This document shows positions 1-64,000 of a DNA stretch of 64,000 bases, piece after piece (positions within the stretch are counted from its first letter, which is position 1; every line of letters begins with the position of its first letter). The notes under the pieces are model-generated. The model ran no database searches, was not told where the DNA came from, and saw nothing but the letters and a program-made list of their open reading frames with translations. Source of the DNA: a virus; the IMG/VR virus record IMGVR_UViG_3300045988_020586. The stretch is one strand, 5' to 3'. The position numbers and the translations under genes are program-made.

Positions 1-2
1 AA

Positions 3-893
3 GATCGAGCTAATAATACAAAGCTTTCTGCTGCATAGAGAAAATAGGGAAGAGATCATGCTGCATGGTGGAATAATGCCATTAAGTAGGCTGAAGTTAA
101 TCCTAATTCTCTTATGAAGAATGGTCTTGTACAGATTGATGAATATGGACAATATTAGCCATCTAGAAGACTTTTGAACGCAGATGGTTACGCAAGCTAT
201 ACAAATGTTGGAACATTCAATGATCCTAAGAAACTTGCTTAGGCTGCTGATAAACAGTATAGTGGATACATGTACAAGCCAACTGGTGGCTCTGCTGAAC
301 ATAAGGTGCTTTTAAATAAGTTTGCAGGAACAGAAAAGCAATAGCAATTTGAACTAATGCAGAATAAACACCTTGCTGTAAATTTCAAAGACTCTAACTT
401 AAGATATTCTCCGATTAGAAGAATAAATGTTACAGGCAACAAGAGACTTAGATATGCAACAACAATGCGTAAGTTTGATAGATGGCTTAAGAGTGGATCT
501 GCTGGTAGAGGGGCACTTGTAAACGAGGATCTTAATGCCGGATGGATACCAGGTAAACATAAGTAGTTCGATATAGCTGGACATGTTACAATTACTGGTA
601 AACAATTCAGTGAGTTCTGCGTATCAATCGGAGCTACTTCTAATAATAATAAAGCAAGGATAGCATCAGAACTTGGTCTTGATGCATTTGATGCAGCATC
701 TAAGCCTGTAACAAAGAAAGAAAAAGTTGGATCTGCTACATATTACTAGATACCTATGACTAGGACAATCCAGAACAACGGCGGGTTTAAAATTGGTGAA
801 TTCAACGATGATATAAACAAGGCAAAGTTTGGACAAAGTGCCGCATTTAAGATGGCTAATGATGCACAAAATTCTTCATTAATGATAAATTAA
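3..893 (+). CDS. 3' part (296 codons) of a large virion/ejection-module protein; open only if TAG is sense
   Basis: Frame 3 read codon by codon from nt 3 to TAA 891-893: 8 in-frame TAG, no TAA/TGA. Text is protein-like. Track ORF 357-566 is one fragment of it. Confidence 0.7.
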
Positions 894-902
894 TAAAATA
901 TT

Positions 903-3900
903 ATGGCAAATAAAAATAAAAAGACGTTTACATACAACTAGGCGTATAGTAGAGGAGCTTAGATAGCGTAGGATTTACAGCGTAGTATAGCACAAAGAAG
1001 TGCTGACTACGCCGCTCCTTATGTTGAGGGGAGTATGGGCGCCTATACAGATGTCAGCGATTTTAACAATATGACATTCCCTGCGTATACTACGCTGGAT
1101 AAACAGGGTAAAGCTGTTGTAGACACAGAAGAAGACAATAGTGGTTCTCTTGGTGATTTCCTTTTAGGAGATTCTTGGGACTTAAGTAAGATGAAAGAGA
1201 GATGGGATAAATTCTCTTTCAAGGATATGTATAGGCTTACATTCGAAAAGGGGTATGGAGCCTATGTAGACTCTAAAGAAAAAGAACTTGATAATGTTAC
1301 TTTTCAATAGAGTTCTTTAAAAGTAGCTTAGGACTACAATAATCTTCTAAAACAAAGAGAAGACCTTATAAATCAATATAAAGCCTTTAAGAGTCATGGA
1401 TACGCCTCAAAAGAATAGACTAGACAATTATAGGATGCTATTATAAAGGTAGATGATCAAGTTAAGAAATACCAGGATTTCTTTAAATAGCATAAGAACG
1501 ACGATGTATTTTTAGACTTGTTCTACGACACAAATAAAGCTGGAGCTAGCGATTATTTAGCTGCTCTTAAAGATAATACGTTAACTACTCATTAGTAGTT
1601 TAATACTAATGGTATTATTGGTACTATAAACAATGCATTAAAATACACAGCTGGTACATTGTCTGAAGGCCTTGAGAATATAGCACTTACTACATAGAAT
1701 GCTATAGGTAAGGTTCTTCCTTAGGCAATTGGTGGAGATAAAAATGGAACATTTATTAAACGCGCCATAAAGAATGGTACTAGTAATTACGATAATTTAT
1801 TTGAAGGATATTCAACAAAAAATGGATCGCAATTATTGCAGACAAAGATAAATGCCTTAAAAACTGATCTTGACAGAGAACAGAACAAGAAGGAGATTTC
1901 GTTAAGATCAGCCATAAATCAATATAAAAATGGTAACTGGCTATTTGATCCTAAGAAAATTAATCCGGAATTTAGAGACCTTTAGAATCAGAATAGAGGC
2001 GGTTTAATTGGTTCTATTATCGACCCTACGCAATGGGGTTATTCAATACCAGAGATGGGTACATCATACAGTGATGCTGCAAGCTTTGCAGGAATGATAG
2101 CAACTAATGCTGGTGGTGCATTAGCTACAAAAGCAGCTGTTAAATTTCTTACTAGAAAGATTCCTGGATTAGGTGCTGTGTTAACTGCTGAAGATATGGC
2201 AAAAGCTTTTAATTCTGCAGAAAATGCAGAGTAGGTTGCTAATGCATTAAGTAGAGTAGAATTGGCTAAAAATGTAATAGGTGGTTCTACTGCTGCAGCT
2301 GGAATGTATTGGACAAAACAAATGCGCTAGTCGGAGACTAATGGCGAAGCTATAAATGCTTTAGCACAAAGAGTTTTGGATTCTTCATATAAAACAGATG
2401 TAGATTTTAACAAGGTATTTAATGCTGTCGATTAGTATTCTAAGCGTATAGGTGTAGATTCAAAAGACCTTGATTAGCTTGAAAAAGTAAAGCTCGCATT
2501 AGCTTACAACATACCTACAGGTGATGCTAACTTCGATAAGATTAAAGTAGACTCTAGAAAGGGTTTGGCTAAACTTATAAACGATAACAACGCAATGGCG
2601 TTCGAGGATTATTTACAAGCTTTACCTTTTATGGATTATACGAGAGGAGTGATATCTAAGGCTGCTAACAACGTGTTTTCTAGAGCTCCAAAGATGTACA
2701 TATAGGATTAGGTATTAGATAAGGCTACAAAAGCTGCTGCTACCGGAGTTGTAGATAATGCTATAGATAGAGTAGCTATGAGTAAATTTAGCAATATAGG
2801 CGATAGACTTAAATTTGTTCATGGTTCAAAATATCTTGCAAAGAAATTTGAAAGAGCATTCCCTCTTGCTACATCAGAGGCACTTGAAGAAGGTAGACAG
2901 TAGTTACTTACATCTAGATTTGAAAGAGGAGAATATGATAACTACTCAACAGGTGAGTCTTCTTTTTATTTGCCAAGTGTATTTGATAACTAGTTCTTAA
3001 ACGCAGATGCTGCAGCAGCTTATCTTGGAATATCATCTGGAGATCCAGATAACGGCGACTCAGAGTTAAGAAGGTCAATGGAAATAGGAGCTATGACAGG
3101 ATTGCTGTTTAGAATTCCTCATAATGTTAAAAACCTATTAACTCCATACAGAGAAGATAGTACTAGCCCTTTTAGCTCAAGCGATAAGTATAGTTTAAGA
3201 AATACTATAGCATAGCTTAGAAACGATAATGTTATTCGTAGTATAGCTGCTAATAATTATCAACTTGCACAAGATAATGATCATGTAGGAATATTCTTTG
3301 ACGCATTTAGTAGAGCCGGTGTAAATAAAGATAGATTACAGACAGCTCTTGATGATATGAAAAAGTATAAAGGGTCTTTACTACAAGATGGTTCAGATAG
3401 TTATATAGAGAATGACAAAGAGCTTCTTAATGCTGCGTGGTTTGTATATAACAATAAGAACCTTGAATAGTCTATGAAAGATCTAAACATTTCTAGAAAT
3501 AGCGAGGATCATAAACAGCTCGTACAAGCAGCTACTAGAGTCATGATAGATTCTAACAACGCAGCAAAAGATTCCGAGAAAGCTAGAAACAACATTGATT
3601 CTATAATAAATAAGACTGTACAGGATTACGAAAATGCTACATAGGAGAACAATCCGGCATTGTTTAATATTATCAATAAAATAAAGCAGGACTACCAGAA
3701 GTTTAATGAATCTATAAACGCTAGAAGAAATCAATTCAAGAACTCTGAAGAAGGAAAGAAAGCTGGGCAAGAGTGGATCGATAAGAATGAAACTTATTAT
3801 GAAGATTATGCACAAAGAACACCTTTGGATAAGGCTATCGAAAACGCAATGAATGAACGTGATAAGTTCAAGGTTGATCCAGAGAATGAATATATATAGT

Positions 3901-6900
3901 CTAGACTTGAATCAATATTCAGCTATAGAGAGTATAAGGCAGCTCAGAAGTTATCTAAAGATCTGAAGGATTAGAAAAGAAGGCTCTAGTTGATATCTAA
4001 TGAAACTGGAACAGATATTAATACCGATAAGCTTACTGGAATGATTGATTATCTTGATAAGCTTATAGAAAACAGAAGAAGTAAAGTAGAGAACTCTAAG
4101 GAGATACTTGCATACAATGAGAAGGTTGACTTATTAAACGCTTCTATAAGCGATAAAAAGAAGTAGTATAAGAAGATAACTTATGATTCTATCTTTAAGG
4201 ATTATTAGAATTTTGATAACCAGGATGAAATAGATAAAGCTTATTAGGCGTTTCTTATAAACGATGCTTTATACAACGTGCTCAAACCAATGTCTGTAGC
4301 GTTTACTACTGGACAAGTTGACCCTAGATCTGTATATTTTTCTAGAAGAGAATAGAACTGGAGCGAATTATCTGATGAACAAAAATCCGAATTCACTAAA
4401 AAAGTATAGGGTTTATATCAAGAGCAAGGCAAACAAGCTCCAACTGAAGCGTAGATAAGAGCTGCATACTTAAACGAACAAAACAAGAAGAGAAAATTCA
4501 TAAAAGAGTTATCTAAAAAATACGCAGAATTAAGAGATAAGATTGAAGGCAATGATGATATATCTAATATGAGTATGGATGATATCGCTCGTCTTACTGA
4601 TATGGAAAGAGAGGCAGCTAGAGATCTTATTAGCTCAGTTCTTGCCGACAAAAAGAATCGTATGCGTATAGCTCGTAGAGAATGGAATCAAGAAAGACCA
4701 CTTACACCAGATGATGTTTAGCAAGCTGAAGAAGGTACCGCCGATGAAGAAGTGACTCAGAGAATCAAAGATCTTGCTGGTGAGCCTAAGAGTCCAGATG
4801 TCGAGAAAGAAGCTGAAGATATGAATGTTCAGCCAATATCTTAGGATAAGTCTGTGCTTGATACATCTGAGCTTGATGCAGCTATGGATAATTCCCAGAA
4901 AGGTTCTACAGAAAACGAAAGAAATCTCGAAGAGGCTTTGGGTATGAGTCCTGCTGAAGATAAATAGCAGCAGAAACTTAGAGAGAAGCAGCAGAAATAG
5001 AAGGTTAAAGATAAAGAATAGTCTGATTCTACTAATTTTACAGATGAGAAAGATGATAATGATAGCAACGAATTACCACCTGTACCAGACAATGTAACAA
5101 TTAATGGCGATGGAACTGTAACTGTAAAGCCAGAAAAGTCTCAAGAAGCTTAGCAAAATAGCACAGATACTGGTGTTTAGGATAATACTGAAAAATAGCC
5201 TGAACAATAGCAGGTACAAGAAGGTGAAGAGCCAGAAGATGGAGATAATGATAATTCTCCAGATTTGACTCCAGATAAGAACACTGCTGATACAGGTCTT
5301 AATATTGAATAGATTTAGGATGATCAGGACTTTCCTGACGACAATCCAGAGGATGATAACAACGATGGCATAGATCAGATTCCTTAGAAAGAAGGCAAGA
5401 CAGCGTAGGTTTTGAATCCTAGTGATATTGATGTTGAAGATACTTTAAATACAGAAAGCCCTTTAGAACACGAAGAGCCAGAAGTGTTACCTAAGAAGTA
5501 CGATGATAACGGAACTTTAAATATAGAAGATCTTCCAGAAAAGTTAGATGTAGATATATAGAGTGAGTCTGATACTCTTAGTGATATGGATAATCAAACT
5601 GAGTCAACTGATACATCTGGAGCATATGACGATAGAAAACCTAAGCCATGGGCTGTGCAGGAAGCAGAAGACATAGAAAGAAGATATGCTGATCATACAT
5701 TCTTCTATAGACCTGATGCGGAAGAACCTATGAAGATAAAGGTTAATGGTAAAGATGTGAAGTTGCCAGAAGGGTGCACTATTGGCACCGGTGCAGAACT
5801 TGCACAGAAACTTACTTAGAAAGGCTGGTTTGAAAAAGCTGACAAGTTCTATGTTGTGTCATAGATGTAGAAATACTAGGAAGGAAATATTGGTGACGAA
5901 AGAGATGTGTTCACAGTATCTTTAGCCATAAGAGATGGTAATAAAATATACTTCTCTACACTTAGGGCGTTAGGATAGTATCATGATAACTACAGAAAAA
6001 CAGACGTTGATCTTTCATACGAGCTCGCTAATAAACTTAAATTTATAGGCGTCGATATGGATGCCTACAAGGTCAATCTGTTTGAGACTGCTAAAAATTA
6101 TTACTTACTTCATAATAATGTTGATCAATCTCTTCTAGAAAACGATGATAAACTGAATAAGGAAGTAATAGATTGGTATAACAACCTACATGAAAGTGAT
6201 CCAGAAAACGCCGGTTAGATACGTGCATATATAGACGATACTGCTAGAAATAAGTCCGCTCTTCCAGGCAAGGTTCCTTTGACAAATAATTAGGTTACAC
6301 AGCAAATATAGAGACTTAGAGATAATAGAAACGCCATAATTGAAGCATATTGTACATTTAAGGATGGTAAGTATATAATACCATAGACTATTAGAACTGA
6401 TGTAAAGCCACAAGAATCAAGTATAAGTAACGGTAAAATATAGACTAGGCCAAAACTTGAAAATAATCTTGTTGATTTTAGACCTCTTACAGAGAAAGAT
6501 TTAAATCTTGATATTCCTTCTGATCCAGAAGAACTTACAATGAAGCTTGAGAATGGCGCTATAACACTTGGTTATGGTACTGGAGTAATGGCTGATGAAG
6601 GTAACAGATTCCTTATTCGTAACCTCTACAATCCTTCTGGAGATACAATAGACGGTAAAGGCTATTCTGGTAAATTGTACTTTACAATAACCGGTCCTAG
6701 TGGATATGTTGTTCCTATAATGCTTAGAGAAGAAAGATTCAACTAGGTTTAGGGCAAAGATGGTAAGATGCAGTTTATTGATCCTGTTAATATGTAGTTA
6801 GCTATAGATCCAAATACAGGAAAGATAAATAGAAACACCCCATTATCTATGGCTGAGCTTATACTGTATATGGTTACCGGTAAGATTAATCCAGAAGAAT

Positions 6901-9900
6901 TTGAAGGAAACCAGGGACTTATTGCAGATTTACTTGCGTTAAGTGTTCATACTACGTTTGCTACTAAAGCTGACAAAAAACATCCGTATTTAGCTTCTAA
7001 GCAGTTCTATTTCGACGATGAGAAGAACTAGCTTGTGTTAACTCAACCAGGCACTAGATAGGATTTAAGATTGTCTATGGATTAGTTGTTTGGTGATTAG
7101 TCTGAGAAGACAAGAAGGTCTACTATTAGATACATAGCAAACAATTTACACTGGAACACAGATAAAGAAGACATGGTTGAACATTTTAATAAATCTATGC
7201 CTAAATTATCTGCGTTCTTAAGATAGTATTTTGAAGATAATCCAAAAGCTAAGTCATATAAATTCTTTGGTCTTAATCAGCTCGAATTTAAGAGAGACGA
7301 GTTGTTCTCTACAAACAAGAATGGTTAGCTTAATCCTAAAAATGTATCACTTGCTGCATGGATGATAAATAATGGCAAACTTCTTACAGACTTAGCTCCA
7401 CAGCATTTCTACGCTCCATTTATATACTCTGACGGAGTACAGGCTTCAACAAAAAAGAAGGCTGTAGCAAAGGTAAAGAGAGAAAGTAAAAAGTAGGAGT
7501 ATCCTAGTGCAATTGAGGCAGAGGCAAATATAGCGGCAAAGAGATTTACTGACGATGCTATAAGCAGAATGCAGAGTAGATATAAAAATAATTCATAGAA
7601 GCAGAAGGTTACTAAAGATGATTTCTTAGTTCTGTCTGATGATGCTAGAAAAGATGTGCTAAACAACTATAGAAAACGTGGTATATATGATATAGTTGTA
7701 ATCGATGTACTTAAAGAGGATGTAGAAGGTAAATCATTAGACGAAGTTAAACATATTATTGCATAGCATGTATAGAAATATGTAGACTACGCTAATTCTT
7801 AGGAAGGTTAGAAGTTTGATGTAAAAGATCTTACTTTCGTATCTGATACTATGCTGAAGAATATTACGAGCAAAGGCTATGTTCCTATACTTAATGTCGG
7901 TGTAAATGGGAAGCTTCATATAAATGCATAGGATCCATTGTCTATACTTCGCAACAACAAGGTTAGGTAGGATGGATATACTGGAGTATTCTCTAGATTC
8001 AAATCAAAAGGAAAATTTGACGAGAAAGCTGCTAGAAAGTGGCTTAGCGAAAAGCTTGGATTAGATGATACTAAAGTAATCGTTCTTGACGGAGTTCTTA
8101 AAAGCTGCGAAAATAGTAAAGTATATGGTATAACAAGTCTTGCGGCAGATTATATAGATAGATAGATTAATGGTGTTATTACTTTATCAAATGAGGCTGG
8201 ATATGGTATTCATTATCATGAGGCATGGCACTACGTTAACTTATTGTTAAACAATAAAGCTCAGAGGCTTAGATTATATGATGCTTACATTAAATCACAC
8301 AACTTAAAGAATATCACATTTGGAGAAGTTGAAGAGTTAATGGCTGAAGACTTCCGTAGATATGCAGAAATGCGAAACGGAAAGGGAATCGTTAACACGA
8401 TCAAGAGATTGTATAATAATATACTTGATTTTGTAAATGTATCAAGAAAGAAAGATATTGTACGCAATGTATTTAACGCAATTAATAATGGACAGTACTT
8501 CGACGTACATATGGATAAAGACTCTATAAAAGAGTTTGAGAATAGATATCCAAACGGCGTGACTTCAGCAGACTACTATGTGCCTACTGTAGATCAATCT
8601 ACTCTTGATAAGCTTGAAGGAATAAAGGATTATCATACATTCTATCAGTGTGGTGTAGCCTTGGCACAGAAGTTGTTAAGCGATTACGGATTTAAAACTC
8701 CAAACGATATTAATAGTAAAAAAGTATCTAAATTCAATGATCTTATTGAAGACTTAAAGAATAATAATGAGTTTGAATCAGATCCGTTAAAGCAATCTAT
8801 AATAAACGATATTTGTAATAATCCTAAGGCTTTTGAAGGTATTGTAGCCAATGTGTTTGCTTAGTATGGAATAAAGGCTAATGTAAAGAAATTCTCCTAG
8901 ATGGATGAGACTAATGATCTTACGAATAAAGATTCTATAAATGATGACGATTAGTCTAGAGATATTGGCGATAGAGCAGATAATACTTGGGACGTAATGT
9001 AGTTATCTATAAGCAAAAAAGACAACGTAGCATTTAGAGCTAAGCTTTTCTTAAGCCTTATAGAAAAAGGTAAGTTTGTTCTTGATCCAGAAACAGGAGA
9101 GCGTGAGTACGAGACATAGTTTAATGATATTATTAACGATGTTCCTTTGTATTGGAGCTATAGTGAAGCATGGAGCTCTATATTGAAGAATTTATGGATG
9201 TGCGAATCTTATGATAACATAGATCCGAATACTGGCGTATTTGCAGCCAATTCAATTAGAGGCAAGGTTAAATAGCTCGCTGATAGAAAGATGGCTTTAT
9301 TTGTTTCTCTTAACGATAAGCTTGAAGAAGTAGAAGGCGATATAGAGCTTGAGAACTAGATACTTGCTACAGTAAAGAGTTCTTATAACCAGGTAGCATA
9401 GATTTGGCTTAATGATCCAGTAGAGAAATCTATGGGCATTATGGATTTGCCAGAAGATATGGTATCATCTGTAGTAGAAGTACCTACTGACGAGAAGCGT
9501 ACGTGGGAGATAAGAAATGATAACACACTCAAGGCAAAGAGAAACTAGCCACGTTTATGGAGCTAGGAATTTGCTTCTTCTAATGTAATTATTTCTAAAG
9601 ATGGATAGACTATTATAAATCCAGAGTATGTAGACACACTTGTAAAGATGCGCCAGGATGCTATAGATCTTTCCAAAGTTCTCAATGAGCCTACTATCCA
9701 AGATTTATCTTCGGCTTACGATGAAGCTGCTACATAGGTTGTTAAAATTCTTAACTACATTGGTATACCATTCGATAGAGAAACACTTGATGCTTATACA
9801 TATTAGGTAAAGGATGAATCTAATGGTAAAAATCCTATGTTAGCATAGCTTTAGGCCTTACAAATGATGCTTGGCGGCTCCATGTAGAAGAAAAATGGAT

Positions 9901-12900
9901 CAAAAAACAACTATAAATGGAAGACTAATAAGTAGACTGGCTCTTTGTCATACTTTATTGATTTGCTTGATAAATATAAAGGTCAACCTTATCTTGAAAC
10001 TAAACAGTCAAAGAGAAATAAGGATGTTGTTACAGTTGATCAGCTGTTTGTTGGATACGGTTTAAAGACACCTATATCAAAGATGGCTGAGGTTTATGCG
10101 CAGACTAACCCATCTTCTACCGATGTAAGTATTAAAGGACCAGATGGAGCTACATTATACCCTATAAGTGAAAATAATGAAGCTTCTGATAAACTTCGTC
10201 ATATAAATGATAATAAGGATGGAGTTGTTGAATAGATGATGCTATCACCATATGCTAAGCATAGTTCTATTCTTAATATAGCTAGAAATGATCAGCTTGG
10301 AGATAGGCCTGGAGATAATACAAATAAGTTTAAACTTAATGCATTTGTTGGAATAAAAGATACCAGAGAGAATACTGGAGACGATTACTTTGGAATAACA
10401 CCTCTTGCAGACTATATTTCAAAGATGGTTATGAAACATAATAACATGCTTGTATTCCCTACAATGGCTGATAAAAAGACATGGTATTCTATATCTTACG
10501 ATCCTCTTACAAAGGATGCCGAAGGCAAGATATTGTCTGACGGTTTATGTGTACATGACCTTATCACATATAACCATACAGATGAAGCTGGTAAATGGAA
10601 TGCCTTAAGATTCTCCGAAGGTACTCTTAATAGATTTGTTGGATATTTCAACGATGAGCTTGAATCGCTTAAACAATACTACGATAGAAAGAATATAGCA
10701 TACTTTGTAAATAATCCTGGAAGAGCAAGAGATAATTTCCACGGTAAAATTAAAGATGGTAGAATGGATATGGCCGGAAACGGCGGAATGTTCAGATACT
10801 TCTATGACGCTATAAAGATAAAGGATGATAACGGTAAGGAGATGAATCTTAACCAATATCTTGAATTCCTTTACAATAAACAGTAGGCTATAGAAAAGAA
10901 TCCTGTTAAGAACGGTGGTCTTGGTACCATAAGAGAAGGAGCTAACGAACTTGATGGATTTGAGCTTGTAAGAAGATACATAAATGAGCTTAGTGATTAG
11001 GTTAAATCAGATCCATCTATGCTTAAAGACGGTATAAATCATATGCTTATATCTAGGGTCAGTGATGAGTTCTAGACTATATCTGACGATGGTTCTACAA
11101 AGGTTGTTTACTTTGATGGTAAAACATATCTTCCTAGAGCCATACCTGTGCAGATACTTGATTACTATCATAATAGATTCGGAAAGAGTGGAAGAGTATT
11201 ATCTGACTACTATGAGGACGAAGCTGGTAATGTTGCTGATTGTACATTGTCTGCAATAGCCAATAATGTAGCAAACGAAATGATATCCACAATAGAGCTT
11301 GAGAAAGTATTTACTGGAGACCCTGCTTATTACAAATGGCAGTACAACAGAAAGATTCTTGACAAATTTACTGTAGATGGTAGTACTTAGGAAGTAAGAA
11401 GATTGACTGCTAAGGATGCTGATAAGATTAAACGTTTAGGAGCTATACTTTCTCCAGGACAGAATCTTAGAACAGAATATTCTGATAGAGAGATACAAGA
11501 ATTTAAAGACCCTATAAGCGGCAAAGAAGAGCTTAGAGGAAGTAAATATACAGTTCTCAATATAAACGATATTGTAGCTAGATCTAAGTTTATAAATGAC
11601 GTTTAGACTCAGTTTGGAAGACAGATACTTGCAGATGAGATTAGATCTAATCCAGAATGGTTTGACAAGATTGTTGAAAAAGAGTCTAAAAAGTCAGGTG
11701 AAAAACTTACAAGAGAAGGATAGATTACTAAGATGTATCTTAAAGATAATTATTACAAATCTATTCTTGATAAGGCTCCAAAGAGCGTAAAAGAAGCTGT
11801 TGATATTCGATCTAAACAACAGATGTCTCCATACGAAGAAATTACTGTATCAGATGCGTAGGTTTGTATCAGACCAGCCTTGTATAGAAAGATCCGTATG
11901 AACCTTGGTAACTGGACTACAGATCCAGATGAATCTGGATATTCTGACGAGGAGGCTTATAAGATACTTGAAACTGATGGTTCTTGGATGAATGATCCGG
12001 AGAAAGCTAGAAAGGTTAGCAAACTTTAGCTATTCCCTCTTAAGATGACTTACTTCAGTAATAGTCCTACAGAACTTGGTCCTGGTATATTCCAGAATCT
12101 TCCTGTGTATAATAAGATGGCTATTTTCCCTATGTTCAAGTATGCCACATAGAGTACATCTGGTAGATAGCTTTATGATCGCATGAACAAAGAGGGTAAT
12201 GAGATAGATATGACAGCATTTGAATCTGCTGTTAAAGTTGGTGACAACCAGAATAGATACTCTCCATATAATAAAGATGTAAAGATTATAGATGGAGATA
12301 TAACAACTATGGATGATGCTATCAACAATGAGTCTGACTAGTATATTGATAGATCTACAGGAGAAGTTAAAGCTAATACTACTGAAGGAAGTAAGCTTTC
12401 TGTACAGGTACAGGATCTTAATGGAATTCGTATGCAGCTCAATACCGATGCTCATGAGGCTACCGAAAGATCTATTGGTACACAGATGTTTAAACTTGCA
12501 TTCTCTAACTTGTTTGATAATCTTAAGTATGGTTTAAATAAAGCTGACTGGCAAGGTTAGAGTAAACCTTCTAGATATGGTAGAGAAATAAAAGCCGATC
12601 TTATGGCTTGTATTAATGCTATGACTATGCTTGGTATTAACAAAGTATAGGATAGATTCTATTCTTAGAATGATGAAGGTAGGTTTACTCATATAAACTA
12701 GAGATAGGTAAGAAACCTTGTAGAAACTATCGTTAAGAACAATGGACTTGGTGTATCTGCTGAAGAGATTATTCACAATGGCGGTGTTGTAGCATCACTT
12801 ATGTCTAGAAAGGTATTTGAACAAAGCGTATTCTCTGCAGTTAGTAAAGATGTAATAGATATACAAACCAAAGGAGGCTCTGCTGTCCAGCAATCTATAT

Positions 12901-15900
12901 TTGGCTTTACAGGATTTGATGATAATAGTGTTAGATCTTACGAAGACGGCGATTATCATTTGCTTAACGGCGGTAGAGAGATTAGATGGAATACATAGAA
13001 TGGTAGTATGGAAGTTATGCTTTCTATCAACTTCTTTAGACCAGTTGTTCCTCAAGAGTATCAGAATACGTATGGTATGATGAGACAGTGGCTTATCGAC
13101 CATGATGTTATTAATGGTAAAAAGACTGATGGCTCTCAATCTCATCCTAAACCTTTTGGTATTGGCTATCGTATTCCTACGCAGGGTATGTCGTCTATGT
13201 TCGCTATGACAGTAGCAGATGTGCTTCCTACACAATCTGGTGACACAATAGTAGTACCTAGAGAGTTTACCGCTTAGACTGGTTCTGACTTCGATGTCGA
13301 TAAACTGTTTATTGCTACTATGTCTTACACAAATGGTGAATTAGATACTATTACAGAAGAGTAGGAAAAATAGATATCAGATATATTCTCTAGTAAAGTA
13401 AAAGGATCTAAGCAAAATGCAGTATAGAAAGTTTTACAGCAAGCTTCTTATGGAGCTATATAGAATAGATTGCTCAATAATTACATTGACATCATATCTG
13501 ACACAAGAAACTTCTCTAATGCACGTGCTTCTATTGATACAATTACAGACGTTATTAAGTCGTAGATTCTTCCTCACTTAAAGAGCGGATTAAACGAATA
13601 TAGACCATCTATGTATGAGCTTACTCCTTCATTCCAGTCTAGACGTAAGATGGAGTTCTCTACAGGTAAAGACGGTATTGGTCCATTCGCGTTGAACGTA
13701 ACAAATATGGCTCTTACATAGTTTACTCATTTGTCTATGAGATACGGAGATAATCAATTCGGATTCCATGACCTTGACTAGGTTCTTGGAGAAGATGGAG
13801 AACGTATTTCAGACTGGTTGTCAGCTATGGTTAATGCCCATGTGGACGTTGCCAAGGACCCATATATCTTTGACCTTAATATTAACTCTGCTACATATAA
13901 TCATGTAAACTTCTTACTTAGAGCAGGAAAAGGTAAGGCTACATTCTCATTTATCGCATAGCCAATACTTAAGAAGTACGGATAGTTAATGGGTTCCGCC
14001 AAGGGTACATTTGGAAAGAACTTCAAAGCTGACGGAAAATCTTAGGAATTAAATAACCATTCTTAGATATATAGTTATCTTCTTAATGTAACTAGACAGA
14101 ATCTTGCTGATAAGCTTGATTTAAATAAATTATATAATACATATAAGAGAAAATCCGGTGGTGTATCTTATTCTCTCAATGAAGATTATGTCAAGAAAAA
14201 TAGAGATGGAATCATTAAGGCTATTAAGAATTCATTAAAGTCCGATGGCGAAAAGAACTAGGATGTTATAAACAAGTATGCTACAGATATATTTAATCTT
14301 ATCATAAATAATGATAAAGATATACAGTGGAAAGATGCCATGAACTTTTAGAAGGGTGTTTATGCTATAGAACATGCCGATTCTACATTTGGCTTGTATT
14401 ACCAAATGCTGTCATTAAGATCATTTGGCAAGATAAAGACATATGCAGACGAGCTTGCAGACCTTGTAAAGGTGTCTAAGATCGACACAAAGAAGTTTGG
14501 TAATAACATTTCTTCACATATCAACTTTAAGAATACATACGAGCAGTTTAAGTATGGAGATCATAAGGTTGAGTGGTATATAAATGATGGCAATAAATAC
14601 GAGTAGAAGATAGACGAAAATACTGGAGAGGAATTGACTCCTACTGAGACAACAGCTGCTCTTATGAGATACTTCCATAATTTGTTCTTGGATTCTAAAT
14701 TCTACAATGCCACAGAGCTTGTATAGAGGATATTGTAGAACCAAACATTTTCAGCTACTCCTTTGTATGCTAATTTGCTTAGAACAGCTCTCGCTAGCTT
14801 AAATGCTGATGAATAGTTCTAGGGGTATACGAAATGGAGATTTGACAAGGATGGTAATTATACTGGAACTCCTTATGACGGATACAAATAGGTAATGAAA
14901 GATGATGTCGTGCAAGCTATTGGTTCATCAATAGAAAGTATGTTAAGATTCTAGGCATTACTTGATTTTGCTCCAAAGATTGAGGCGACAGATGATTACA
15001 CTGGTCCTATAGACTTTACGTTTGGTGGAGATAGATAGGAAATAGAAAGGAATTACAAAAGAATTCTGTATGGAGATAAAGAAGGAGATGAATATGATAG
15101 AAATACAATATTCTAGAACCTTGCTAATCTTATGTAGAGCATAATAGATGATCCGGATTCAGATGATGCTCAAGGCCTTGTAGATTAGGATGGTGTTATC
15201 AGTAACGAATTATTTGAATATCTTAGACCATAGACTGGAATAAAAGGTTCAAGCGTAGGAAGAATGATGCTTTCGAAGACTTAGATGAATGTTGGAGTAG
15301 AACAGAAATAGAGGCTTATGTCTGCATTCGATTAGCTGTTGACTCATCCGTCTGAAAGAGTTAGAAGAGTAGCTAGGGATTTAGCTATATATGCATACTA
15401 TTCTACATACGATACTAATAGCGCTTATTCTTTCTCTGATATAATTCCACCTAAATATAGACATCAATATGATAGAGCTCTTAGCTTAGCTCTTGATTCT
15501 AGAACCAGAAACGGATATCAGCATAAGTCTTTAGGAGACGCTTAGGCTATGGCTAACGATATTCTTGATGTAATAGCAAGAAACCTTTATAAGAATGATG
15601 ACGTTGTTCCTATGTATTTCGAAGATAAAAAAGATATTATTAAATACGAAGGAACTATTCTTAAAGTTGATGGTATAAAGAAGAAGGTTAATGCTCTTCT
15701 TATTTCTAATTCTAGAAGTATACCTAAATCTAGGTACTTTAAGATTAAACGAGGAGATCAGTATGTTGTTTATAGATATGCAGGTACAATCGAAGGTTTG
15801 AATAAAGAAAATAAAGCATTAGAAACTAAGAGAGTTTATATGATTGTTCCTAAGTTTGGATTATAGATAAAAGGAACATAGTTGTACGAATTTATGTAGG

Positions 15901-17024
15901 GTTCTGAAGGTATTTCTATATTCGACGAAAACAAATTACCTAGTACATTTAAGGCGGATAAACTTTTAGATTACGCTGAACAATATGCGAAGGATCTTAC
16001 AGAGTCTTTGTCTAAAGATTAGAAGAATAGAAAATCTAAGCCAAAAGACGAATCTAAACAAGTTGTTATGTACAGATTTTCTTCAACAATAAATCCTATG
16101 AAGATAAACGGTTCGTATTACGAAGTTAACCCTAACGATAATAAGCTTAATAACAAGGTTACAAACGAAGATGGTTCTGTAGAATTTGTATCAGCTATTA
16201 ATCCTATTAATAAGATTGAGCAGGACATAAAAAGTTCTGGAGTTGATATAAATATCAACAATGCTAATTTACAGCAGATTGTTGAATAGATACAATCAAG
16301 ACAGAGTATCGGAATATATAGTTTTATACATTTCAATGGAGATATATCCAAGTTTGAACCATCTAAAAAGCAGGTAAGCGATTATATCACATAGAAAGAA
16401 AGTGAATATGAAGACACCCTCGCTTCAGATTTAACTAAAGCTCAACGCAGATAGTTTATAGCAGAATACTCTAAGAAACTCAAAGATGAAGCTCCAGGCG
16501 TATTGTTGCAGAAGAATGTAAACGACAAGGTTGATTCTATTGTAAAGGATTTAATTTCATCAAATGTAACAAACTTTACAATATTATCTACCGGTGATGG
16601 TGTTATAGAGCAAGCTGGAGCACATTCAGCTATGCTTAATCAGTCTAATATAACATCTACACTTGGACCTTGTAGGGTATATATTCTCGGCAAAACTATG
16701 AGTAATCCGGAGTCTTTGGAAGCTGAAAAGTAGAAATATATACTTGATGATGTTGATGTTAAAACTGATGAACAAAAAAGTACCGAAGATGATATAAATA
16801 TGTTGTAGGATGCAGCTGACAACGCTGTTACAAATATCGAAGATATTTAGAACGCACAGTCTGCAGATGATCTGTTATCATAGATAAAGGATTAGGATAA
16901 ACAAGAGTCTGCTCCTAGTGTTGATAATCCTAACGAAACTGCTGGTAGTTTAGATGATTTATTGTCCTAGATTGGTGCTTTGTCAGAAGAGTCTAAAGAA
17001 ACAAATGATAATAAAAACTGTTAA
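903..17024 (+). CDS. Giant (5,373-codon) virion protein with a crAss-type two-barrel RNA polymerase domain; TAG read as sense
   Basis: ATG 903 to TAA 17022-17024. All 17 track ORFs from 1035 to 16503 lie in this one frame. Every codon read by eye: TAG is the only stop triplet in frame (25 in the first ~1000 codons). DFDVD at 13287-13301, flanked by ..IPTQGMSSMFAMTVADVLP.. and ..SAMVNAHVDVAKDPYIF.. Confidence 0.8.
13287..13301 (+). other. DFDVD (DFDxD) putative catalytic metal-binding motif of the virion RNA polymerase domain
   Basis: Codons gac ttc gat gtc gat, about residue 4129 of the giant ORF. DFDxD is the signature reported for crAss-like virion RNAPs such as Cellulophaga phage phi14:2 gp66. 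Confidence 0.6.
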
Positions 17025-17026
17025 TT

Positions 17027-20000
17027 ATGTTTTGTCCTTATTATAAAAATAAAGATGTTTTTGATGGCTTTAACAGTATAATATAGGCACTTGGTGGTAA
17101 ACCAATGACAGAAGAGGAATTTAGGTCCGCAGAGCTGAGAAATCAGCGACGCGGGCTTGATTACTCTGCTATGGAAGCAGCCTATAAAGCCTATCATGCT
17201 AATAATGGTAATCTTATGGATTTAGCTCCAAATGGCTAGCCATCATTAGTATTTCAACAGCTATTGTAGATATACAATGGAGATATAAATAAAGCCATAA
17301 AAGCTAAAACTAATTTATATTCAAAGACGTTTAGAAAGCACTTTGGAGATTGGCTTAGCGATAGTATCAGTAAGGATAAAGTTGATATTAACGGAGAGCC
17401 TATACTTCCTTTTGGGGAGTCATTAGAAAAAGCAAAAGCTTCTGCTTCACTTAGGTCAAAGATTGGTATACAAAACAAATTTAAGAGAGCTAATGTATAT
17501 TCTACTTTTGGAGAATCTATATCAAGTGCTTTATAGAGTGGTAAAGAATAGTCTAGTAAAGATATTGTTTCCAGATTCTCATAGTTGAGATTATTCTCTC
17601 CGTAGAACGAAAAGCTTGCAGAAGTTTTATAGCGTCATGAAATACCTACTGTTTTCAAAAATCATGAAGATGGTAGCCTAATGAAGGCTTATACAATAAA
17701 TGGTAAAAGCGCAATATCTATTGATCCATAGTTAGCTAACAATGTATCTAACCAGTATTTGGCTGATACATATCTACATGAGATAATACATACTATAACA
17801 ACAGATCCTATAAATGACGCAAAAACTAAGGAAGATATTAAATTCAGAGACTAGAATAGGAAAGTATTTAATATATTTAGTAAGTTGTTTCCTAAGGAAT
17901 TATTTAGCAGAATGGATATGTCTGGCCTTTACTATTGTCTTGAAAACGAAAAAGAGTTTGCTTCTGAATTCGCTACAAGACAAGATGTAAGAAGCATGCT
18001 GTACCAGAGAGCTATTCTTGAAGATAAAAAGAATAACAAGGCTCCAATTCTTGCGTTAAAAAACCTTGTAAATAGCCTATCTAGATTATTAGCAAACAGT
18101 AATGTATTTAACACAAATAAAGACCAATTAAAGCTGTATTAGAATACTGCAGCGTCTTATCTATTTAATAGGCCTATTCTTAAATTTGAAGGCTTGTAGG
18201 CGTCTAAAATAATCCAGGAAGTATATAAATCTTTAGATAATTCTGTTCTATCAAACGACCAGATATAGTAGACTAGAGAAGATTTGATCAGATCAACTAA
18301 TTATGCAGAAGTTAATAATTCTATGCGAGTTGATAGAATTAATTATAACGATCTTGGACTTAATACACGAGACTCTGAAGAGATAGCTTAGAAGAGGATA
18401 GAAGAAATGTGTAGCAACATAGCCACTGCCTTATCAAAGAGACAGGCTGCTATTAAAGTATCTTAGCTTCCAGAAGAGTATAAGAGTGAGAATATAGAAA
18501 TACTTAGGTCTCAAGTTTAGTCTTTTAAAGACCGACTTGGAGGAACGTTTTATTCAATAGCTAGTCTTGTACAATAGATTGCACCATAGCTTCTTGTTGA
18601 TTCAAAAAAGATACACAAGATAAGACAAGATAATATGACTATAAGCGATGCTGAGTACATGTTCTTGACACACGATAACTTTGGTACATATTAGAAGATT
18701 TTGTCAGAGATTAATAGCGCTCTTAATTCTCCTACTGTAATAGATTTACTCATAAAAGAACTTGAAGATAAACCGCAACAGGATAGAGCCACTTCTAACG
18801 ATATACAAAGAATAATCTAGATTGTACAAAGTTCAGAAGCTGTAGCAGCAGATGCCACATCTCTTATGTCGGAGATTCTTGTCAATAACATGAAGAAAAG
18901 ATTTGCATAGATAGGTAATGATGTCCATTCTCCTACAATAGCAGATTATATTAATCACCTTAAGACTATAGGATATGATACAAGCTGGTTCTACACTACT
19001 GTAGGTTCTATGGATTCTGCAAAAGACGAAGCTTTAAGAGCAATGGCTTATCTTATAGATAAGGCTACTCATAAAGCTGATAGAGACACTCATGATAGAA
19101 TAGTAGAACTTATGTAGCTTAAAGAATAGCTCAAGTTTGGCGAAAGTGTTCTTGATCTTTATGAGGTTGATGATAATGGGTTTACTACAGGTTACTTAGT
19201 AAGAGCCTTGAATTATGGTAAATTTTTCAGAAAGAGATAGGAGTTTATGGAAAAGCTTAATCTCAAATACGGATTGGATCCATCTAATAGAGAGTAGCCA
19301 AAAGGCGATGATGGTGTAAAATGGAGTAAAGAAGTAAATGACTGGTTAAGCAAAAACTGCCATAGGAAATACAAGAAAGAATACTATGAAGCATTTGCTA
19401 ACCTTTCTGCCGATACTATGAGAGCACGCGATTCTATCTAGATATAGATTAAAGCTATAAAGTCAAGATGTAAAGATGAGTTTGGAAACTATCATTTTGA
19501 TAGACTTACAGATTCTGAATGGAATACACTTAGAGGATTATATATACAAAAGAAATAGTTGGCTTCAGACTATGATGTAAATGGAGATCTTAAGATAGAA
19601 GGTACTCCAGAATATCGTATGGCTAAAGAGCTTTAGAAACTGAACGAGACTCTCTTTAATTCTTCCGATAAAGTTAAAAAGGATACAAAGAGATGGTAGG
19701 CTGACAGAGATAAGATTATCTAGGAATGTGGTGGTCTTGAAGAAATGGCTAAAGGAGAAGATGGTAATTTCGATTTCGATAAGCTTAGAAAATGGGACTC
19801 AAGAAATAGTAAAACTAGACTTAAGGTAAATGAAGAGACAGGTAAAGCATTGCTCTGGGAAACTATTGACAATGAAGTAGAAAAGCCTGTATATGCAATA
19901 ATTGTAGACGAAGTTAGCGACCATGGAGCTAGATATGAAGAATTGTAGCAACAGAAGTATAATATACTGTCTACATACAGAGATTACAATACCGGTGATA

Positions 20001-22864
20001 TAAATCCTTCTAAATTATAGAAGTCTATACAGAATAAAATACAAGAAATAGACAAAGAGTTAGCTAAGATTAGAAAGCAAGCTGTAAGAGAGGATAAAGA
20101 TTTAAAAAAGCTTGCTAAAAATCGTGCAAAAATTTTTAGAAAATACGCTAAATCTTCATTGACTGATGTGTATAAAGAAATGCGTAGATTGGCAGTTCTT
20201 AGAGACAAGGATGAGCCAGGCTATCTTGATACATTCGAAAGAAATACAGGTAGACTCGTAGAGGACGTAGAAGGAGAAATATCATGGTAGGCTAAACCTT
20301 GGTTTAGAAAAGTAGTCGCAAAGCAGGCTTACTACGACAGATTTATGGAAGTATTGCCAGGAGATGGTTATCTTAACTCTGATGAGAACAATGATTTGCT
20401 CGATAAGGATTTCGACGAGAGTTACGGATAGGCATTTGTGCCAAAGAAGGAATTATACGACAATTCTAATTAGTATAACAAGATTGTTAAATCGAAAACC
20501 CTTAAAGCTCTTTATGATAAGACATATCAAACAATTAAAGAGTCTAACGAATTGTAGACAAATAGAAACTATGTAGACAATTATCTTCTTCCATAGATAA
20601 CTGGCTCATTCTTTAAATACCTTAAAAAGCATAGCGGCAAATGGAGAATGGCTTGGGACTTTATCAAAACTGGAAATGTAGACCCATCTTCTTCTGGAGG
20701 TGCTCTTAGAGAATATTTCAAAGATACTGTTGGTATTGGAGAGAAAGGATGGGAGCAAGATGGCACATACGGATAGTTTATTGATTAGGCGTTGTCTGAC
20801 TAGGATTAGTTTGGGGATATCATCAACTCAAAAGATCCTACGTTCGGTAGCGAAATAAGTGGAGAGCGTCCAGATGGTAGACAGCTTAATATGATACCAC
20901 AGTACTATACCAGAAGACTTAAGGATACATCATAGCTTTCGTCTGATTTAATAGGTATACTTGGAGAGTACTACAACTAGTCTTAGAAATATAAGAACAA
21001 GAAGTAGATAGAAGCTACGTGCGAATCTATGGTTGATATGATTGAGAATAGAAATCATGAAAAGGTATCAATTACTGGTAGCATAGGTAATCTTAAGAGA
21101 ACTACTAGAAATGTTACTGGAAAGTCTTCTAATACATATAAGGCTGCTAGAAAATTCTTGGATATGAACCTATATAACATACGTTCTTCAAGAATGTAGG
21201 TAAACATATTCGGCAGATAGGTTAATATGGGCAAGATAGCTCAGTTATTTAGGGCTGCTACAACACTCGTAAACCTTGGCTGTAATATAGCTGTAGCCGG
21301 AACTGGTTTTACTACTGCTATATGGGCACATGTTGTAAATTCTATAGTTGGATAGAAATATAGTTTTTCAGATGCCTGCGCTGCCACTAGATTCGTCTTA
21401 CATCATTTGGTTGAAAATGGCATGGGCGCCAAATATATAGAAGATCGCAATTCTAAAGACCTATTGATGCTTATAATGGAGCATTTTAATATAGCAAGTC
21501 AGCTTGAGAGAAAAATGAAGGATTCGAATAGAAATAAGTTCATAAATGCCATAACTCATAACTGGGCATTCGGCGGTCTTACTATGTTTGACTTTTGTGC
21601 TAAGGCTCCTATAGCTATTTCTACTATAATGTCTTACAGATATTACAATGGAGAATTTACAACCAAGGATGACGTTATAATGAATAATATCCTTAATCCA
21701 GAAGAAGCTAAAAAGCGGATTAAAGAATGGAAAAAAGGAAAGAGTTTGCTGTCTATTATGAAAGAATAGAATGGTAAGCTTACTGTAGATAAACAGTATT
21801 ACAAATAGTATAAACAGATAGAAGACGTACTCCATTCTAGAATTGAGAGATATGCAGAAAATGCAGATGGTATGGCTACCGAATCACAAAAAGCTGCTAT
21901 TACAACAAATGCATTAGGTGCCGCAGTTTTAGTTCATAGGCAATATTTCCCTCTTATGCTTCAAGAGAGATTCGGCGATACTGTATGGGATAATTCTACT
22001 TAGCAATTTAAAGGCGGTTCATTTAGGTCTGGATTACAATTACTCAATGTGCTGTCTAAAGGATATTCTGATGAAGTAAACCTATAGAACTTTTAGGTGA
22101 ACAGAAAGAAGTCAGTCTTAACCGGTCTTGCAACAGGTGCAGCATTAGGCTCGTTTTTACCTATTGTAGGCCCTATGGCTGGTGTTGCTATAGGTTCTGC
22201 AATTGGCGCATTATTGGGCGCTAGAGCGAAAAATTCTAGGTCTTTACAGAGATATTTGTACGACAATTCATCAGAAAATTAGGCTAGATTGTGCAGATTT
22301 AGACGTCAGCAATTAAAACGTCTTGCGACTGAAATCGCTTTATACAAACTAGTTGTTTGCCCTGCTGTTGCCTTAATATGTGCATATGCCGACTCTGATG
22401 ATGATAATAAATTAATGTAGCTACTTGCATATATTGCTGTACGTACAAAATGGGAGGTATTCACTCCTTATCGTTTTGATGATGCATTAAATAACTTTAA
22501 ATCTGTATCAGCGTAGACTGGTACTTTGGATGCTTTTTAGAGCGTTGCTAAATCCGTTCCGGAATACGCATTATATTCCATCATGCCTCGAGGATCGCTA
22601 TTGGATACTTTCCTAGGTGGCTCCTTTAACGATTATGATTCAAGTATATAGCGAGGTATTTACTCTGATTACAATATTCCATTTACAGATACTGAATGGA
22701 ATAAAGCTTCAAGAGATATATTCAAAGCAACACCATTTCATCATGCTTATGAACAAATTCTTGACTCAAAGAGTAAAAGAAGCTATTACGAAAATCAAAT
22801 CATTCAAAATAAATCTTCAGATGACCCATTATATAATTGGGCTTTGGATAAGTTTAGTAAATAA
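17027..22864 (+). CDS. 1,945-codon virion/ejection protein with HExxH zincin motif and C-terminal Gly/Ala-rich hydrophobic segment; TAG read as sense
   Basis: ATG 17027 lies 2 nt after the previous stop; tandem TAA TAA at 22862-22867. Track ORFs 17885, 19745, 21407 and 22097 share this frame. Read by eye, only TAG interrupts it. HEIIH at 17777-17791; ..LTGLATGAALGSFLPIVGPMAGVAIGSAIGALLGA.. at 22097-22240. Confidence 0.75.
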
Positions 22865-22871
22865 TAAAAAG

Positions 22872-22910
22872 ACCCCGACTGCTCTCACGAGTGGCCGGGG
22901 TTTATTTATT
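22872..22910. terminator. Bidirectional intrinsic terminator at the convergence of the + and - modules
   Basis: Hairpin 22872-22901 (ACCCCGACTGCTC / GAGTGGCCGGGGT, loop TCAC), preceded by an A-run and followed by TTTATTTATT. Confidence 0.6.
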
Positions 22911-22912
22911 CA

Positions 22913-23302
22913 CTAATTCAAAACTTCTTGGGAATAATATCCCCAATATATTGCGTTATCAACTACATTCTGCTTTGTTAGGATATCAAATCCACCTTGT
23001 TCTATACAAGATACTTCAGCTTTCTTTGCTTTCGGTATTTCGTACAAGACTTCAAGAAGAACTTTGCTATTAGATTCTACATCGATCTTAGAGTCAAAGT
23101 AATATTCACTCTCAGATTGTTTATATATCCAATAACGCTGTGCAACAGAAATAGGATTATAAAGAAGTCGCATATACTTCTTTTCTCCTACTGTAACTAT
23201 TTCTGAAGAATAAAGAGCATTTGTAGTTAGTAATTCCCTATTTGTTATTATATAGGGAACTACAAATATAGAGTTATTTTTAAATTTCTCTTTATTAAAC
23301 AT
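22913..23302 (-). CDS. hypothetical protein (129 aa)
   Basis: Track ORF, ATG start checked. Ends TAG 22913-22915, immediately followed by in-frame TGA 22910-22912. Confidence 0.6.
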   Translation of the reverse strand: MFNKEKFKNNSIFVVPYIITNRELLTTNALYSSEIVTVGEKKYMRLLYNPISVAQRYWIYKQSESEYYFDSKIDVESNSKVLLEVLYEIPKAKKAEVSCIEQGGFDILTKQNVVDNAIYWGYYSQEVLN

Positions 23303-23441
23303 CCAAAATTGCTGCTTCTAATTCTTCACCTGTAGCACAATTCTTAAAATCGTCTACATTAAATGTATTTTCAAGATCCATAACATTGAACGTATTTTCC
23401 AACATTTCAATATTCAAAGTTTCATTTTCCATTTTACTCAT
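23295..23441 (-). CDS. small acidic hypothetical protein (48 aa)
   Basis: ATG overlaps the upstream TGA (ATGA) and the TAA overlaps the downstream ATG. Fills the gap between two track ORFs. Below the track length cutoff. Confidence 0.4.
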   Translation of the reverse strand: MSKMENETLNIEMLENTFNVMDLENTFNVDDFKNCATGEELEAAILDV

Positions 23442-24478
23442 AGGTTTAAGGTTTCACTACCGTCTCCAGTGTAATAATCATAACTGTGGTCCCAGCTATT
23501 TGTTCTCAAGTGCCATAAATAAACGATCATAAAATCATGTATTGCCACATCTCTAGAAGTAACTTGAAATGCAGACAATTTGAATACCCTTATTTCATTG
23601 CTACCTGTTGTATCTATAGCTATGATATAGAATTCAAATCCCCACTTATCGATTTCATTATTGCTTAATTTTAGTACATTAGCCAGATACCAATATACTG
23701 CTTTCTGATAAAAACACAATTGTCTACAGTAATCAAATTCTTTCATACTGTCTTCAAAGTGCCATAACTTAGCTGTAGTTTTGATATCCATAATTGTACA
23801 CGTTCTTGTGTCGAAGTTAAATGTACAGCTATCAAGCAATGATTTACATGCAACAGTAGTATATGCTCCATGATTCAGTTCATCTATAATCCAGTAATCC
23901 CAGTTTATCTGGAACTCGTGGTATACGTGAACATTTTTATAATCGCCAGCCTTTTGTACTAATTGTTTTGCTAGTTTATGTTCTCCAACATTATGCTGAA
24001 TCTTCATAAGCTGGTCTAAGTCATACTGAGATATAAGTATTTTCTTAGACTTAATAGCTTCGATATAATCCTTATACTCTACGCTTATTTTAAGCGCTTC
24101 TGAGAGGATTTTATCTTCACTCTTGCCAACTATACTATAAGACTTGCGATAGGCCTCTGAGAGCTGTTTATTTAGCTCTATTTCAACGGTATTTATTAAG
24201 TTTTCGCAGAACTTTTGTGCCTGTGCACTTTTAGGCTTGTCGCCATCGAACAGAACGTAATCATTCCAGAATTGATCTGGTTGAAGTAGGAACTCATGTA
24301 TCATGGTTCCTTTACGTAACTGTGGCAAATCTAAGCCTTTCTCTTTACCATCCAGCATATTACGAAAATAGGCTGGCCCTTTATTTAAGAACCAGCCTAT
24401 CGCGCTATTACTAATACGCGATCCGTCTTCGTAGTATGGAATGTCGTATTCTGGTATTTTGTACTCTGGTGTAATCAT
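23438..24478 (-). CDS. PD-(D/E)XK family nuclease (RecB/Cas4-like exonuclease)
   Basis: ..IMDIKTT.. (D-x-K) and ..YCRQLCFYQ.. (QxxxY) motifs. Start set at the ATG forming TAATG with the upstream stop; the track start 24499 is a TTG. Confidence 0.65.
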   Translation of the reverse strand: MITPEYKIPEYDIPYYEDGSRISNSAIGWFLNKGPAYFRNMLDGKEKGLDLPQLRKGTMIHEFLLQPDQFWNDYVLFDGDKPKSAQAQKFCENLINTVEIELNKQLSEAYRKSYSIVGKSEDKILSEALKISVEYKDYIEAIKSKKILISQYDLDQLMKIQHNVGEHKLAKQLVQKAGDYKNVHVYHEFQINWDYWIIDELNHGAYTTVACKSLLDSCTFNFDTRTCTIMDIKTTAKLWHFEDSMKEFDYCRQLCFYQKAVYWYLANVLKLSNNEIDKWGFEFYIIAIDTTGSNEIRVFKLSAFQVTSRDVAIHDFMIVYLWHLRTNSWDHSYDYYTGDGSETLNL

Positions 24479-25410
24479 TAGCATCCTGCACAACAACAAT
24501 CACAACAACAATCATCTGAAGCTGCTTTCTTCTTAATATTCTTCAGACAATTAGCTTTACAAGAACGAGAATGAGGCTTTATAGTACCTTTTGAAGAAAG
24601 GTTCATATCCTCAAACAACTCCTCGAATGTTGTAGTAGGATAATTGTTGGCCTCCTTTACGAAAGACACAATGTTATCAAAACTACATACCTCGAAGTTA
24701 TCCTTAATGAAGTCTGTCAAAGACTTGACTTCTTTCTTGTCGTTAAGCTTGTCGTTCAACACCTCCATAATAAGAGATGGAGACATTTCTTCAAACTCGC
24801 GCCAATAGCGAATACGAGAACAACGGTCTATCAGATACTCTGATATCTCGCTATCGTCATTACAAGTAAACAAGATCATATGCTTACCTTTAGTATCAGA
24901 ACCATCCAATACCTGTAACAAGAAAGAATCATCATAACCCTCAAGAACTTTATCAAGCTCGTCGAACAAGAAACAAACACTTGTATCACCTAACTTTTCT
25001 ACAATATTTCGAAGGATATGTGGACGTATATTTTTGTCTATATTTATAATTGGAAGACCACTCTTGTTGGCAATCATCTTAGCCATTACAGTCTTACCTG
25101 ATCCTTTCAATCCTGCGAGCATTACACCAGTAAATCCGTTCTCAGACAGATTATAACTATTAATAACCTTGTCCATGAAGCGTTCGTCACGTGGTGTACA
25201 ATATACCTTAGAAGGTAAAGATAAATCACCGGATTCTTGAAGTGATATGGCATCTGTGTAGCGGTCTACAATAATATTGTAAACTGTTCCTGGAACCAAA
25301 TCATACTCAAGACCATCTGTGTTAAACTTAAAGTTTATACTGTTACCTACTTTCAAAAATTTCTTTTCCATATTTACTGATATTATAATACTCAAATATT
25401 GGTTATTCAT
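24478..25410 (-). CDS. AAA+/P-loop ATPase with C-terminal poly-Cys tail
   Basis: Walker A GLKGSGKT and Walker B CFLFDELD. Ends ..SDDCCCDCCCAGC. An alternative start is ATG 25371 (MEKKFLKV). Confidence 0.7.
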   Translation of the reverse strand: MNNQYLSIIISVNMEKKFLKVGNSINFKFNTDGLEYDLVPGTVYNIIVDRYTDAISLQESGDLSLPSKVYCTPRDERFMDKVINSYNLSENGFTGVMLAGLKGSGKTVMAKMIANKSGLPIINIDKNIRPHILRNIVEKLGDTSVCFLFDELDKVLEGYDDSFLLQVLDGSDTKGKHMILFTCNDDSEISEYLIDRCSRIRYWREFEEMSPSLIMEVLNDKLNDKKEVKSLTDFIKDNFEVCSFDNIVSFVKEANNYPTTTFEELFEDMNLSSKGTIKPHSRSCKANCLKNIKKKAASDDCCCDCCCAGC

Positions 25411-25891
25411 CTAATTTAATAGATGGATATTTTTTAACAAAATCAAGTTTTGCTTTTTTTAGTTTATTTTCTAGCTCTTTGATTCTGTCTAATTCGTACT
25501 CATATGTATGAACATAATGTTTTCGTTTTAAATGTACATCTTTATATGTATTGTTATATAATGATGTACACCATTCTAGATTATCAACACAATTATTGTG
25601 TTTATTCTCATCTTTATGGTTTAAAACTGGTTTATTTTCAGGATTAGGTATAAAAGCGTTTGCAACTAATCTGTGAACGGTAAATGTTCTACCTCTATCT
25701 AAGTTAGATAAAGACACATATAAATATCCATTCGTTTTGTTTTCTACGCATGTCATCATATGTTCTTTTACAGTTCTATATTTCCCTTTATATCTACCGG
25801 GACATTTATGTTCCAGACACTTTACTCTACCAAGATTACTGACTTGGTATAATCCTTCAAAATTTTTTATATCTTTCCAAACTTCATTCAT
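25403..25891 (-). CDS. HNH homing endonuclease with NUMOD4-like N-terminus
   Basis: ..WKDIKNFEGLYQVSNLGRVK.. and ..VHRLVANAFIPNPENKPVLNHKDENKHNNCVDNLEW.. Confidence 0.8.
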   Translation of the reverse strand: MNEVWKDIKNFEGLYQVSNLGRVKCLEHKCPGRYKGKYRTVKEHMMTCVENKTNGYLYVSLSNLDRGRTFTVHRLVANAFIPNPENKPVLNHKDENKHNNCVDNLEWCTSLYNNTYKDVHLKRKHYVHTYEYELDRIKELENKLKKAKLDFVKKYPSIKLDE

Positions 25892-26288
25892 AATTTTGTG
25901 ATTTTATCTTTTCAACCAACTCATCTACTTGCTTGTGATTTCTCACAATATAATAACGCATTTTACTGTTATGCCGTTTCAAGTAATGCTTAAAAAGTTT
26001 CCATCTTAATGGAAAAGAATCACCCATTAACCCCTTGCATTCTATTACAAAGGATCGTTTTTTATATTTACCAATAAAATCTGGAAGATAAGTTATTGCT
26101 CTTACATGTTCGCCGAATATCTCGAACTTATCCAGTAATACGAAATGCTTTGGCTCATATTTAACTGGTATTCCAGCTTTCATAAAAGCTTCATAAGTAT
26201 AGCATTCGAGTTTGCTCCTAAAATGGAGGCCATACTTATCGACCTTAGTCGCATTCCGCACCCTGCCTTTAGATTTCTTGCCTATCAT
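25884..26288 (-). CDS. T7 endonuclease I-like Holliday junction resolvase
   Basis: ..FRSKLECYTYEAFMKAGIPVKYE..ITYLPDFIG..FVIECKG.. follows the T7 gp3 pattern FRSGLE..YE..YTPDF..ETKG. Confidence 0.65.
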   Translation of the reverse strand: MIGKKSKGRVRNATKVDKYGLHFRSKLECYTYEAFMKAGIPVKYEPKHFVLLDKFEIFGEHVRAITYLPDFIGKYKKRSFVIECKGLMGDSFPLRWKLFKHYLKRHNSKMRYYIVRNHKQVDELVEKIKSQNYE

Positions 26289-26583
26289 AATAAAAATTCT
26301 TTCCCCTTATCTTGGATACAGAAGTCTTATTAAAATAGACAATTTCGCCGTCAGTTACTTTTTGTTCACCTACGTGATGGACACACGCACATATACACCC
26401 ATCATCACTATAACTATCCCAGATAGTCATCTGCAATTTATTTGGAAGATAAATGCGCATAAAACCACCTTTACTAAGGTGAATTTTCTTAGTCAGCTTC
26501 TTTGTAAGCCATTTATGCAATAGAGGAGACATTACTGCACCTCCCAGCACACCAAGCAGGCATCCTATTACTACATCAATCAT
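26269..26583 (-). CDS. hypothetical membrane-anchored protein (104 aa)
   Basis: Track ORF with ATG start and an N-terminal hydrophobic segment VVIGCLLGVLGGAVM. Confidence 0.5.
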   Translation of the reverse strand: MIDVVIGCLLGVLGGAVMSPLLHKWLTKKLTKKIHLSKGGFMRIYLPNKLQMTIWDSYSDDGCICACVHHVGEQKVTDGEIVYFNKTSVSKIRGKNFYYDRQEI

Positions 26584-27547
26584 ATTTCTGTAACGTTTTT
26601 GTTAACCAGTCTTTCATGGTGCTAAATCCGTTGTCACGAACAGCATCTGATAGATCTTTGGCTTTAAATTTCTTATTAATGAAAAAAGCATCTATATTGT
26701 ATTGTTTGCTATATTGTCTAGCCTTAAGCATACCTGTTTTATCTCTATCGTACAGTATAACTATATGTTTCCATTTGGAACGTAGAGACCTAAGTATATC
26801 TTCAGGTATAAATACAGTTTCACTAGCAGCAGCTATTGCATTAAAACCCATCTCGTAGCAACACATCACATCTTTCAGTGACTTTGTTATTATGAGCAGG
26901 TCGCCTCCTTCCTTAGGCAATTCGGATAATCCCTGTACGTGCCGATTTGTCAGATTGGTACGCCATTTAGTAAGCTTGGAAGCAAGTGGACGATAAATCT
27001 TAAACTTATCATACACTTTATATGCATACATAGGACTATTTTCTTTGTAGATACTTCGGACGATACTATTACAAAGAAAGTATTTAATGCTGAATACATT
27101 GAACTTTTTCAGAGTATCAATATGTATTCCAAACTGTTTCCAGTATTGTTTGTCTACATTGGTAAACGGCTGTCGAACTATTCCGATATCGGTATCTCCT
27201 TTCGGTATATCATACGTATTTGTCCTTACTGTTGTATTAGGATTTATTCTGCGTACGATTCTCAATAATTCTCGTTCAAGTTCTTCTCTAGTCGTTATAC
27301 CTTTGTATTCTTTTATGAACTTTAGAGCATTTCCATACTCTCCGGTTCCAAGGTCTTTCCATAGCAGTCCTCCGGTTTTGGAATGAAATATTCCAAATGA
27401 CGGGTTTTTATCTCCAGACCTTAAAGGACTATTCATAAGCTTTCCAACTTTGAATTGTCCTAGACAATACGTATAGATGTCTAAATCATTTACTTTGTCC
27501 AAGATGTCTCTCAAGGACATAGTAACTGCTGTTCTAGTACTATACAT
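26576..27547 (-). CDS. DNA primase (toprim-type)
   Basis: ..GDKNPSFGIFHSKTGGLLWKDLGTGEYGN.., ..LLIITKSLKDVM.. and ..ILYDRDKTG.. Sits among the replication genes. Confidence 0.6.
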   Translation of the reverse strand: MYSTRTAVTMSLRDILDKVNDLDIYTYCLGQFKVGKLMNSPLRSGDKNPSFGIFHSKTGGLLWKDLGTGEYGNALKFIKEYKGITTREELERELLRIVRRINPNTTVRTNTYDIPKGDTDIGIVRQPFTNVDKQYWKQFGIHIDTLKKFNVFSIKYFLCNSIVRSIYKENSPMYAYKVYDKFKIYRPLASKLTKWRTNLTNRHVQGLSELPKEGGDLLIITKSLKDVMCCYEMGFNAIAAASETVFIPEDILRSLRSKWKHIVILYDRDKTGMLKARQYSKQYNIDAFFINKKFKAKDLSDAVRDNGFSTMKDWLTKTLQKYD

Positions 27548-27670
27548 AACTTATAAGTTAGTGGGCGTCCACCGTCTCGAACCGTGACTATATATTTCTA
27601 TATTAGAGCTTCCCTTCCTCACGCCCTTATAAAAATGAGCAGTTTAATGACATGCTCAGGTCGCGACGGA

Positions 27671-27693
27671 TGGATAGTTTACGGACATATCCA
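27671..27693. repeat. Hairpin related to the GTTTTACAACA-loop family (family 3)
   Basis: TGGATA / GTTTACGGACA / TATCCA followed by GGTCGGGG. Same architecture as 43969-43989 and 44049-44069. Confidence 0.4.
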
Positions 27694-27846
27694 GGTCGGG
27701 GACTTCATTAGTACATCCCAGATCCAACTTAAGTATGGTTCACTCATGAAATCTGGCGCCCCAGGAGAACCGGGGTGCAATAAAAAGAGTGTGCACCTAT
27801 CCTCACGGACCGGAGTTTCCTGCATATATTTGTACCAATGAAATTG

Positions 27847-27943
27847 TGGCTATGCTAGGAATCGAACCTAGCAGAATGGACAAAAGAAAATACACTAAAA
27901 ATAAACCATTCTTGTCATGTGTCTCACGACACCCCGACTAGCC
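27847..27943 (-). ncRNA. 97-nt aberrant tRNA-like element
   Basis: Canonical T-arm CTAGG-TTCGATT-CCTAG. Acceptor GGCTAGT/CATAGCC pairs 5 of 7. D-like arm GTGTC-GTGA-GACAC has a 4-nt loop. A 7-bp stem AGAATGG/CCATTCT closes a 26-nt AU-rich loop. No assignable anticodon. Confidence 0.4.
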
Positions 27944-28139
27944 TTATTGGAGGCATTTCACCTCCAAAGGGTAACTGAATTACCTAGCTCCACCAACACC
28001 CTTTTATGGCAGTATTACCTCCCTTGGGTGTATCCACTTGTCGTATAGTTTGACACTCCTGCTATATAGACGGTATAAAAACCATCTACCGGATTTCATA
28101 CAATCAAGTAGTATTTCTATTTCTTCAGGCGTAAATCCC

Positions 28140-28745
28140 TTAAAAGGGAAGGTCAGATGCGCCTGCTGCATCCACAGTTTCCGGAGTAACGGTTGGTGGT
28201 ACATTAAGCGGATCGTTGTTCTCCTTATCAGCAACAACTGGACGCTCCATAAGGTCGTTCTTAAAGAGCTTAATCTGCGAATTTGTGTTAGACATGTCTT
28301 CAATGAAGATTCCGAGCTTACTTACCTGAGTATAGCCCTTCTTATCGTAAATAACCTTCAAACGGAGCTTCTTCTTAGTAGCGATCATAGGATCAAGCAT
28401 CTGCTTTGTCCAGTCGATCATCTCCTTAAATGTAGAAAGCTCTGCATCTGGTCTCTGTGGATAAAAACAGTCAAGAATCTGACAAACTCGTCCAAACTGA
28501 GCGTTATCACGCTTCTGCAGGTCTTCGTCTGTCTTAATATACATTCCCTTTGTATTCTTCCACTCTGTCATAGTAGCCGTCTGACCATCCTCATTCTCAA
28601 ATACGATCTCGAGGAAATCGAGACCCTGAGGAGACTTGTTACAGTTTACCTCTTTAAGAGTGATATTCTGGTTGATGCCTACTGGCATATAACTACCATT
28701 ACTAAATTCTTCGTTGTTAATTGCGGCTGTCTTTGTACTAAACAT
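28140..28745 (-). CDS. ssb: single-stranded DNA-binding protein
   Basis: 201 aa with a C-terminal acidic tip ..AAGASDLPF, as in the bacterial SSB D-D-D-I-P-F tail. Located between primase and a recombination ATPase. Confidence 0.7.
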   Translation of the reverse strand: MFSTKTAAINNEEFSNGSYMPVGINQNITLKEVNCNKSPQGLDFLEIVFENEDGQTATMTEWKNTKGMYIKTDEDLQKRDNAQFGRVCQILDCFYPQRPDAELSTFKEMIDWTKQMLDPMIATKKKLRLKVIYDKKGYTQVSKLGIFIEDMSNTNSQIKLFKNDLMERPVVADKENNDPLNVPPTVTPETVDAAGASDLPF

Positions 28746-28835
28746 AATCTCTATTATTTTAATATACGTAATGCTAACATATCAAGTTTATTCTCAGCAT
28801 AGTATGCTGTTAATCGAATAAATCGATACATCAAT

Positions 28836-29576
28836 TTACTTAAATATTCTATCCCAATGTGTTGTAAGTGTCCCATCTTCATTACCTTCTGCAATAACAA
28901 TATCCTTTCCAGCTATGTGTCTTGCACGAGCTTCCATAATGGTATCAGATGTACCACCTTTAAAGGATATATGTGTTTCATTTCCTTTGCGATATACATA
29001 ACCAACCGCATCAGCTAATCCACACACAATTTTACTCAGTTTACCAACCAAGTCTAGTTCTTTTGCAGAAACTTCAACACCGTCTTTTTCAGTTACGGTG
29101 TCTTTAACGTGACCTACAAGAATAAATTCGTCACACAAATCTCGGAACATATCAACTACCTTCTTTACTGCGTCTCTAAGATACTTATAACCTGCACCGT
29201 TAGGTAAAGTTGTTACGTCTGTGCCGTCCCATTTTTTACCCATTGGAGTCTGGCGATAGAGTGTACAAGCATAGCTCATACAGATATCTTCGAGTCGTGT
29301 AGCATTGTCAATAGTGATATGCTTATAGAAATTATGACCTACTTCTTTATTCTTGGCACGAATGGCACTTGCTGCTTCTCCTAAATCGTTGATCGTACGA
29401 CACTGGATGGCCATCGCATCAACGAAGACAGAGCCTCCCTCAAGGTCTATGATAAGGTTATTATCCAGCTGCGCAAGACAAGATGTCTTACCAGCCTTTG
29501 GAAGACCATAGAGTATAAGATATCTAGGGTTTTCAGAAACTGCAGGAATTTTACTAGTAGGTAATGTTAAACTCAT
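28836..29576 (-). CDS. AAA_24 / RecA-like P-loop ATPase (Sak4-like)
   Basis: Walker A LYGLPKAGKTS; Walker B-like FILVGHV. Confidence 0.65.
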   Translation of the reverse strand: MSLTLPTSKIPAVSENPRYLILYGLPKAGKTSCLAQLDNNLIIDLEGGSVFVDAMAIQCRTINDLGEAASAIRAKNKEVGHNFYKHITIDNATRLEDICMSYACTLYRQTPMGKKWDGTDVTTLPNGAGYKYLRDAVKKVVDMFRDLCDEFILVGHVKDTVTEKDGVEVSAKELDLVGKLSKIVCGLADAVGYVYRKGNETHISFKGGTSDTIMEARARHIAGKDIVIAEGNEDGTLTTHWDRIFK

Positions 29577-29601
29577 GATACAATGATACTAAAAGTTTTA
29601 A

Positions 29602-30054
29602 TTAAAGCTTAATGTTAATATTAATGATTGTCTTCTTAACCTCTGGACTAAGTGAAGAGATAAAGTCGTAATCACTAAAATCAGAATAGCTATAAATGTC
29701 GGTACCAATCTGGATCTCATCATTGTAGAAAATGATAGGGAGACCATTCTCAAGACGGTAAATCTTACCGAGCTTAATACCCTTCATAGTATTCTTCTTC
29801 TTGCCATAGTTAGCAAGAATATCACAAGCCTTTGCGAACAAAGTGTCGCCCTTCAGAGACTTGTAGATATAAGTATGATCCAACTCGTTGAACATGGCAT
29901 CAATCAGATCGTCCTCCTTCTTTGTGTTAAACAAATAAGAGTTGTTCTTCTTTACAGTAGAAAGAATAATATCATCGAGAATCTGAGAATAAATGTTACC
30001 ATTGTTAGTGTTCTTAATGTTGTTATCAGTAAACTTAATATCGTATGTTGTCAT
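29602..30054 (-). CDS. hypothetical protein (150 aa)
   Basis: Track ORF with ATG start, in the head-to-tail minus-strand array. Confidence 0.55.
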   Translation of the reverse strand: MTTYDIKFTDNNIKNTNNGNIYSQILDDIILSTVKKNNSYLFNTKKEDDLIDAMFNELDHTYIYKSLKGDTLFAKACDILANYGKKKNTMKGIKLGKIYRLENGLPIIFYNDEIQIGTDIYSYSDFSDYDFISSLSPEVKKTIININIKL

Positions 30055-30077
30055 AATTCAGCCTAAATTTTAATTGC

Positions 30078-31019
30078 TTAACTTTCTATCAAGTTGTTAT
30101 ATGCTAAGTCATTCTGGAATTCAAGTATGCAGGGCTTTCCTGCGTCTCGATTCTTCAAGATATGTAAATACACCTTGTTCTGAGTAGGTAAATGGCTCGG
30201 GCCGTATTCTTGTATTCCAAGAATTTCAGGCCTATGAATAACTATAACATAATCGCTAGCTTGAAATAAAGCGTCAGCAGATGAAATGTCGCTTCTCATA
30301 GGATAATGCGACAAAAAATTGTTTATTCTTTCTGGTGATTCGATATTTCTATTCATTTGTGCTAGTTGTATCACTGATGTCATAGGGTACTTTTTAGCAC
30401 TTATGAAAACTCTTTCGAGTTCCTGCATGGTTTCTATAACACTGCCTATAGGCTTTGTCAACAGAGCGTGGTCATACATTATTATAAAGTGTTTATTAGT
30501 ACCTTTTACATATGTATTATAGAAATACCTAATAATATCTTCTGCTTCCTTGGGAGTTGTAGGATTATCTACAAACCATATAGGATACTCCTTTAGTTGA
30601 TTAGATACTGAGATGACTTTTCTGAAGGTATCGTCATCCAGGTCCGTTTCCGAACTATACAGAGTCGAAGTCGTTTTCCTAAGCTTACTAGAAAGCGTTC
30701 TTCCAACCTGCCTAAATCCAACCATCTCTAACGAGAAAATCAGAATTACTATTTCTTCATCAGGATTCAAATCAACAATATCAGTTGAGATCTCGTTTGC
30801 AAACGAGCTCTTTCCACTTCCTGAAATACCAGCTATGGTGTAAACGGTATTAGGTTCAATACCTCCCATACACTGCTTATTAAACTTAGCCCATCTAGTC
30901 TTAAGAGAAGTTATAGAATGTTCTCTTCGACCAGATATGTAGTTTATTGCCTCTTGGGCTACAACTGACATTGGTCGTATAAGATTAGATAAGTTCTGTT
31001 CCATAAGTCGATTCCTCAA
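30078..31019 (-). CDS. DnaB-like replicative helicase (RecA-fold domain)
   Basis: Walker A IAGISGSGKSSF; ..IFSLEM..; ..IMYDHA.. (Walker B-like). Confidence 0.7.
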   Translation of the reverse strand: MRNRLMEQNLSNLIRPMSVVAQEAINYISGRREHSITSLKTRWAKFNKQCMGGIEPNTVYTIAGISGSGKSSFANEISTDIVDLNPDEEIVILIFSLEMVGFRQVGRTLSSKLRKTTSTLYSSETDLDDDTFRKVISVSNQLKEYPIWFVDNPTTPKEAEDIIRYFYNTYVKGTNKHFIIMYDHALLTKPIGSVIETMQELERVFISAKKYPMTSVIQLAQMNRNIESPERINNFLSHYPMRSDISSADALFQASDYVIVIHRPEILGIQEYGPSHLPTQNKVYLHILKNRDAGKPCILEFQNDLAYNNLIES

Positions 31020-31551
31020 TTTTAGAGTTGTCTTGCATTTCTTCCTCAGATTCTTCCCATTGGTGGTCTACGAGCCATCTCCACATCGTCTTCATATAAC
31101 TTAGTTTACCTTCGTTAGTCTTTTTCTTCATTTCGAAGTCAAGACACTGAATAAGATGCTGAGCCATAGCCTCACTTTGGCCTACATAGACATTGAATAA
31201 ATGCCTACATTTGTTAACGTTGGCTCTTAGATAGTTTTTTGTACCATCTGGTCGTAGAACGTATATTGGGTACATTTCATAGAACAGATCGAAATAGTCC
31301 TTTTTAGGGCGGACTACATCCTTAAGCGCATCTGTTGCATGATATGTAATTGACTTACCTCTCTCGATCGAGGTAATAAGTCCCTGAGAAATTAAGTTTG
31401 ATATTTCTTCGTCGCTAATTAGGCTGACAATTTTGCGGACGTCTTGATTATAAGTTTTTTGATTCTTATCCAATACCAAACTTAGGAATATTAATTGATT
31501 TGAATTTAATCCTGGAATGTCCAGGAGTTTTGTGTTTAGTTCAATAATCAT
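30985..31551 (-). CDS. hypothetical protein (188 aa), possible helicase loader by position only
   Basis: Track ORF with ATG start, directly upstream of and overlapping the helicase gene. Confidence 0.5.
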   Translation of the reverse strand: MIIELNTKLLDIPGLNSNQLIFLSLVLDKNQKTYNQDVRKIVSLISDEEISNLISQGLITSIERGKSITYHATDALKDVVRPKKDYFDLFYEMYPIYVLRPDGTKNYLRANVNKCRHLFNVYVGQSEAMAQHLIQCLDFEMKKKTNEGKLSYMKTMWRWLVDHQWEESEEEMQDNSKIEESTYGTELI

Positions 31552-31572
31552 CTTATATACGTTGATAAACGA

Positions 31573-33483
31573 TTAATCATCGAAGATTGTCAACTGGCGG
31601 TTAACAAACTCACTAGCTATCTTTTTTGCTTTGCTAATGTAGTATTGGTAATCCAGGTGACGATTTTCTATTGGTGTGGCATCCATCTTATTAAGGATTC
31701 GGACTCCATGTTCTGTTATTCTTGTTTCAGAACGCTTTTCATACATTTTATCCTTGACCCTTATAAGATAGTAGCCACTATTCGATGCGTAGTATCTATT
31801 AATACGTTGAATCAGGTTTCCACCATACTCAACTTTTGATTCCTTATTTACGCTTTGTGACATTAAAAAATCACGGATATCTCTATCCTTCTTAATAAAC
31901 TTGTCTATCGGTTCATTGTTCAAAAAATAGTTTATCACAGCTTTGGAGATAACAACTGGTGTCATACTATTGTTAAGACCAATATCTGTGATAAACTTGC
32001 CTTTCTTTTCTATCAGTCTCGGATCTCCAGATTGAGAGTATCCTTTGCGAACACCAAAGTAATTGTTCACGTCGTACTGATAAAACGACTCGTAATCATC
32101 GGATTCGAATGTCAACTGGGTTAATTGCTCAACTTCCTTAATTGCATCGGCTATTGCGAAGCGGGCGGATTTGTCAGCAATGTAGACGACACCATCTGTA
32201 TTGACTTGTACAATCTTACAATTCAATTCTAGAAGCTTATCCACTAACATAAGTAGTATAAGTTGCCCATTTATACGTATCTTGTATACGTTAAGTGGAT
32301 CATATGCCCAGCTACTTTCTTGTTGCATCTTTCCGGTAAGAGCATTAAGAGCCTGTTTGAACGCCTTAGACTTTAATAACTCTCCATTACGTTTGGCAGC
32401 TAACCGCTCCTTGTATAGAGCGTTGTACACATTCCAAAAATCTTCTCCTAAGTGAACCGGAAACCAATGGTTTATAATGGCTAACGAAGGATACATAGAC
32501 GTAACGTCGGAGTGTCCTATAAATTGTTCATCTGTAGGTTTGTAGACTCTAGGTTCGTTGATGGTGTGTATACCACCTTCTCCTATAGAGTAGCAAATGT
32601 TTGAGAGAACGAACTTCTTCTCATAGTTTTCTTGTTTCTTATCAGACTTACTTGCGTTGCAAGTAGCATTCTTTACATCCAATAAGACTTCTTTCAACTT
32701 TGGATTAGAATATTGTATGAATGGGAGTATAATGTCACCTAAACGAATGTTTCCGACTTTTCGAGTACGAGTTTTTAGCTCGTCTTTTGTTGTGTTGGTA
32801 ATGTCTAAAACTGTGCGCAAGAGTATTTCCTCTCCAAATCGTACGCCACTCATTGACAGTGCATCAAACCCCCATTCTTTTTCAACTTCAAGACGTAGTT
32901 CTACATCTTCTTTTACTTTGTTAAGCAAAGCTTCAGTAGCATCTACGTCGTTCACATTATACTCTATCATAGCATCGATATTGCATTCTTCTATCTGCAT
33001 ATCAAAGTTACCTTCGTACTCTTGCACATTTGGCATATGTAAAAGTATTTCGATTTCTTTTAAGCTTTTCTGTTGCTTAGCACTATAGAGCATCAACATA
33101 AGATCAAACGAATAAAAGTAATTTGCATATTTGTATTGTTTTATCTTATCAATATTTCCTGTTTTTTCCGAACTTATTATTTCTTTACTAAGATAATACA
33201 GAGAACTACAAATTCTCGAGTATCCTAGTCGCTTCATTCTATTATAGAAACAGATAATATAGTTTATGATTATATCATCATAGTGCTTATTGTTATATCC
33301 GCACATTATATGTTCTGTTCTATTTGTATAGAAGAAGTCAACTAATTCTTTTAGTTGATTTTTTCGACAGGATATCTCGAATTTATATAGGTTATGATTC
33401 TCTGAATCTTTACAAGTACAATGAAAACAGTTTGGAAAAACTTCTATGTCATATAGAACTACTGGTCTTTCCTTTACTATCAT
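31573..33483 (-). CDS. family B DNA polymerase (636 aa)
   Basis: ExoI ..LYDIEVFPN.., motif A ..DVTSMYPS.., motif B-like ..KQALNALTGK.., motif C ..VNTDGVVY.. Start set at ATG 33483; the track ORF extends to 33582 across a tRNA gene. Confidence 0.85.
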   Translation of the reverse strand: MIVKERPVVLYDIEVFPNCFHCTCKDSENHNLYKFEISCRKNQLKELVDFFYTNRTEHIMCGYNNKHYDDIIINYIICFYNRMKRLGYSRICSSLYYLSKEIISSEKTGNIDKIKQYKYANYFYSFDLMLMLYSAKQQKSLKEIEILLHMPNVQEYEGNFDMQIEECNIDAMIEYNVNDVDATEALLNKVKEDVELRLEVEKEWGFDALSMSGVRFGEEILLRTVLDITNTTKDELKTRTRKVGNIRLGDIILPFIQYSNPKLKEVLLDVKNATCNASKSDKKQENYEKKFVLSNICYSIGEGGIHTINEPRVYKPTDEQFIGHSDVTSMYPSLAIINHWFPVHLGEDFWNVYNALYKERLAAKRNGELLKSKAFKQALNALTGKMQQESSWAYDPLNVYKIRINGQLILLMLVDKLLELNCKIVQVNTDGVVYIADKSARFAIADAIKEVEQLTQLTFESDDYESFYQYDVNNYFGVRKGYSQSGDPRLIEKKGKFITDIGLNNSMTPVVISKAVINYFLNNEPIDKFIKKDRDIRDFLMSQSVNKESKVEYGGNLIQRINRYYASNSGYYLIRVKDKMYEKRSETRITEHGVRILNKMDATPIENRHLDYQYYISKAKKIASEFVNRQLTIFDD

Positions 33484-33485
33484 AG

Positions 33486-33558
33486 TAGTTCTAACCGGAT
33501 TCGAACCGATGACCTCCGGGTTATCTACCCGGTGCTCTGGCCACTGAGCTATAGAACT
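33486..33558 (-). tRNA. tRNA with anticodon GAU (Ile) and an unusual anticodon loop UAGAUAA (A at position 33)
   Basis: Full cloverleaf folded by hand: acceptor AGTTCTA/TAGAACT, D arm GCTC-AGTGGCCA-GAGC, anticodon stem CCGGG/CCCGG, T arm ATCGG-TTCGAAT-CCGGT. The 3' end lies 2 nt from the polB ATG. Confidence 0.75.
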
Positions 33559-33767
33559 GACCCCGTCGGGTCTGCATGACATACACGATATGTGCGGACG
33601 CTGATTGATGTTTTACGTCTTTCGGTACCTTTCTCGCTGCCACATATCAGTACCACATGTTGTCCCTAGTGAGGGTTTGCACCTCGCAGTCATATCCTTT
33701 CGGAGCACACTAGGGTGACCAGTGGTGTCCTGGTCTATTCCATTAACAGTAGGGAAGTTCGTATAAT

Positions 33768-34430
33768 CTAAGCCGCCATTCGCATTTTATTTGCGTTTGG
33801 CAACAGAATACGTCCTGTCTTCTTGCGATGGTCTTTAAGGTTTGTACAAACAAGATTACTGCGTTTTGCCTTTACCTTATTTGTCTCTTTACGAGCCATC
33901 TTCATGACTTTACTGTGTTCTGGAAGTTTGTTTACGCCTCCATACTTAGCAGTTTCGCCATTATCTTTTATCTGAGCAATTTCTTGCTCGTGGAACAACT
34001 CGTCAGTAGAAGAGAACCTACCAATAAGTTGTAATTTGTCATATTTAGCGACAACTAAGTCTCTAATACGTTCTTCAGCCGCGACTCTCTCTGCCTCCCA
34101 AACCGGGAATTGCTGCGAGTAGAATAAGTCGTCTTTCTTAACCGGACATGGGTTCTTTCGTTCCCATTTCTGCAGCTTGTGCTGAACATAGCCTTCCATG
34201 AGCTCGATGCGGTTAAGCTTTGTAACCTTTCTGCGAGATTCAATTTTGATTGAATTACGCTTGAGCAGTACGAACCAAGGTCTCTTACGAGAAAGACCGT
34301 GGATGCAATGTTCTTTACAGAACTTAGAAGTAGTTCCGTGAGACTTGTTAAAGTCCTTAAGCCACTTCTCTTTAGTGTCACGATAAGTTTTAACATAATC
34401 GTCCAAATATTGATTATTCTGGGTATTCAT
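33768..34430 (-). CDS. hypothetical basic protein (220 aa)
   Basis: Track ORF with ATG start; ends at TAG. Confidence 0.6.
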   Translation of the reverse strand: MNTQNNQYLDDYVKTYRDTKEKWLKDFNKSHGTTSKFCKEHCIHGLSRKRPWFVLLKRNSIKIESRRKVTKLNRIELMEGYVQHKLQKWERKNPCPVKKDDLFYSQQFPVWEAERVAAEERIRDLVVAKYDKLQLIGRFSSTDELFHEQEIAQIKDNGETAKYGGVNKLPEHSKVMKMARKETNKVKAKRSNLVCTNLKDHRKKTGRILLPNANKMRMAA

Positions 34431-34447
34431 AACGTTGTCTCCTATAA

Positions 34448-35437
34448 TTAAGCTGCCTGTTTAGCTGACTTTTGTTTAATTTCCTTAACCTGTGTAGGCT
34501 TCTTGTTTACAGCCTTAGCCTTAACCTTAAGCCCACGACGAAGCTTACGTCCCTCGGCCTTAGATCCGTGACTGAAGTTGTACGTGTTCTTCTCAAGGGT
34601 CTCCTTAGCCTTCTTCTTAGCTCTACGGAGATTATAGAAGTTAACACTAGCATTCTTAGAACACTCGATAGTATGAGGATCACCTCCATTCTTGTGCTTA
34701 TTGTGGTTGCTTGCAGATACGTCTATACTAGCCTCATTAAATGGAGACTTACTATCAGAACGATACTGATAGAACGTAGCGTTACCCACAAGGTCACGCA
34801 GTTTTTCTACCACGTTTGCTGGCACATCCTTAAAGAATGCTGTAGAATTGGTAATACATGCAGATTTAATTCCGCAGTCTTTTACCAACTTCTCAAGTTC
34901 TCCCTTCTTCTTCAGAACGGAGTCGCACACAACTGTTATATTGTATACAGTAGCGTTGTCCCACTGTTTCTTTGCGATGTCTACTACCTTCTTGGTGTCA
35001 GCATCATTGAGACGCATTCGCTTGCATCGACGGGTAATTGATGCGATATGACGAGCCTGAGCGACATTGCGACGCTCTTCCTGCTTCTTCAAACGCTCCT
35101 CCAGAGTGATTTTAACAGGTCCTGAAGCCTTTGTCTTCTTGGAGTCGATCAACTTATCCATGATGCTCTTTTTACGCGCCTGACGAGCCTCTGCGCGAGC
35201 CTTAGAAGCAGCATACTTAGCCTGCTCCTTCTCGGCTTTAGCCTTCTTCTTAGCTGCCTTGAGTTCAGCATGCTTCTTAGCCTTCTCTGCATCAGCAGCA
35301 CGACGCTTCTTAATGTTCTCTATTGTCTTATTAGCAGCATTAGACTCTTCCTTCTTAGCTGCCTCAGCCTTAACTGGTGTAGTTCCTATCTTAGCCTGAA
35401 CCTTCTTGAGGTTCTTCTTATTATTCTTCTTAGACAT
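34448..35437 (-). CDS. Lys/Ala-rich (histone H1-like composition) hypothetical protein (329 aa)
   Basis: N-terminal 100 aa read ..KKHAELKAAKKKAKAEKEQAKYAASKARAEARQARKK.. and the C-terminus is also K-rich. G+C is visibly higher than in neighbouring genes. ATTATCAAG leader before the ATG. Confidence 0.65.
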   Translation of the reverse strand: MSKKNNKKNLKKVQAKIGTTPVKAEAAKKEESNAANKTIENIKKRRAADAEKAKKHAELKAAKKKAKAEKEQAKYAASKARAEARQARKKSIMDKLIDSKKTKASGPVKITLEERLKKQEERRNVAQARHIASITRRCKRMRLNDADTKKVVDIAKKQWDNATVYNITVVCDSVLKKKGELEKLVKDCGIKSACITNSTAFFKDVPANVVEKLRDLVGNATFYQYRSDSKSPFNEASIDVSASNHNKHKNGGDPHTIECSKNASVNFYNLRRAKKKAKETLEKNTYNFSHGSKAEGRKLRRGLKVKAKAVNKKPTQVKEIKQKSAKQAA

Positions 35438-35562
35438 AATCTTGATAATTTAATGTGTTAATAATGTTGTTTTTAAGGCAAGGGATTCCTTATTTGTGGT
35501 TCGTGTAAGCCTCGATCTTACTCCTTTCGGCGACCCTTGTATTTGTCTCGAACCTATAGCAT

Positions 35563-36111
35563 TTAAACTGCGAGATCCATCTCGAACTTATCTGCAATAG
35601 TATCCTTAATCTCAATAGAAGTCTCATTGTTAAACTTCTCGAGATTGGCGTCAAACTTATTTGCTAGTAGCTGCTGCTCGTGAATAAGCTGTGCAATCTT
35701 AGCTGATGAGAACACCTCACGCTTAGGCATAGCCTTCAATCCCTTCTTTGCCTTAGTTGATGGATCAAGTGTCTTGATCATCTTGAGCTGAGCTATAGCC
35801 TCCTTTGCCTCACATGCTGCAAAAATGCTATAGTTATTTGTCTTCTTAAAATCCTCATAAGAGAATGTAGTAGTACCTGTGTTAAGAGCTACCAAAATAC
35901 CCTTAATCATAATACGCTTCTCACTAAGCTGTACAATCTGATTATACAAACTCTTGAGATCTAAGCCAGAACCCTGCTTTGCTGCAATTGCCTTCTTAGA
36001 CATCAGGTTCTCTGCTCGAATGATTCGCCAATACTTATTGATAGTAATATCAATGTTCTTGCGAATTGTAATAATGTTTGCTGAGTTCAATTTAATTGAT
36101 TTCTTATTCAT
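35563..36111 (-). CDS. hypothetical protein (182 aa)
   Basis: Track ORF with ATG start. Confidence 0.6.
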   Translation of the reverse strand: MNKKSIKLNSANIITIRKNIDITINKYWRIIRAENLMSKKAIAAKQGSGLDLKSLYNQIVQLSEKRIMIKGILVALNTGTTTFSYEDFKKTNNYSIFAACEAKEAIAQLKMIKTLDPSTKAKKGLKAMPKREVFSSAKIAQLIHEQQLLANKFDANLEKFNNETSIEIKDTIADKFEMDLAV

Positions 36112-36207
36112 ATAGTTTGATTAAAATTAAACAATTTACTTGAATCAGCCACTTACCTAGCTCCTATACTACATATTACTGTAATAAAGGATAAAAGGGT
36201 ATCCATT

Positions 36208-36566
36208 GGTAATCCTACCCCGCAGGGCGGATTACCTATTCTCCGCAGAGAACTTTTAAGGATGCCCTTTAATATAAACTAATAATATTGTTATTGTATT
36301 TTCTTGCAAACAATAACGGTAACTTCATGCATGAATGTGTACTCTTCTGCGCACAGATTGTACACCATTCCCGCAGGAATGTTTCTGTTTATGGCATTAC
36401 TCGTTTAGCGTTTACAATTCCATACTCCAACTCAATCATTGGTTTACCAATGCAGTCTTTCACCTGCAAAACTTCTTTACGTCCGTTGATATTGATAACA
36501 ATTTTATCAGGAAACTCTTGCTGAGCGTTAAGCCTTGGCCCTGACACCCGGGACCCCGCAGGGTCC
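36208..36566 (-). repeat. Four hairpins capped by the same UGCG (UNCG-type) tetraloop, each with a different stem
   Basis: On the + strand: CCC-CGCA-GGG nested in GGTAATCC/GGATTACC (36208-36236); TTCTC-CGCA-GAGAA (36239-36252); CATTCC-CGCA-GGAATG (36366-36381); GGACCC-CGCA-GGGTCC (36551-36566). Confidence 0.5.
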
Positions 36567-36973
36567 GCTCCTACGCCATCAGCAATGCTAGAATTCTGAC
36601 ATACTTTTGTCGCAACATCATACAGTCGTTCTACGACCCAGTTAAAGTTTTTGTCTTTAACTCCTTTCATCACAATTTCTTGCGATAGTCCTTCCATAAT
36701 GGCTTTTTGGTTAAGCCCTGTAGAAAGACTCACTAGTGCATCCCATACCTTAAGAGCGAAGCTCTCAAATGGTAAGGTTTGCTCACAGCCGATTATCTTG
36801 TTCCAAAAATGGAATCTAGTTGAACCAAGAGTAATACTACCATCATCGTTAATGGTATAGATCTTGTATTTCTCTGTATGGTCCAACTTTTCATAAACGG
36901 CTGCCTTAATTTTCGGTTCTGAGAGCATTACTGCTATAAGCTTAACGCTCTTTTCTGTTAAAACAGCCTCCAT
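36389..36973 (-). CDS. hypothetical protein (194 aa)
   Basis: Track ORF with ATG start. The 3' third contains one UGCG hairpin, and another lies 8 nt past the stop. Confidence 0.55.
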   Translation of the reverse strand: MEAVLTEKSVKLIAVMLSEPKIKAAVYEKLDHTEKYKIYTINDDGSITLGSTRFHFWNKIIGCEQTLPFESFALKVWDALVSLSTGLNQKAIMEGLSQEIVMKGVKDKNFNWVVERLYDVATKVCQNSSIADGVGADPAGSRVSGPRLNAQQEFPDKIVININGRKEVLQVKDCIGKPMIELEYGIVNAKRVMP

Positions 36974-36977
36974 GAAC

Positions 36978-37571
36978 TTATGCTATCTTATCAGCTGGTT
37001 TAGAATCTGCCTTCTGACGCTCGTAGTCGGCAACGATCTTCTCGTTTGCTGCAATGGCAGACAAACACTGAGCCTTAGCCTTATTAGCCTGCTCAATAAT
37101 TGCCTCAAGGCGAGCGATCTCACCACGGTTAAGATCGTTAAGAATGCCACTCAAATCCTTAGGATCTGAGAACACAGCCTTAGAGTTCTTGTCCTTAAGA
37201 GCGTTCTGAACTGCCTCCTCTGTGGTCTCACCAAACTTGGTGCTGTTCTCACCGAGAGGGATATCAATCTGGTGCTCGGTGCCCTCATTGAGACGGCAAA
37301 CGACATCACCGATTGCATTCTGCTTGGTTGCCATAGACTCAATCGTAATATAGCCGATCGCAAAACGGCGAGGTGAACGATTGAGGACAAGGTTTACATT
37401 GGAGCCCTGCTTAGCCTGCTCCAAAACCTTATCATGATCTGGGTTGAACATACGGGTCTGAGGAATAAATACGTCCTGACCGAACATTCTGCCACCGAGC
37501 AAGCTCAGTGGGGTACGATTTGACTTAATTGTAGTTTCCACGATGTTTACATTAATTTCTGACATAATCAT
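36978..37571 (-). CDS. hypothetical protein (197 aa)
   Basis: Track ORF with ATG start (alternative ATG 37565) and higher G+C. Confidence 0.6.
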   Translation of the reverse strand: MIMSEINVNIVETTIKSNRTPLSLLGGRMFGQDVFIPQTRMFNPDHDKVLEQAKQGSNVNLVLNRSPRRFAIGYITIESMATKQNAIGDVVCRLNEGTEHQIDIPLGENSTKFGETTEEAVQNALKDKNSKAVFSDPKDLSGILNDLNRGEIARLEAIIEQANKAKAQCLSAIAANEKIVADYERQKADSKPADKIA

Positions 37572-39731
37572 ATCCTTTTTGATATCGTTATTGATTAACT
37601 AACGATATGATTTTTAAAATATGGTGTATTTTGGCTACACCTTTGCCGTTGTTTATTGAATAAAGCAACGCTGATACGAAGATACTCGGTTACTACTTTG
37701 CTTACTTAGTTTTCTAAAGAAAGTTCTACTATTGTAGACGCTTTTCATAGACTTAGCTACACTATTTCTACTACAACAATAGGGTAGTAGACTTGTAGCA
37801 GGAATTACGTACGTATGACGTAATTAACATTTACTGGATTATCCAGGCCCATCGTCTAAAGCTTTGAATGCTTTCTTTGCATAATCAAATGCTGAACTAT
37901 TTTCTGCTATTTTGTTCACGTTTTTTCTAACTTAACTATTCTAATCTTCGTTGGTGAAATTTTGCAGAGCAACTAACACTCATAGAATCTTAGAATCCTT
38001 ATAACCCACGAAAATATGTAGAATCTCGGTCGTATTTCCCTTACTATACTTACAAGATATTCCTACACGATTGTTATTAAAGCAGATGATCTCTACTGCT
38101 AACTTAAAAGCGACTGTCAGCTAGGTCTCCTTACTGCGGTACTCGGCTTATGGCATGTACCCAGCGGTTGGTTATCGGAATGTCTCAGGATCAAACCCAT
38201 CACAGACTTTACGGCTTTTTACATCTTTGCTGATGTTTGCAATTTTTCTGTACCGGTATTACTACCTCCTATTTATAGTGCACGAATATTGGGAATTCAA
38301 CCCATACATTTCATCTTGTCACCCACTTATAAACGTAATATACATGTATAGAGACAGTATACACATATAATATACACAGTCGTTTTACAACATAGAATAT
38401 AAGCTGCCCATCAATTTCCTGTATTGCTTCGAACCTTTGTGTTTACATATACTGTTGCACAGTATACTTTAGCATGGTTGGCATATCGGTTGGCACTCGA
38501 TTTCTTTACCTCAAGTCCTTACTTACAACGTAAGATACACTCTATAAAGGGACATCAATTTTTTGTTAAACATGTTACATTTTAAACTTTCTAGATTTTC
38601 ATAGTCTATATCTTTTGCATACAACATACGCATATATAATATACCAGCTTACTACTCTGTAGAGACTATATAATATTGCATATCATAATACAAATAGACT
38701 ATTGGTCTAAATTGTTTTGGATGAAAGTGGAGGTCAAATGATCCTGGCTGGATATATCTCGAATCAACTTTCTACCTATTTTGCTATTTCTTATTCTAGG
38801 ATAGCTTTCCATCAATTTTCTTTGACTGTAACGGAGTCATCGATCATAGTCTCATGAACGATTTAATTTTCATGGAAATTGGCTGTAAGTTCGGATTGCC
38901 TAACATCCTAATTGCAACTGGAATAGATTTTCACCGCGATCTTCACCCGCGTACGATACTCCCGTAGAGCTTCGATTAAGGGACTGCCCAACCCTTGTGC
39001 TTGTTTTACTTTTATATACCGCATAAACAAGAAAAGCCTGGCGGTCTACCATGAACTCAGACGTCTTACACCTCATCCCTGGCACCCCTTCAATGGAGTT
39101 GTGACGAATCGAACGTCAAGGACTATATGCCAACGTATTCACCATACGTCCCGTGAGTATTATCCTCACGATATTGCGTCTTAGATAAATTTTTCGGCCT
39201 TTATACTAGCTTTGGACACTAGAAACACTACCTACGGCTTAATAATACTTCTATATTGTTTGGGATATCCTCGGTTCTTCCAGCACCATGCACCATACCA
39301 TGTATGCAATTCTGTTCACCTACTGGGGACCAATATAGTTCATCTCGTGTAACGTTCGTGTATGCTTAGTATTATCACATACAATTCCGATACGGTTCAT
39401 TATGCCCTTCTTGGGACTTATGCGTTTTTAGATTACACAGCCTCATCCAGCTTGTCTCCAGACGGTTCTCACAAGTCCAGCTGTGTAATCTATAGGAGTT
39501 GATACAACGCTACTCCTACCTATATCAAACCGTTTCAATGTTTGATACATTTCATCCTACCTTTTGAGTGATCTCGCCCTGCAAGACAGGGTTAACATAT
39601 TCTCGGATCCAGTTTAATTTGATTGAGTTTTTCTTCTAGCTCCTTCGCGGGGGGATGTTCCAGAATAGTACGTAGACTAATGGGATCTACTATATGTACT
39701 TACCTAATTATAGCACATAGGGTTCTTATGT
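37572..39731. other. 2,160-nt ORF-free, hairpin-dense region (candidate ncRNA locus, origin or regulatory region)
   Basis: No ORF of 75 aa or more on either strand, even with TAG as sense. Many perfect inverted repeats, e.g. 37803-37825 (8 bp), 39431-39490 (11 bp) and 39577-39591. AT-rich core at 38560-38720. Confidence 0.6.
37672..37686. repeat. Family 1 motif TGATACGAAGATACT, copy D
   Basis: Exact 15-mer shared with 45143, 45314 and 45412. Lies about 100 nt upstream of the ATG of 36978-37571. The flanking stem is imperfect. Confidence 0.5.
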
Positions 39732-40133
39732 TTACTTATGTACATTAGAGGCGATTTGGATATAATCACGGAGCTCTCCCTTACGAATGGTAGAGTTGTG
39801 ATTAGTGGAGTCGACCTTTTCTCCAGGTTCCATAATATACAGAAGTGGTACATACGACGTATCTGTCTTCTTAATTATGGTGCGTTTAACAATTGCCTTT
39901 GCAGGCAACTGTTTATGATTACAAGGTACAGGCACTTTTACCTTAACGGTATCATGCACTGTATCAGGATTAGCACGATTCATCTGACCAAACAAATGGT
40001 CCATTGGTTGCGATACAGTAGATGCTGCTACTGTTTGCACTGTCGTCGGAAGGGGCACGTTCTTAAGATCTGCAATATTCATGCCGATCGCAAGAAATGC
40101 TGCACCTAGCAACGTTGTTACTAATTTTTTCAT
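39732..40133 (-). CDS. secreted or membrane-anchored hypothetical protein (133 aa)
   Basis: N-terminal signal-like MKKLVTTLLGAAFLAIGMN. Confidence 0.55.
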   Translation of the reverse strand: MKKLVTTLLGAAFLAIGMNIADLKNVPLPTTVQTVAASTVSQPMDHLFGQMNRANPDTVHDTVKVKVPVPCNHKQLPAKAIVKRTIIKKTDTSYVPLLYIMEPGEKVDSTNHNSTIRKGELRDYIQIASNVHK

Positions 40134-40234
40134 ACTTTGATAGTTAAATTATTTGCGTTCACTTTGCCATTGGATATCAAAGGCTCTTCTAACGCGACCA
40201 ACTAGTTGTGAACCAGCTTTCTTAATTGGCCGTA

Positions 40235-41746
40235 TTATTTTTTTACCTGAGCCTTAGCCTTACCCTTGGCTTCCTTCTTCTTGTTCTCTGCTGCCTTCTT
40301 ATCAGCTGCTTCCTTAGCAGCCTTGGCAACAGCCTCTTCCTCGGCCTTGATCTCTTCGTCGGTCTTAAATGCCAAGTCGATAATATTCTCCTTAGCATAA
40401 CCTACGAGCGGATCAGAAGGATTACGGAACAGATTAGAGATGATACCTGCATACTGAGTAGCGTTATCCAGCATAGAATCAGACTTAACCTTAGCCATCA
40501 TCTCTGGAACTACATCGCGATAGTATGCACGCTTAATAGAGATAACAGTCTTCTTAGCGAAGCTATTACCATCCAAGAAGTTCTTCTTCAGGTTCTCAAC
40601 AAACTCACCTGGAGCTGCAATAACTGCTGCAGTAGCCTTATCGGCAAATGCGATATTCTTGTTAGCTGTATCGATATGCGCCTGAACACGCTCCTTCTCA
40701 GGAAGCTTGTTCTCTTCCTCAATCATAATCTTGCCCTTAGAGCGAACCTCATCAGCACTGATAAGAACAAGACATCTTACAGCGTCTGCAATCTGATTAT
40801 CGGTATACTTACATACACCGGTGTTCTTGTCTGTAGAATGGTCAAGAAGCTCACAGAACGCAGATACAGGAGATCCTGACGTAGCGGTAACGTTGAAGAG
40901 GTGAGCGCCAATTCCATAAGTGAGAGTTCCGACACGACCCGTAAGGCTAACAACCTCACGAAACACGTCATGAAAATTCATGTTGTTGACACGCTCAAGA
41001 TTACTCTTAGCAGAAGCAAGAGCCTTCTCAGCGTTTTCCTTGTACTTCTTGTCCTTGGTGTCCTTAAGTGTCTTCTCGGCGGACTCGATCGCACGCTTAG
41101 CTTCGATAGAGCGATATGCCTTATAGAAGTTCACGCACTGCATAATGCTGTCCATAAGCTTAGAATCACGATTCATAGCCAGGAAACCAGACAACGCCTC
41201 CTTAAGCTCTTCCTCATCCTTGATCTTTGTAGGATCAAAGACCTTACCTGCTGTTGCAGCACGAGCCTGTGCGTCTTTGTCAAGATTCTTTGCAGTCTCT
41301 TCTGAAACTTGTACAGCTGCACCTGTAACCTCAACTGCTTCAGCGTCTTCGGTCGAAGGCAAGAGCTTAGCCTCGTCAAAGTTTACACCAATCTCTTTAA
41401 GAGCTTCCTTAAGCTCTGGGAGCGCAGACTTGCGAATTACTAACGCAAAGTCACTAGAACCATACTTAACCTCATTGCACATGCATACAGCAATGCCAAG
41501 AGCATTAATATGATTGATCTTGTCGATGGCTCCCTGCGGGATACCAGTATGCTCTGCAGCGTTCTCATCCAAGAAGAAACGATCATGAGCCATCTTCAAC
41601 AAGTCTACCTGATGGTTACGGTCCATGCTTGACCCACCTGTTGTTGTGAGCATAGCTGCAGCCTCAACAGCTGCATTTACACCGTTATCACCATTGTTGT
41701 TATTCTGGGCAACCTTAACGTTACCCTTGTTCTTTTTATTAGCCAT
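40235..41746 (-). CDS. hypothetical protein (503 aa) with Lys-rich C-terminal tail
   Basis: Longest leftward ORF. Higher G+C (26/60 at 41281-41340 versus 20/60 at 48421-48480). Tail ..AAKEAADKKAAENKKKEAKGKAKAQVKK. ATTATCAAA leader. Confidence 0.7.
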   Translation of the reverse strand: MANKKNKGNVKVAQNNNNGDNGVNAAVEAAAMLTTTGGSSMDRNHQVDLLKMAHDRFFLDENAAEHTGIPQGAIDKINHINALGIAVCMCNEVKYGSSDFALVIRKSALPELKEALKEIGVNFDEAKLLPSTEDAEAVEVTGAAVQVSEETAKNLDKDAQARAATAGKVFDPTKIKDEEELKEALSGFLAMNRDSKLMDSIMQCVNFYKAYRSIEAKRAIESAEKTLKDTKDKKYKENAEKALASAKSNLERVNNMNFHDVFREVVSLTGRVGTLTYGIGAHLFNVTATSGSPVSAFCELLDHSTDKNTGVCKYTDNQIADAVRCLVLISADEVRSKGKIMIEEENKLPEKERVQAHIDTANKNIAFADKATAAVIAAPGEFVENLKKNFLDGNSFAKKTVISIKRAYYRDVVPEMMAKVKSDSMLDNATQYAGIISNLFRNPSDPLVGYAKENIIDLAFKTDEEIKAEEEAVAKAAKEAADKKAAENKKKEAKGKAKAQVKK

Positions 41747-41814
41747 TTTGATAATGTTTTAAAAATGTTAAATACTAAAATTAATTAATAAAATCCTGGG
41801 CAACTAACTTAGAT

Positions 41815-42210
41815 TCAACTTGTGTCGAATATAAAGTTCGTTTTTAACCAATCTTGTGGAGGCTTAGTGAGCACTTTAATATGCCCATCTTCACTCAAGT
41901 TAAGCGCAGCGACAGTATCTGCTACAACTGTATCCTTACCTGCTGGTTTTATCTCATTACATGTACCAGCGCCCTCTGAGGGTTCCAAAGCCTGAAGTGA
42001 GCACGTCGGTGCCAGCATGGGAGTTGTAGAAGATTTAACTGTGCTGGCTTCACTTTTATGGTCAACAAAGGCACTGTTGACCATGCTCTTACCAGTAAAA
42101 CCAAGCAAGAGACTCACAAGAATGATCCAGAACAACTTGTTACTCTTGTTGTATCTTGCGAAACCAAGAGCGATAAAGATTGAGAGAATCAATAATAAAA
42201 GTGAAGTCAT
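41815..42210 (-). CDS. hypothetical membrane protein (131 aa)
   Basis: Two N-terminal hydrophobic segments. Starts 4 nt after the sigma factor stop. Confidence 0.55.
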   Translation of the reverse strand: MTSLLLLILSIFIALGFARYNKSNKLFWIILVSLLLGFTGKSMVNSAFVDHKSEASTVKSSTTPMLAPTCSLQALEPSEGAGTCNEIKPAGKDTVVADTVAALNLSEDGHIKVLTKPPQDWLKTNFIFDTS

Positions 42211-42214
42211 TTTG

Positions 42215-42772
42215 TTAAACTTTTAAGTTATTTTTAATTTTCCTACGAGTGCGGCTTAATGCTGCTTTTATAGTGCCTGTAGGAGTTTTTAGCACTTTGC
42301 TAATTTCGTCAACTGATAGATCCTCTACGTAAAACAAATTAAAAATCTTTTGTGTCTTTTTAGGGAGCTTTTCAAACTCCTTTAAAAGAAATTCGTGTTC
42401 AAGAAGATTGACAAGATCTTCTTCTTCCGAAGAACTAGTTAATTCTACGGGTAGTCGGCCCATATCTTCTCCTAATTCCATAGATTTCTCCTTTATCTTT
42501 CGTAAATAATCTATAGCCGTTCTATTAGCTATAATTCTCAGCCATCCGCCAAAAGACGAATAATCTGTGAATGTCGAGAGTTTCTGGTGAACCTTAAGAA
42601 ATACAACATTTGTAAGATCTTTAGCTTCATCCATATCATTCACGTAATGAAAGAGTACGTTGTCAACGAACTCCTTATAACGGTTAAACAATTTATTAAA
42701 CGCAAGCTCATTTCCCTTCTGAGCTTCTTTTATGGTCTCAATCTCAGATTGAGTGATACGCTGATACTCCAT
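42215..42772 (-). CDS. ECF-type sigma-70 family RNA polymerase sigma factor
   Basis: Region 2-like ..VVFLKVHQKLSTFTDYSSFGGWLRIIANRTAIDYLRK.. and region 4-like ..KIFNLFYVEDLSVDEISKVLKTPTGTIKAALSRTRRKI.. Confidence 0.75.
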   Translation of the reverse strand: MEYQRITQSEIETIKEAQKGNELAFNKLFNRYKEFVDNVLFHYVNDMDEAKDLTNVVFLKVHQKLSTFTDYSSFGGWLRIIANRTAIDYLRKIKEKSMELGEDMGRLPVELTSSSEEEDLVNLLEHEFLLKEFEKLPKKTQKIFNLFYVEDLSVDEISKVLKTPTGTIKAALSRTRRKIKNNLKV

Positions 42773-42801
42773 ATTGTGGAGTAGGGGAGATCTCTCTCAC
42801 C

Positions 42802-43218
42802 CTACCCCTGATAAAACGGAAGGTCATATACCATCTTTTGACGGTACAATGACCAAACGTTGTTGACGAAATTGTTGAAAAGAATCAATTTTAAATCCTT
42901 TCCGCCGGTCTTCATTTCTACTTTTTCAAGTAGTCCTGAACCAATACGCATACGAGTTGTAAGTGTTTTGAACTTCATAGAATTGGTTAGGACTATTGTT
43001 TTCATAATCCAATCACCAACTCTACGCAAATGTTCATTACAACAGTATTCGTATATACAATCTTCGTCTAGGCTATCTCCAGCACAGAATACGTGCGCTC
43101 CATCAGTGAAGCCCTTTTTAAGGCGATTGTGGAACCAGTTAATCACATCTTCTACGTTGTCACTTTCATAGCCTAACAGACTAGCTCTGTAAATTAGCAT
43201 TTTAGGGAAATACTCCAT
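42802..43218 (-). CDS. hypothetical protein (138 aa)
   Basis: Track ORF with ATG start; ends at TAG. Confidence 0.55.
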   Translation of the reverse strand: MEYFPKMLIYRASLLGYESDNVEDVINWFHNRLKKGFTDGAHVFCAGDSLDEDCIYEYCCNEHLRRVGDWIMKTIVLTNSMKFKTLTTRMRIGSGLLEKVEMKTGGKDLKLILFNNFVNNVWSLYRQKMVYDLPFYQG

Positions 43219-43230
43219 TTTCTATTTTGT

Positions 43231-43752
43231 TTAATTAAATGTTTTCTTAATAAACTTAGAAAAATCTTCAAGATATTCATCTAGAAATCCAGCTTTCTCT
43301 GACAAGAAATTATCAAATAGTGCCATATTACCGCATTTACATGATATTTTGTAATAGTTATCTAGGAATTTATAGTTATTTTGAAACCATACAACCCAAC
43401 TATTAACCCATATCCAAAATGCGTATTCTCCAGCATTGAAAGTCTTGTTAATACATTCTAAGTTTATAGAGTCTGCAAAATTAAAATTTTGAGACCCCTC
43501 GTGGATTCCAAGAGCTTTTCTTATTGACGCATTCTTTTCATCTGTTCTAGGTCTCCCTTTTCCAGTGTTGTAGATTGCTATATTCTCTTGATATACACGG
43601 TCTATCCATCGCGTTTTAACGGCATACTTAATTCTTTCGTGTGGCTTCTTACCAATATTTGATAATCTACCAAACTCTGTACACCATTTAAACGCGAGGT
43701 CGACAACATAAGGACACCTGTCCTTTATCATCGCTTTGTATCCCTTTGTCAT
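43231..43752 (-). CDS. hypothetical protein (173 aa)
   Basis: Track ORF with ATG start. Confidence 0.55.
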   Translation of the reverse strand: MTKGYKAMIKDRCPYVVDLAFKWCTEFGRLSNIGKKPHERIKYAVKTRWIDRVYQENIAIYNTGKGRPRTDEKNASIRKALGIHEGSQNFNFADSINLECINKTFNAGEYAFWIWVNSWVVWFQNNYKFLDNYYKISCKCGNMALFDNFLSEKAGFLDEYLEDFSKFIKKTFN

Positions 43753-43761
43753 AACTAATAG

Positions 43762-43820
43762 GAAGAAGCTGGGGAATCGAACCCCAGACCCAAACCAAAA
43801 GGCGACGGTACCAACTTCTT
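43762..43820 (-). ncRNA. 59-nt tRNA-like minihelix: acceptor plus T-arm, no D or anticodon arms
   Basis: T-arm TGGGG-TTCGATT-CCCCA. Acceptor AAGAAGT/GCTTCTT has 7 bp including one G-U. Only 27 nt lie between the acceptor 5' strand and the T stem. Confidence 0.35.
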
Positions 43821-43968
43821 TCTTCTCTCCACTTAGGTAGGAAGCACCTAGACTAAACTTACGCTACGCAAGTATAGTCTACAATGTTATTTACATTGCC
43901 GTTTAATTTATAGTATAGTGCTTAATGTATTTATCTCCTCTGTCTGTCAAAACCAAACACGCCCGTGT

Positions 43969-43989
43969 AGGCAGTTTTACAACATGCCT
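43969..43989. repeat. Family 3 hairpin, copy 1 (loop GTTTTACAACA)
   Basis: AGGCA / GTTTTACAACA / TGCCT followed by AGGTTG. Confidence 0.55.
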
Positions 43990-44048
43990 AGGTTGCCACG
44001 TTTTCGCGAACAAAAATGTGATCTGTCATACATAGACACAAACAGAAT

Positions 44049-44069
44049 AGACAGTTTTACAACATGTCT
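44049..44069. repeat. Family 3 hairpin, copy 2 (loop GTTTTACAACA)
   Basis: AGACA / GTTTTACAACA / TGTCT followed by GGGTTG. A compensatory G-to-A and C-to-T change relative to copy 1 keeps the stem paired. Confidence 0.55.
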
Positions 44070-44180
44070 GGGTTGTTGTTCAGATTGAACACTCTCTGCG
44101 GGAGGGTGTGGACGTGAGGGGAGTCGACAAAATCTTCAAGTTCATTGCAACTATTCCACTCTGCTCCACGTTATATTTAT

Positions 44181-44798
44181 ATGGAACAGATAAAGAAATA
44201 TATGCAAAACAGAAAGTTAATAACTTTCGTTTGTGATTGTTGTGGAAAAGAAGCTCAAAAACCTCTTTCCGAATACAACAGAAACAAGAAACTTGGTAGG
44301 AAGAATTTTTGTAGTAGAAGTTGTGCAATTCGTTATGCTAATAAAAATAAATTACATACATTTACAGATAAATGTAGAGAACATCTTTTAAGTATTTGCA
44401 ACAATCAAATAGACGAATATACCGATTTTAGATATATCCTTAGAAGTGTCTATAAAAGATTTAAAGAAGTAGATATAGATTTAGAGTATCTAAAACAACT
44501 TTGGGAGACACAAAAAGGAATTTGCCCTTATACTGGTATAAAATTAAAGCTTCCAACATATAAAAGCCATAACTTCTATTTTGATTGTGCATCTTTAGAC
44601 AGAATAGATTCTTCTAAAGGCTACGTTAAAGGAAATGTTCAATTCATATCATTACCTATAAATTATATGAAATCTACTAAATCAGATATTGAAATCAGAC
44701 AATTTCTTAAACAAATTTCTTCTTACACTTCACATTTCTGCGAAGATGAGACTATCTCTTCACCTAAAGAGGTGTTGGGCGCTCGAGCTGGTAATTAA
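44181..44798 (+). CDS. HNH-family endonuclease, free-standing and opposite in orientation to its neighbours
   Basis: ..CASLDRIDSSKGYVKGNVQFISLPIN.. and N-terminal Cys pairs CDCCGKE..CSRSC. Start set at ATG 44181. Confidence 0.7.
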   Translation: MEQIKKYMQNRKLITFVCDCCGKEAQKPLSEYNRNKKLGRKNFCSRSCAIRYANKNKLHTFTDKCREHLLSICNNQIDEYTDFRYILRSVYKRFKEVDIDLEYLKQLWETQKGICPYTGIKLKLPTYKSHNFYFDCASLDRIDSSKGYVKGNVQFISLPINYMKSTKSDIEIRQFLKQISSYTSHFCEDETISSPKEVLGARAGN

Positions 44799-45137
44799 GA
44801 AGACTATACTTCTCCAGTAGTCGTTGCACTTTCTTGTGGTGTACCACAAGCTTAGCTCAGGGTTAGCATGAACAATACTAGCTTTGAGCTATTATTGTTT
44901 TTAGCCTTCCTTGAATTCACCCAATATGGGCTCGGTAAGAACCCCTGTCCAAACAGATTATTTCATACACACTGTACATTTGTTTTGTAAATGTCCTGAT
45001 GATCAGTCAGAACATTTGATTTAAACCACTTTAGGTGCGTTCTAAGGCATTTTTGCGACACTTGTGGTTAATTACTCCACTCGGTGACATACTCTGCCTC
45101 AGAATGCATTAGAACATGGTTGAAAATATATAGGAAT

Positions 45138-45163
45138 CCTCATGATACGAAGATACTTAGAGG
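45138..45163. repeat. Family 1 hairpin, copy A
   Basis: CCTC / ATGATACGAAGATACTTA / GAGG. Confidence 0.5.
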
Positions 45164-45304
45164 GCTATATTCAGCATTTTTGATACATTTTGCAGGGTTC
45201 GATTAACTTTCTCAGAGCAACCAAATCTCCCCGATACAAAGATACGCACAAAACATATTGTTTGATCTACTGTCCCAATTTATTGTGTGGGTTCACATCT
45301 CTTC

Positions 45305-45337
45305 TTCTCATCGTGATACGAAGATACTTGATGAGAA
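45305..45337. repeat. Family 1 hairpin, copy B
   Basis: TTCTCATC / GTGATACGAAGATACTT / GATGAGAA (8-bp stem). Confidence 0.6.
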
Positions 45338-45406
45338 TGTTAATTCATTCTGAGATTCCTTCACTGTCTCGTCCCTCGGGACCTCCTGTAGTACTTGAGA
45401 ATCTGT

Positions 45407-45431
45407 GTACGTGATACGAAGATACTTGTAC
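45407..45431. repeat. Family 1 hairpin, copy C
   Basis: GTAC / GTGATACGAAGATACTT / GTAC. Lies 12 nt beyond the stop of 45443-45937. Confidence 0.55.
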
Positions 45432-45442
45432 TAGAAGAAGAA

Positions 45443-45937
45443 TTAGAAGCGATCGAACTGATAGTTGGCATAATACCAGCTGTTTGGATACTTGTCGCGC
45501 AACTCACGGTCGTGCTTCTCGTACTCCTGGTTCAGTTCGGTCATCTGCTTACGCTGATCCTCATCGATCTTCTGAGACAGGTCACGGAACATATTTGGCG
45601 TGATCTTCTGGTCGTCAGGAACGACGGTACCATTCTCGTCCTTGCCCAGAAGACGGGCCAACAGCTCTGTACGCTTCTTCAGAATATCGAGGGTGATCTT
45701 TGCCTTCGCACGGTCCTTACGGACATTGAGAAGCTCCTTAATACGGAGATAGTCAGCACACTTAACGATCTCTTTGACCTGGGAGATCTTACGCTTCTCC
45801 TCATCCTGGCGGATCTCTTCTGCCGCCTTGTCTGCAATGTCGGTTACGAGGTTACCCTTAACCAACTTTTCAACAACGTTGTCTACTGACGCATTCTGCT
45901 GCTCTTTAGCAGCACCTTTTGTTTCTGCTTTTGCCAT
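45443..45937 (-). CDS. charged coiled-coil-like hypothetical protein (164 aa)
   Basis: Track ORF with higher G+C and an ATTATCAAA leader. Confidence 0.65.
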   Translation of the reverse strand: MAKAETKGAAKEQQNASVDNVVEKLVKGNLVTDIADKAAEEIRQDEEKRKISQVKEIVKCADYLRIKELLNVRKDRAKAKITLDILKKRTELLARLLGKDENGTVVPDDQKITPNMFRDLSQKIDEDQRKQMTELNQEYEKHDRELRDKYPNSWYYANYQFDRF

Positions 45938-45970
45938 TTTGATAATGATTTAAAATGTTTGTAAATAAAA

Positions 45971-46204
45971 TTAATTAACACATGTTACTTCGCCCACACT
46001 CCATGATGGATTCTTAACCAATACTGCACCGTCGCTATTAACGGTGATATCACATGGAGCCTTGTGGGCGTAGTTAGCCAAATGAATGAGTGCGAATCTA
46101 GCTTTTTGAGCTTGACTCTCATCAGGGTATTTGGATTCGAATGCCAATGTCTTGACAATCTTACCCTTTACCTTCTTAGTCGTATACACTGGAATCTTCC
46201 ACAT
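45971..46204 (-). CDS. hypothetical protein (77 aa)
   Basis: Track ORF with ATG start. Confidence 0.5.
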   Translation of the reverse strand: MWKIPVYTTKKVKGKIVKTLAFESKYPDESQAQKARFALIHLANYAHKAPCDITVNSDGAVLVKNPSWSVGEVTCVN

Positions 46205-46316
46205 AATCGAGAGGATTTAATTTGTTCTGAAACTTGTCACGCTTATAAGCTTTTGCTTTAGCTTCTGCATGACGTTGACGATACACTTTCTTTGTATTAC
46301 GTTGTGTTCTACACAT
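46176..46316 (-). CDS. possible small basic protein (46 aa)
   Basis: ATG 46316 lies 2 nt after the upstream stop. MCRTQRNTKKVYRQRHAEAKAKAYKRDKF.. Overlaps the next gene by 29 nt. Below the track cutoff. Confidence 0.3.
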   Translation of the reverse strand: MCRTQRNTKKVYRQRHAEAKAKAYKRDKFQNKLNPLDYVEDSSVYD

Positions 46317-46318
46317 AG

Positions 46319-46738
46319 TTACATATTATCTTGAACCATTTTGAATACACAAATAACATCGGTAGAAATACCATAAGAATCACGCATTCTCTTACTTACA
46401 CCACAAGATATAATCTTGATAGCGCTTGTGAGAGACTCGTTGTTAGGCTCGTCATTTACAGCCTCGGACAATGCAAGCAACAACTTCATTTTTGAGTTGA
46501 AGAACTTGCCAAACTTCTCTTTTGCGTAGATGCACGCAGACTCTGCGACAGACAATTCTGTAGCACTCTTGTTTTCTGCGTGGCGGATAACAATGGAACT
46601 GACTTCTCTTTCATCCATTGTAGATACATGCACATCCGTAACATCTGATTTAATAACCTTTAATTGTGAGGCTATCAACGCAACTTCAGATGGGCCCAAA
46701 TCTGAACCTTTGTAAGAGATAACGATGTACTGCTTCAT
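46319..46738 (-). CDS. hypothetical protein (139 aa)
   Basis: Track ORF with ATG start. Confidence 0.55.
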   Translation of the reverse strand: MKQYIVISYKGSDLGPSEVALIASQLKVIKSDVTDVHVSTMDEREVSSIVIRHAENKSATELSVAESACIYAKEKFGKFFNSKMKLLLALSEAVNDEPNNESLTSAIKIISCGVSKRMRDSYGISTDVICVFKMVQDNM

Positions 46739-46740
46739 AG

Positions 46741-47232
46741 CTAATCCTCCTTTGGTATTATGTTAGTACTGGAGGACTGCACAATCTGCACATGCTTACC
46801 ATCAATAATGGTATCAATTGTTTCCGTGTTAGGAATGTCTGGCGGAGTCAAGATATTGTATTGGTCTGATTTATCGGGCAAGTTCATATACACATGCTTG
46901 TTAACCTCGAACTCATGGGATATACTTCCCTTAGTTATTGGTTCCCCAGATTTCTCTAGGACCGATACAACGTCACGCATAACCTTTTCAGGTATGCTGA
47001 AGAATACAGAATCCTGATGTCTCCACTGACCTTCCGTCTTCTGATATGTCAATGCATCAGAATAGTCGGCGAATGTAGGATTGTCAATTTCCTGCATCAT
47101 CTTTGATACCATGAGCGAATCATCGTGTCTGATTTCGCTCTTTGTCTGCTTCACATAGTCACATGATGACACTGCGAAAGCTACAATAAGCACGATTAAG
47201 CACATGCTAAGCTTTTCAAATAATCTCTTCAT
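46741..47232 (-). CDS. putative lipoprotein (163 aa)
   Basis: Signal plus lipobox-like ..LIVLIVAFAVSSCDY.. ATTATCAAA leader. Ends at TAG. Confidence 0.55.
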   Translation of the reverse strand: MKRLFEKLSMCLIVLIVAFAVSSCDYVKQTKSEIRHDDSLMVSKMMQEIDNPTFADYSDALTYQKTEGQWRHQDSVFFSIPEKVMRDVVSVLEKSGEPITKGSISHEFEVNKHVYMNLPDKSDQYNILTPPDIPNTETIDTIIDGKHVQIVQSSSTNIIPKED

Positions 47233-47303
47233 TTTGATAATTTATTAGAGATTTAACAAATGTTAACTATCCGGGTTTTAAAGATTCACGGAATCATCTA
47301 TTG

Positions 47304-47376
47304 TGATACATATGGGACTCGAACCCATGACCCATAGATTAAAAATCTATTGCTCTACCAACTGAGCTAATGTATC
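47304..47376 (-). tRNA. tRNA-Lys (UUU)
   Basis: Cloverleaf folded by hand: acceptor GATACAT/ATGTATC, anticodon arm ATAGA-TTTTTAA-TCTAT, T arm ATGGG-TTCGAGT-CCCAT. Confidence 0.85.
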
Positions 47377-47468
47377 AAAAGAAGGAATACACACATACAC
47401 CTAGTATTCGTTTAAGTATGCCCTCCTACAGCGGTTACCAGGAACGCCGCACCACCTCTTCCTTCTTG

Positions 47469-47542
47469 TGGACCAGCTAGGGTTTGAACCTAGGACCTCC
47501 AGATTATGAGTCTGTTGCTCTAACCGACTGAGCTACAAGTCC
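47469..47542 (-). tRNA. tRNA with CAU anticodon (elongator Met, or Ile2 if lysidine-modified)
   Basis: Acceptor GGACTTG/CTGGTCC with one mismatch. D arm AGCTCAGTCGGTTAGAGC, anticodon loop CTCATAA, T arm CTAGG-TTCAAAC-CCTAG. Confidence 0.8.
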
Positions 47543-47668
47543 AAATGGCAGTTTTTCGTCTTGTTTTTATCCCTTTCTTAGATACTGCCAAACTCTACCC
47601 AGGACGCTATAATGCGTGATTTTATGCAGACTTGAACTGCTATGTAGGCCTTTAACCTAATAAATCTC

Positions 47669-47690
47669 GGGGACAGTATAAACTGCCCCC
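47669..47690 (-). terminator. Intrinsic terminator-like hairpin after 47702-47923
   Basis: GGGGACAGT-ATAA-ACTGCCCC, 11 nt past the TAG stop. On the - strand it is followed by GAGATTTATT. Confidence 0.5.
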
Positions 47691-47701
47691 TTGAAATGCA
47701 A

Positions 47702-47923
47702 CTAAATATATTTTTCCTCCTCCTCTTCTATTATATCATTCCACGTAAAGTAGAATAATAGAAGGCCAAAAATCAAAGCAACTACCAACCATATTATTAT
47801 AAGACCAATAGCAAGTGTACTTATCTCTCGCACATTACCTAATGCCTTTATAAGGCTAAGTAGCGGATAAAATGAAGCTAACATAATCAATAAGCTTCCA
47901 CCTAAATATATTAATCTACTCAT
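47702..47923 (-). CDS. small membrane protein (73 aa)
   Basis: Two hydrophobic segments and an acidic tail EEEEEKYI. Ends at TAG. Confidence 0.5.
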   Translation of the reverse strand: MSRLIYLGGSLLIMLASFYPLLSLIKALGNVREISTLAIGLIIIWLVVALIFGLLLFYFTWNDIIEEEEEKYI

Positions 47924-48188
47924 GATCTAGTAATTGTTGAGTTCTACTAAAATTGAAGTCGTGCACAAAATAACTCTCTAGACTATTGCTAAGATATTCT
48001 TTTGTAGACCCAACTTCATATTCACTTTGAGACAATATACATACATCATCATTAAGGGCTTCATCAAACTCTAACAACGCGATATTATTATCTCTACATA
48101 CTTTCTTGAGCTTTCTTACGTCGCTATGAAAACGACGCAACTCAAGTTCAGATTCGGACATTTGTCCGTTCTTTCTACGTTTTGCCAT
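47916..48188 (-). CDS. hypothetical protein (90 aa)
   Basis: Track ORF with ATG start; overlaps its neighbours by a few nt. Confidence 0.5.
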   Translation of the reverse strand: MAKRRKNGQMSESELELRRFHSDVRKLKKVCRDNNIALLEFDEALNDDVCILSQSEYEVGSTKEYLSNSLESYFVHDFNFSRTQQLLDHE

Positions 48189-48190
48189 AA

Positions 48191-48385
48191 TTAAGGACTA
48201 ATAAAAATTATTCCGTCTTCAATGCAAGATGGTGATTCTTTATTATCCAAATTCTTTGAGTCGTTTATTCTTGGACAAGAAAAAGGATTATTAAAGACAC
48301 ATCCATTGCAATTGTATTGACGTTTAGCCCTAACAATAATGCCATTTATTTTGTAGATTCTGCCAGGACTAAGTTTTTTACTCAT
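48191..48385 (-). CDS. small Cys-rich protein (64 aa)
   Basis: ..SPGRIYKINGIIVRAKRQYNCNGCVFNNPFSCP.. Resembles 50370-50618. Confidence 0.5.
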   Translation of the reverse strand: MSKKLSPGRIYKINGIIVRAKRQYNCNGCVFNNPFSCPRINDSKNLDNKESPSCIEDGIIFISP

Positions 48386-48834
48386 AGTTCATCAATCAAT
48401 TGTAGTTTATACATTGGCTTTTTGACTGGAACGATTTGATAATCTTTAATAGTTTCGCCAACTTTTCGTAGTACTCTAGATACTTCTCCAAGATGAAATG
48501 TTCTATGTACAGTTTCTCCATTCTTAGCTAGAATAAAGCATACAAATTTTGTAGGGTTTGCGTATAATTTATCATACACATAGGATACTTCGTGATAGAA
48601 CGAACCAACTCCTTTCATAGCGTCAATTTTATTCATATCACTTTCTCCAACCATAATTTTTGTAGTTTCTAGCTTTTCCAGACTGCTTGACTTATATATA
48701 CAACATTTCCCAGTTGATACATCTCTAACAGCTGTGCATTTACCACCAGCTCCAGTGATTACCACCATCAAACCACCTACCATTGTTCCACTTGGTAGAA
48801 CTCGGCGAACTACATCATTCTTCTGAAATTTCAT
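48382..48834 (-). CDS. hypothetical protein (150 aa)
   Basis: Track ORF with ATG start and a 4-nt overlap on each side. Confidence 0.55.
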   Translation of the reverse strand: MKFQKNDVVRRVLPSGTMVGGLMVVITGAGGKCTAVRDVSTGKCCIYKSSSLEKLETTKIMVGESDMNKIDAMKGVGSFYHEVSYVYDKLYANPTKFVCFILAKNGETVHRTFHLGEVSRVLRKVGETIKDYQIVPVKKPMYKLQLIDEL

Positions 48835-49211
48835 TTACGTACAAATTTAATTTTATAACGAACAATAGACGTAATTACGCCATTTCTCAATCTAATACCA
48901 AGTGTTGGCTCAATAGAGAATTGCTTGCACGTATTGATGTAATCAACAACACTCTTTGAGATTGGGATAATCTCTGAGAATCCTGCTGACTTATCAATGT
49001 ATGCAGCCATATACTTAACGGTTTTGCCGTTAGAACTAGGTTGTTGTACTATTTGCTTAATACATTCAACCTTACAGATCATAGTATCAATCGCTGCTTT
49101 TTGCTGCGCGTGACACTTTGAGGTCAGGAGTAGTAATAATATTATTACAACTACTGCTATCAGTGGGCCAGGATTGTTTTTGTCCGGCTTCTCGTATAAT
49201 CTTACAGCCAT
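48831..49211 (-). CDS. hypothetical secreted or membrane protein (126 aa)
   Basis: Hydrophobic ..LIAVVVIILLLLLTSKCHA.. Confidence 0.5.
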   Translation of the reverse strand: MAVRLYEKPDKNNPGPLIAVVVIILLLLLTSKCHAQQKAAIDTMICKVECIKQIVQQPSSNGKTVKYMAAYIDKSAGFSEIIPISKSVVDYINTCKQFSIEPTLGIRLRNGVITSIVRYKIKFVRK

Positions 49212-49217
49212 TTTTTA

Positions 49218-49598
49218 TCATCCTTTAGTAATTTCACAAATACATCCTACAGATTCAAGATCGGCCTTCATATTATGAATGTAAGATTCGTCGAAGGACT
49301 GAGATAACAACACTTCTTCGCTTTCAACAGACGCATCCATAATAGCTTTTGCTTTTCCCAAAGAAATACTAAGCTGTGCTGATAACTCTCTTGCCGTACT
49401 CAATTTATTATCATTTTTTACTTTATTCAAGTATAAATAATAAGTGGTTCGTACAGGCCCTTTGTTGACTTTCTCTTCCATCTCCATAGATGATACTAAT
49501 GCTAACAACAAATTAACATTATGTCTCATCTCTTTTACACCAGAGCATTCTGTCTGAATCTTGATCTTTCCATCGTTCTGGATAGTAACATTCAACAT
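49218..49598 (-). CDS. hypothetical protein (126 aa)
   Basis: Track ORF with ATG start. Confidence 0.55.
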   Translation of the reverse strand: MLNVTIQNDGKIKIQTECSGVKEMRHNVNLLLALVSSMEMEEKVNKGPVRTTYYLYLNKVKNDNKLSTARELSAQLSISLGKAKAIMDASVESEEVLLSQSFDESYIHNMKADLESVGCICEITKG

Positions 49599-49602
49599 AA
49601 GT

Positions 49603-49860
49603 TCAATGAATCGTTAAAAATTTAACACTTGTCTTGCCAGCTCCTGGAACATTTGCATGCTTGTTATTAATATAACTTCTCAAAGTGTTCTCAAGGGACT
49701 TAGCATTGACCTTACTTAACCCAGAAGAGAGGATCATTGTAGATCCTCCCTCTTTAGCAACTACCTTGTAGTTAAGATACTCAGCATCAGGTTTCCCTTT
49801 TGCTGACTGTGGCTTAACTGCTTGGTTATGCGTCTGCTTGTGTTTCTTCTGACTCATCAT
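49603..49860 (-). CDS. hypothetical basic protein (85 aa)
   Basis: Track ORF with ATG start. Confidence 0.5.
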   Translation of the reverse strand: MMSQKKHKQTHNQAVKPQSAKGKPDAEYLNYKVVAKEGGSTMILSSGLSKVNAKSLENTLRSYINNKHANVPGAGKTSVKFLTIH

Positions 49861-50242
49861 CTACATGAATAAATGGTTTGCAATCCATTCCGATGTTCTT
49901 GATAGTCTCAGGCTCACTGAGCTTTTCTTCCGCAATGCTGCTGATAGCAGCGGCAATATGTACAAGATGGTTCAGATGAGTGATACCATTGAACTTTCCA
50001 GCTACTTCAACTGTCACATTAATACTCTGCTCCCCAGTCTCCTGGTTCTTCGTAACTCCAATCCCATTAAGAATTGGAACATACTTCTCGAACTTGGTCT
50101 CCACATAACTTGGAGAGTCAAGATCAACGTGGTTAGGAGACAGTATACAAGACACTGTCACAATTGTTGTAGCACCATCAGCAAAAATAGCTGTTTCAAA
50201 CTTTGGGTAATCATTATCCACCAACTTATTTAAAATGTTCAT
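49826..50242 (-). CDS. hypothetical protein (138 aa)
   Basis: Track ORF with an ATTATCAAAATT leader before the ATG. Confidence 0.55.
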   Translation of the reverse strand: MNILNKLVDNDYPKFETAIFADGATTIVTVSCILSPNHVDLDSPSYVETKFEKYVPILNGIGVTKNQETGEQSINVTVEVAGKFNGITHLNHLVHIAAAISSIAEEKLSEPETIKNIGMDCKPFIHVDDESEETQADA

Positions 50243-50369
50243 AATTTTGATAATTTAAACATTATTTACTTGTATAGGACTACTTCTCACCTATACTTGA
50301 GTTTTGTGTTCCATCTGTAATTCGGTTTCCCTTTGGAGGCTTTGGACTCCCTACGGCTACATTAAACAC

Positions 50370-50618
50370 TTAGGGTTGATGCAACTCAACCCTTATGTTT
50401 TTAATTAATCTAAAATAGCACCAATGTAAGTTATGAAGACAATACTTACACCAGTCTTTTTGTTCATGAAAATTTAAATCGCACATGTAACAATCTGTAA
50501 AACTAGATTTATTTTTCACAATTCTAAATACATTCTTACAAATTGTAATCAATTGCCCTGGTTTATAATTCTTATGAGTACCAGATGTCTTCTGTGTGGT
50601 CTTCTTTTTCAAATTCAT
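50370..50618 (-). CDS. small Cys-rich protein (82 aa)
   Basis: ..KPGQLITICKNVFRIVKNK..CYMCD..CKYC.. Possible paralogue of 48191-48385. Confidence 0.5.
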   Translation of the reverse strand: MNLKKKTTQKTSGTHKNYKPGQLITICKNVFRIVKNKSSFTDCYMCDLNFHEQKDWCKYCLHNLHWCYFRLIKNIRVELHQP

Positions 50619-50626
50619 TCATACAC

Positions 50627-50920
50627 TTACTTGTTAATTAAGTTGTCTACTTTGGATTTTGCTTCTAAGTAATCACTACCATAATCTGTTGCAAGATCTG
50701 TATCCATAAGATCAAGATTATGTGTTCCATTGAGAGAGTCAAGCAATGTTTCGACACATGTATAGTATCTTTCATATGCTTCTATCTTTTTCTCTGCTTT
50801 TTTGCCCTTACCTGTATGGTAATTTGACATAAAGCAGGCACCCACAAAGCAGCCTAATACTGCTCCTACTAACAATAAATTCATGTTGTCCATAAAACGA
50901 TGTACTTTATTCTTTTCCAT
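50627..50920 (-). CDS. hypothetical membrane-anchored protein (97 aa)
   Basis: Hydrophobic ..LLLVGAVLGCFVGACFM.. Confidence 0.5.
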   Translation of the reverse strand: MEKNKVHRFMDNMNLLLVGAVLGCFVGACFMSNYHTGKGKKAEKKIEAYERYYTCVETLLDSLNGTHNLDLMDTDLATDYGSDYLEAKSKVDNLINK

Positions 50921-50952
50921 ATATATAATTATTGATTAATATACATAATAAA

Positions 50953-50982
50953 AACGTGCCTATCTTCACAGACCAGCACGTT
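50953..50982. repeat. Family 2 hairpin, copy 1 (loop CTATCTTCACAGACCA)
   Basis: AACGTGC / CTATCTTCACAGACCA / GCACGTT. Confidence 0.65.
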
Positions 50983-51460
50983 GAGCATCGAAATAAAACC
51001 TACGTCACTTAGTAAAAGATGATGTAAGAAAATCGGTATGGTAAAAAACAAATTGAAGTGGTTACTGGACTCGAACCGTCGCTATGTTGCGCTTTACTAT
51101 AGCCAAGTACAATATCCATATAATGCATTTGTACATAGTATACCCTCTTGCTTTAGCAAGTGTATAATAACCACTATCCGTCTCTCCAGATTGTCATAGA
51201 GACTGGGTCTACATTTGACAGATTGCACCTTTTGCAAATAGGCTGTAGTTACCGTATCTCAGTTTTACACGTAAACCTATTGCCTATAGACGACTCACCC
51301 TCTGTGTTCTACAATCGACATCTTATAGCTTTGCAAGTACCATAAGCACGTGTTGTAGTCATGGGCTTGGGACCATGAACGCCACATTACTGCCTACGAT
51401 TTATCACGTTAGCGTAGGCGCTCCGTCATCCTAGTTTATATACCGCATGAGATAACGGTT

Positions 51461-51492
51461 TAATACAACTATCTTCACAGACCATTGTATTA
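51461..51492. repeat. Family 2 hairpin, copy 2
   Basis: TAATACAA / CTATCTTCACAGACCA / TTGTATTA. Confidence 0.65.
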
Positions 51493-51609
51493 TGAGGTCT
51501 ATTCGCGCTTTGAGTAATGAATCAGACTACACCATGATGCAACATGTGTAGTTTCGTCTAGGTCTCATCAGTGATGATTTTAGACTCTCCCTAGCTGAGT
51601 TTAAATAAA

Positions 51610-51641
51610 ACATACCACTATCTTCACAGACCATGGTATGT
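51610..51641. repeat. Family 2 hairpin, copy 3
   Basis: ACATACCA / CTATCTTCACAGACCA / TGGTATGT. Confidence 0.65.
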
Positions 51642-51791
51642 GCCAAACCTATTGTTGTTACACTTAACAACTACAACCTACATCCTAACTAAAAAACCTG
51701 ACATTTATTTGATTATTATACGTCTTTATTTGTCTTTCCAAATGCCAACGCTTATTTATACTCTTGCGTATAGAGTTATGTTATTATACAT

Positions 51792-51980
51792 TTAATCAAA
51801 AATGTAATATACTAACACCTTGTTTGCAGCCTTTACATACGAAATACAAGGTATATTCAATGATGAAGCAAACTTGTCTGCTAAATCATTGCCATCAAAC
51901 ATTATCTCGACACCAAATTCTGTTATTAAACAGTTTTGGATATCTTTGTTTGCTGCTCCATTCTCAATTATTGCTTTCAT
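51792..51980 (-). CDS. hypothetical protein (62 aa)
   Basis: Track ORF with ATG start, isolated between two ORF-free regions. Confidence 0.4.
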   Translation of the reverse strand: MKAIIENGAANKDIQNCLITEFGVEIMFDGNDLADKFASSLNIPCISYVKAANKVLVYYIFD

Positions 51981-52357
51981 ATTGATTATGTTTTTATTAC
52001 CGATTTAAAAGTGTTCGTCTGTTCCGAACTGCCAACACAAGTCTTGTCTTGTGATTAATTTACTTTCCAAGATGTCTGTTACTAATTTTTATGTGCTATA
52101 TGTAACAATATATACACAAGTATTTTTGTAGAAAAACACAAAACTATTTATCTCATACTATTTGCTCGGTTATGATAAATAGTTTACCGAACAAAGCTTC
52201 TATAATGATTACACAACTAATTTGTCCTTCGTAATAACTTGTATTACGAAATTAGTTTCCATGTTGTTATAGAAGCAATTAAGTTTACACATCTACGCAA
52301 TGTGCATAAAAGCTATATATTAAAACAGCCTATTTGAGCTGTTACGTAGAATTTTTC

Positions 52358-52401
52358 TGAAAAAAGGGGTTTGGGAGATTGTTTTACCAATCCCCATCCC
52401 C
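52358..52401 (-). terminator. Intrinsic terminator after 52403-52921
   Basis: Hairpin GGGGTTTGGGAGATTG-TTTTAC-CAATCCCCATCCCC at 52366-52401, directly after the TAG stop. On the - strand it is followed by a 6-nt U-run (52360-52365). Confidence 0.6.
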
Positions 52402-52402
52402 A

Positions 52403-52921
52403 CTAGTCTTCGTCGTCTGTTGAGTAGTCGAAATTGTCGCTTATCATATCAGCCAGGCGGACTTTTAGTTTCTTTACTTCTGCTTGCTCATCATCAACAT
52501 TGCCAAGGTAAGTATTGGCAAGGCTTGAGTAAGTGTGCTCCCCGTCAGTGATTGATTTTTCTTTTCCGTCAGTAAGTTCAGAAATTGTGTAATCAAACGT
52601 GCTAAAGCGCGCCTTTTTACCTACAAACTTTGCGGACAATTCTTTTAACGCTTCATCCTGTGCCTTTTCTGTATGCTTATTACCTTCTAGCACTCTATCA
52701 AAATTAAGAATGCAAGAATAAGACTTTCCGACAACTGCGCCGGCATCAGCGAAAGCCGCCAAAGAAAGGAAATCTTTATCCTCCTTATTATCGGAAGAAT
52801 TAGAAATTGCGTAAGTTACACGCAATGCTACTCTGAATGTTTCGTTATCCTCATTAAATGAGTATAACTTTTCATTGAGTGATACGCTGTTAATTACAGC
52901 GATTTCGTTAACTTTTTTCAT
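52403..52921 (-). CDS. hypothetical acidic-tailed protein (172 aa)
   Basis: Start set at ATG 52921 (MKKVNEIAV..); the track ORF extends to 53044 through structured sequence. Ends ..DYSTDDED then TAG. Confidence 0.55.
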   Translation of the reverse strand: MKKVNEIAVINSVSLNEKLYSFNEDNETFRVALRVTYAISNSSDNKEDKDFLSLAAFADAGAVVGKSYSCILNFDRVLEGNKHTEKAQDEALKELSAKFVGKKARFSTFDYTISELTDGKEKSITDGEHTYSSLANTYLGNVDDEQAEVKKLKVRLADMISDNFDYSTDDED

Positions 52922-53087
52922 GTGCTTTGAGTTTTTAATGTGAATAAATTGTGTTTTGTCTTGGGGGGATATCCCAATCCGAAAGTATATACCGGGGTGT
53001 GATTCATTGCTGTTTCTCGTCTTTACACATTTATCACAATTCAAAAAAAATCAAAAAAATATTTTTCTTACGTCCAAACAACAAAAA

Positions 53088-53109
53088 AGCCGAGGCGTAA
53101 ACCCCGGCT
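53088..53109 (-). terminator. Intrinsic terminator
   Basis: AGCCGAGG-CGTAAA-CCCCGGCT. On the - strand it is followed by TTTTTTGT. Confidence 0.55.
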
Positions 53110-53281
53110 AATTAGCTTTTGCATTTTACTTTATACGCACATATATATACGTTTTAACTGCTCTAAATCCTTGAATATATCCAGATGTTCTGCTTCTTTA
53201 ACTATCATGCCAACAAGGAAGAAATCAAATAATTTACACAGATGTAGTGTATAATCGTGATAAATTACGCACGGAAGACGC

Positions 53282-53701
53282 TTATTTTGCTATGTTGAAA
53301 TCTTCGTTGTTTTTAGAATCATCTTCTGCATAATCTTCGCATTCTACTTCTTTTACAAGTATTTGTCTACCTCCCTTATGGCCCCTAGGAACATATCCCG
53401 ATCCAAGCTGATCATGTATAATCTCTGTTACAGTCTTCTGTTTCTTAGGCTTTAAAGTATTTTGCATAGTAGGCGTAGAGTCTATCTCGCCATTCTCTAC
53501 TATAGATTCGTAATCGGTATATAAAGGAGAACTTACATCCTCAAACTTCTTAAAGAAATCCTTTACTTCGCGCATGTATTTGTGACCTTCTCTCTCATAT
53601 AATACCGAATCTATCCATGCGCCATCAAAATCGTTTTTAAATTTTCCAATTCCAAGGTATTTGTAGTCTTTACCTTTATATCTGTATATATAATCTTCCA
53701 T
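53282..53701 (-). CDS. hypothetical protein (139 aa)
   Basis: Track ORF with ATG start. Confidence 0.55.
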   Translation of the reverse strand: MEDYIYRYKGKDYKYLGIGKFKNDFDGAWIDSVLYEREGHKYMREVKDFFKKFEDVSSPLYTDYESIVENGEIDSTPTMQNTLKPKKQKTVTEIIHDQLGSGYVPRGHKGGRQILVKEVECEDYAEDDSKNNEDFNIAK

Positions 53702-53754
53702 TACCTTGTCTCCTTATTAGCAATTTTTAACCTATTTATCTATCTCTAGAAATA

Positions 53755-54030
53755 CTATTCTGCATCTGCAGTATTATGTTCGGCTTTATCTGGCTCAATA
53801 CCAGGAGTGCATCCAGTGCCAATAATGTCTCCGATTCTATCAAGTGTAGTAGATCTATCTGGCTCTGCGAGTCTTATAAACTCAGATGCTTCCATCATTT
53901 TGTATACTCCACGGTATTTGTAGAGTATGGTATCTACCAATTTTCCAGAAGCTAATTGAAATTGACCGGTGCCGATATATATTACTTTTACATCACTATT
54001 TCTATTTAATATAAATCTATCATTCTCCAT
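53755..54030 (-). CDS. hypothetical protein (91 aa; 18 codons longer if TAG is read through)
   Basis: Ends at TAG. With TAG as sense, the frame runs through three more TAG to TAA 53701-53703, which forms TAATG with the next gene start. Confidence 0.5.
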   Translation of the reverse strand: MENDRFILNRNSDVKVIYIGTGQFQLASGKLVDTILYKYRGVYKMMEASEFIRLAEPDRSTTLDRIGDIIGTGCTPGIEPDKAEHNTADAE

Positions 54031-54035
54031 ACACG

Positions 54036-54356
54036 TTATTTCTTTAAATTAGCAATCTTTAATCTAATTGACAATAGCTTCTTATTAACATTCTTGTCGT
54101 TCTTGATCAATCTCTTTGCCACAGTTATGTATTTAATGATCTTTACGACAGGGATTGCAAGTTTTATTCCAATAAGAGAAATAGCTGCCCATAAAGGTAG
54201 AATTGCAAAGCATACGTACAATAGTATCGCCCAAAATGCCAAGTTTAGCATACTTACTGTAACACTTTTAGCATTCATAGCCTTACATACATTATCAAAT
54301 ATCTCCTTTTCATCTGCGTTTAATTCGTTTCTAATCTCATATATATCTACTAACAT
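54036..54356 (-). CDS. hypothetical membrane protein (106 aa)
   Basis: Hydrophobic ..LAFWAILLYVCFAILPLWAAISLIGIKLAIPVV.. Confidence 0.5.
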   Translation of the reverse strand: MLVDIYEIRNELNADEKEIFDNVCKAMNAKSVTVSMLNLAFWAILLYVCFAILPLWAAISLIGIKLAIPVVKIIKYITVAKRLIKNDKNVNKKLLSIRLKIANLKK

Positions 54357-54373
54357 ATTTTAATCTCCTATTT

Positions 54374-54637
54374 TTAAAATCTCCACCATCTAGTAGTCTC
54401 TTTCTTTAATTCATTGAGACACGTCTCATATTTGTCTTTCCAATAACTAGTGTGCTCTTCCTGGCGTGCCAACTGTCTCTGCAGCAGTGTTATCTGAGCA
54501 TCTCTAGCTTCTAACGCACTCTCATTATCTATTGACTTACTATTCTGTACAAGCTTTTCGTAATCTTTTCTATCTAGAATTACATAATCCCTAAGCTGTC
54601 TAATCAATTGAACTAAGTCTAATTCCTTCGTCTCCAT
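54374..54637 (-). CDS. hypothetical coiled-coil protein (87 aa)
   Basis: Track ORF with ATG start. Confidence 0.5.
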   Translation of the reverse strand: METKELDLVQLIRQLRDYVILDRKDYEKLVQNSKSIDNESALEARDAQITLLQRQLARQEEHTSYWKDKYETCLNELKKETTRWWRF

Positions 54638-54657
54638 ATATAATATCCAATAACATT

Positions 54658-54888
54658 TTAGTTGTTTCGGGATAATCCGAGAACATCTTTATCATCTATT
54701 CTGCTATCCCCGAACACTTCTTTAAATTTGTAGAACTCTCCTTTTTCATCAAGCTGCAGCGCTAATTGTAATATCTGTCTCGTTGGTGCTGCTTCCTCTC
54801 CTAGATTTTCTAGTTCCTTCAGTAATGTCTGATACGCATCCCTCTGTCCTGGATCCATCTTTTCCTGTCTCTTCATCTTCTGTGTCAT
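54658..54888 (-). CDS. hypothetical protein (76 aa)
   Basis: Track ORF with helical-looking text. Its first 140 nt overlap 54749-55087 in another frame. Confidence 0.45.
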   Translation of the reverse strand: MTQKMKRQEKMDPGQRDAYQTLLKELENLGEEAAPTRQILQLALQLDEKGEFYKFKEVFGDSRIDDKDVLGLSRNN

Positions 54889-55087
54889 TTAAAGCGTTTG
54901 TACCCATTTTTACTTTCTTTTTGAAGTTGTCATATCTTTCAATAACTTCATCAGCTGCCACATCCTTATCCTTAGGATCGTTTGGGTTATATAATACTTC
55001 TACTGGCCCAAAGCTTTTTAATATCTCTAGAAGCTCTTTGAAGTCCTCTTCATCTGCTCCGTCATTAAGTACTTGCATTGTTTCCAT
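54749..55087 (-). CDS. hypothetical acidic protein (112 aa as tracked; the last ~45 aa are doubtful)
   Basis: The N-terminal ~65 aa are protein-like. The 3' part overlaps 54658-54888 and is S/T/R/G-rich. Confidence 0.45.
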   Translation of the reverse strand: METMQVLNDGADEEDFKELLEILKSFGPVEVLYNPNDPKDKDVAADEVIERYDNFKKKVKMGTNALNDTEDEETGKDGSRTEGCVSDITEGTRKSRRGSSTNETDITISAAA

Positions 55088-55174
55088 CTTTTTGGATTAT
55101 TTTGTCTGTATTCTTTTATAGCTTTCCCTATAAAGGTACACGCTTCGATAGGCGTGAGTACAATTGGTTTTGGG

Positions 55175-55462
55175 TTAAGCTGCGATCGTCTCATTTGCTT
55201 CGTTTAAAGCGTTTACAACTTCAGCTTTGGTAGTCTTTGTTTTAGACTGCTCAATAAGCTTTTGTACAAGTTCGTCCTTATGAGGATTACCTTTTTGTGC
55301 ATACATGTGCATAAGGATTGCTGTAGCACTTGCAAACTCTCTAGAGTTTTTGTCAAGTGTGTCTATAAGTTCCTCAAGTTCTTCAATTGTATATTTTCCT
55401 GGCTTATGCAAGAACTTTCCATCTTTGTCGTACAGGTTACTATTTTTGCTAATTTTTCCCAT
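55175..55462 (-). CDS. hypothetical protein (95 aa)
   Basis: Track ORF with ATG start. Confidence 0.5.
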   Translation of the reverse strand: MGKISKNSNLYDKDGKFLHKPGKYTIEELEELIDTLDKNSREFASATAILMHMYAQKGNPHKDELVQKLIEQSKTKTTKAEVVNALNEANETIAA

Positions 55463-55633
55463 TATTACTTACTCCTTTAAGTATTACCCAACCAGCTGTA
55501 ACAGCTATTATTGGGATGATTAAAAATATAGTTATTATATCAAATGGATTCATCATTGTCTGGTTCATAAAACCCTAATCTTCTTCCGTTTTTCTCGGCT
55601 CTTTCTATTATTTCCGCAGCTCTTAAAAAGTCT

Positions 55634-56089
55634 TTATCTTTTGCTATTTTGCTCAGCATGGGCTATGTATTTTGTGCACTCTTCCTCTATAATTTCACCA
55701 TCGTCGTTACGTGTTAAATGTGTGTATTTCATCTTTGATCTGTTGAATTTAAACGCTCTAAACGCCTTATCTCGCTCCTATTTGTCATCATATCTATGGA
55801 TGTATTTCATCATTTGTGTAGCATTTACAGATCCTGCTACCCCAAGATTACATAGGTTTTTAATAAAGCTCATAGCCCCGTCTTCTCCAAACTTATGCTT
55901 TAGCATACTATACTCTTTAAGGCTCTTCTAGAACCACTAATTGTCTATATCGTATACTGGATCTTGCTCAACAATATATGCTATATTTATTGGCACACCG
56001 TGCACAAAGAAGTATTTGCACTACTATGTACAAGGTTTATTTTGATATTGTAGAGATAAGAAGTCAGCGTAATATAGTACGGCGCTCAT
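55634..56089 (-). CDS. hypothetical protein (151 aa) needing 5 TAG read-throughs; missed by the standard-code track
   Basis: ATG 56089 lies 12 nt after the upstream stop; TAA at 55634-55636. All 152 codons checked on the reverse complement. In-frame TAG at 56024-56026, 56021-56023, 55937-55939, 55928-55930 and 55778-55780. Text ..KYFFVHGVPINIAYIVEQDPVYDIDN.. Confidence 0.65.
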
Positions 56090-56100
56090 CTCAAACTAAT

Positions 56101-56496
56101 TCATACTTTACTTGCTGTTTTGTTTACACACTCTGTAAAGTATCCAATCAAGTATGCGAATACCTCGTTAGTATCTTCAGAGAGATTTATATGACACGAT
56201 TCTAGTATATCTACAGCCGCATGAAATGACTCGTGAGCAAACGTGTTTACATCATTATAATCATTCCAGATCTTGTTTACTACTATGATTTCGCAATCTT
56301 CGTCCGTTGATTTATCATATGCTCCATTTACTGTATAAGCCGTATATTTAGAATATTCACCATCGCATATAGATGATTCATCTTGTCTAAATGCAAATCT
56401 TTTATCTATTACAGACTTATCTGGGTTAACTATAACGAATAAACTAAACCCATATACTGTATTGTATTCGTCTATTATACACTTCTTTTTATCCAT
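56101..56496 (-). CDS. putative HExxH metallopeptidase-like protein (131 aa)
   Basis: ..NTFAHESFHAAVDILE.. First gene of the leftward module. Confidence 0.45.
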   Translation of the reverse strand: MDKKKCIIDEYNTVYGFSLFVIVNPDKSVIDKRFAFRQDESSICDGEYSKYTAYTVNGAYDKSTDEDCEIIVVNKIWNDYNDVNTFAHESFHAAVDILESCHINLSEDTNEVFAYLIGYFTECVNKTASKV

Positions 56497-56533
56497 ACTA
56501 TTCTTATTAGTCTTACTATTATTGTTAAGCTTA

Positions 56534-56597
56534 TATATAGCTCTACTATACTGTAATAGCTTATTATACTATATAGTCTTACTATACTGTAATAGCT
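56534..56597. repeat. Two 28-nt direct repeats (period 36 nt) in the divergent intergenic region
   Basis: TATATAG-CTC-TACTATACTGTAATAGCT at 56534-56561 and TATATAG-TCT-TACTATACTGTAATAGCT at 56570-56597. Confidence 0.6.
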
Positions 56598-56799
56598 GTA
56601 CTACTAAAGTAGATCTCCTAAAGAGAATATATAAGAGAAAGGGTTCTTAGTCTGACTAACCCCTACTATCCCCCTAACGCAAAAAAGCTAAAAAAGTTGC
56701 ATATTGAATAGAAAAGTGCAATTTATATAAAATTTTTATGCAGTTTGCAACCATTCTTACAAAAGTTTACGTTATGACGGCGTAAAACAATTAAATTTA

Positions 56800-57225
56800 A
56801 TGGATATGACAAAGATTTTAAAGGTTATTAAGCCTTTCTTCGTAATGGAGGTTGGCGATACATTTGAGTACAACGACAAAACAAAGGAGTACAAGAGTGT
56901 ATATAACGAAGAGCATAATAGTTCAAACGAAGAGAATTCTACAGTTGTTTCCTCATACAATTCAGTTTACACTATTTCTGAAGACTACGCAAAGATGCTG
57001 GTTGAAAACGGTTATCTTGAAGAGGTTATGCAAAACACAAACAATGACAAGCAGTTTGTTAACATATTTGATGAGATTGAACATTTGCTTATTCAGTATA
57101 ATACTGATTTGAATATTCTCTTAAACTCTGATGACGATACACCTCAGTGTTTGAAAGTCGAGAAAGAGACAGTTCTTCGCAATATGATCAAATTACTCAA
57201 ACACCTTAAGTCGTTGAAAAAGTAA
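56800..57225 (+). CDS. hypothetical protein (141 aa)
   Basis: Track ORF; first gene of the rightward block. Confidence 0.55.
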   Translation: MDMTKILKVIKPFFVMEVGDTFEYNDKTKEYKSVYNEEHNSSNEENSTVVSSYNSVYTISEDYAKMLVENGYLEEVMQNTNNDKQFVNIFDEIEHLLIQYNTDLNILLNSDDDTPQCLKVEKETVLRNMIKLLKHLKSLKK

Positions 57226-57226
57226 T

Positions 57227-57658
57227 ATGGAAGAAGAGAAGATGATAGATCAGACTCAGCTGGCAGAGGACTTAAGCTCAAAGATAAAGTATGAGTTTAG
57301 ACAGATGTTCTTGGTAAAGCCGCTTGAGCCTGTTAAAGTTAAAAAGAAGATCTCCGAACCTGTGGCTAAGGACACTAAGCCAAAGAAGGATAAGGATGGG
57401 ATCGAAGCAGTTGATTACGATGATGTAAAGACAGAGATTAAGGAAGTTGATTCAGATTTCTCTAGAGCTGTTGTGCTTAAGTTGCCATATGAGTATACAC
57501 ACCCATACGACGATGAAAAGATTCAGCAGATGCCTATCAAGGTTGGTGATATTGTTATATACAGATCTGCTAGAGGAGCTATGTATTTCGACTTACTTAA
57601 AGATTCTCAACTTGTATCTCTTTACGATATTGTAGCAACGGAGACAGTAGAGAAGTAA
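57227..57658 (+). CDS. hypothetical protein (143 aa)
   Basis: Track ORF; its ATG lies 1 nt after the previous TAA. Confidence 0.55.
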   Translation: MEEEKMIDQTQLAEDLSSKIKYEFRQMFLVKPLEPVKVKKKISEPVAKDTKPKKDKDGIEAVDYDDVKTEIKEVDSDFSRAVVLKLPYEYTHPYDDEKIQQMPIKVGDIVIYRSARGAMYFDLLKDSQLVSLYDIVATETVEK

Positions 57659-57888
57659 TGAATATAGATAAAGTTTGTAGATAGATCGGACGACAATTAA
57701 ACGAAGATCCAGAACTAGTAAAGCAAATAGTAATGCATTAGTTCTAGTTTGTAGTTGATGTTATGAAAGATCCAGATGACACTAGAGATGTGTTAATAAA
57801 CAAACTATTTAGATTCAAGCTTAAGAATAGATTTAAAGATAATAAGAATAAACCATTAAGTCCATATGAAGAAGATAATAAACATTGA
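57658..57888 (+). CDS. hypothetical protein (76 aa) with 3 in-frame TAG
   Basis: TAATG overlap with the previous gene; ends at TGA 57886-57888. Codons read from the raw lines. Fills an ORF-free gap in the track. Confidence 0.5.
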
Positions 57889-58240
57889 TCGTAAGCCGAT
57901 TATGGTTGACACAGAGACGGCTTTTGTAACATCGATAGATAGATCTACAAGAGGAATTGATGATGTATACGTTATCCCAGAAGATGCTCATATCGAATGG
58001 AGATCAAGAATGTTCCCAGACAAAACAATTGAGGCGGATGTAAAGAAAGATGATATTCTTGTCACATTCTACGATAAGGATCTCGGTACAGATTTTGTAA
58101 TAATCAAGTCTGCTGATTGGTTAAACGCTCTTAATAATGCAGCAGATGCTGATCAGAAGAGAAAGGAAGAGTGGGCAGCTAAACAGAAAAGCTCAAATTC
58201 TGAAGCTCTTGATTGTGGAGATAATTGTAGACCATGTTAA
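57866..58240 (+). CDS. hypothetical protein (124 aa)
   Basis: Track ORF. Confidence 0.55.
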   Translation: MKKIINIDRKPIMVDTETAFVTSIDRSTRGIDDVYVIPEDAHIEWRSRMFPDKTIEADVKKDDILVTFYDKDLGTDFVIIKSADWLNALNNAADADQKRKEEWAAKQKSSNSEALDCGDNCRPC

Positions 58241-58250
58241 TATTTAAGTT

Positions 58251-58574
58251 ATGAAGAAAGTTGTTAAAAAGACAGTTAAGGTAGCAAAGCCAAAGTACAC
58301 AATTTCTATGATTGATGCAGCTAATGTAAGTGATATTACAGCATACTTTATTGGCCAGAAGATTTTAAATGGCATGAAGCTCACTGATTCAGATATCAGT
58401 ACAATCGTATCAATTGTTACAGATATTGTACTTGAGGATCTTATGCCAGAGGATTGTGCAGCAATTGTAAACGATAATGGCACATACAGAAAGTGTACTG
58501 CTATTAGAGTTGAGAACAAGGTTAAGAAGCCTTGGTACAAGCGAGTATGGAATTGGATTACTCGTACTAAGTAA
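58251..58574 (+). CDS. hypothetical protein (107 aa)
   Basis: Track ORF. Confidence 0.55.
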   Translation: MKKVVKKTVKVAKPKYTISMIDAANVSDITAYFIGQKILNGMKLTDSDISTIVSIVTDIVLEDLMPEDCAAIVNDNGTYRKCTAIRVENKVKKPWYKRVWNWITRTK

Positions 58575-58584
58575 TCACCTTTAG

Positions 58585-58658
58585 AGTCTATTAGTCAAAC
58601 GGTAAAGACAGCCCGATATAAAGGGAATAGTTAGCAGGTTCGACTCCTGCATAGACTC
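58585..58658 (+). tRNA. tRNA-like gene with a degenerate anticodon arm (possible pseudo-tRNA or non-canonical decoder)
   Basis: Good acceptor AGTCTAT/ATAGACT, D arm GTC..GG..GAC and T arm GCAGG-TTCGACT-CCTGC. The anticodon arm is only CCC/GGG around an 8-nt loop GATATAAA. Confidence 0.45.
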
Positions 58659-59124
58659 CGACTTTTTGAATTCATTTGTTATCATATAAAAAGAATTTAA
58701 GATTTATTTGAAATAGATTACGCCCGATTTTGTAATCTCGACCAGTTTGCTGGAATTAGTCGTTAAATATAGTAAACCAGCCGGTATTGCACCAGATGCC
58801 GTTATTTGTCTGGCGAAGACAAAGACACGAAGGAGGTCCAGCTTATTGGTGAGGCTAAACCAATCCCTTCCTGGTAGGGGTTAGATACCATTTGAGTGGC
58901 ATCCCTGTGTGTACACTATAAATAAAAGGCTTCCATTGTAAGCTGACACAGGGACCCAATACTGGTTCTGCGTAACTCCAGCTAAAGGTTACGTGCTTAT
59001 ATCGAATGGGGTGCAGGTGGCAATACCTCATTAGATATTTTCATCATAAAAATGAATTTATTTTAATAGGTCGCATGAGTTTTGCGAAATAGTTTTGTGT
59101 GTTTCTATAAAAAATACACAATAT

Positions 59125-59195
59125 CGCGGGATGGTGAAATGGTATCACGTGTGGCTCATAACCATAGATTGCTAGTTCGACTCTAGCTCCCGCAA
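59125..59195 (+). tRNA. tRNA-Met (CAU) with a C1-A72 mismatch (initiator-like)
   Basis: Acceptor CGCGGGA/TCCCGCA, D arm GTGA-AATGGTA-TCAC, anticodon arm TGTGG-CTCATAA-CCATA, T arm GCTAG-TTCGACT-CTAGC. Confidence 0.8.
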
Positions 59196-60433
59196 CACTG
59201 AGCTTCGATTGTGTGGTGTTCTACATATTTGGCCACCAGGAGCGAAATTGATATCAGAAAAATATGTCGGCTACAATGGTTTAAAGTGTAGCAATGTAGT
59301 TTTAGGCAGATAAAAAGCTCGGTAGCCTAAGGTGAGCTTCTACAATATTGCCCATTCGCGTACCAGCTAGCGCACCGGGCTCTTTTGTCCAATGAATAAT
59401 TGAATATATAATAATGGAAAATAAAATATATAAACTCTCAGACGAACAGTTTGTTGAGTTACTCAAGAAAAGTTCAACAATATCTGAAGTGTTGTTTAAA
59501 CTTGGTTATACAGTTAAAGGAAACTCTTGGGGATATTCCCAAGTAAAAAGAAGAATGGATGATCTGAATTTAGACTATTCTATATTCAAAGGCAAATCAG
59601 CTGTTATAAAAACAACCAAGTTAAACAATGTAAAGAAGGAAGATATACTAAAGAAAAATTGTAGGCATCAGCGTACAGTACTAAGGAGATACGTTATTAA
59701 AAATAATTTAATCCCATACAAATGCGCGATATGCGGATGCACCGAATGGCAAGGAAAAACATTAAGCTTGGAACTTGATCATATAAATGGTGTAAACAAT
59801 GACAATAGATTAGAAAACCTTAGGTTTTTATGCCCTAATTGTCATAGTCAAACTTCAACGTATGGAAGCAGAAATCAGCAACTTAATAGTTCTGAATATG
59901 ATATCCCAGACGATTTAAGAAAGATGGTTGAAGAGAAGTATGATGAAGTTAAAAGTGTTAAAAGAGTATCATCAATACTTGGAATACGAAGATGCGTTGT
60001 TACAAAAATAGTTAATGAATCAGGTCAAAAACATTCTAATCAAAAGTATATAATAAGGTACGATAAAGATTGGAATGAGCTCGCAAGATACGGTTCTCTC
60101 GTAGAAGCTGCCAAAGCTTTAATAGAAGCTAATGAAGTTAAAACAAAGCGAGTAAAGACTTGTACTAGAACTATAATGTACAATAAAGATAATTTTTGGT
60201 TGAACAGTCATTGGAAAATATTGGATGGTAGCGGGATAATAAATAATCCGCTATTAGAACCTTCTCTAATTGACTCGGAAGACACTGTTGACGAGGCGCA
60301 AGCGAAAGCAGCGTGACAGACTAAACGAGAAGGCTGACCTTAGGGTTGGATGCAATAGTCGAGCTAATGAACCCCGGGGGAGTGGGGGCAGCACCTACAT
60401 GGGCGACAATAATTAAACAATATTATAAATACT
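59196..60433 (+). mobile_element. Group I intron-like element carrying an HNH ORF; host exons not identified, boundaries approximate
   Basis: Core-like ACAGACTAAA (60316-60325) and GCAATAGTCGAG (60352-60363). A 12-of-13 long-range pairing joins 59326-59338 to 60332-60344 across the ORF. GAAA-capped helices near 60300. Confidence 0.5.
59414..60316 (+). CDS. HNH homing endonuclease (300 aa)
   Basis: ..CGCTEWQGKTLSLELDHINGVNNDNRLENLRFLCPNCHS.. Confidence 0.8.
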   Translation: MENKIYKLSDEQFVELLKKSSTISEVLFKLGYTVKGNSWGYSQVKRRMDDLNLDYSIFKGKSAVIKTTKLNNVKKEDILKKNCRHQRTVLRRYVIKNNLIPYKCAICGCTEWQGKTLSLELDHINGVNNDNRLENLRFLCPNCHSQTSTYGSRNQQLNSSEYDIPDDLRKMVEEKYDEVKSVKRVSSILGIRRCVVTKIVNESGQKHSNQKYIIRYDKDWNELARYGSLVEAAKALIEANEVKTKRVKTCTRTIMYNKDNFWLNSHWKILDGSGIINNPLLEPSLIDSEDTVDEAQAKAA

Positions 60434-60685
60434 ATGGAGTTAAAATTTAAGAGACTTGAGGACGAAGCGGTCCTCCCTATTCGTAGCACAGAAGGTGCTG
60501 CAGGAATTGATTTGACATGCATTAAGATTGATACAGCTCTTAATGAAGCAAATCAGCTAATGTTGGTTTACCATACAGGATTGGCAGTTGAGATTCCTGC
60601 CGGATATGTTGGTTTACTTATACCACGCTCTAGTATTTGGAAGAAATCATTATGGCTTACTGATAATGTTGGAGTGATTGACGCT
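60434..60685 (+). CDS. dut: dUTPase, exon 1 (84 codons)
   Basis: ..STEGAAGIDL.., ..IPRSS.. and ..NVGVIDA. The frame then runs into intron sequence and stops at 60704-60706. Confidence 0.75.
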
Positions 60686-61614
60686 AGAATATTGATACGT
60701 TATTGAGTATCAATGCAACCAACTCTATTCGCATATCGTTATGATGATATAACTAAACACAAAATATCATGATAACAAAAATTTGCAAACAATGTGGTAA
60801 GGAATTTGATGTACCAGAATACAGAAAGGATGCTAAATACTGCTGTGACGAATGTAAACACAAAGCACTGCATGGAGATTTAAATTGTGAGTGTGAGGTT
60901 TGTGGCAAGAAATTCCACTTAAAACCATACGCTCTTAAAAAGAGTAAACATCATACATGTAGCCGCGAGTGTTTAAACAAACTTAAAAGTACATTATATA
61001 AAGGTGAAGGAAATCATCAATATGGTCTAAAAGGCGATAAGAATTCATCTTTCAAAGGAAACGTAATCCTGCGTAAGAACAATGGACTAATCGAGAGAAT
61101 GATCTACAATCCTAGACACCCATACGCTGATCGTAATGGTAGGATTAAGGAACACAGATTAATAGTTGAGCAGAATTACAAAATGTTTGACGATAAATAC
61201 TTTGAAGTTATAAACGGAGAGCATTATTTAAAGAAGAATGTAGATGTACATCACATTAACTTTAATCATAACGATAATAGAATAGAAAACCTAATTCCCT
61301 TGACTAGAGCGGAACATACAAAGCTTCATAACCAAAATGAAGTTATATACAGAAATGAGAAGGGAATGATAATTGGTGTCTTAAAACAGGGTGAATTGCT
61401 GGAAAAGCCTGAAGAGGTCAATCAGCAGCCAAGCTTGGGTAGTGATACCCTTGAAGGTTCAGAGACTAACAGCCGAGTCTTACGAGACAGTAATGCTGAC
61501 ACGAGTGCCCTGCCCGGAAACGGTGAAGATATAGTCCGATCTACTGATAACAAAATAAACAGTAGAAATATAGAGATAAAGAGCTCTATAGATTAACAAC
61601 TCCTAATTTTGTTG
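60686..61614 (+). mobile_element. Group I intron (about 929 nt) in dut, carrying an HNH ORF
   Basis: It separates GVIDA from DYRGEI. Exon 1 ends in U (gcT) and the intron ends in G (ttgttG). Core-like CAGAGACTAA (61460-61469) and GAAGATATAGTCC (61525-61537), plus UACG- and GAAA-capped helices in between. Confidence 0.7.
60769..61596 (+). CDS. HNH homing endonuclease (275 aa), intron-encoded
   Basis: N-terminal Cys clusters and ..VDVHHINFNHNDNRIENLIPLTRAEHTKLHN.. Its 3' third overlaps the intron core. Confidence 0.75.
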   Translation: MITKICKQCGKEFDVPEYRKDAKYCCDECKHKALHGDLNCECEVCGKKFHLKPYALKKSKHHTCSRECLNKLKSTLYKGEGNHQYGLKGDKNSSFKGNVILRKNNGLIERMIYNPRHPYADRNGRIKEHRLIVEQNYKMFDDKYFEVINGEHYLKKNVDVHHINFNHNDNRIENLIPLTRAEHTKLHNQNEVIYRNEKGMIIGVLKQGELLEKPEEVNQQPSLGSDTLEGSETNSRVLRDSNADTSALPGNGEDIVRSTDNKINSRNIEIKSSID

Positions 61615-61908
61615 GATTATAGAGGAGAGATTATAGCTATAATGAAAGCCACAACAGATGTGGTTCCTGCTATTTATAAGCAGGGCGAGCGCTTCTGTCA
61701 GTTGGTCATAGTTCCGGTGCCAGAATACGAGGTTACAGAAGTGTCTGAGCTTTCTGATACAAAACGAGGCGAGAATGGCTTTGGTTCAACTGGTACCGAT
61801 AATAAGGAAGTTAGCGCAGCTGCGGGAACTGAGGCACAGGCTAGCGAACAGCCACAGTCCGTACCAGAGCAAGCGGCGGCACAAGATGGTGCTGAGGTAG
61901 GTGAGTGA
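61615..61908 (+). CDS. dut: dUTPase, exon 2 (97 codons plus stop)
   Basis: DYRGEIIAIM..GERFCQLVIVP..RGENGFGSTG, then an Ala/Gln/Glu-rich tail. In frame with exon 1 after the proposed splice. Confidence 0.75.
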   Translation, partial: DYRGEIIAIMKATTDVVPAIYKQGERFCQLVIVPVPEYEVTEVSELSDTKRGENGFGSTGTDNKEVSAAAGTEAQASEQPQSVPEQAAAQDGAEVGE

Positions 61909-61931
61909 CAAGCTTGACGATCCTACATAAA

Positions 61932-61959
61932 GGGGATTACCGAAAGGTAGTTCCCTTTT
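61932..61959 (+). terminator. Intrinsic terminator after dut
   Basis: GGGGATTACC-GAAA-GGTAGTTCCC followed by TTTT. Confidence 0.6.
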
Positions 61960-61994
61960 ACTGTTTATATATAAACAATATAGTATTAAATAAT

Positions 61995-63431
61995 ATGAAT
62001 TTTAAGAAACAACCATTAAAAGGTGTAGAGATACATGGCGCTCCACAAGTTGGTACGCGTACAGTAAATATCTTAATGGGCGAACACGCAAACGAATTTG
62101 TCCGTGGTGATATTATGGATGCTAATGCAGTATTGCAGGCATTTGATGAGCTTAAGGGTAATGTTGATACAGATCATGATACGCTTGAAGAGCTTGTTAA
62201 TGAAATCCATAAAAATGCTAATAATATTAGCAATAATAGCACATAGATACAAAAAGTTGATGCCGCATCAAAGGCTAGAGACGAAAAAGAAGCAAAGGAT
62301 AGAACCGATGCAGATAATGCTCTCGGGGTAAGAATTGACGAAGAGGCAGCTGCTCGTAAGGCAGCAGACGCAGCAGAGTTATCTAGAGCAACACAGGAAG
62401 AGGCTAGACTTGATGCAGCAATTAAAGCTGAGGCTAATACCAGAAAGCTTAACGATGATACTATTACAAGCGCATTAAATGCAGAGATTGCCCGTGCAAA
62501 GGCTGCTGAAAAAGATAATAGTAACTCAATTGCAGCAGAAGCTGCTACAAGAAAGTCAGAAGACGACGCTATTAAGAATCTTCTTCAGAATGAGGTAACT
62601 AGAGCTACTGCTGCAGAGACAACACTTCAGGGTAACATAGATAGAGAAGCTGAAGAAAGAAAGGCAAGCGATAACACTATTACAACTAATCTTAACAATG
62701 AAATAGCAAGAGCAAAAGCTGCCGAAAAAGACAACAAGGATAGGATTGATGTACTTGATGGAGATTCTAACACAGAAGGATCTTATAGAAAAGCTATTAA
62801 AGATCTTATCAACGGCGCTCCAGAAGCATATGACACACTTAAAGAAATTGCTGACAAGCTTGCAGAAAATGATGATCTTCATCAGGCTATTGAAGAAGCT
62901 ATTGCAACAAAAGCCTCTAAGGAAGAGCTTAAAGCAGAATCAAATAGAGCAAAGGCTGCTGAAGCTGATAATGCCGCTGCAATAACAGCAGAGAAGAATA
63001 GAGCTACACAGGCAGAAAGTAATATTACTTCAAATCTCAACAAAGAGATAGATAGAGCCAAGAAGGCAGAGTAGGCTAACACTACAGCTATTACAAGCGA
63101 GGTAACCAGAGCTACTGCTAAGGAGGCAGAGTTATCTAATTCTATCGCTGCCGAAGCTAGTACTGCTAGAGCTGCTGAAAAGGCAAACACAGATAAGATT
63201 AATACAGAAATTCAGGATAGAAAGAACGCTGATACAATACTTAATAACGCAATTAATAAAGAGGTAACAGATAGAACTACTGCAATCTCTAATGCTACAA
63301 CAACTCTGAATAATAGTATTAATCAGGTTAGTACAAATCTTGCTAATCTTACAGCTACTGTAAACAACATTAGTGCATCAGTATCAAATATCACAGCAAT
63401 TAGCACAGATTATATTAACGGTTTAAGCTAA
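61995..63431 (+). CDS. tail fibre / receptor-binding-type protein (478 aa) with 2 in-frame TAG
   Basis: Repeated ..E(I)ARAKAAEKDN.. heptad-like units and ..GAPEAYDTLKEIADKLAEN.. TAG at 62244-62246 and 63072-63074; TAA at 63429-63431. Confidence 0.6.
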
Positions 63432-63437
63432 TAAGAT

Positions 63438-64000
63438 ATGAAAGAGAATATTGAAACAAAAGACGTACAGAGAACCGAGTATCTTGACAAGAATGGTCTT
63501 GATATGTTGTGGGCAAAGGTCAAGGAAAACACACATAATCAGGTTGAAGTAGAAAGAAATAGAGCTGTAGCTAAAGAGAATAGTATAATTGATACAAAAG
63601 CTGATAAATCTGCACTTGATAATTACGTTCTTAGCACCGCTCTTGCAGAATATGCAAAGAAGACAGATATTCCAGAAGTCGACACTAGTGATTTTGTAAG
63701 CAAAACTACTACCGACGCACAAATCATTAATTCTTCCTTAGGTATCGTTGGTGGTGATAAATATATACAAATTGTCGAATCTATTGTAGATGAAGACCCT
63801 GTATTTGCGACTTTATCCCCTGCTCTGTTAGAATTCAATGGTAGTGATAGATCTACTATAGAATTAAATGGTTACGATGTAGATTCTAATAAAAGAAGCA
63901 GGATTACAATAGACGCTTTTAACGAAAATCCGCAGATTTTGTTGAATAACACTTCAATTAGCGACACTACCTTTTAGAACTATCTAGAAATAACCAACAA
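63438..64000 (+). CDS. tail fibre-associated hypothetical protein, 3' end outside the window; TAG 63975-63977 read through
   Basis: Track ORF 63438-63977 continues in frame (..DTTF[TAG]NYLEITN..) to the window edge. Confidence 0.5.

Follow-up and report, generated by a model that had tools for sequence, protein, structure and literature searches.

A repeated structured RNA module in the tmRNA leader and at gene starts of crAss-like phages

A repeated motif in a crAss-like phage genome

The repeated element described here is a small structured RNA module rather than a loop; four copies form part of a conserved leader that runs into a phage tmRNA, and others stand singly at or near the starts of genes. 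These features point to an undescribed RNA-level recognition system rather than to hairpin promoters. Almost nothing is known about post-transcriptional control in crAss-like phages, which are among the most abundant human gut viruses.

The DNA analysed (the window) is a stretch of 64,000 nucleotides from IMG/VR virus record IMGVR_UViG_3300045988_020586. It comes from a crAss-like phage (Crassvirales, Suoliviridae, Oafivirinae) close to cr124_1, and by megablast its positions 44939-47000 are 86% identical to the crAss-like phages cr7_1 and cr124_1 (Burzaovirus). Open reading frames and GC skew together define a minus-strand gene block that runs from about 56 kb down to 22 kb and contains small early-type genes, an ECF sigma factor and replication genes. 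A first-pass annotation had listed the exact 15-mer TGATACGAAGATACT at 37672, 45143, 45314 and 45412 and a degenerate variant, GATACAAAGATAC, at 45233, and all of these are present. Since the motif lies inside the minus-strand block, its sense reading is the reverse complement of the one given there, namely GUAUC-N3-GUAUC.

The motif is strongly over-represented. Allowing up to three mismatches, the 15-mer has 13 matches against 3.45 expected, a number reached in none of 100 shuffles, and the core GATACNNNGATAC (GATAC-N3-GATAC) is found seven times in 64 kb, with 0.18 copies expected. All seven core copies have that spelling on the plus strand and so share one orientation, sense with respect to the minus-strand genes; two of them, at 29577-29589 and 42755-42767, had been overlooked by the earlier annotation. 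A pattern that specifies the fold only gives six sense-strand matches in the window, all at known sites, and no antisense match (0.6 expected for both strands together), and the hairpin covariance model finds no further copies within the window. Phage cr124_1 carries the same seven sites and no others, all on one strand, in the 100 kb scanned of its 101.5-kb genome. The 15-mer also recurs across IMG/VR relatives, where a scan recovered dozens of contigs, each about 100 kb long, that repeat this arrangement: four copies in a cluster and two more at distances of about 1.5 kb and about 6.6 kb. The motif strings had no match in the literature searched.

Fold of the module

The element had been described as hairpins in which a conserved 17-nt loop is closed by unrelated stems. 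The stems are indeed those given, TTCTCATC/GATGAGAA for copy B, GTAC/GTAC for copy C and CCTC/GAGG for copy A, and the sequence of the '17-nt loop' is as described, but the loop is not unstructured, as it contains a covarying mini-helix. Likewise the 8-bp stem of copy B exists, but only its inner 3-4 bp are conserved as that stem, and its outer bases pair elsewhere in the consensus. The plan of the module is 5'-(outer stem)-AA-G1-N2-N3-N4-C5-N(2-3)-G9-N10-N11-N12-C13-A-N-(outer stem)-3', with pairs G1-C13, N3-N12 and N4-N11. G1, C5, G9 and C13 are invariant, the 13-mer is flanked by an A on its 5' side and an A on its 3' side, and the unpaired N2 and N10 are the same base, U/U in the Burzaovirus-like clade and A/A elsewhere.

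Evidence for this fold comes from covariation. We gathered 39 distinct instances with a covariance model whose alignment is fitted to the outer stem, not to the mini-helix; a hand-picked seed gave the same outer-stem picture but was biased. Among these 39 instances, a count that takes in related sequences, pair 3/12 is AU in 25, GC in 12 and GU in 2, and pair 4/11 is UA in 27, CG in 11 and UG in 1, so that neither is ever unpaired. The 18 distinct 13-mers of the leader behave in the same way (AU 10, GC 7 and GU 1 at the first pair; CG 9, UA 7 and UG 2 at the second; no mismatches), and RNAalifold recovered both pairs unprompted. The half-sites occur in the combinations GUAUC/GUAUC, GAGCC/GAGCC, GAGUC/GAACC, GAACC/GAGUC and GACCC/GAGGC, and because these five pair combinations at 3/12 and 4/11 are spread over four module positions and several genera they do not reflect one inherited change. 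Among the relatives compared, neither GAGUC/GAGUC nor GAACC/GAACC occurred as a direct repeat with 3-nt spacing. We had also considered the pentamers as direct repeats bound by a dimer, and rejected this because GAGUC partners GAACC, not itself, in relatives. The register that RNAfold proposes for single GUAUC modules (1-12, 2-11, 3-10, 4-9) was set aside as well, as it is not kept in other genera.

The outer stem varies in sequence and stays paired, both within and between genera. Each of its inner three pairs shows 3-5 pair types and is almost never broken in the 39 distinct instances. In close relatives the copy C stem GUAC/GUAC is replaced by GUGC/GCAU, AGAC/GUCU, GUGGC/GCCAU or GGGC/GCCC, and the copy B stem UUCUCAUC/GAUGAGAA by UUCCUAUC/GAUAGGAG and by the bulged CCAACC/GGUGG. 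This covariation supports the earlier suggestion that a conserved element with unrelated closing stems is a selected single-stranded fold recognised by something. Four or more flanking Watson-Crick pairs surround half of the instances and 20% of random positions. Taken singly, the sequences do not fold with unusual energies: z is -2.0 for copy B and ranges from -0.07 to -1.2 in the remaining copies that have a flanking stem. The structural case therefore rests on covariation and not on stability; such weak single hairpins agree with a fold that depends on its surroundings or on a bound partner. When G-U and A-C mismatches were counted crudely in the stems around all instances, the result was 23 versus 23, which is uninformative, and assignment of the strand therefore rests on the consensus fold of the leader, described below, and on gene orientation.

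A four-module leader that runs into a phage tmRNA

Four modules are clustered between the stop codon of the gene at 45443-45937 and a phage tmRNA, and this cluster is one conserved structured RNA of about 530 nt that runs into the two-piece tmRNA. By conservation and covariation the whole structured RNA, which comprises the four-module leader and the tmRNA acceptor-piece domain as far as the 5' half of the T arm, occupies 44941-45442 on the minus strand. There is no terminator-like site at the boundary between the upstream gene and the cluster. All elements of the leader lie on the minus strand and are given here in the order in which they are transcribed. The 5' strand of a long-range helix (UCUUCUUCU, 45433-45441) begins 2 nt past the stop codon of 45443-45937 and pairs with a 3' strand (AGAAGAAGA) at 45300-45308. 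In the window this helix has nine Watson-Crick pairs; in the comparison (helix 1) it is 92% paired, with compensatory changes in five of six pairs. It encloses module 1 (copy C, 45407-45431), whose 13-mer GUAUCUUCGUAUC at 45413-45425 is closed by GUAC/GUAC and whose orthologous stems are paired, and module 2 (copy B, 45305-45337; 13-mer at 45315-45327), which has a conserved inner stem CAUC/GAUG, a covariance-model score of 44.6 bits, and outer bases that form either an 8-bp stem or part of the neighbouring helices. Since the helix encloses copies 1 and 2, both of its arms must be transcribed and these modules lie whole within the RNA. Directly 5' of module 2 there is a hairpin with the conserved loop GAAUUAAC (45334-45351; helix 3), which is 97.7% paired and has compensatory changes in five of its six pairs. 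Module 3 (45233-45245, GUAUCUUUGUAUC), the copy that had been called degenerate, is without a stem of its own and sits at a three-way junction formed by the helices 45248-45255/45186-45193 and 45229-45232/45194-45197; in the comparison, helices 6-8 at this place are 93-100% paired and show compensatory changes. The tail of the leader consists of module 4 (copy A, 45138-45163; 13-mer at 45144-45156), on its own stem closed by CCUC/GAGG, and then three more helices that lead to the T arm.

The consensus structure favours the sense strand. A consensus of 15 diverse sequences has an energy of -55.3 kcal/mol with compensatory changes in 44 of 62 pairs, and the antisense strand of the same alignment reaches -26.3 kcal/mol. 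A direct count on this alignment finds 95.4% of cells paired and changes on both sides in 50 of 75 pairs; when partners are slid as a control, 33-45% of cells are paired. Spacing is also well kept, as module 1 lies 509-553 nt from the tmRNA T arm in 43 of 48 distinct relatives, the outliers being four at about 790-802 nt and one at 436 nt in which only three modules are detected. Rfam (release 15) has no match to either module or leader at E<=1 over 45021-45442, and a scan of 43600-45500 gave only the group I intron described below, a fragment of the tmRNA T arm and a chance miRNA match.

The remainder of the two-piece tmRNA lies at 43760-44127 on the minus strand and contains the 3' half of the T arm with the acceptor strand CACGUCCA, an intervening segment and the coding piece. 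The latter starts with GGGCGUG, and the tag, read by eye in the window, is GNVNNIVDYTCVA-stop. T arm, tag frame and permuted order are all present, and the third pair of the acceptor helix GGGCGUG/CACGUCC is G-U. ARAGORN reports the tmRNA of cr124_1 (tag GNVNNIVDYTNVA-stop), which also matches RF04321, the permuted-tmRNA model of Rfam, at 63.3 bits. It did not report the tmRNA of the window, which it overlooks because a group I intron splits the T loop. This intron (44128-44940, minus strand, about 812 nt; Rfam, 81 bits) lies in the T loop of the acceptor piece and carries an HNH endonuclease ORF on the opposite, plus strand at 44145-44798. The downstream gene resembles known two-piece (permuted) and intron-containing tmRNA genes in its hallmarks, and its relatives match RF04321; permuted and intron-split at once, it combines two forms that are listed as separate (PMC11915505). 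Precursors of permuted tmRNAs are cut into two pieces by tRNA-processing enzymes (PMC11915505). The RF04321 match in one relative (L001) spans 3808-4043 and leaves the four-module leader outside, and a four-module leader on a tmRNA was not found in the literature searched.

Single modules at gene starts

Three further modules stand alone, all on the minus strand. The first (29569-29598; 13-mer 29577-29589) is closed by AAACU/AGUUU and adjoins the RecA-like AAA_24 gene at 28836-29576 so closely that the two share a base: the A on its 3' flank begins the AUG (29576-29574), giving GUAUC-AUG, and the 3' side of its stem is codons 2-3. The second, GUAUCAGCGUAUC at 42755-42767, forms codons 2-6 of the ECF sigma-factor gene at 42215-42772; in a relative (L248) the encoded peptide changes from EYQRI to EYHSI and GUAUC-N3-GUAUC-A is retained. 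The third (37664-37694; 13-mer 37673-37685), closed by AGUAAC/GUUGCU, marks the 3' end of a 2.1-kb stretch without CDS and is, as had been stated, about 100 nt upstream of the AUG of 36978-37571. Its orthologues occupy the same place at 19731 in relative L121 and at 19243 in relative L123, where the sequence is GACCC-AAU-GAGGC with a 6-bp stem. Rfam has no match at 37400-39900.

Contacts with start codons extend to other phages. In three other genera a module adjoins the AUG of the DNA polymerase gene (GAGUC-AUG or GAACC-AUG), and the polymerases so adjoined begin with M-x-I-R-N and align from that methionine. Contacts of this kind outside the window are those with the DNA polymerase gene in relatives L121, L122, L123 and L253 and with the AAA gene in L253. 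Dulem virus 42 has a module 1 nt before its polymerase AUG, and the AUG of its AAA gene is inside a module loop. The phase relative to the AUG thus varies: it may be 0 nt or 1 nt, the AUG may lie inside the loop, or the module may follow the AUG. At the polymerase AUG of the window itself (33483) there is no module, and the annotated end of a tRNA-Ile (33485-33558) lies 1 nt before it; in cr124_1 there is no tRNA beside the polymerase gene.

Distribution among relatives

The comparison took in about 50 relatives. Homologues of the protein encoded beside the leader led, at about 31% identity, to cr273_1 (Buhlduvirus), cr130_1 (Chuhaivirus) and a Bohxovirus, in all of which the gene order is kept and four elements precede the tmRNA. 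These have the form GAGUC-N3-GAACC, GAGCC-N3-GAGCC or GAACC-N3-GAGUC, always on the sense strand. In the Boorivirinae (cr50_1) a 12-nt version of the module is found ahead of the tmRNA, and relatives in the Loutivirinae and Uncouvirinae have the same gene order (cr60_1 also the tmRNA) without the module as defined here. Within a genome all copies carry one variant, either U/U with AU pairs or A/A, which suggests a co-evolving and probably phage-encoded partner.

The conserved neighbour at 45443-45937 encodes a product of 164 aa whose homologues are confined to the same phage clade. Its AlphaFold model (pLDDT 80) is a long helical hairpin for which Foldseek found no PDB fold match at E<1, and the protein has no Pfam or PHROG match. 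We considered it as the factor that binds the module, a role that no Pfam, PHROG or PDB fold match backs. Among the nearby proteins compared with Pfam (10 proteins) and PHROGs (10 proteins, 9 of them in both sets), only the sigma factor, the AAA_24 ATPase and the intron-encoded HNH endonuclease were recognised, and no RNA-binding partner was among them.

What the module may do

The reading that we tentatively prefer, and that we hold to be a little short of probable, is that the module serves a dedicated trans-acting factor, acting as a translational operator on mRNAs and being displayed four-fold on the tmRNA leader. Its location on start codons with a variable phase makes control of translation initiation the simplest mechanism. 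The module would be made within sense-strand transcripts and would be where one dedicated factor docks in trans; this is probably an RNA-binding protein that the phage encodes. Once bound to an mRNA, it would cover the AUG, here that of the RecA-like ATPase and the ECF sigma factor and in other genera that of the DNA polymerase and the AAA ATPase. The multi-helix leader of about 300 nt, with its four copies, may load or titrate the same factor, and the tmRNA precursor might thereby be coupled to the same control circuit. The more specific idea that the tmRNA leader is a sponge or loading platform for an RNA-binding regulator, which would tie ribosome rescue to translation of the polymerase, the RecA-like ATPase and the sigma factor, is conceivable but rather unlikely in our estimate; regulatory use of a tmRNA gene of this kind was not found in the literature searched.

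Some observations count against an operator. The copy at 37673 is about 100 nt from the AUG and not at it, the individual hairpins are thermodynamically weak, and the polymerase start in the window has a tRNA in place of a module, a fact that a role in processing fits equally well.

Such a role, in which the module is a 'punctuation' signal beside which an endoribonuclease cuts to give near-leaderless mRNAs and a trimmed tmRNA precursor, seems to us unlikely. It would explain why, in several genes, the AUG begins with the conserved A that follows C13. A similar 5' end would arise if the tRNA-Ile just ahead of the polymerase AUG, ending 1 nt from it, were excised, and precursors of permuted tmRNAs are known to be cut by tRNA-processing enzymes (PMC11915505). 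However, long-range helices and a three-way junction would hardly have been preserved in a leader meant only for cutting, modules differ in their phase relative to the AUG, and the tRNA beside the polymerase gene is missing in cr124_1.

The partner of the module might instead be a host component (the ribosome, S1 or similar), or the module might be a block for tertiary contacts, so that it would enhance translation of Shine-Dalgarno-less mRNAs and help the tmRNA to engage the ribosome. Its presence at translation starts and on tmRNA, itself a ribosome-binding RNA, agrees with this, as does the fact that what the clades have in common is a shape and a few bases (G1-C13, C5, G9 and the flanking As) while the helix pairs vary. 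We nevertheless regard it as quite unlikely: in the Burzaovirus-like clade all copies have moved in concert from A/A bulges to U/U bulges and fixed AU pairs, a change that a specific co-evolving partner explains more easily, and the Loutivirinae and Uncouvirinae keep the gene order without the module.

By analogy with phage N4, the first-pass annotation had proposed that these hairpins could be promoters for a packaged RNA polymerase, with processing or antitermination sites as other options. A promoter of this sort, a DNA hairpin that is extruded or forms in single-stranded DNA and is used by the virion RNA polymerase or by the phage ECF sigma factor, would start transcription at the conserved A and make leaderless mRNAs. 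The idea is a reasonable one. In vitro, the virion RNA polymerase of the crAss-type phage phi14:2 accepts only DNA that is single-stranded or denatured; no motif common to the regions upstream of its early transcripts was found, and its promoters are unknown (bioRxiv 10.1101/2020.03.07.982082). Moreover, the phage encodes an ECF sigma factor, and in some genes the AUG starts with the invariant A that follows the module. We nonetheless consider promoters very improbable, as the fold on the sense strand, the enclosing long-range helix and the positions at start codons or within an ORF all speak against them. By energy the consensus structure is twice as favourable on the sense, non-template strand as on the antisense strand, and modules 1-3 lie within covarying helices whose 5' strands are upstream, so that they are transcribed through. 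Copies that touch or overlap a start codon or fall within an ORF could serve as promoters of the gene concerned only if its mRNA is leaderless; the sigma-gene copy follows its own AUG, and in the Dulem virus the AUG is inside the module. None of the copies heads a gene block, a stem of 4 bp that closes 17 nt would be poorly suited to extrusion from duplex DNA, and half-sites 8 nt apart are unlike -35/-10 elements. No module has a canonical Bacteroidetes -33/-7 promoter: when TTTG (-33) and TAnnTTTG (-7) were sought, only module 3 had TAnnTTTG, with TTTG just 4 nt upstream, the others having TTC or other loop bases in its place. Sites of the sigma-70 type are not enriched (11 versus 11.4 expected). 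Antitermination sites are likewise unlikely, given the positions at start codons.

Finally, an RNA anti-CRISPR decoy that mimics part of the 47-nt Bacteroides type II-C repeat (GTTGTGATTTGCTTTCAAATTAGTATCTTTGAACCATTGGAAACAGC; PMC6390457) is scarcely credible and was rejected, for although this repeat contains AGTATCTTTGAACCA, which resembles both module variants, the identity covers just 10-11 nt and is non-significant (blastn-short E = 0.2-0.7) without extended similarity to the host repeat, an A opposite C at 3/12 violates the pairing rule, and copies at the start codons of essential genes would make no sense.

Several things follow from this analysis. It defines a compact and testable RNA module and a structured RNA that includes the phage tmRNA, and it shortlists the DNA polymerase, the RecA-like ATPase and the ECF sigma factor as target genes. 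The module can be used directly as bait for its binding partner, and compensatory mutants of pairs 3/12 and 4/11 follow from the fold. It also removes a tempting but poorly supported promoter candidate for the crAss virion RNA polymerase.

Comparison with known systems

In phage N4 the early promoters, which the virion RNA polymerase recognises, are hairpins of the template DNA strand with a 5-7 bp stem and a 3-nt loop, and they precede the early operons at the end of the genome. The modules resemble them as short hairpins with conserved bases that are repeated in an RNA polymerase-packaging phage. They differ in having an outer stem of 3-8 bp around a 17-nt segment with its own mini-helix, and in a fold to which the sense strand is better suited, which forms part of a larger covarying RNA structure and lies at or inside translation starts. 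The lambda nut/boxB elements and other RNA antitermination hairpins are small and are recognised by a phage protein, as the module may be, but such sites occur once per operon leader, whereas a single leader holds four of these modules and others lie at start codons and within an ORF.

Closer parallels are found among translational regulators. The operators of the MS2, PP7 and Qbeta coat protein-replicase systems and of T4 RegA and gp43 are, like the module, small irregular hairpins that contain or abut the AUG of a replication gene, and the gp43 case extends to DNA polymerase among the targets. The modules at 29577 and 42755 and those of the DNA polymerase and AAA genes have such contacts with start codons. 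Both the sequence and the fold of the module are different from these operators, and it has several targets in addition to four copies on a non-coding RNA. In this last respect it recalls CsrB/RsmZ and the CsrA/RsmA regulon, in which a motif repeated on the stem-loops of a non-coding RNA is also found at the translation starts of mRNAs; here there are four copies in the leader and three single ones at or near gene starts. The module, G-N-NN-C...G-N-NN-C, differs from the CsrB/RsmZ motif in being without GGA, its carrier is fused to a tmRNA, and there are only four copies. By analogy, then, the module would work most like the phage translational operators combined with a CsrB-like repeated display, while being a member of neither group.

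A candidate giant non-coding RNA and an apparently recoded plus-strand region

On the minus strand, a CDS-free region of 2.1 kb (37572-39731) carries stops in all three sense frames, and a search of these coordinates against Rfam gave no match. Comparison with other genera yields collinear blocks with 68–92% nucleotide identity, as against about 31% for the single neighbouring protein that was compared, and cr60_1, cr50_1 and cr118_1 share an equivalent CDS-free gap. The region is a candidate for a giant non-coding RNA. In the first part of the window, positions 1-22500 of the plus strand contain no ORF of at least 250 codons under the standard code; when TAG is read as sense, the same interval opens as giant ORFs, one of 5375 codons at 897-17024 (+) and another that runs from 17015 to beyond 22500 (+). 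This region looks like a set of TAG-recoded late or virion genes.

The stem-loop module in other phages, and elements at gene starts

The module family is also present outside the Oafivirinae. In cr50_1, a member of the Boorivirinae, a 12-nt version (GAGCC-UU-GAGCC) lies upstream of the tmRNA at 17385, 17483 and 17562. Dulem virus 42, whose record is unclassified below class, has modules at 13103-13357, 23495 and 27379; these include a four-copy cluster as well as copies at the starts of its DNA polymerase and AAA ATPase genes.

The true AUG of the window's own DNA polymerase is at 33483 (N-terminus MIVKERPVVLYDIEVF), and the annotated end of a tRNA-Ile gene lies 1 nt upstream of it (tRNA and AUG together, 33481-33558, minus strand). 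The listed ORF 31573-33582 reads spuriously through the tRNA; cr124_1, a close relative, has no tRNA at the matching position. The sigma-factor AUG, together with its module, is closely preceded on the 5' side by a strong G+C-rich hairpin, GGGGUAGGG...CCCCUACUCC (42773-42810, minus strand). A conserved AT-rich leader (sense strand, minus, ...AUUAUCAAAAUG; plus coordinates 41744-41766, 45935-45957 and 47230-47252) directly precedes three AUGs, those of 40235-41746, 45443-45937 and 46741-47232. This leader forms a repeat family of its own and could be either a promoter or an element of the 5' UTR.

Ribozyme, repeats and the split tmRNA gene

Rfam places a RAGATH-1 hammerhead ribozyme at 51520-51601 (minus strand, 71.9 bits), with a 28-nt direct repeat on either side (51463-51490 and 51612-51639), the two copies sharing 93% identity. 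Another 28-nt repeat, hairpin-forming and reading TAGGCAGTTTTACAACATGCCTAGGTTG on the plus strand, occurs twice in the segment separating the tmRNA pieces (43968-43995 and 44048-44075) and a third time at 27636-27663; cr124_1 aligns with just one of the two tmRNA-segment copies.

The tmRNA gene itself (43760-45020, minus strand) is circularly permuted, or two-piece, and a group I intron, some 812 nt long, splits its T loop behind the first U; within this intron an HNH/EndoVII endonuclease ORF lies on the opposite strand (44145-44798, +). A second group I intron is found in the plus-strand block (61316-61557, +; Rfam, 65.2 bits). The tmRNA of cr124_1 is the intron-less form. 'Permuted' and 'intron' tmRNAs are kept apart as separate gene forms in PMC11915505, whereas the window's tmRNA is permuted and intron-split at once.

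Follow-up and report, generated by a model that had tools for sequence, protein, structure and literature searches.

Lambda nut boxB and HK022 put are antiterminator RNAs, which place a short hairpin in the untranslated leader of phage early operons. In the MALAT1 triple helix with mascRNA, as in mitochondrial 'tRNA punctuation', 3' ends are defined by RNase P and protected by an upstream structure. RAGATH motifs are reportedly RNAs associated with genes associated with twister and hammerhead, as Weinberg et al. put it in 2015. Within the Bacteroidales, the Bacteroides-1 RNA motif (Rfam RF01694) has been described as an orphan that 'may act in trans' (Weinberg et al., 2010; PMC2864571).

The locus analysed here lies in a 64,000-nt stretch of viral DNA (IMG/VR record IMGVR_UViG_3300045988_020586; hereafter the window) belonging to a TAG-recoded crAss-like phage (Suoliviridae-like). 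Three real hairpins, at 50953-50982 (copy 1), 51461-51492 (copy 2) and 51610-51641 (copy 3), enclose an identical 16-mer with unrelated stems of 7-8 bp (AACGTGC/GCACGTT, TAATACAA/TTGTATTA and ACATACCA/TGGTATGT). They are situated in a gap (50921-51791) whose open reading frames are all short (at most 61 aa), and the minus strand continues after copies 1 and 3 with UUUUUAUUAU and UUUAUUUA, respectively. In these points the preliminary description of the locus, in which the hairpins were termed Family 2, holds. The 16-mer, written CTATCTTCACAGACCA, occurs exactly three times in the window (50960-50975, 51469-51484 and 51618-51633), a count that was reached by no shuffle.

The same description had taken the 16-mer for an open loop, which it is not. 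On the minus, transcribed strand it reads UGGUCUGUGAAGAUAG, and it is predicted to extend the helix by Y·G, G•A, G·U, U-A and two covarying pairs up to a GUGA tetraloop, with which the covariation agrees. From 5' to 3', this apical module consists of Y1·G16, G2•A15, G3·U14, U4-A13, N5-N12 and Y6-R11, is capped by the tetraloop G7-U8-G9-A10 (GNRA), and stands on a lower stem of 5-10 bp that varies freely in sequence. Both inner pairs (5-12 and 6-11) form in 63/63 diverse copies, one of them occurring as CG (40), UA (14), UG (4), AU (3) and GC (2) and the other as UA (33) and CG (30). In a first alignment, 96% of the cells were paired, six lower-stem pairs displayed all four Watson-Crick types, and this was reached in 0/500 shuffles. 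Among lower stems picked regardless of strand, G·U pairs outnumbered A·C pairs by 62 to 16, and the minus strand of the window is therefore probably the RNA strand. Covariation and this asymmetry together support the hairpins as real elements at the RNA level, as had been suggested.

At orthologous positions in crAss relatives the flanks are kept and the stems and tips are swapped, with inner pairs changing only by compensatory changes. Within one genome the lower stems of the copies are entirely different and the tip is kept. Tip conservation is, however, partly due to the collection of loci with exact-match seeds, and all our counts of copies are lower bounds. A number of structural resemblances were considered and discarded: the pairing partners differ from those of the Y RNA 5' strand (UGGUCCGA…) and of SRP RNA helix 8 (GGUCCGGAAGGAAGCAG), a K-turn would need a 3-nt bulge that is absent, a TGT 'UGU' substrate is ruled out by the C6 variant, which has no UGU, and the covariation of pair 6-11 excludes a T-loop. 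An RNase III site would need a longer helix and is unlikely.

The three window hairpins have predicted minimum free energies (MFE) of -11.4 to -15.7 kcal/mol, and z values from about -3.5 to about -3.8. The first to be transcribed is copy 3 (51610-51641, minus strand; lower stem ACAUACCA/UGGUAUGU, apical module UGGUCUGUGAAGAUAG), which scores 47.4 bits with covariance model R1 (MFE -15.7 kcal/mol, z -3.8) and is followed directly by the U-rich tract UUUAUUUA (51602-51609, minus strand) in a terminator-like arrangement; its orthologues differ in their lower stems, and the tract is conserved in L023, L051 and L264. Copy 2 (51461-51492, minus strand; lower stem UAAUACAA/UUGUAUUA; 45.7 bits, MFE -11.4 kcal/mol, z -3.5) has the same apical module as copy 3 and no U-tract. 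Copy 1 comes last (50953-50982, minus strand; lower stem AACGUGC/GCACGUU; 48.2 bits, MFE -15.3 kcal/mol, z -3.7), and its orthologues retain the flanks with swapped stems (GGUAUAU, GGCAUAU) and variant tips. The U-tract behind it (…GCACGUUUUUAUUAU; 50946-50952, minus strand) is separated by about 30 nt from the next gene, whose start codon is at 50920. The apical module is present a fourth time at 27797-27812 on the minus strand (CGGUCCGUGAGGAUAG), where it has no clean lower stem and forms part of a larger non-coding RNA that is itself conserved; this context recurs in seven other crAss-like contigs. The loop at 38935-38951 had been listed as related, but it is not matched by the covariance model and falls inside a weak tRNA-Phe-like call (ARAGORN, relaxed settings), and it was therefore placed outside the family. 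A general preference for GUGA tetraloops was looked for within the window and not seen.

The exact 16-mer is present in at least 120 IMG/VR stretches, where stems of 5-10 bp, unrelated in sequence, enclose it at 114 of 123 occurrences, and the variant CGGUCCGUGAGGAUAG in at least 119 further IMG/VR contigs. Altogether, Family 2 was detected in at least 238 viral stretches as well as in Bacteroidales genomes; matches of the hairpin type at the genome level are mostly to Bacteroidales, prophages included, and among the Bacteroides prophage carriers are B. bouchesdurhonensis Marseille-P2653 and B. congonensis. No Rfam family, the RAGATH families among them, matches the hairpins at E≤10 (50800-51900), and a full-text literature search with the hairpin sequence in RNA and DNA form gave no match. 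Likewise, no description of the hairpin was found in the literature on RAGATH, phages and tRNA, theta ribozymes or crAss ribozymes, and no match in the supplement of Fremin (2021). The hairpin is thus a widespread phage and prophage RNA element that is apparently undescribed and unnamed.

Comparison with Bacteroides-1, the only Rfam family with a weak similarity, revealed a tip of the same architecture, RUAU-GYGA-AUAU on top of a 1x1 mismatch. In members of this motif, the first hairpin reads CUUAU-GGGUAUG(C/U)GAAUAUAG-AUAAG and has the apical module in common with the phage hairpin, that is, G·U, U-A, A-U and U-A under G(U/C)GA with the G•A and N·G layers below. The window tip (GUCU-GUGA-AGAU) carries C-G at the covarying pair, and the tip of the phage variant UGGUAUGUGAAUAUAG (GUAU-GUGA-AUAU) is identical to that of Bacteroides-1. 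Both elements occur in Bacteroidales, and a GU-rich tract followed by a GUGA-capped terminator flanks host Bacteroides-1 and prophage copies alike. The phage hairpins nevertheless lack the 5' segment AUGCAAAUC…CCUGA, the second hairpin UAUGCC…GGCA and the 3' segment GGUAAGA (RGnAAGA); none of these flanks any of the three window copies, and they align poorly in the comparison with the reference phage record cr7_1. They also have a free lower stem, are present in multiple copies and lie beside tRNAs or ribozymes, whereas Bacteroides-1 is found downstream of exopolysaccharide genes. RF01694 has no match at E≤10 in 50800-51900, and the orthologue of copy 2 in cr7_1 reaches 21.2 of the 43 bits set as the gathering score. 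With a score below gathering and the conserved segments missing, membership of the phage hairpins in Bacteroides-1 was rejected. In B. thetaiotaomicron, the Bacteroides-1 loci lie at about 2,410,367-2,411,087 of NC_004663. No literature follow-up on Bacteroides-1 was found, and a blastn search of its sequence plus flank against GenBank phages was uninformative.

In the window, the three copies mark off the modules of an island of non-coding RNA about 750 nt long, which contains, in the direction of transcription, hairpin 3 and its U-tract, a RAGATH-1 hammerhead, hairpin 2, a twister-like ribozyme, about 300 nt of further RNA, hairpin 1 and its U-tract, and then the next gene. The hairpins share their genomic neighbourhood with the RAGATH motifs, the island holding both a RAGATH-1 hammerhead and a twister-like element. 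The hammerhead (51520-51601, minus strand; Rfam RF03152) scores 71.9 bits, above the gathering score of 56.3, has a complete CUGAUGA…GAAA core and orthologues in L023, L420 and L329, and is predicted from the family consensus to cleave after C51525 (GUAGUC/UGAUU). The twister-like element of type P5 (51361-51427, minus strand; RF02684) remains below its gathering score (23.6 versus 37.6 bits, E=0.02) and shows the hallmarks CAUGGUCCCAAGCCCAUG and GUAAUG; its cr7_1 orthologue scores 21.8 bits, and in L273 a stem is altered on both sides (CCUACG/CGUAGG to UCUACG/CGUAGA). The remaining RNA of about 300 nt (51050-51360, minus strand) is unannotated and probably structured, with a T-arm-like GGUUCGAGUCC at its end. 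It has no Rfam match at E≤10 and is conserved in part in L329. No suppressor tRNA was detected in the island, relaxed ARAGORN settings included. In the cr7_1 reference record, the island falls within a 1.26-kb stretch without any annotated feature.

The surroundings of 125 distinct copies of the hairpin were surveyed. A tRNA starts 2-13 nt past the hairpin base (median 4) at 25/125 copies, a T-loop-like sequence is found within 130 nt at 19 further copies, a hammerhead core within 80 nt at seven, and a T-run directly after the hairpin at 37, while about 30% of the copies elsewhere have no recognised downstream element. T-runs and adjacent tRNAs are seldom found together (2/25 versus 35/100; Fisher p=0.007). 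T-runs are confined to one side of the hairpin, the first 5 nt downstream are 51-61% T, and a nearby tRNA lies on the opposite strand at only 1/125 copies. No positioned promoter or other flanking motif was found, the flanks being merely U-rich and C-poor; TAnnTTTG-like boxes are present within 25 nt upstream of 9/125 copies, with about 1.4 expected by our own composition estimate. L090 has both a tRNA that begins 2 nt past a hairpin and a type III hammerhead site (CUGUC, cut at its 3' end) 5 nt past a hairpin, Hammerhead_3 follows a hairpin in L067, and mini tRNA-like elements that lack a D-arm begin 4-6 nt past C-variant hairpins. Hairpin-tRNA arrangements also occur in L024 and L034. The RNA islands are positioned upstream of protein operons on the same strand, and in a Bacteroides prophage (L380) the hairpins precede tRNA-like genes at the head of a Rad52/SSB/helicase/NinG operon. 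Clustering of 2,811 open reading frames near 222 loci yielded lineage-specific families only and none across phage classes. By the look of their sequences, the clustered neighbour families comprise a CI-like repressor, Rad52-like proteins and SSB, the L380 set being the one checked against Pfam.

Reading function from position only, we tentatively favour a cis-acting boundary element, in which the hairpin protects a 3' end or terminates transcription and the tip is a recognition handle for a host factor. As a 'punctuation' element of 12-14 bp, the hairpin would act as an intrinsic terminator or attenuator where a U-tract follows, as at copies 3 and 1. Other phages have a hammerhead cleavage site, or the RNase P site of a tRNA or tRNA-like gene, 2-13 nt past the hairpin base, and the upstream RNA would then end in a stable hairpin with a 3' tail too short for the loading of a 3'-exonuclease. 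The mascRNA system offers an analogy of logic only: there too a stable structure precedes a tRNA or tRNA-like element by a few nucleotides (2-13 here), and a cut at the 5' end of the latter would leave a protected 3' end. The adjacency is seen at the 25/125 copies with a tRNA, the 19 with T-loop-like sequences and the hammerheads of L090 and L067. The phage element differs in being a simple hairpin instead of a triple helix and in belonging to a bacterial or phage system, and the window copies are neither beside tRNAs nor directly upstream of cleavage sites, with the hammerhead predicted to cut about 85 nt past copy 3 and the twister about 70 nt past copy 2. A terminator directly before a tRNA or ribozyme, as at copy 3, L034 and L025, implies read-through, and some read-through is required in the window as well, where the next structured RNA or gene follows the hairpins within 8-35 nt. 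The conservation of G•A, G·U and GUGA is not explained by end protection alone. As the tip is conserved beyond the needs of stability, it is probably a recognition handle, and the invariant tip might engage a host factor; since no neighbouring protein family is common to the loci, the proposed partner is hypothetical.

A possible alternative, to which we give a smaller chance, is that the GUGA-capped tip is a handle for a different job, binding a host or phage protein or RNA polymerase itself. Its roles might include processive antitermination across the untranslated island, as with nut boxB and put, the marking of the phage's stable RNAs, or the release of an abundant small leader RNA able to titrate an RNA-binding protein or RNase of the host. 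Tip conservation in excess of stability needs, including the G•A mismatch and the wobble pairs, argues for such a handle, as do the occurrence of the module without a lower stem at 27797-27812, its recurrence in the host Bacteroides-1 sRNA motif, the position of the islands ahead of same-strand protein operons and the excess of TAnnTTTG-like boxes at most 25 nt upstream. Given a transcription start just ahead of it, the hairpin would be released as an RNA of about 35-40 nt by a cut 2-13 nt downstream, made by RNase P or a hammerhead. The likeness to nut boxB and put, seen in the loop alone, is that of a short promoter-proximal hairpin with a GNRA-type loop closed by U-A, and the L380 prophage copies precede Rad52, SSB and NinG. 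Unlike nut and put sites, however, several copies are present per island, many with U-tracts of their own that would be superfluous in an antiterminator, and the conserved helix exceeds that of boxB in length. Neither a protein family common to different phage classes nor a candidate partner was found, and there is no sharp promoter signal at a fixed distance.

It is unlikely that the hairpins are ordinary intrinsic terminators or stabilising hairpins that owe their shared tip to common descent and to being carried along by mobile tRNA or ribozyme cassettes. GNRA tetraloops are common in stable hairpins, and a stable tetraloop stem-loop with a U-tract describes copies 1 and 3 as well as the 30% of copies elsewhere with a T-run, in line with the T-rich first 5 nt. 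The suggestion in the preliminary description that the hairpins are terminators fits these copies: on the transcribed strand a stable hairpin passes immediately into a U-tract at copy 1 (GCACGUUUUUAUUAU) and copy 3 (UGGUAUGUUUUAUUU). It does not fit copy 2, which continues into …UUGUAUUAAACCG. Against an explanation of the whole family in these terms, 70% of the copies have no T-run and many abut the 5' end of a tRNA, the tip recurs in contexts other than terminators, and the destabilising G•A and G·U are retained. Moreover, copies of the same genome keep the tip on wholly different lower stems, and orthologous inner pairs change only by compensation. Terminator hairpins of unrelated phages are not known to have a sequence-conserved tip in common.

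Slightly more doubtful still is a combined view, in which the phages carry the tip of the Bacteroides-1 sRNA in order to recruit or titrate a Bacteroidales RNA-binding protein or RNase, many copies being freed as small hairpin RNAs by RNase P and ribozymes, and in which a second set of hairpins (Family 1) could additionally pair in the crAss lineage. If this were true, gut phages including the crAss-like ones would gain an RNA-based means of marking their own stable RNAs or of disarming a host factor of RNA processing or defence.

Pairing between the two families was the model of the preliminary description, in which Family 2 tips pair with Family 1 loops (AAGUAUCUUCGUAUCAC) in transcripts of the same strand and kissing or extended duplexes couple the two islands. 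We consider it improbable. The best-formed Family 1 hairpin (UUCUCAUC-AAGUAUCUUCGUAUCAC-GAUGAGAA) lies at 45305-45337 on the minus strand, with other copies at about 45410-45433 and 45140-45165. As had been noted, the loops GTGATACGAAGATACTT (about 45142-45158, 45313-45329 and 45411-45427, with a related copy near 37678) contain GAAGATA. The premise that both families are read from the minus strand also appears sound, given the excess of G·U in Family 2 and the U·G wobbles in Family 1 stems, and because both are oriented on the same strand, the further suggestion of one protein site in opposite orientations is excluded. In a lineage-specific duplex of the two, which has a slight probability, the complementarity can be extended to 10 bp with two G·U (UGUGAAGAUA/UAUCUUCGUA), and in this crAss lineage Family 2 is found within the fetched flank at 10/35 loci with multiple Family 1 copies. 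The complementary bases are paired, however: GAAGAUA lies in the 3' strand of the Family 2 apical helix, two of whose pairs covary, with nucleotides G9-A15 lying partly in the tetraloop and otherwise in that 3' strand, and the Family 1 loop is itself predicted to fold into an apical mini-helix. Nor do the two families generally co-occur with their complementarity kept in relatives: Family 1 is restricted to 63 stretches, nearly all of one crAss-like lineage, and lies near only 4/239 Family 2 loci, leaving hundreds of Family 2 contigs without it. Copy 1 orthologues read UGGUUCGUGAGAAUAG in contigs with the exact Family 1 loop, which breaks the complementarity while Family 1 stays unchanged.

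An element acting at the DNA level, such as a single-stranded DNA hairpin, a boundary for recombination or cassettes, or an origin-like site, might account for the several copies per island and for flanked modules (tRNAs, ribozymes) that differ between related phages. This is very improbable in view of the strand asymmetry, as G3·U14 and U1·G16 would turn into A·C mismatches on the opposite strand; in addition, T-runs are one-sided and the orientation tracks that of neighbouring RNA genes, with the one opposite-strand tRNA among 125 copies. Least credible of all is the RAGATH-type argument that the hairpin is itself a small self-cleaving ribozyme of a new kind, or that it serves a ribozyme as accessory or substrate, for although it adjoins hammerhead and twister ribozymes in several unrelated contexts and its tip contains GUC, it is a regular tetraloop hairpin of 12-14 bp without a junction resembling a catalytic core, and most copies adjoin tRNAs or U-tracts instead.

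The hairpin provides an RNA motif that is compact and easy to search for (consensus about 34 nt) and that flags RNA islands of tRNA arrays, tRNA-like genes and hammerhead or twister ribozymes in crAss-like and other gut Bacteroidales phages, islands that are blank in reference records. Should it be merely a terminator or stabiliser, annotation would still be improved, and the 'kissing loop' reading is corrected in any case. The motif also ties the phage islands to the orphan host motif Bacteroides-1 through a shared hypothesis, namely that of a common partner for the GUGA-capped tip, and it offers an entry point to the role of self-cleaving ribozymes and tRNA-like RNAs in phages and to the processing of their transcripts.

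The 16-mer CTATCTTCACAGACCA occurs at exactly three sites in the window (50960-75, 51469-84 and 51618-33), a count unmatched by any shuffle. As the preliminary description had stated, these sites belong to three hairpins with unlike stems of 7-8 bp (Family 2, copies 1 to 3). The 871 nt around them hold nothing but short ORFs of at most 61 aa. The genes alongside are on the minus strand, where the 16-mer reads UGGUCUGUGAAGAUAG and where the T-rich sequence reported after copies 1 and 3 is present as U-rich tracts. A fourth, divergent copy (CGGUCCGUGAGGAUAG, 27812-27797) differs from the 16-mer by one U-A to C-G double change. It is surrounded by a large conserved non-coding region (~27500-28150, minus strand) with a tRNA-like 3' end (CTAGGTTCGATTCCTAG-CATAGCC-ACA), a GGUGUC-GUGA-GACAC hairpin and several more hairpins; Rfam gives no match for this region at E<=10, and at least seven crAss-like contigs keep it. 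Of the window's sub-threshold matches to the hairpin model, the highest-scoring is AUCAAUUACUGGU…AUAGGUAAUCUUA (21067-21095, plus strand, 16.7 bits); it shares the lower part of the module, its top is 3 nt long, and chance probably explains it. The 'related ATCTTCACC loop' was rejected as a Family 2 relative, as window 38898-38980 (minus strand) fails the hairpin model; this stretch gives a weak tRNA-Phe(GAA)-like call, only under relaxed ARAGORN settings (-ps85).

Where a 16-nt open loop had been described, folding predicts one continuous hairpin, and the comparative data agree. At its base is the lower stem; stacked on that are U·G, a 1x1 mismatch of G•A, then G·U, U-A, C-G and U-A, and a GUGA tetraloop closes the top. 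The predicted MFE lies between -11.4 and -15.7 kcal/mol, at z scores of about -3.5 to -3.8. The exact 16-mer was found in at least 120 IMG/VR stretches, 114 of its 123 occurrences there being closed by stems of 5-10 bp that are unrelated in sequence, and the variant CGGUCCGUGAGGAUAG alone accounts for at least 119 further stretches; all motif counts are lower bounds. Further tip variants within the same loci are UGGUUCGUGAGAAUAG, CGGUUCGUGAGGAUAG, UGGUAUGUGAAUAUAG and UGGUACGUGAGUAUAG.

To assess covariation, 63 diverse copies, picked blind to the inner positions of the tip (numbered 1-16 on the transcribed strand), were aligned. Pair 5-12 is CG in 40 copies, UA in 14, UG in 4, AU in 3 and GC in 2, pair 6-11 is UA in 33 and CG in 30, neither has a single unpaired cell, and every Watson-Crick type was seen at the seven lower-stem pairs. 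The covariation score was 0.94, versus 0.23 after shuffling and at most 0.20 with the partners slid. Position 2-15 is mostly G•A, at times A•A, C•A, U-A or C-G, and occasionally both sides are deleted. Since loci were gathered by exact seeds, G3·U14 and U4-A13 appear invariant partly as an artefact of retrieval. A GUGA tetraloop caps 122 of the 151 hairpins from a relaxed-pattern search, with GCGA and GAGA as rare alternatives; the other loops are probably chance matches. Lower stems picked blind to strand hold 62 G·U against 16 A·C, and the structure is therefore one of RNA on the UGGUC strand. Family 2 is thus shown to be a covarying RNA hairpin specific to one strand, and its GNRA-capped tip is conserved.

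The three copies lie in a non-coding RNA island of the window, described here in transcription order on the minus strand. Copy 3 (51641-51610) with UUUAUUUA comes first, followed by a RAGATH-1 hammerhead (51601-51520; 71.9 bits versus a gathering score of 56.3) with a predicted cut after C51525. Copy 2 (51492-51461) stands between the hammerhead and a twister-like element (Twister-P5, 51427-51361; 23.6 bits versus a threshold of 37.6) that carries the hallmark CAUGGUCCCAAGCCCAUG and GUAAUG, has an orthologue in the crAssphage relative cr7_1 and is changed on both sides of its stem in contig L273. An unannotated RNA of ~300 nt (51050-51360), ending in a T-arm-like sequence (GGUUCGAGUCC / GCGACGGTTCGAGTCCAGTAACCA), has no Rfam match, and part of it (GTACTTGCAAAGCTAT…) is kept in a Bacteroidaceae MAG contig (L329). 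Copy 1 (50982-50953) and its U-tract are last, and the next gene's start codon lies ~30 nt beyond. In related contigs, the orthologues of each copy keep their flanks and have an altered lower stem, and in those of copy 1 the tip is altered too.

The window region is 77% identical to cr7_1 (Crassvirales; Suoliviridae; Burzaovirus), whose orthologous island, in a 1.26-kb stretch without annotated feature, holds four hairpin copies, a hammerhead and a twister-like element. Plus-strand genes in window 1-22000 are unbroken only with TAG as sense, which raises long-ORF coverage from 0-0.17 to 0.86-1.0; the crAss-like phage is therefore recoded. A search for a CUA suppressor tRNA in the window came up empty, relaxed ARAGORN settings included.

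Among 125 distinct copies with sufficient flank, an ARAGORN tRNA begins 2-13 nt (median 4) past the hairpin base in 25, a T-loop-like sequence lies within 130 nt in 19 more, and a hammerhead core lies within 80 nt in 7. A T-run directly follows the hairpin in 37 copies and is seldom combined with an adjacent tRNA (2/25 vs 35/100, p=0.007). An opposite-strand tRNA is near only one copy, and ~30% have no recognised downstream element. In contig L090, one hairpin is followed at 5 nt by the cleavage site of a type III hammerhead (after CUGUC) and another, at 2 nt, by the start of a tRNA, and in L067 Rfam Hammerhead_3 is found downstream. C-variant hairpins (L127, L137, L142, L151, L221 and others) are followed 4-6 nt later by mini tRNA-like elements of ~60 nt, which lack a D-arm and have an acceptor-like stem of 6 bp, a small hairpin and a T-arm of 7 bp with GGTTCGAGTCC; about 25 nt beyond them a gene starts. 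No further conserved flank sequence was found, only a U-rich, C-poor composition.

A search of GTDB genomes, one for each species, gave at least 119 matches to the exact 16-mer, 35 of them stem-closed. Bacteroidales account for 16 of the 22 stem-closed matches with a readable record title; stemless matches are scattered over taxa that have no relation to one another, the pattern that chance would give. The Bacteroides copies sit in a prophage of Bacteroides bouchesdurhonensis (L380), where an operon of Rad52-like, SSB, helicase and NinG genes comes after two hairpins and a cluster of four tRNA-like genes (5490-6260, minus strand). One of these tRNA-like genes apparently has a tetraloop instead of an anticodon loop, and the spacers hold several additional GUGA-capped hairpins.

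No Rfam family matches the Family 2 hairpins at E<=10, and a full-text literature search did not find their sequence. The cr7_1 orthologue of copy 2 weakly matches Bacteroides-1 (RF01694; 21.2 bits versus a gathering score of 43), because the first hairpin of Bacteroides-1, CUUAU-GGGUAUG(C/U)GAAUAUAG-AUAAG in the seed alignment (PMC2864571), has the same apical module; the tip of the phage variant UGGUAUGUGAAUAUAG is identical to it. The phage hairpins lack the extra conserved parts of Bacteroides-1 and are therefore not members of RF01694. Bacteroides-1 is typically found downstream of exopolysaccharide genes, and its authors left its function open, stating that it 'may act in trans' (PMC2864571); no follow-up work was found in the literature. 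Its alignment (PMC2864571, supplementary file 89) has a strongly conserved 3' flank, UUGCAUAGUAGUUUUGUCGUGUUUUAUUUUGUGUUUGUGUUGUGA, and then a GUGA-capped terminator. This arrangement resembles what lies ahead of the phage hairpins in two settings: similar GU-rich tracts precede the Bacteroides prophage hairpins, and 'AUAGUAGAUUUUGUUUC' sits ahead of the copy 3 orthologues in crAss relatives.

In phage clusters of stable RNAs, the hairpin sits where one module borders on the next. We posit, at a little under even confidence, that it is a punctuation element by which the upstream RNA would come to end in a hairpin and a short tail. Termination at the U-tract would give such an end directly; alternatively, RNase P or a hammerhead would cut a few nucleotides downstream. 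The logic would be similar to that of RNase P-defined 3' ends next to mascRNA. Against punctuation, the window's own copies do not adjoin predicted ribozyme cuts, and the ~30% of copies with nothing recognised downstream weaken the case too.

Family 1, the second hairpin set (near 45142-45427 and 37678), does carry the complementary heptamer in its loops (GTGATACGAAGATACTT, plus strand), both families appear to be read from the same strand, and if two G·U pairs are allowed the complementarity extends to 10 bp. The kissing of the two loops is very improbable: the Family 2 bases in question are paired, copy 1 orthologues lose complementarity in contigs with Family 1 unchanged, a co-occurrence check found Family 1 near only 4 of 239 Family 2 loci, and the 63 stretches with Family 1 represent essentially a single crAss lineage. 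Family 1 itself appears to punctuate another RNA island in an analogous way. Its hairpins stand just ahead of a group I intron match (81 bits) in the window (44728-45440, minus strand) and ahead of permuted-tmRNA matches (RF04321, 63-64 bits) in relatives (L023 6173-6408; L298 7629-7864). The window has another group I intron match at 61316-61557 (plus strand, 65.2 bits).

The Family 2 tip is more conserved than stability requires. This conservation, and the recurrence of the tip inside the larger RNA at 27.8 kb as well as in an sRNA motif of the host, together suggest a trans-acting partner; one was sought and none was identified. The hairpin is a real, widespread phage RNA motif, apparently undescribed so far and related to Bacteroides-1 yet distinct from it, whose function we infer from its position.
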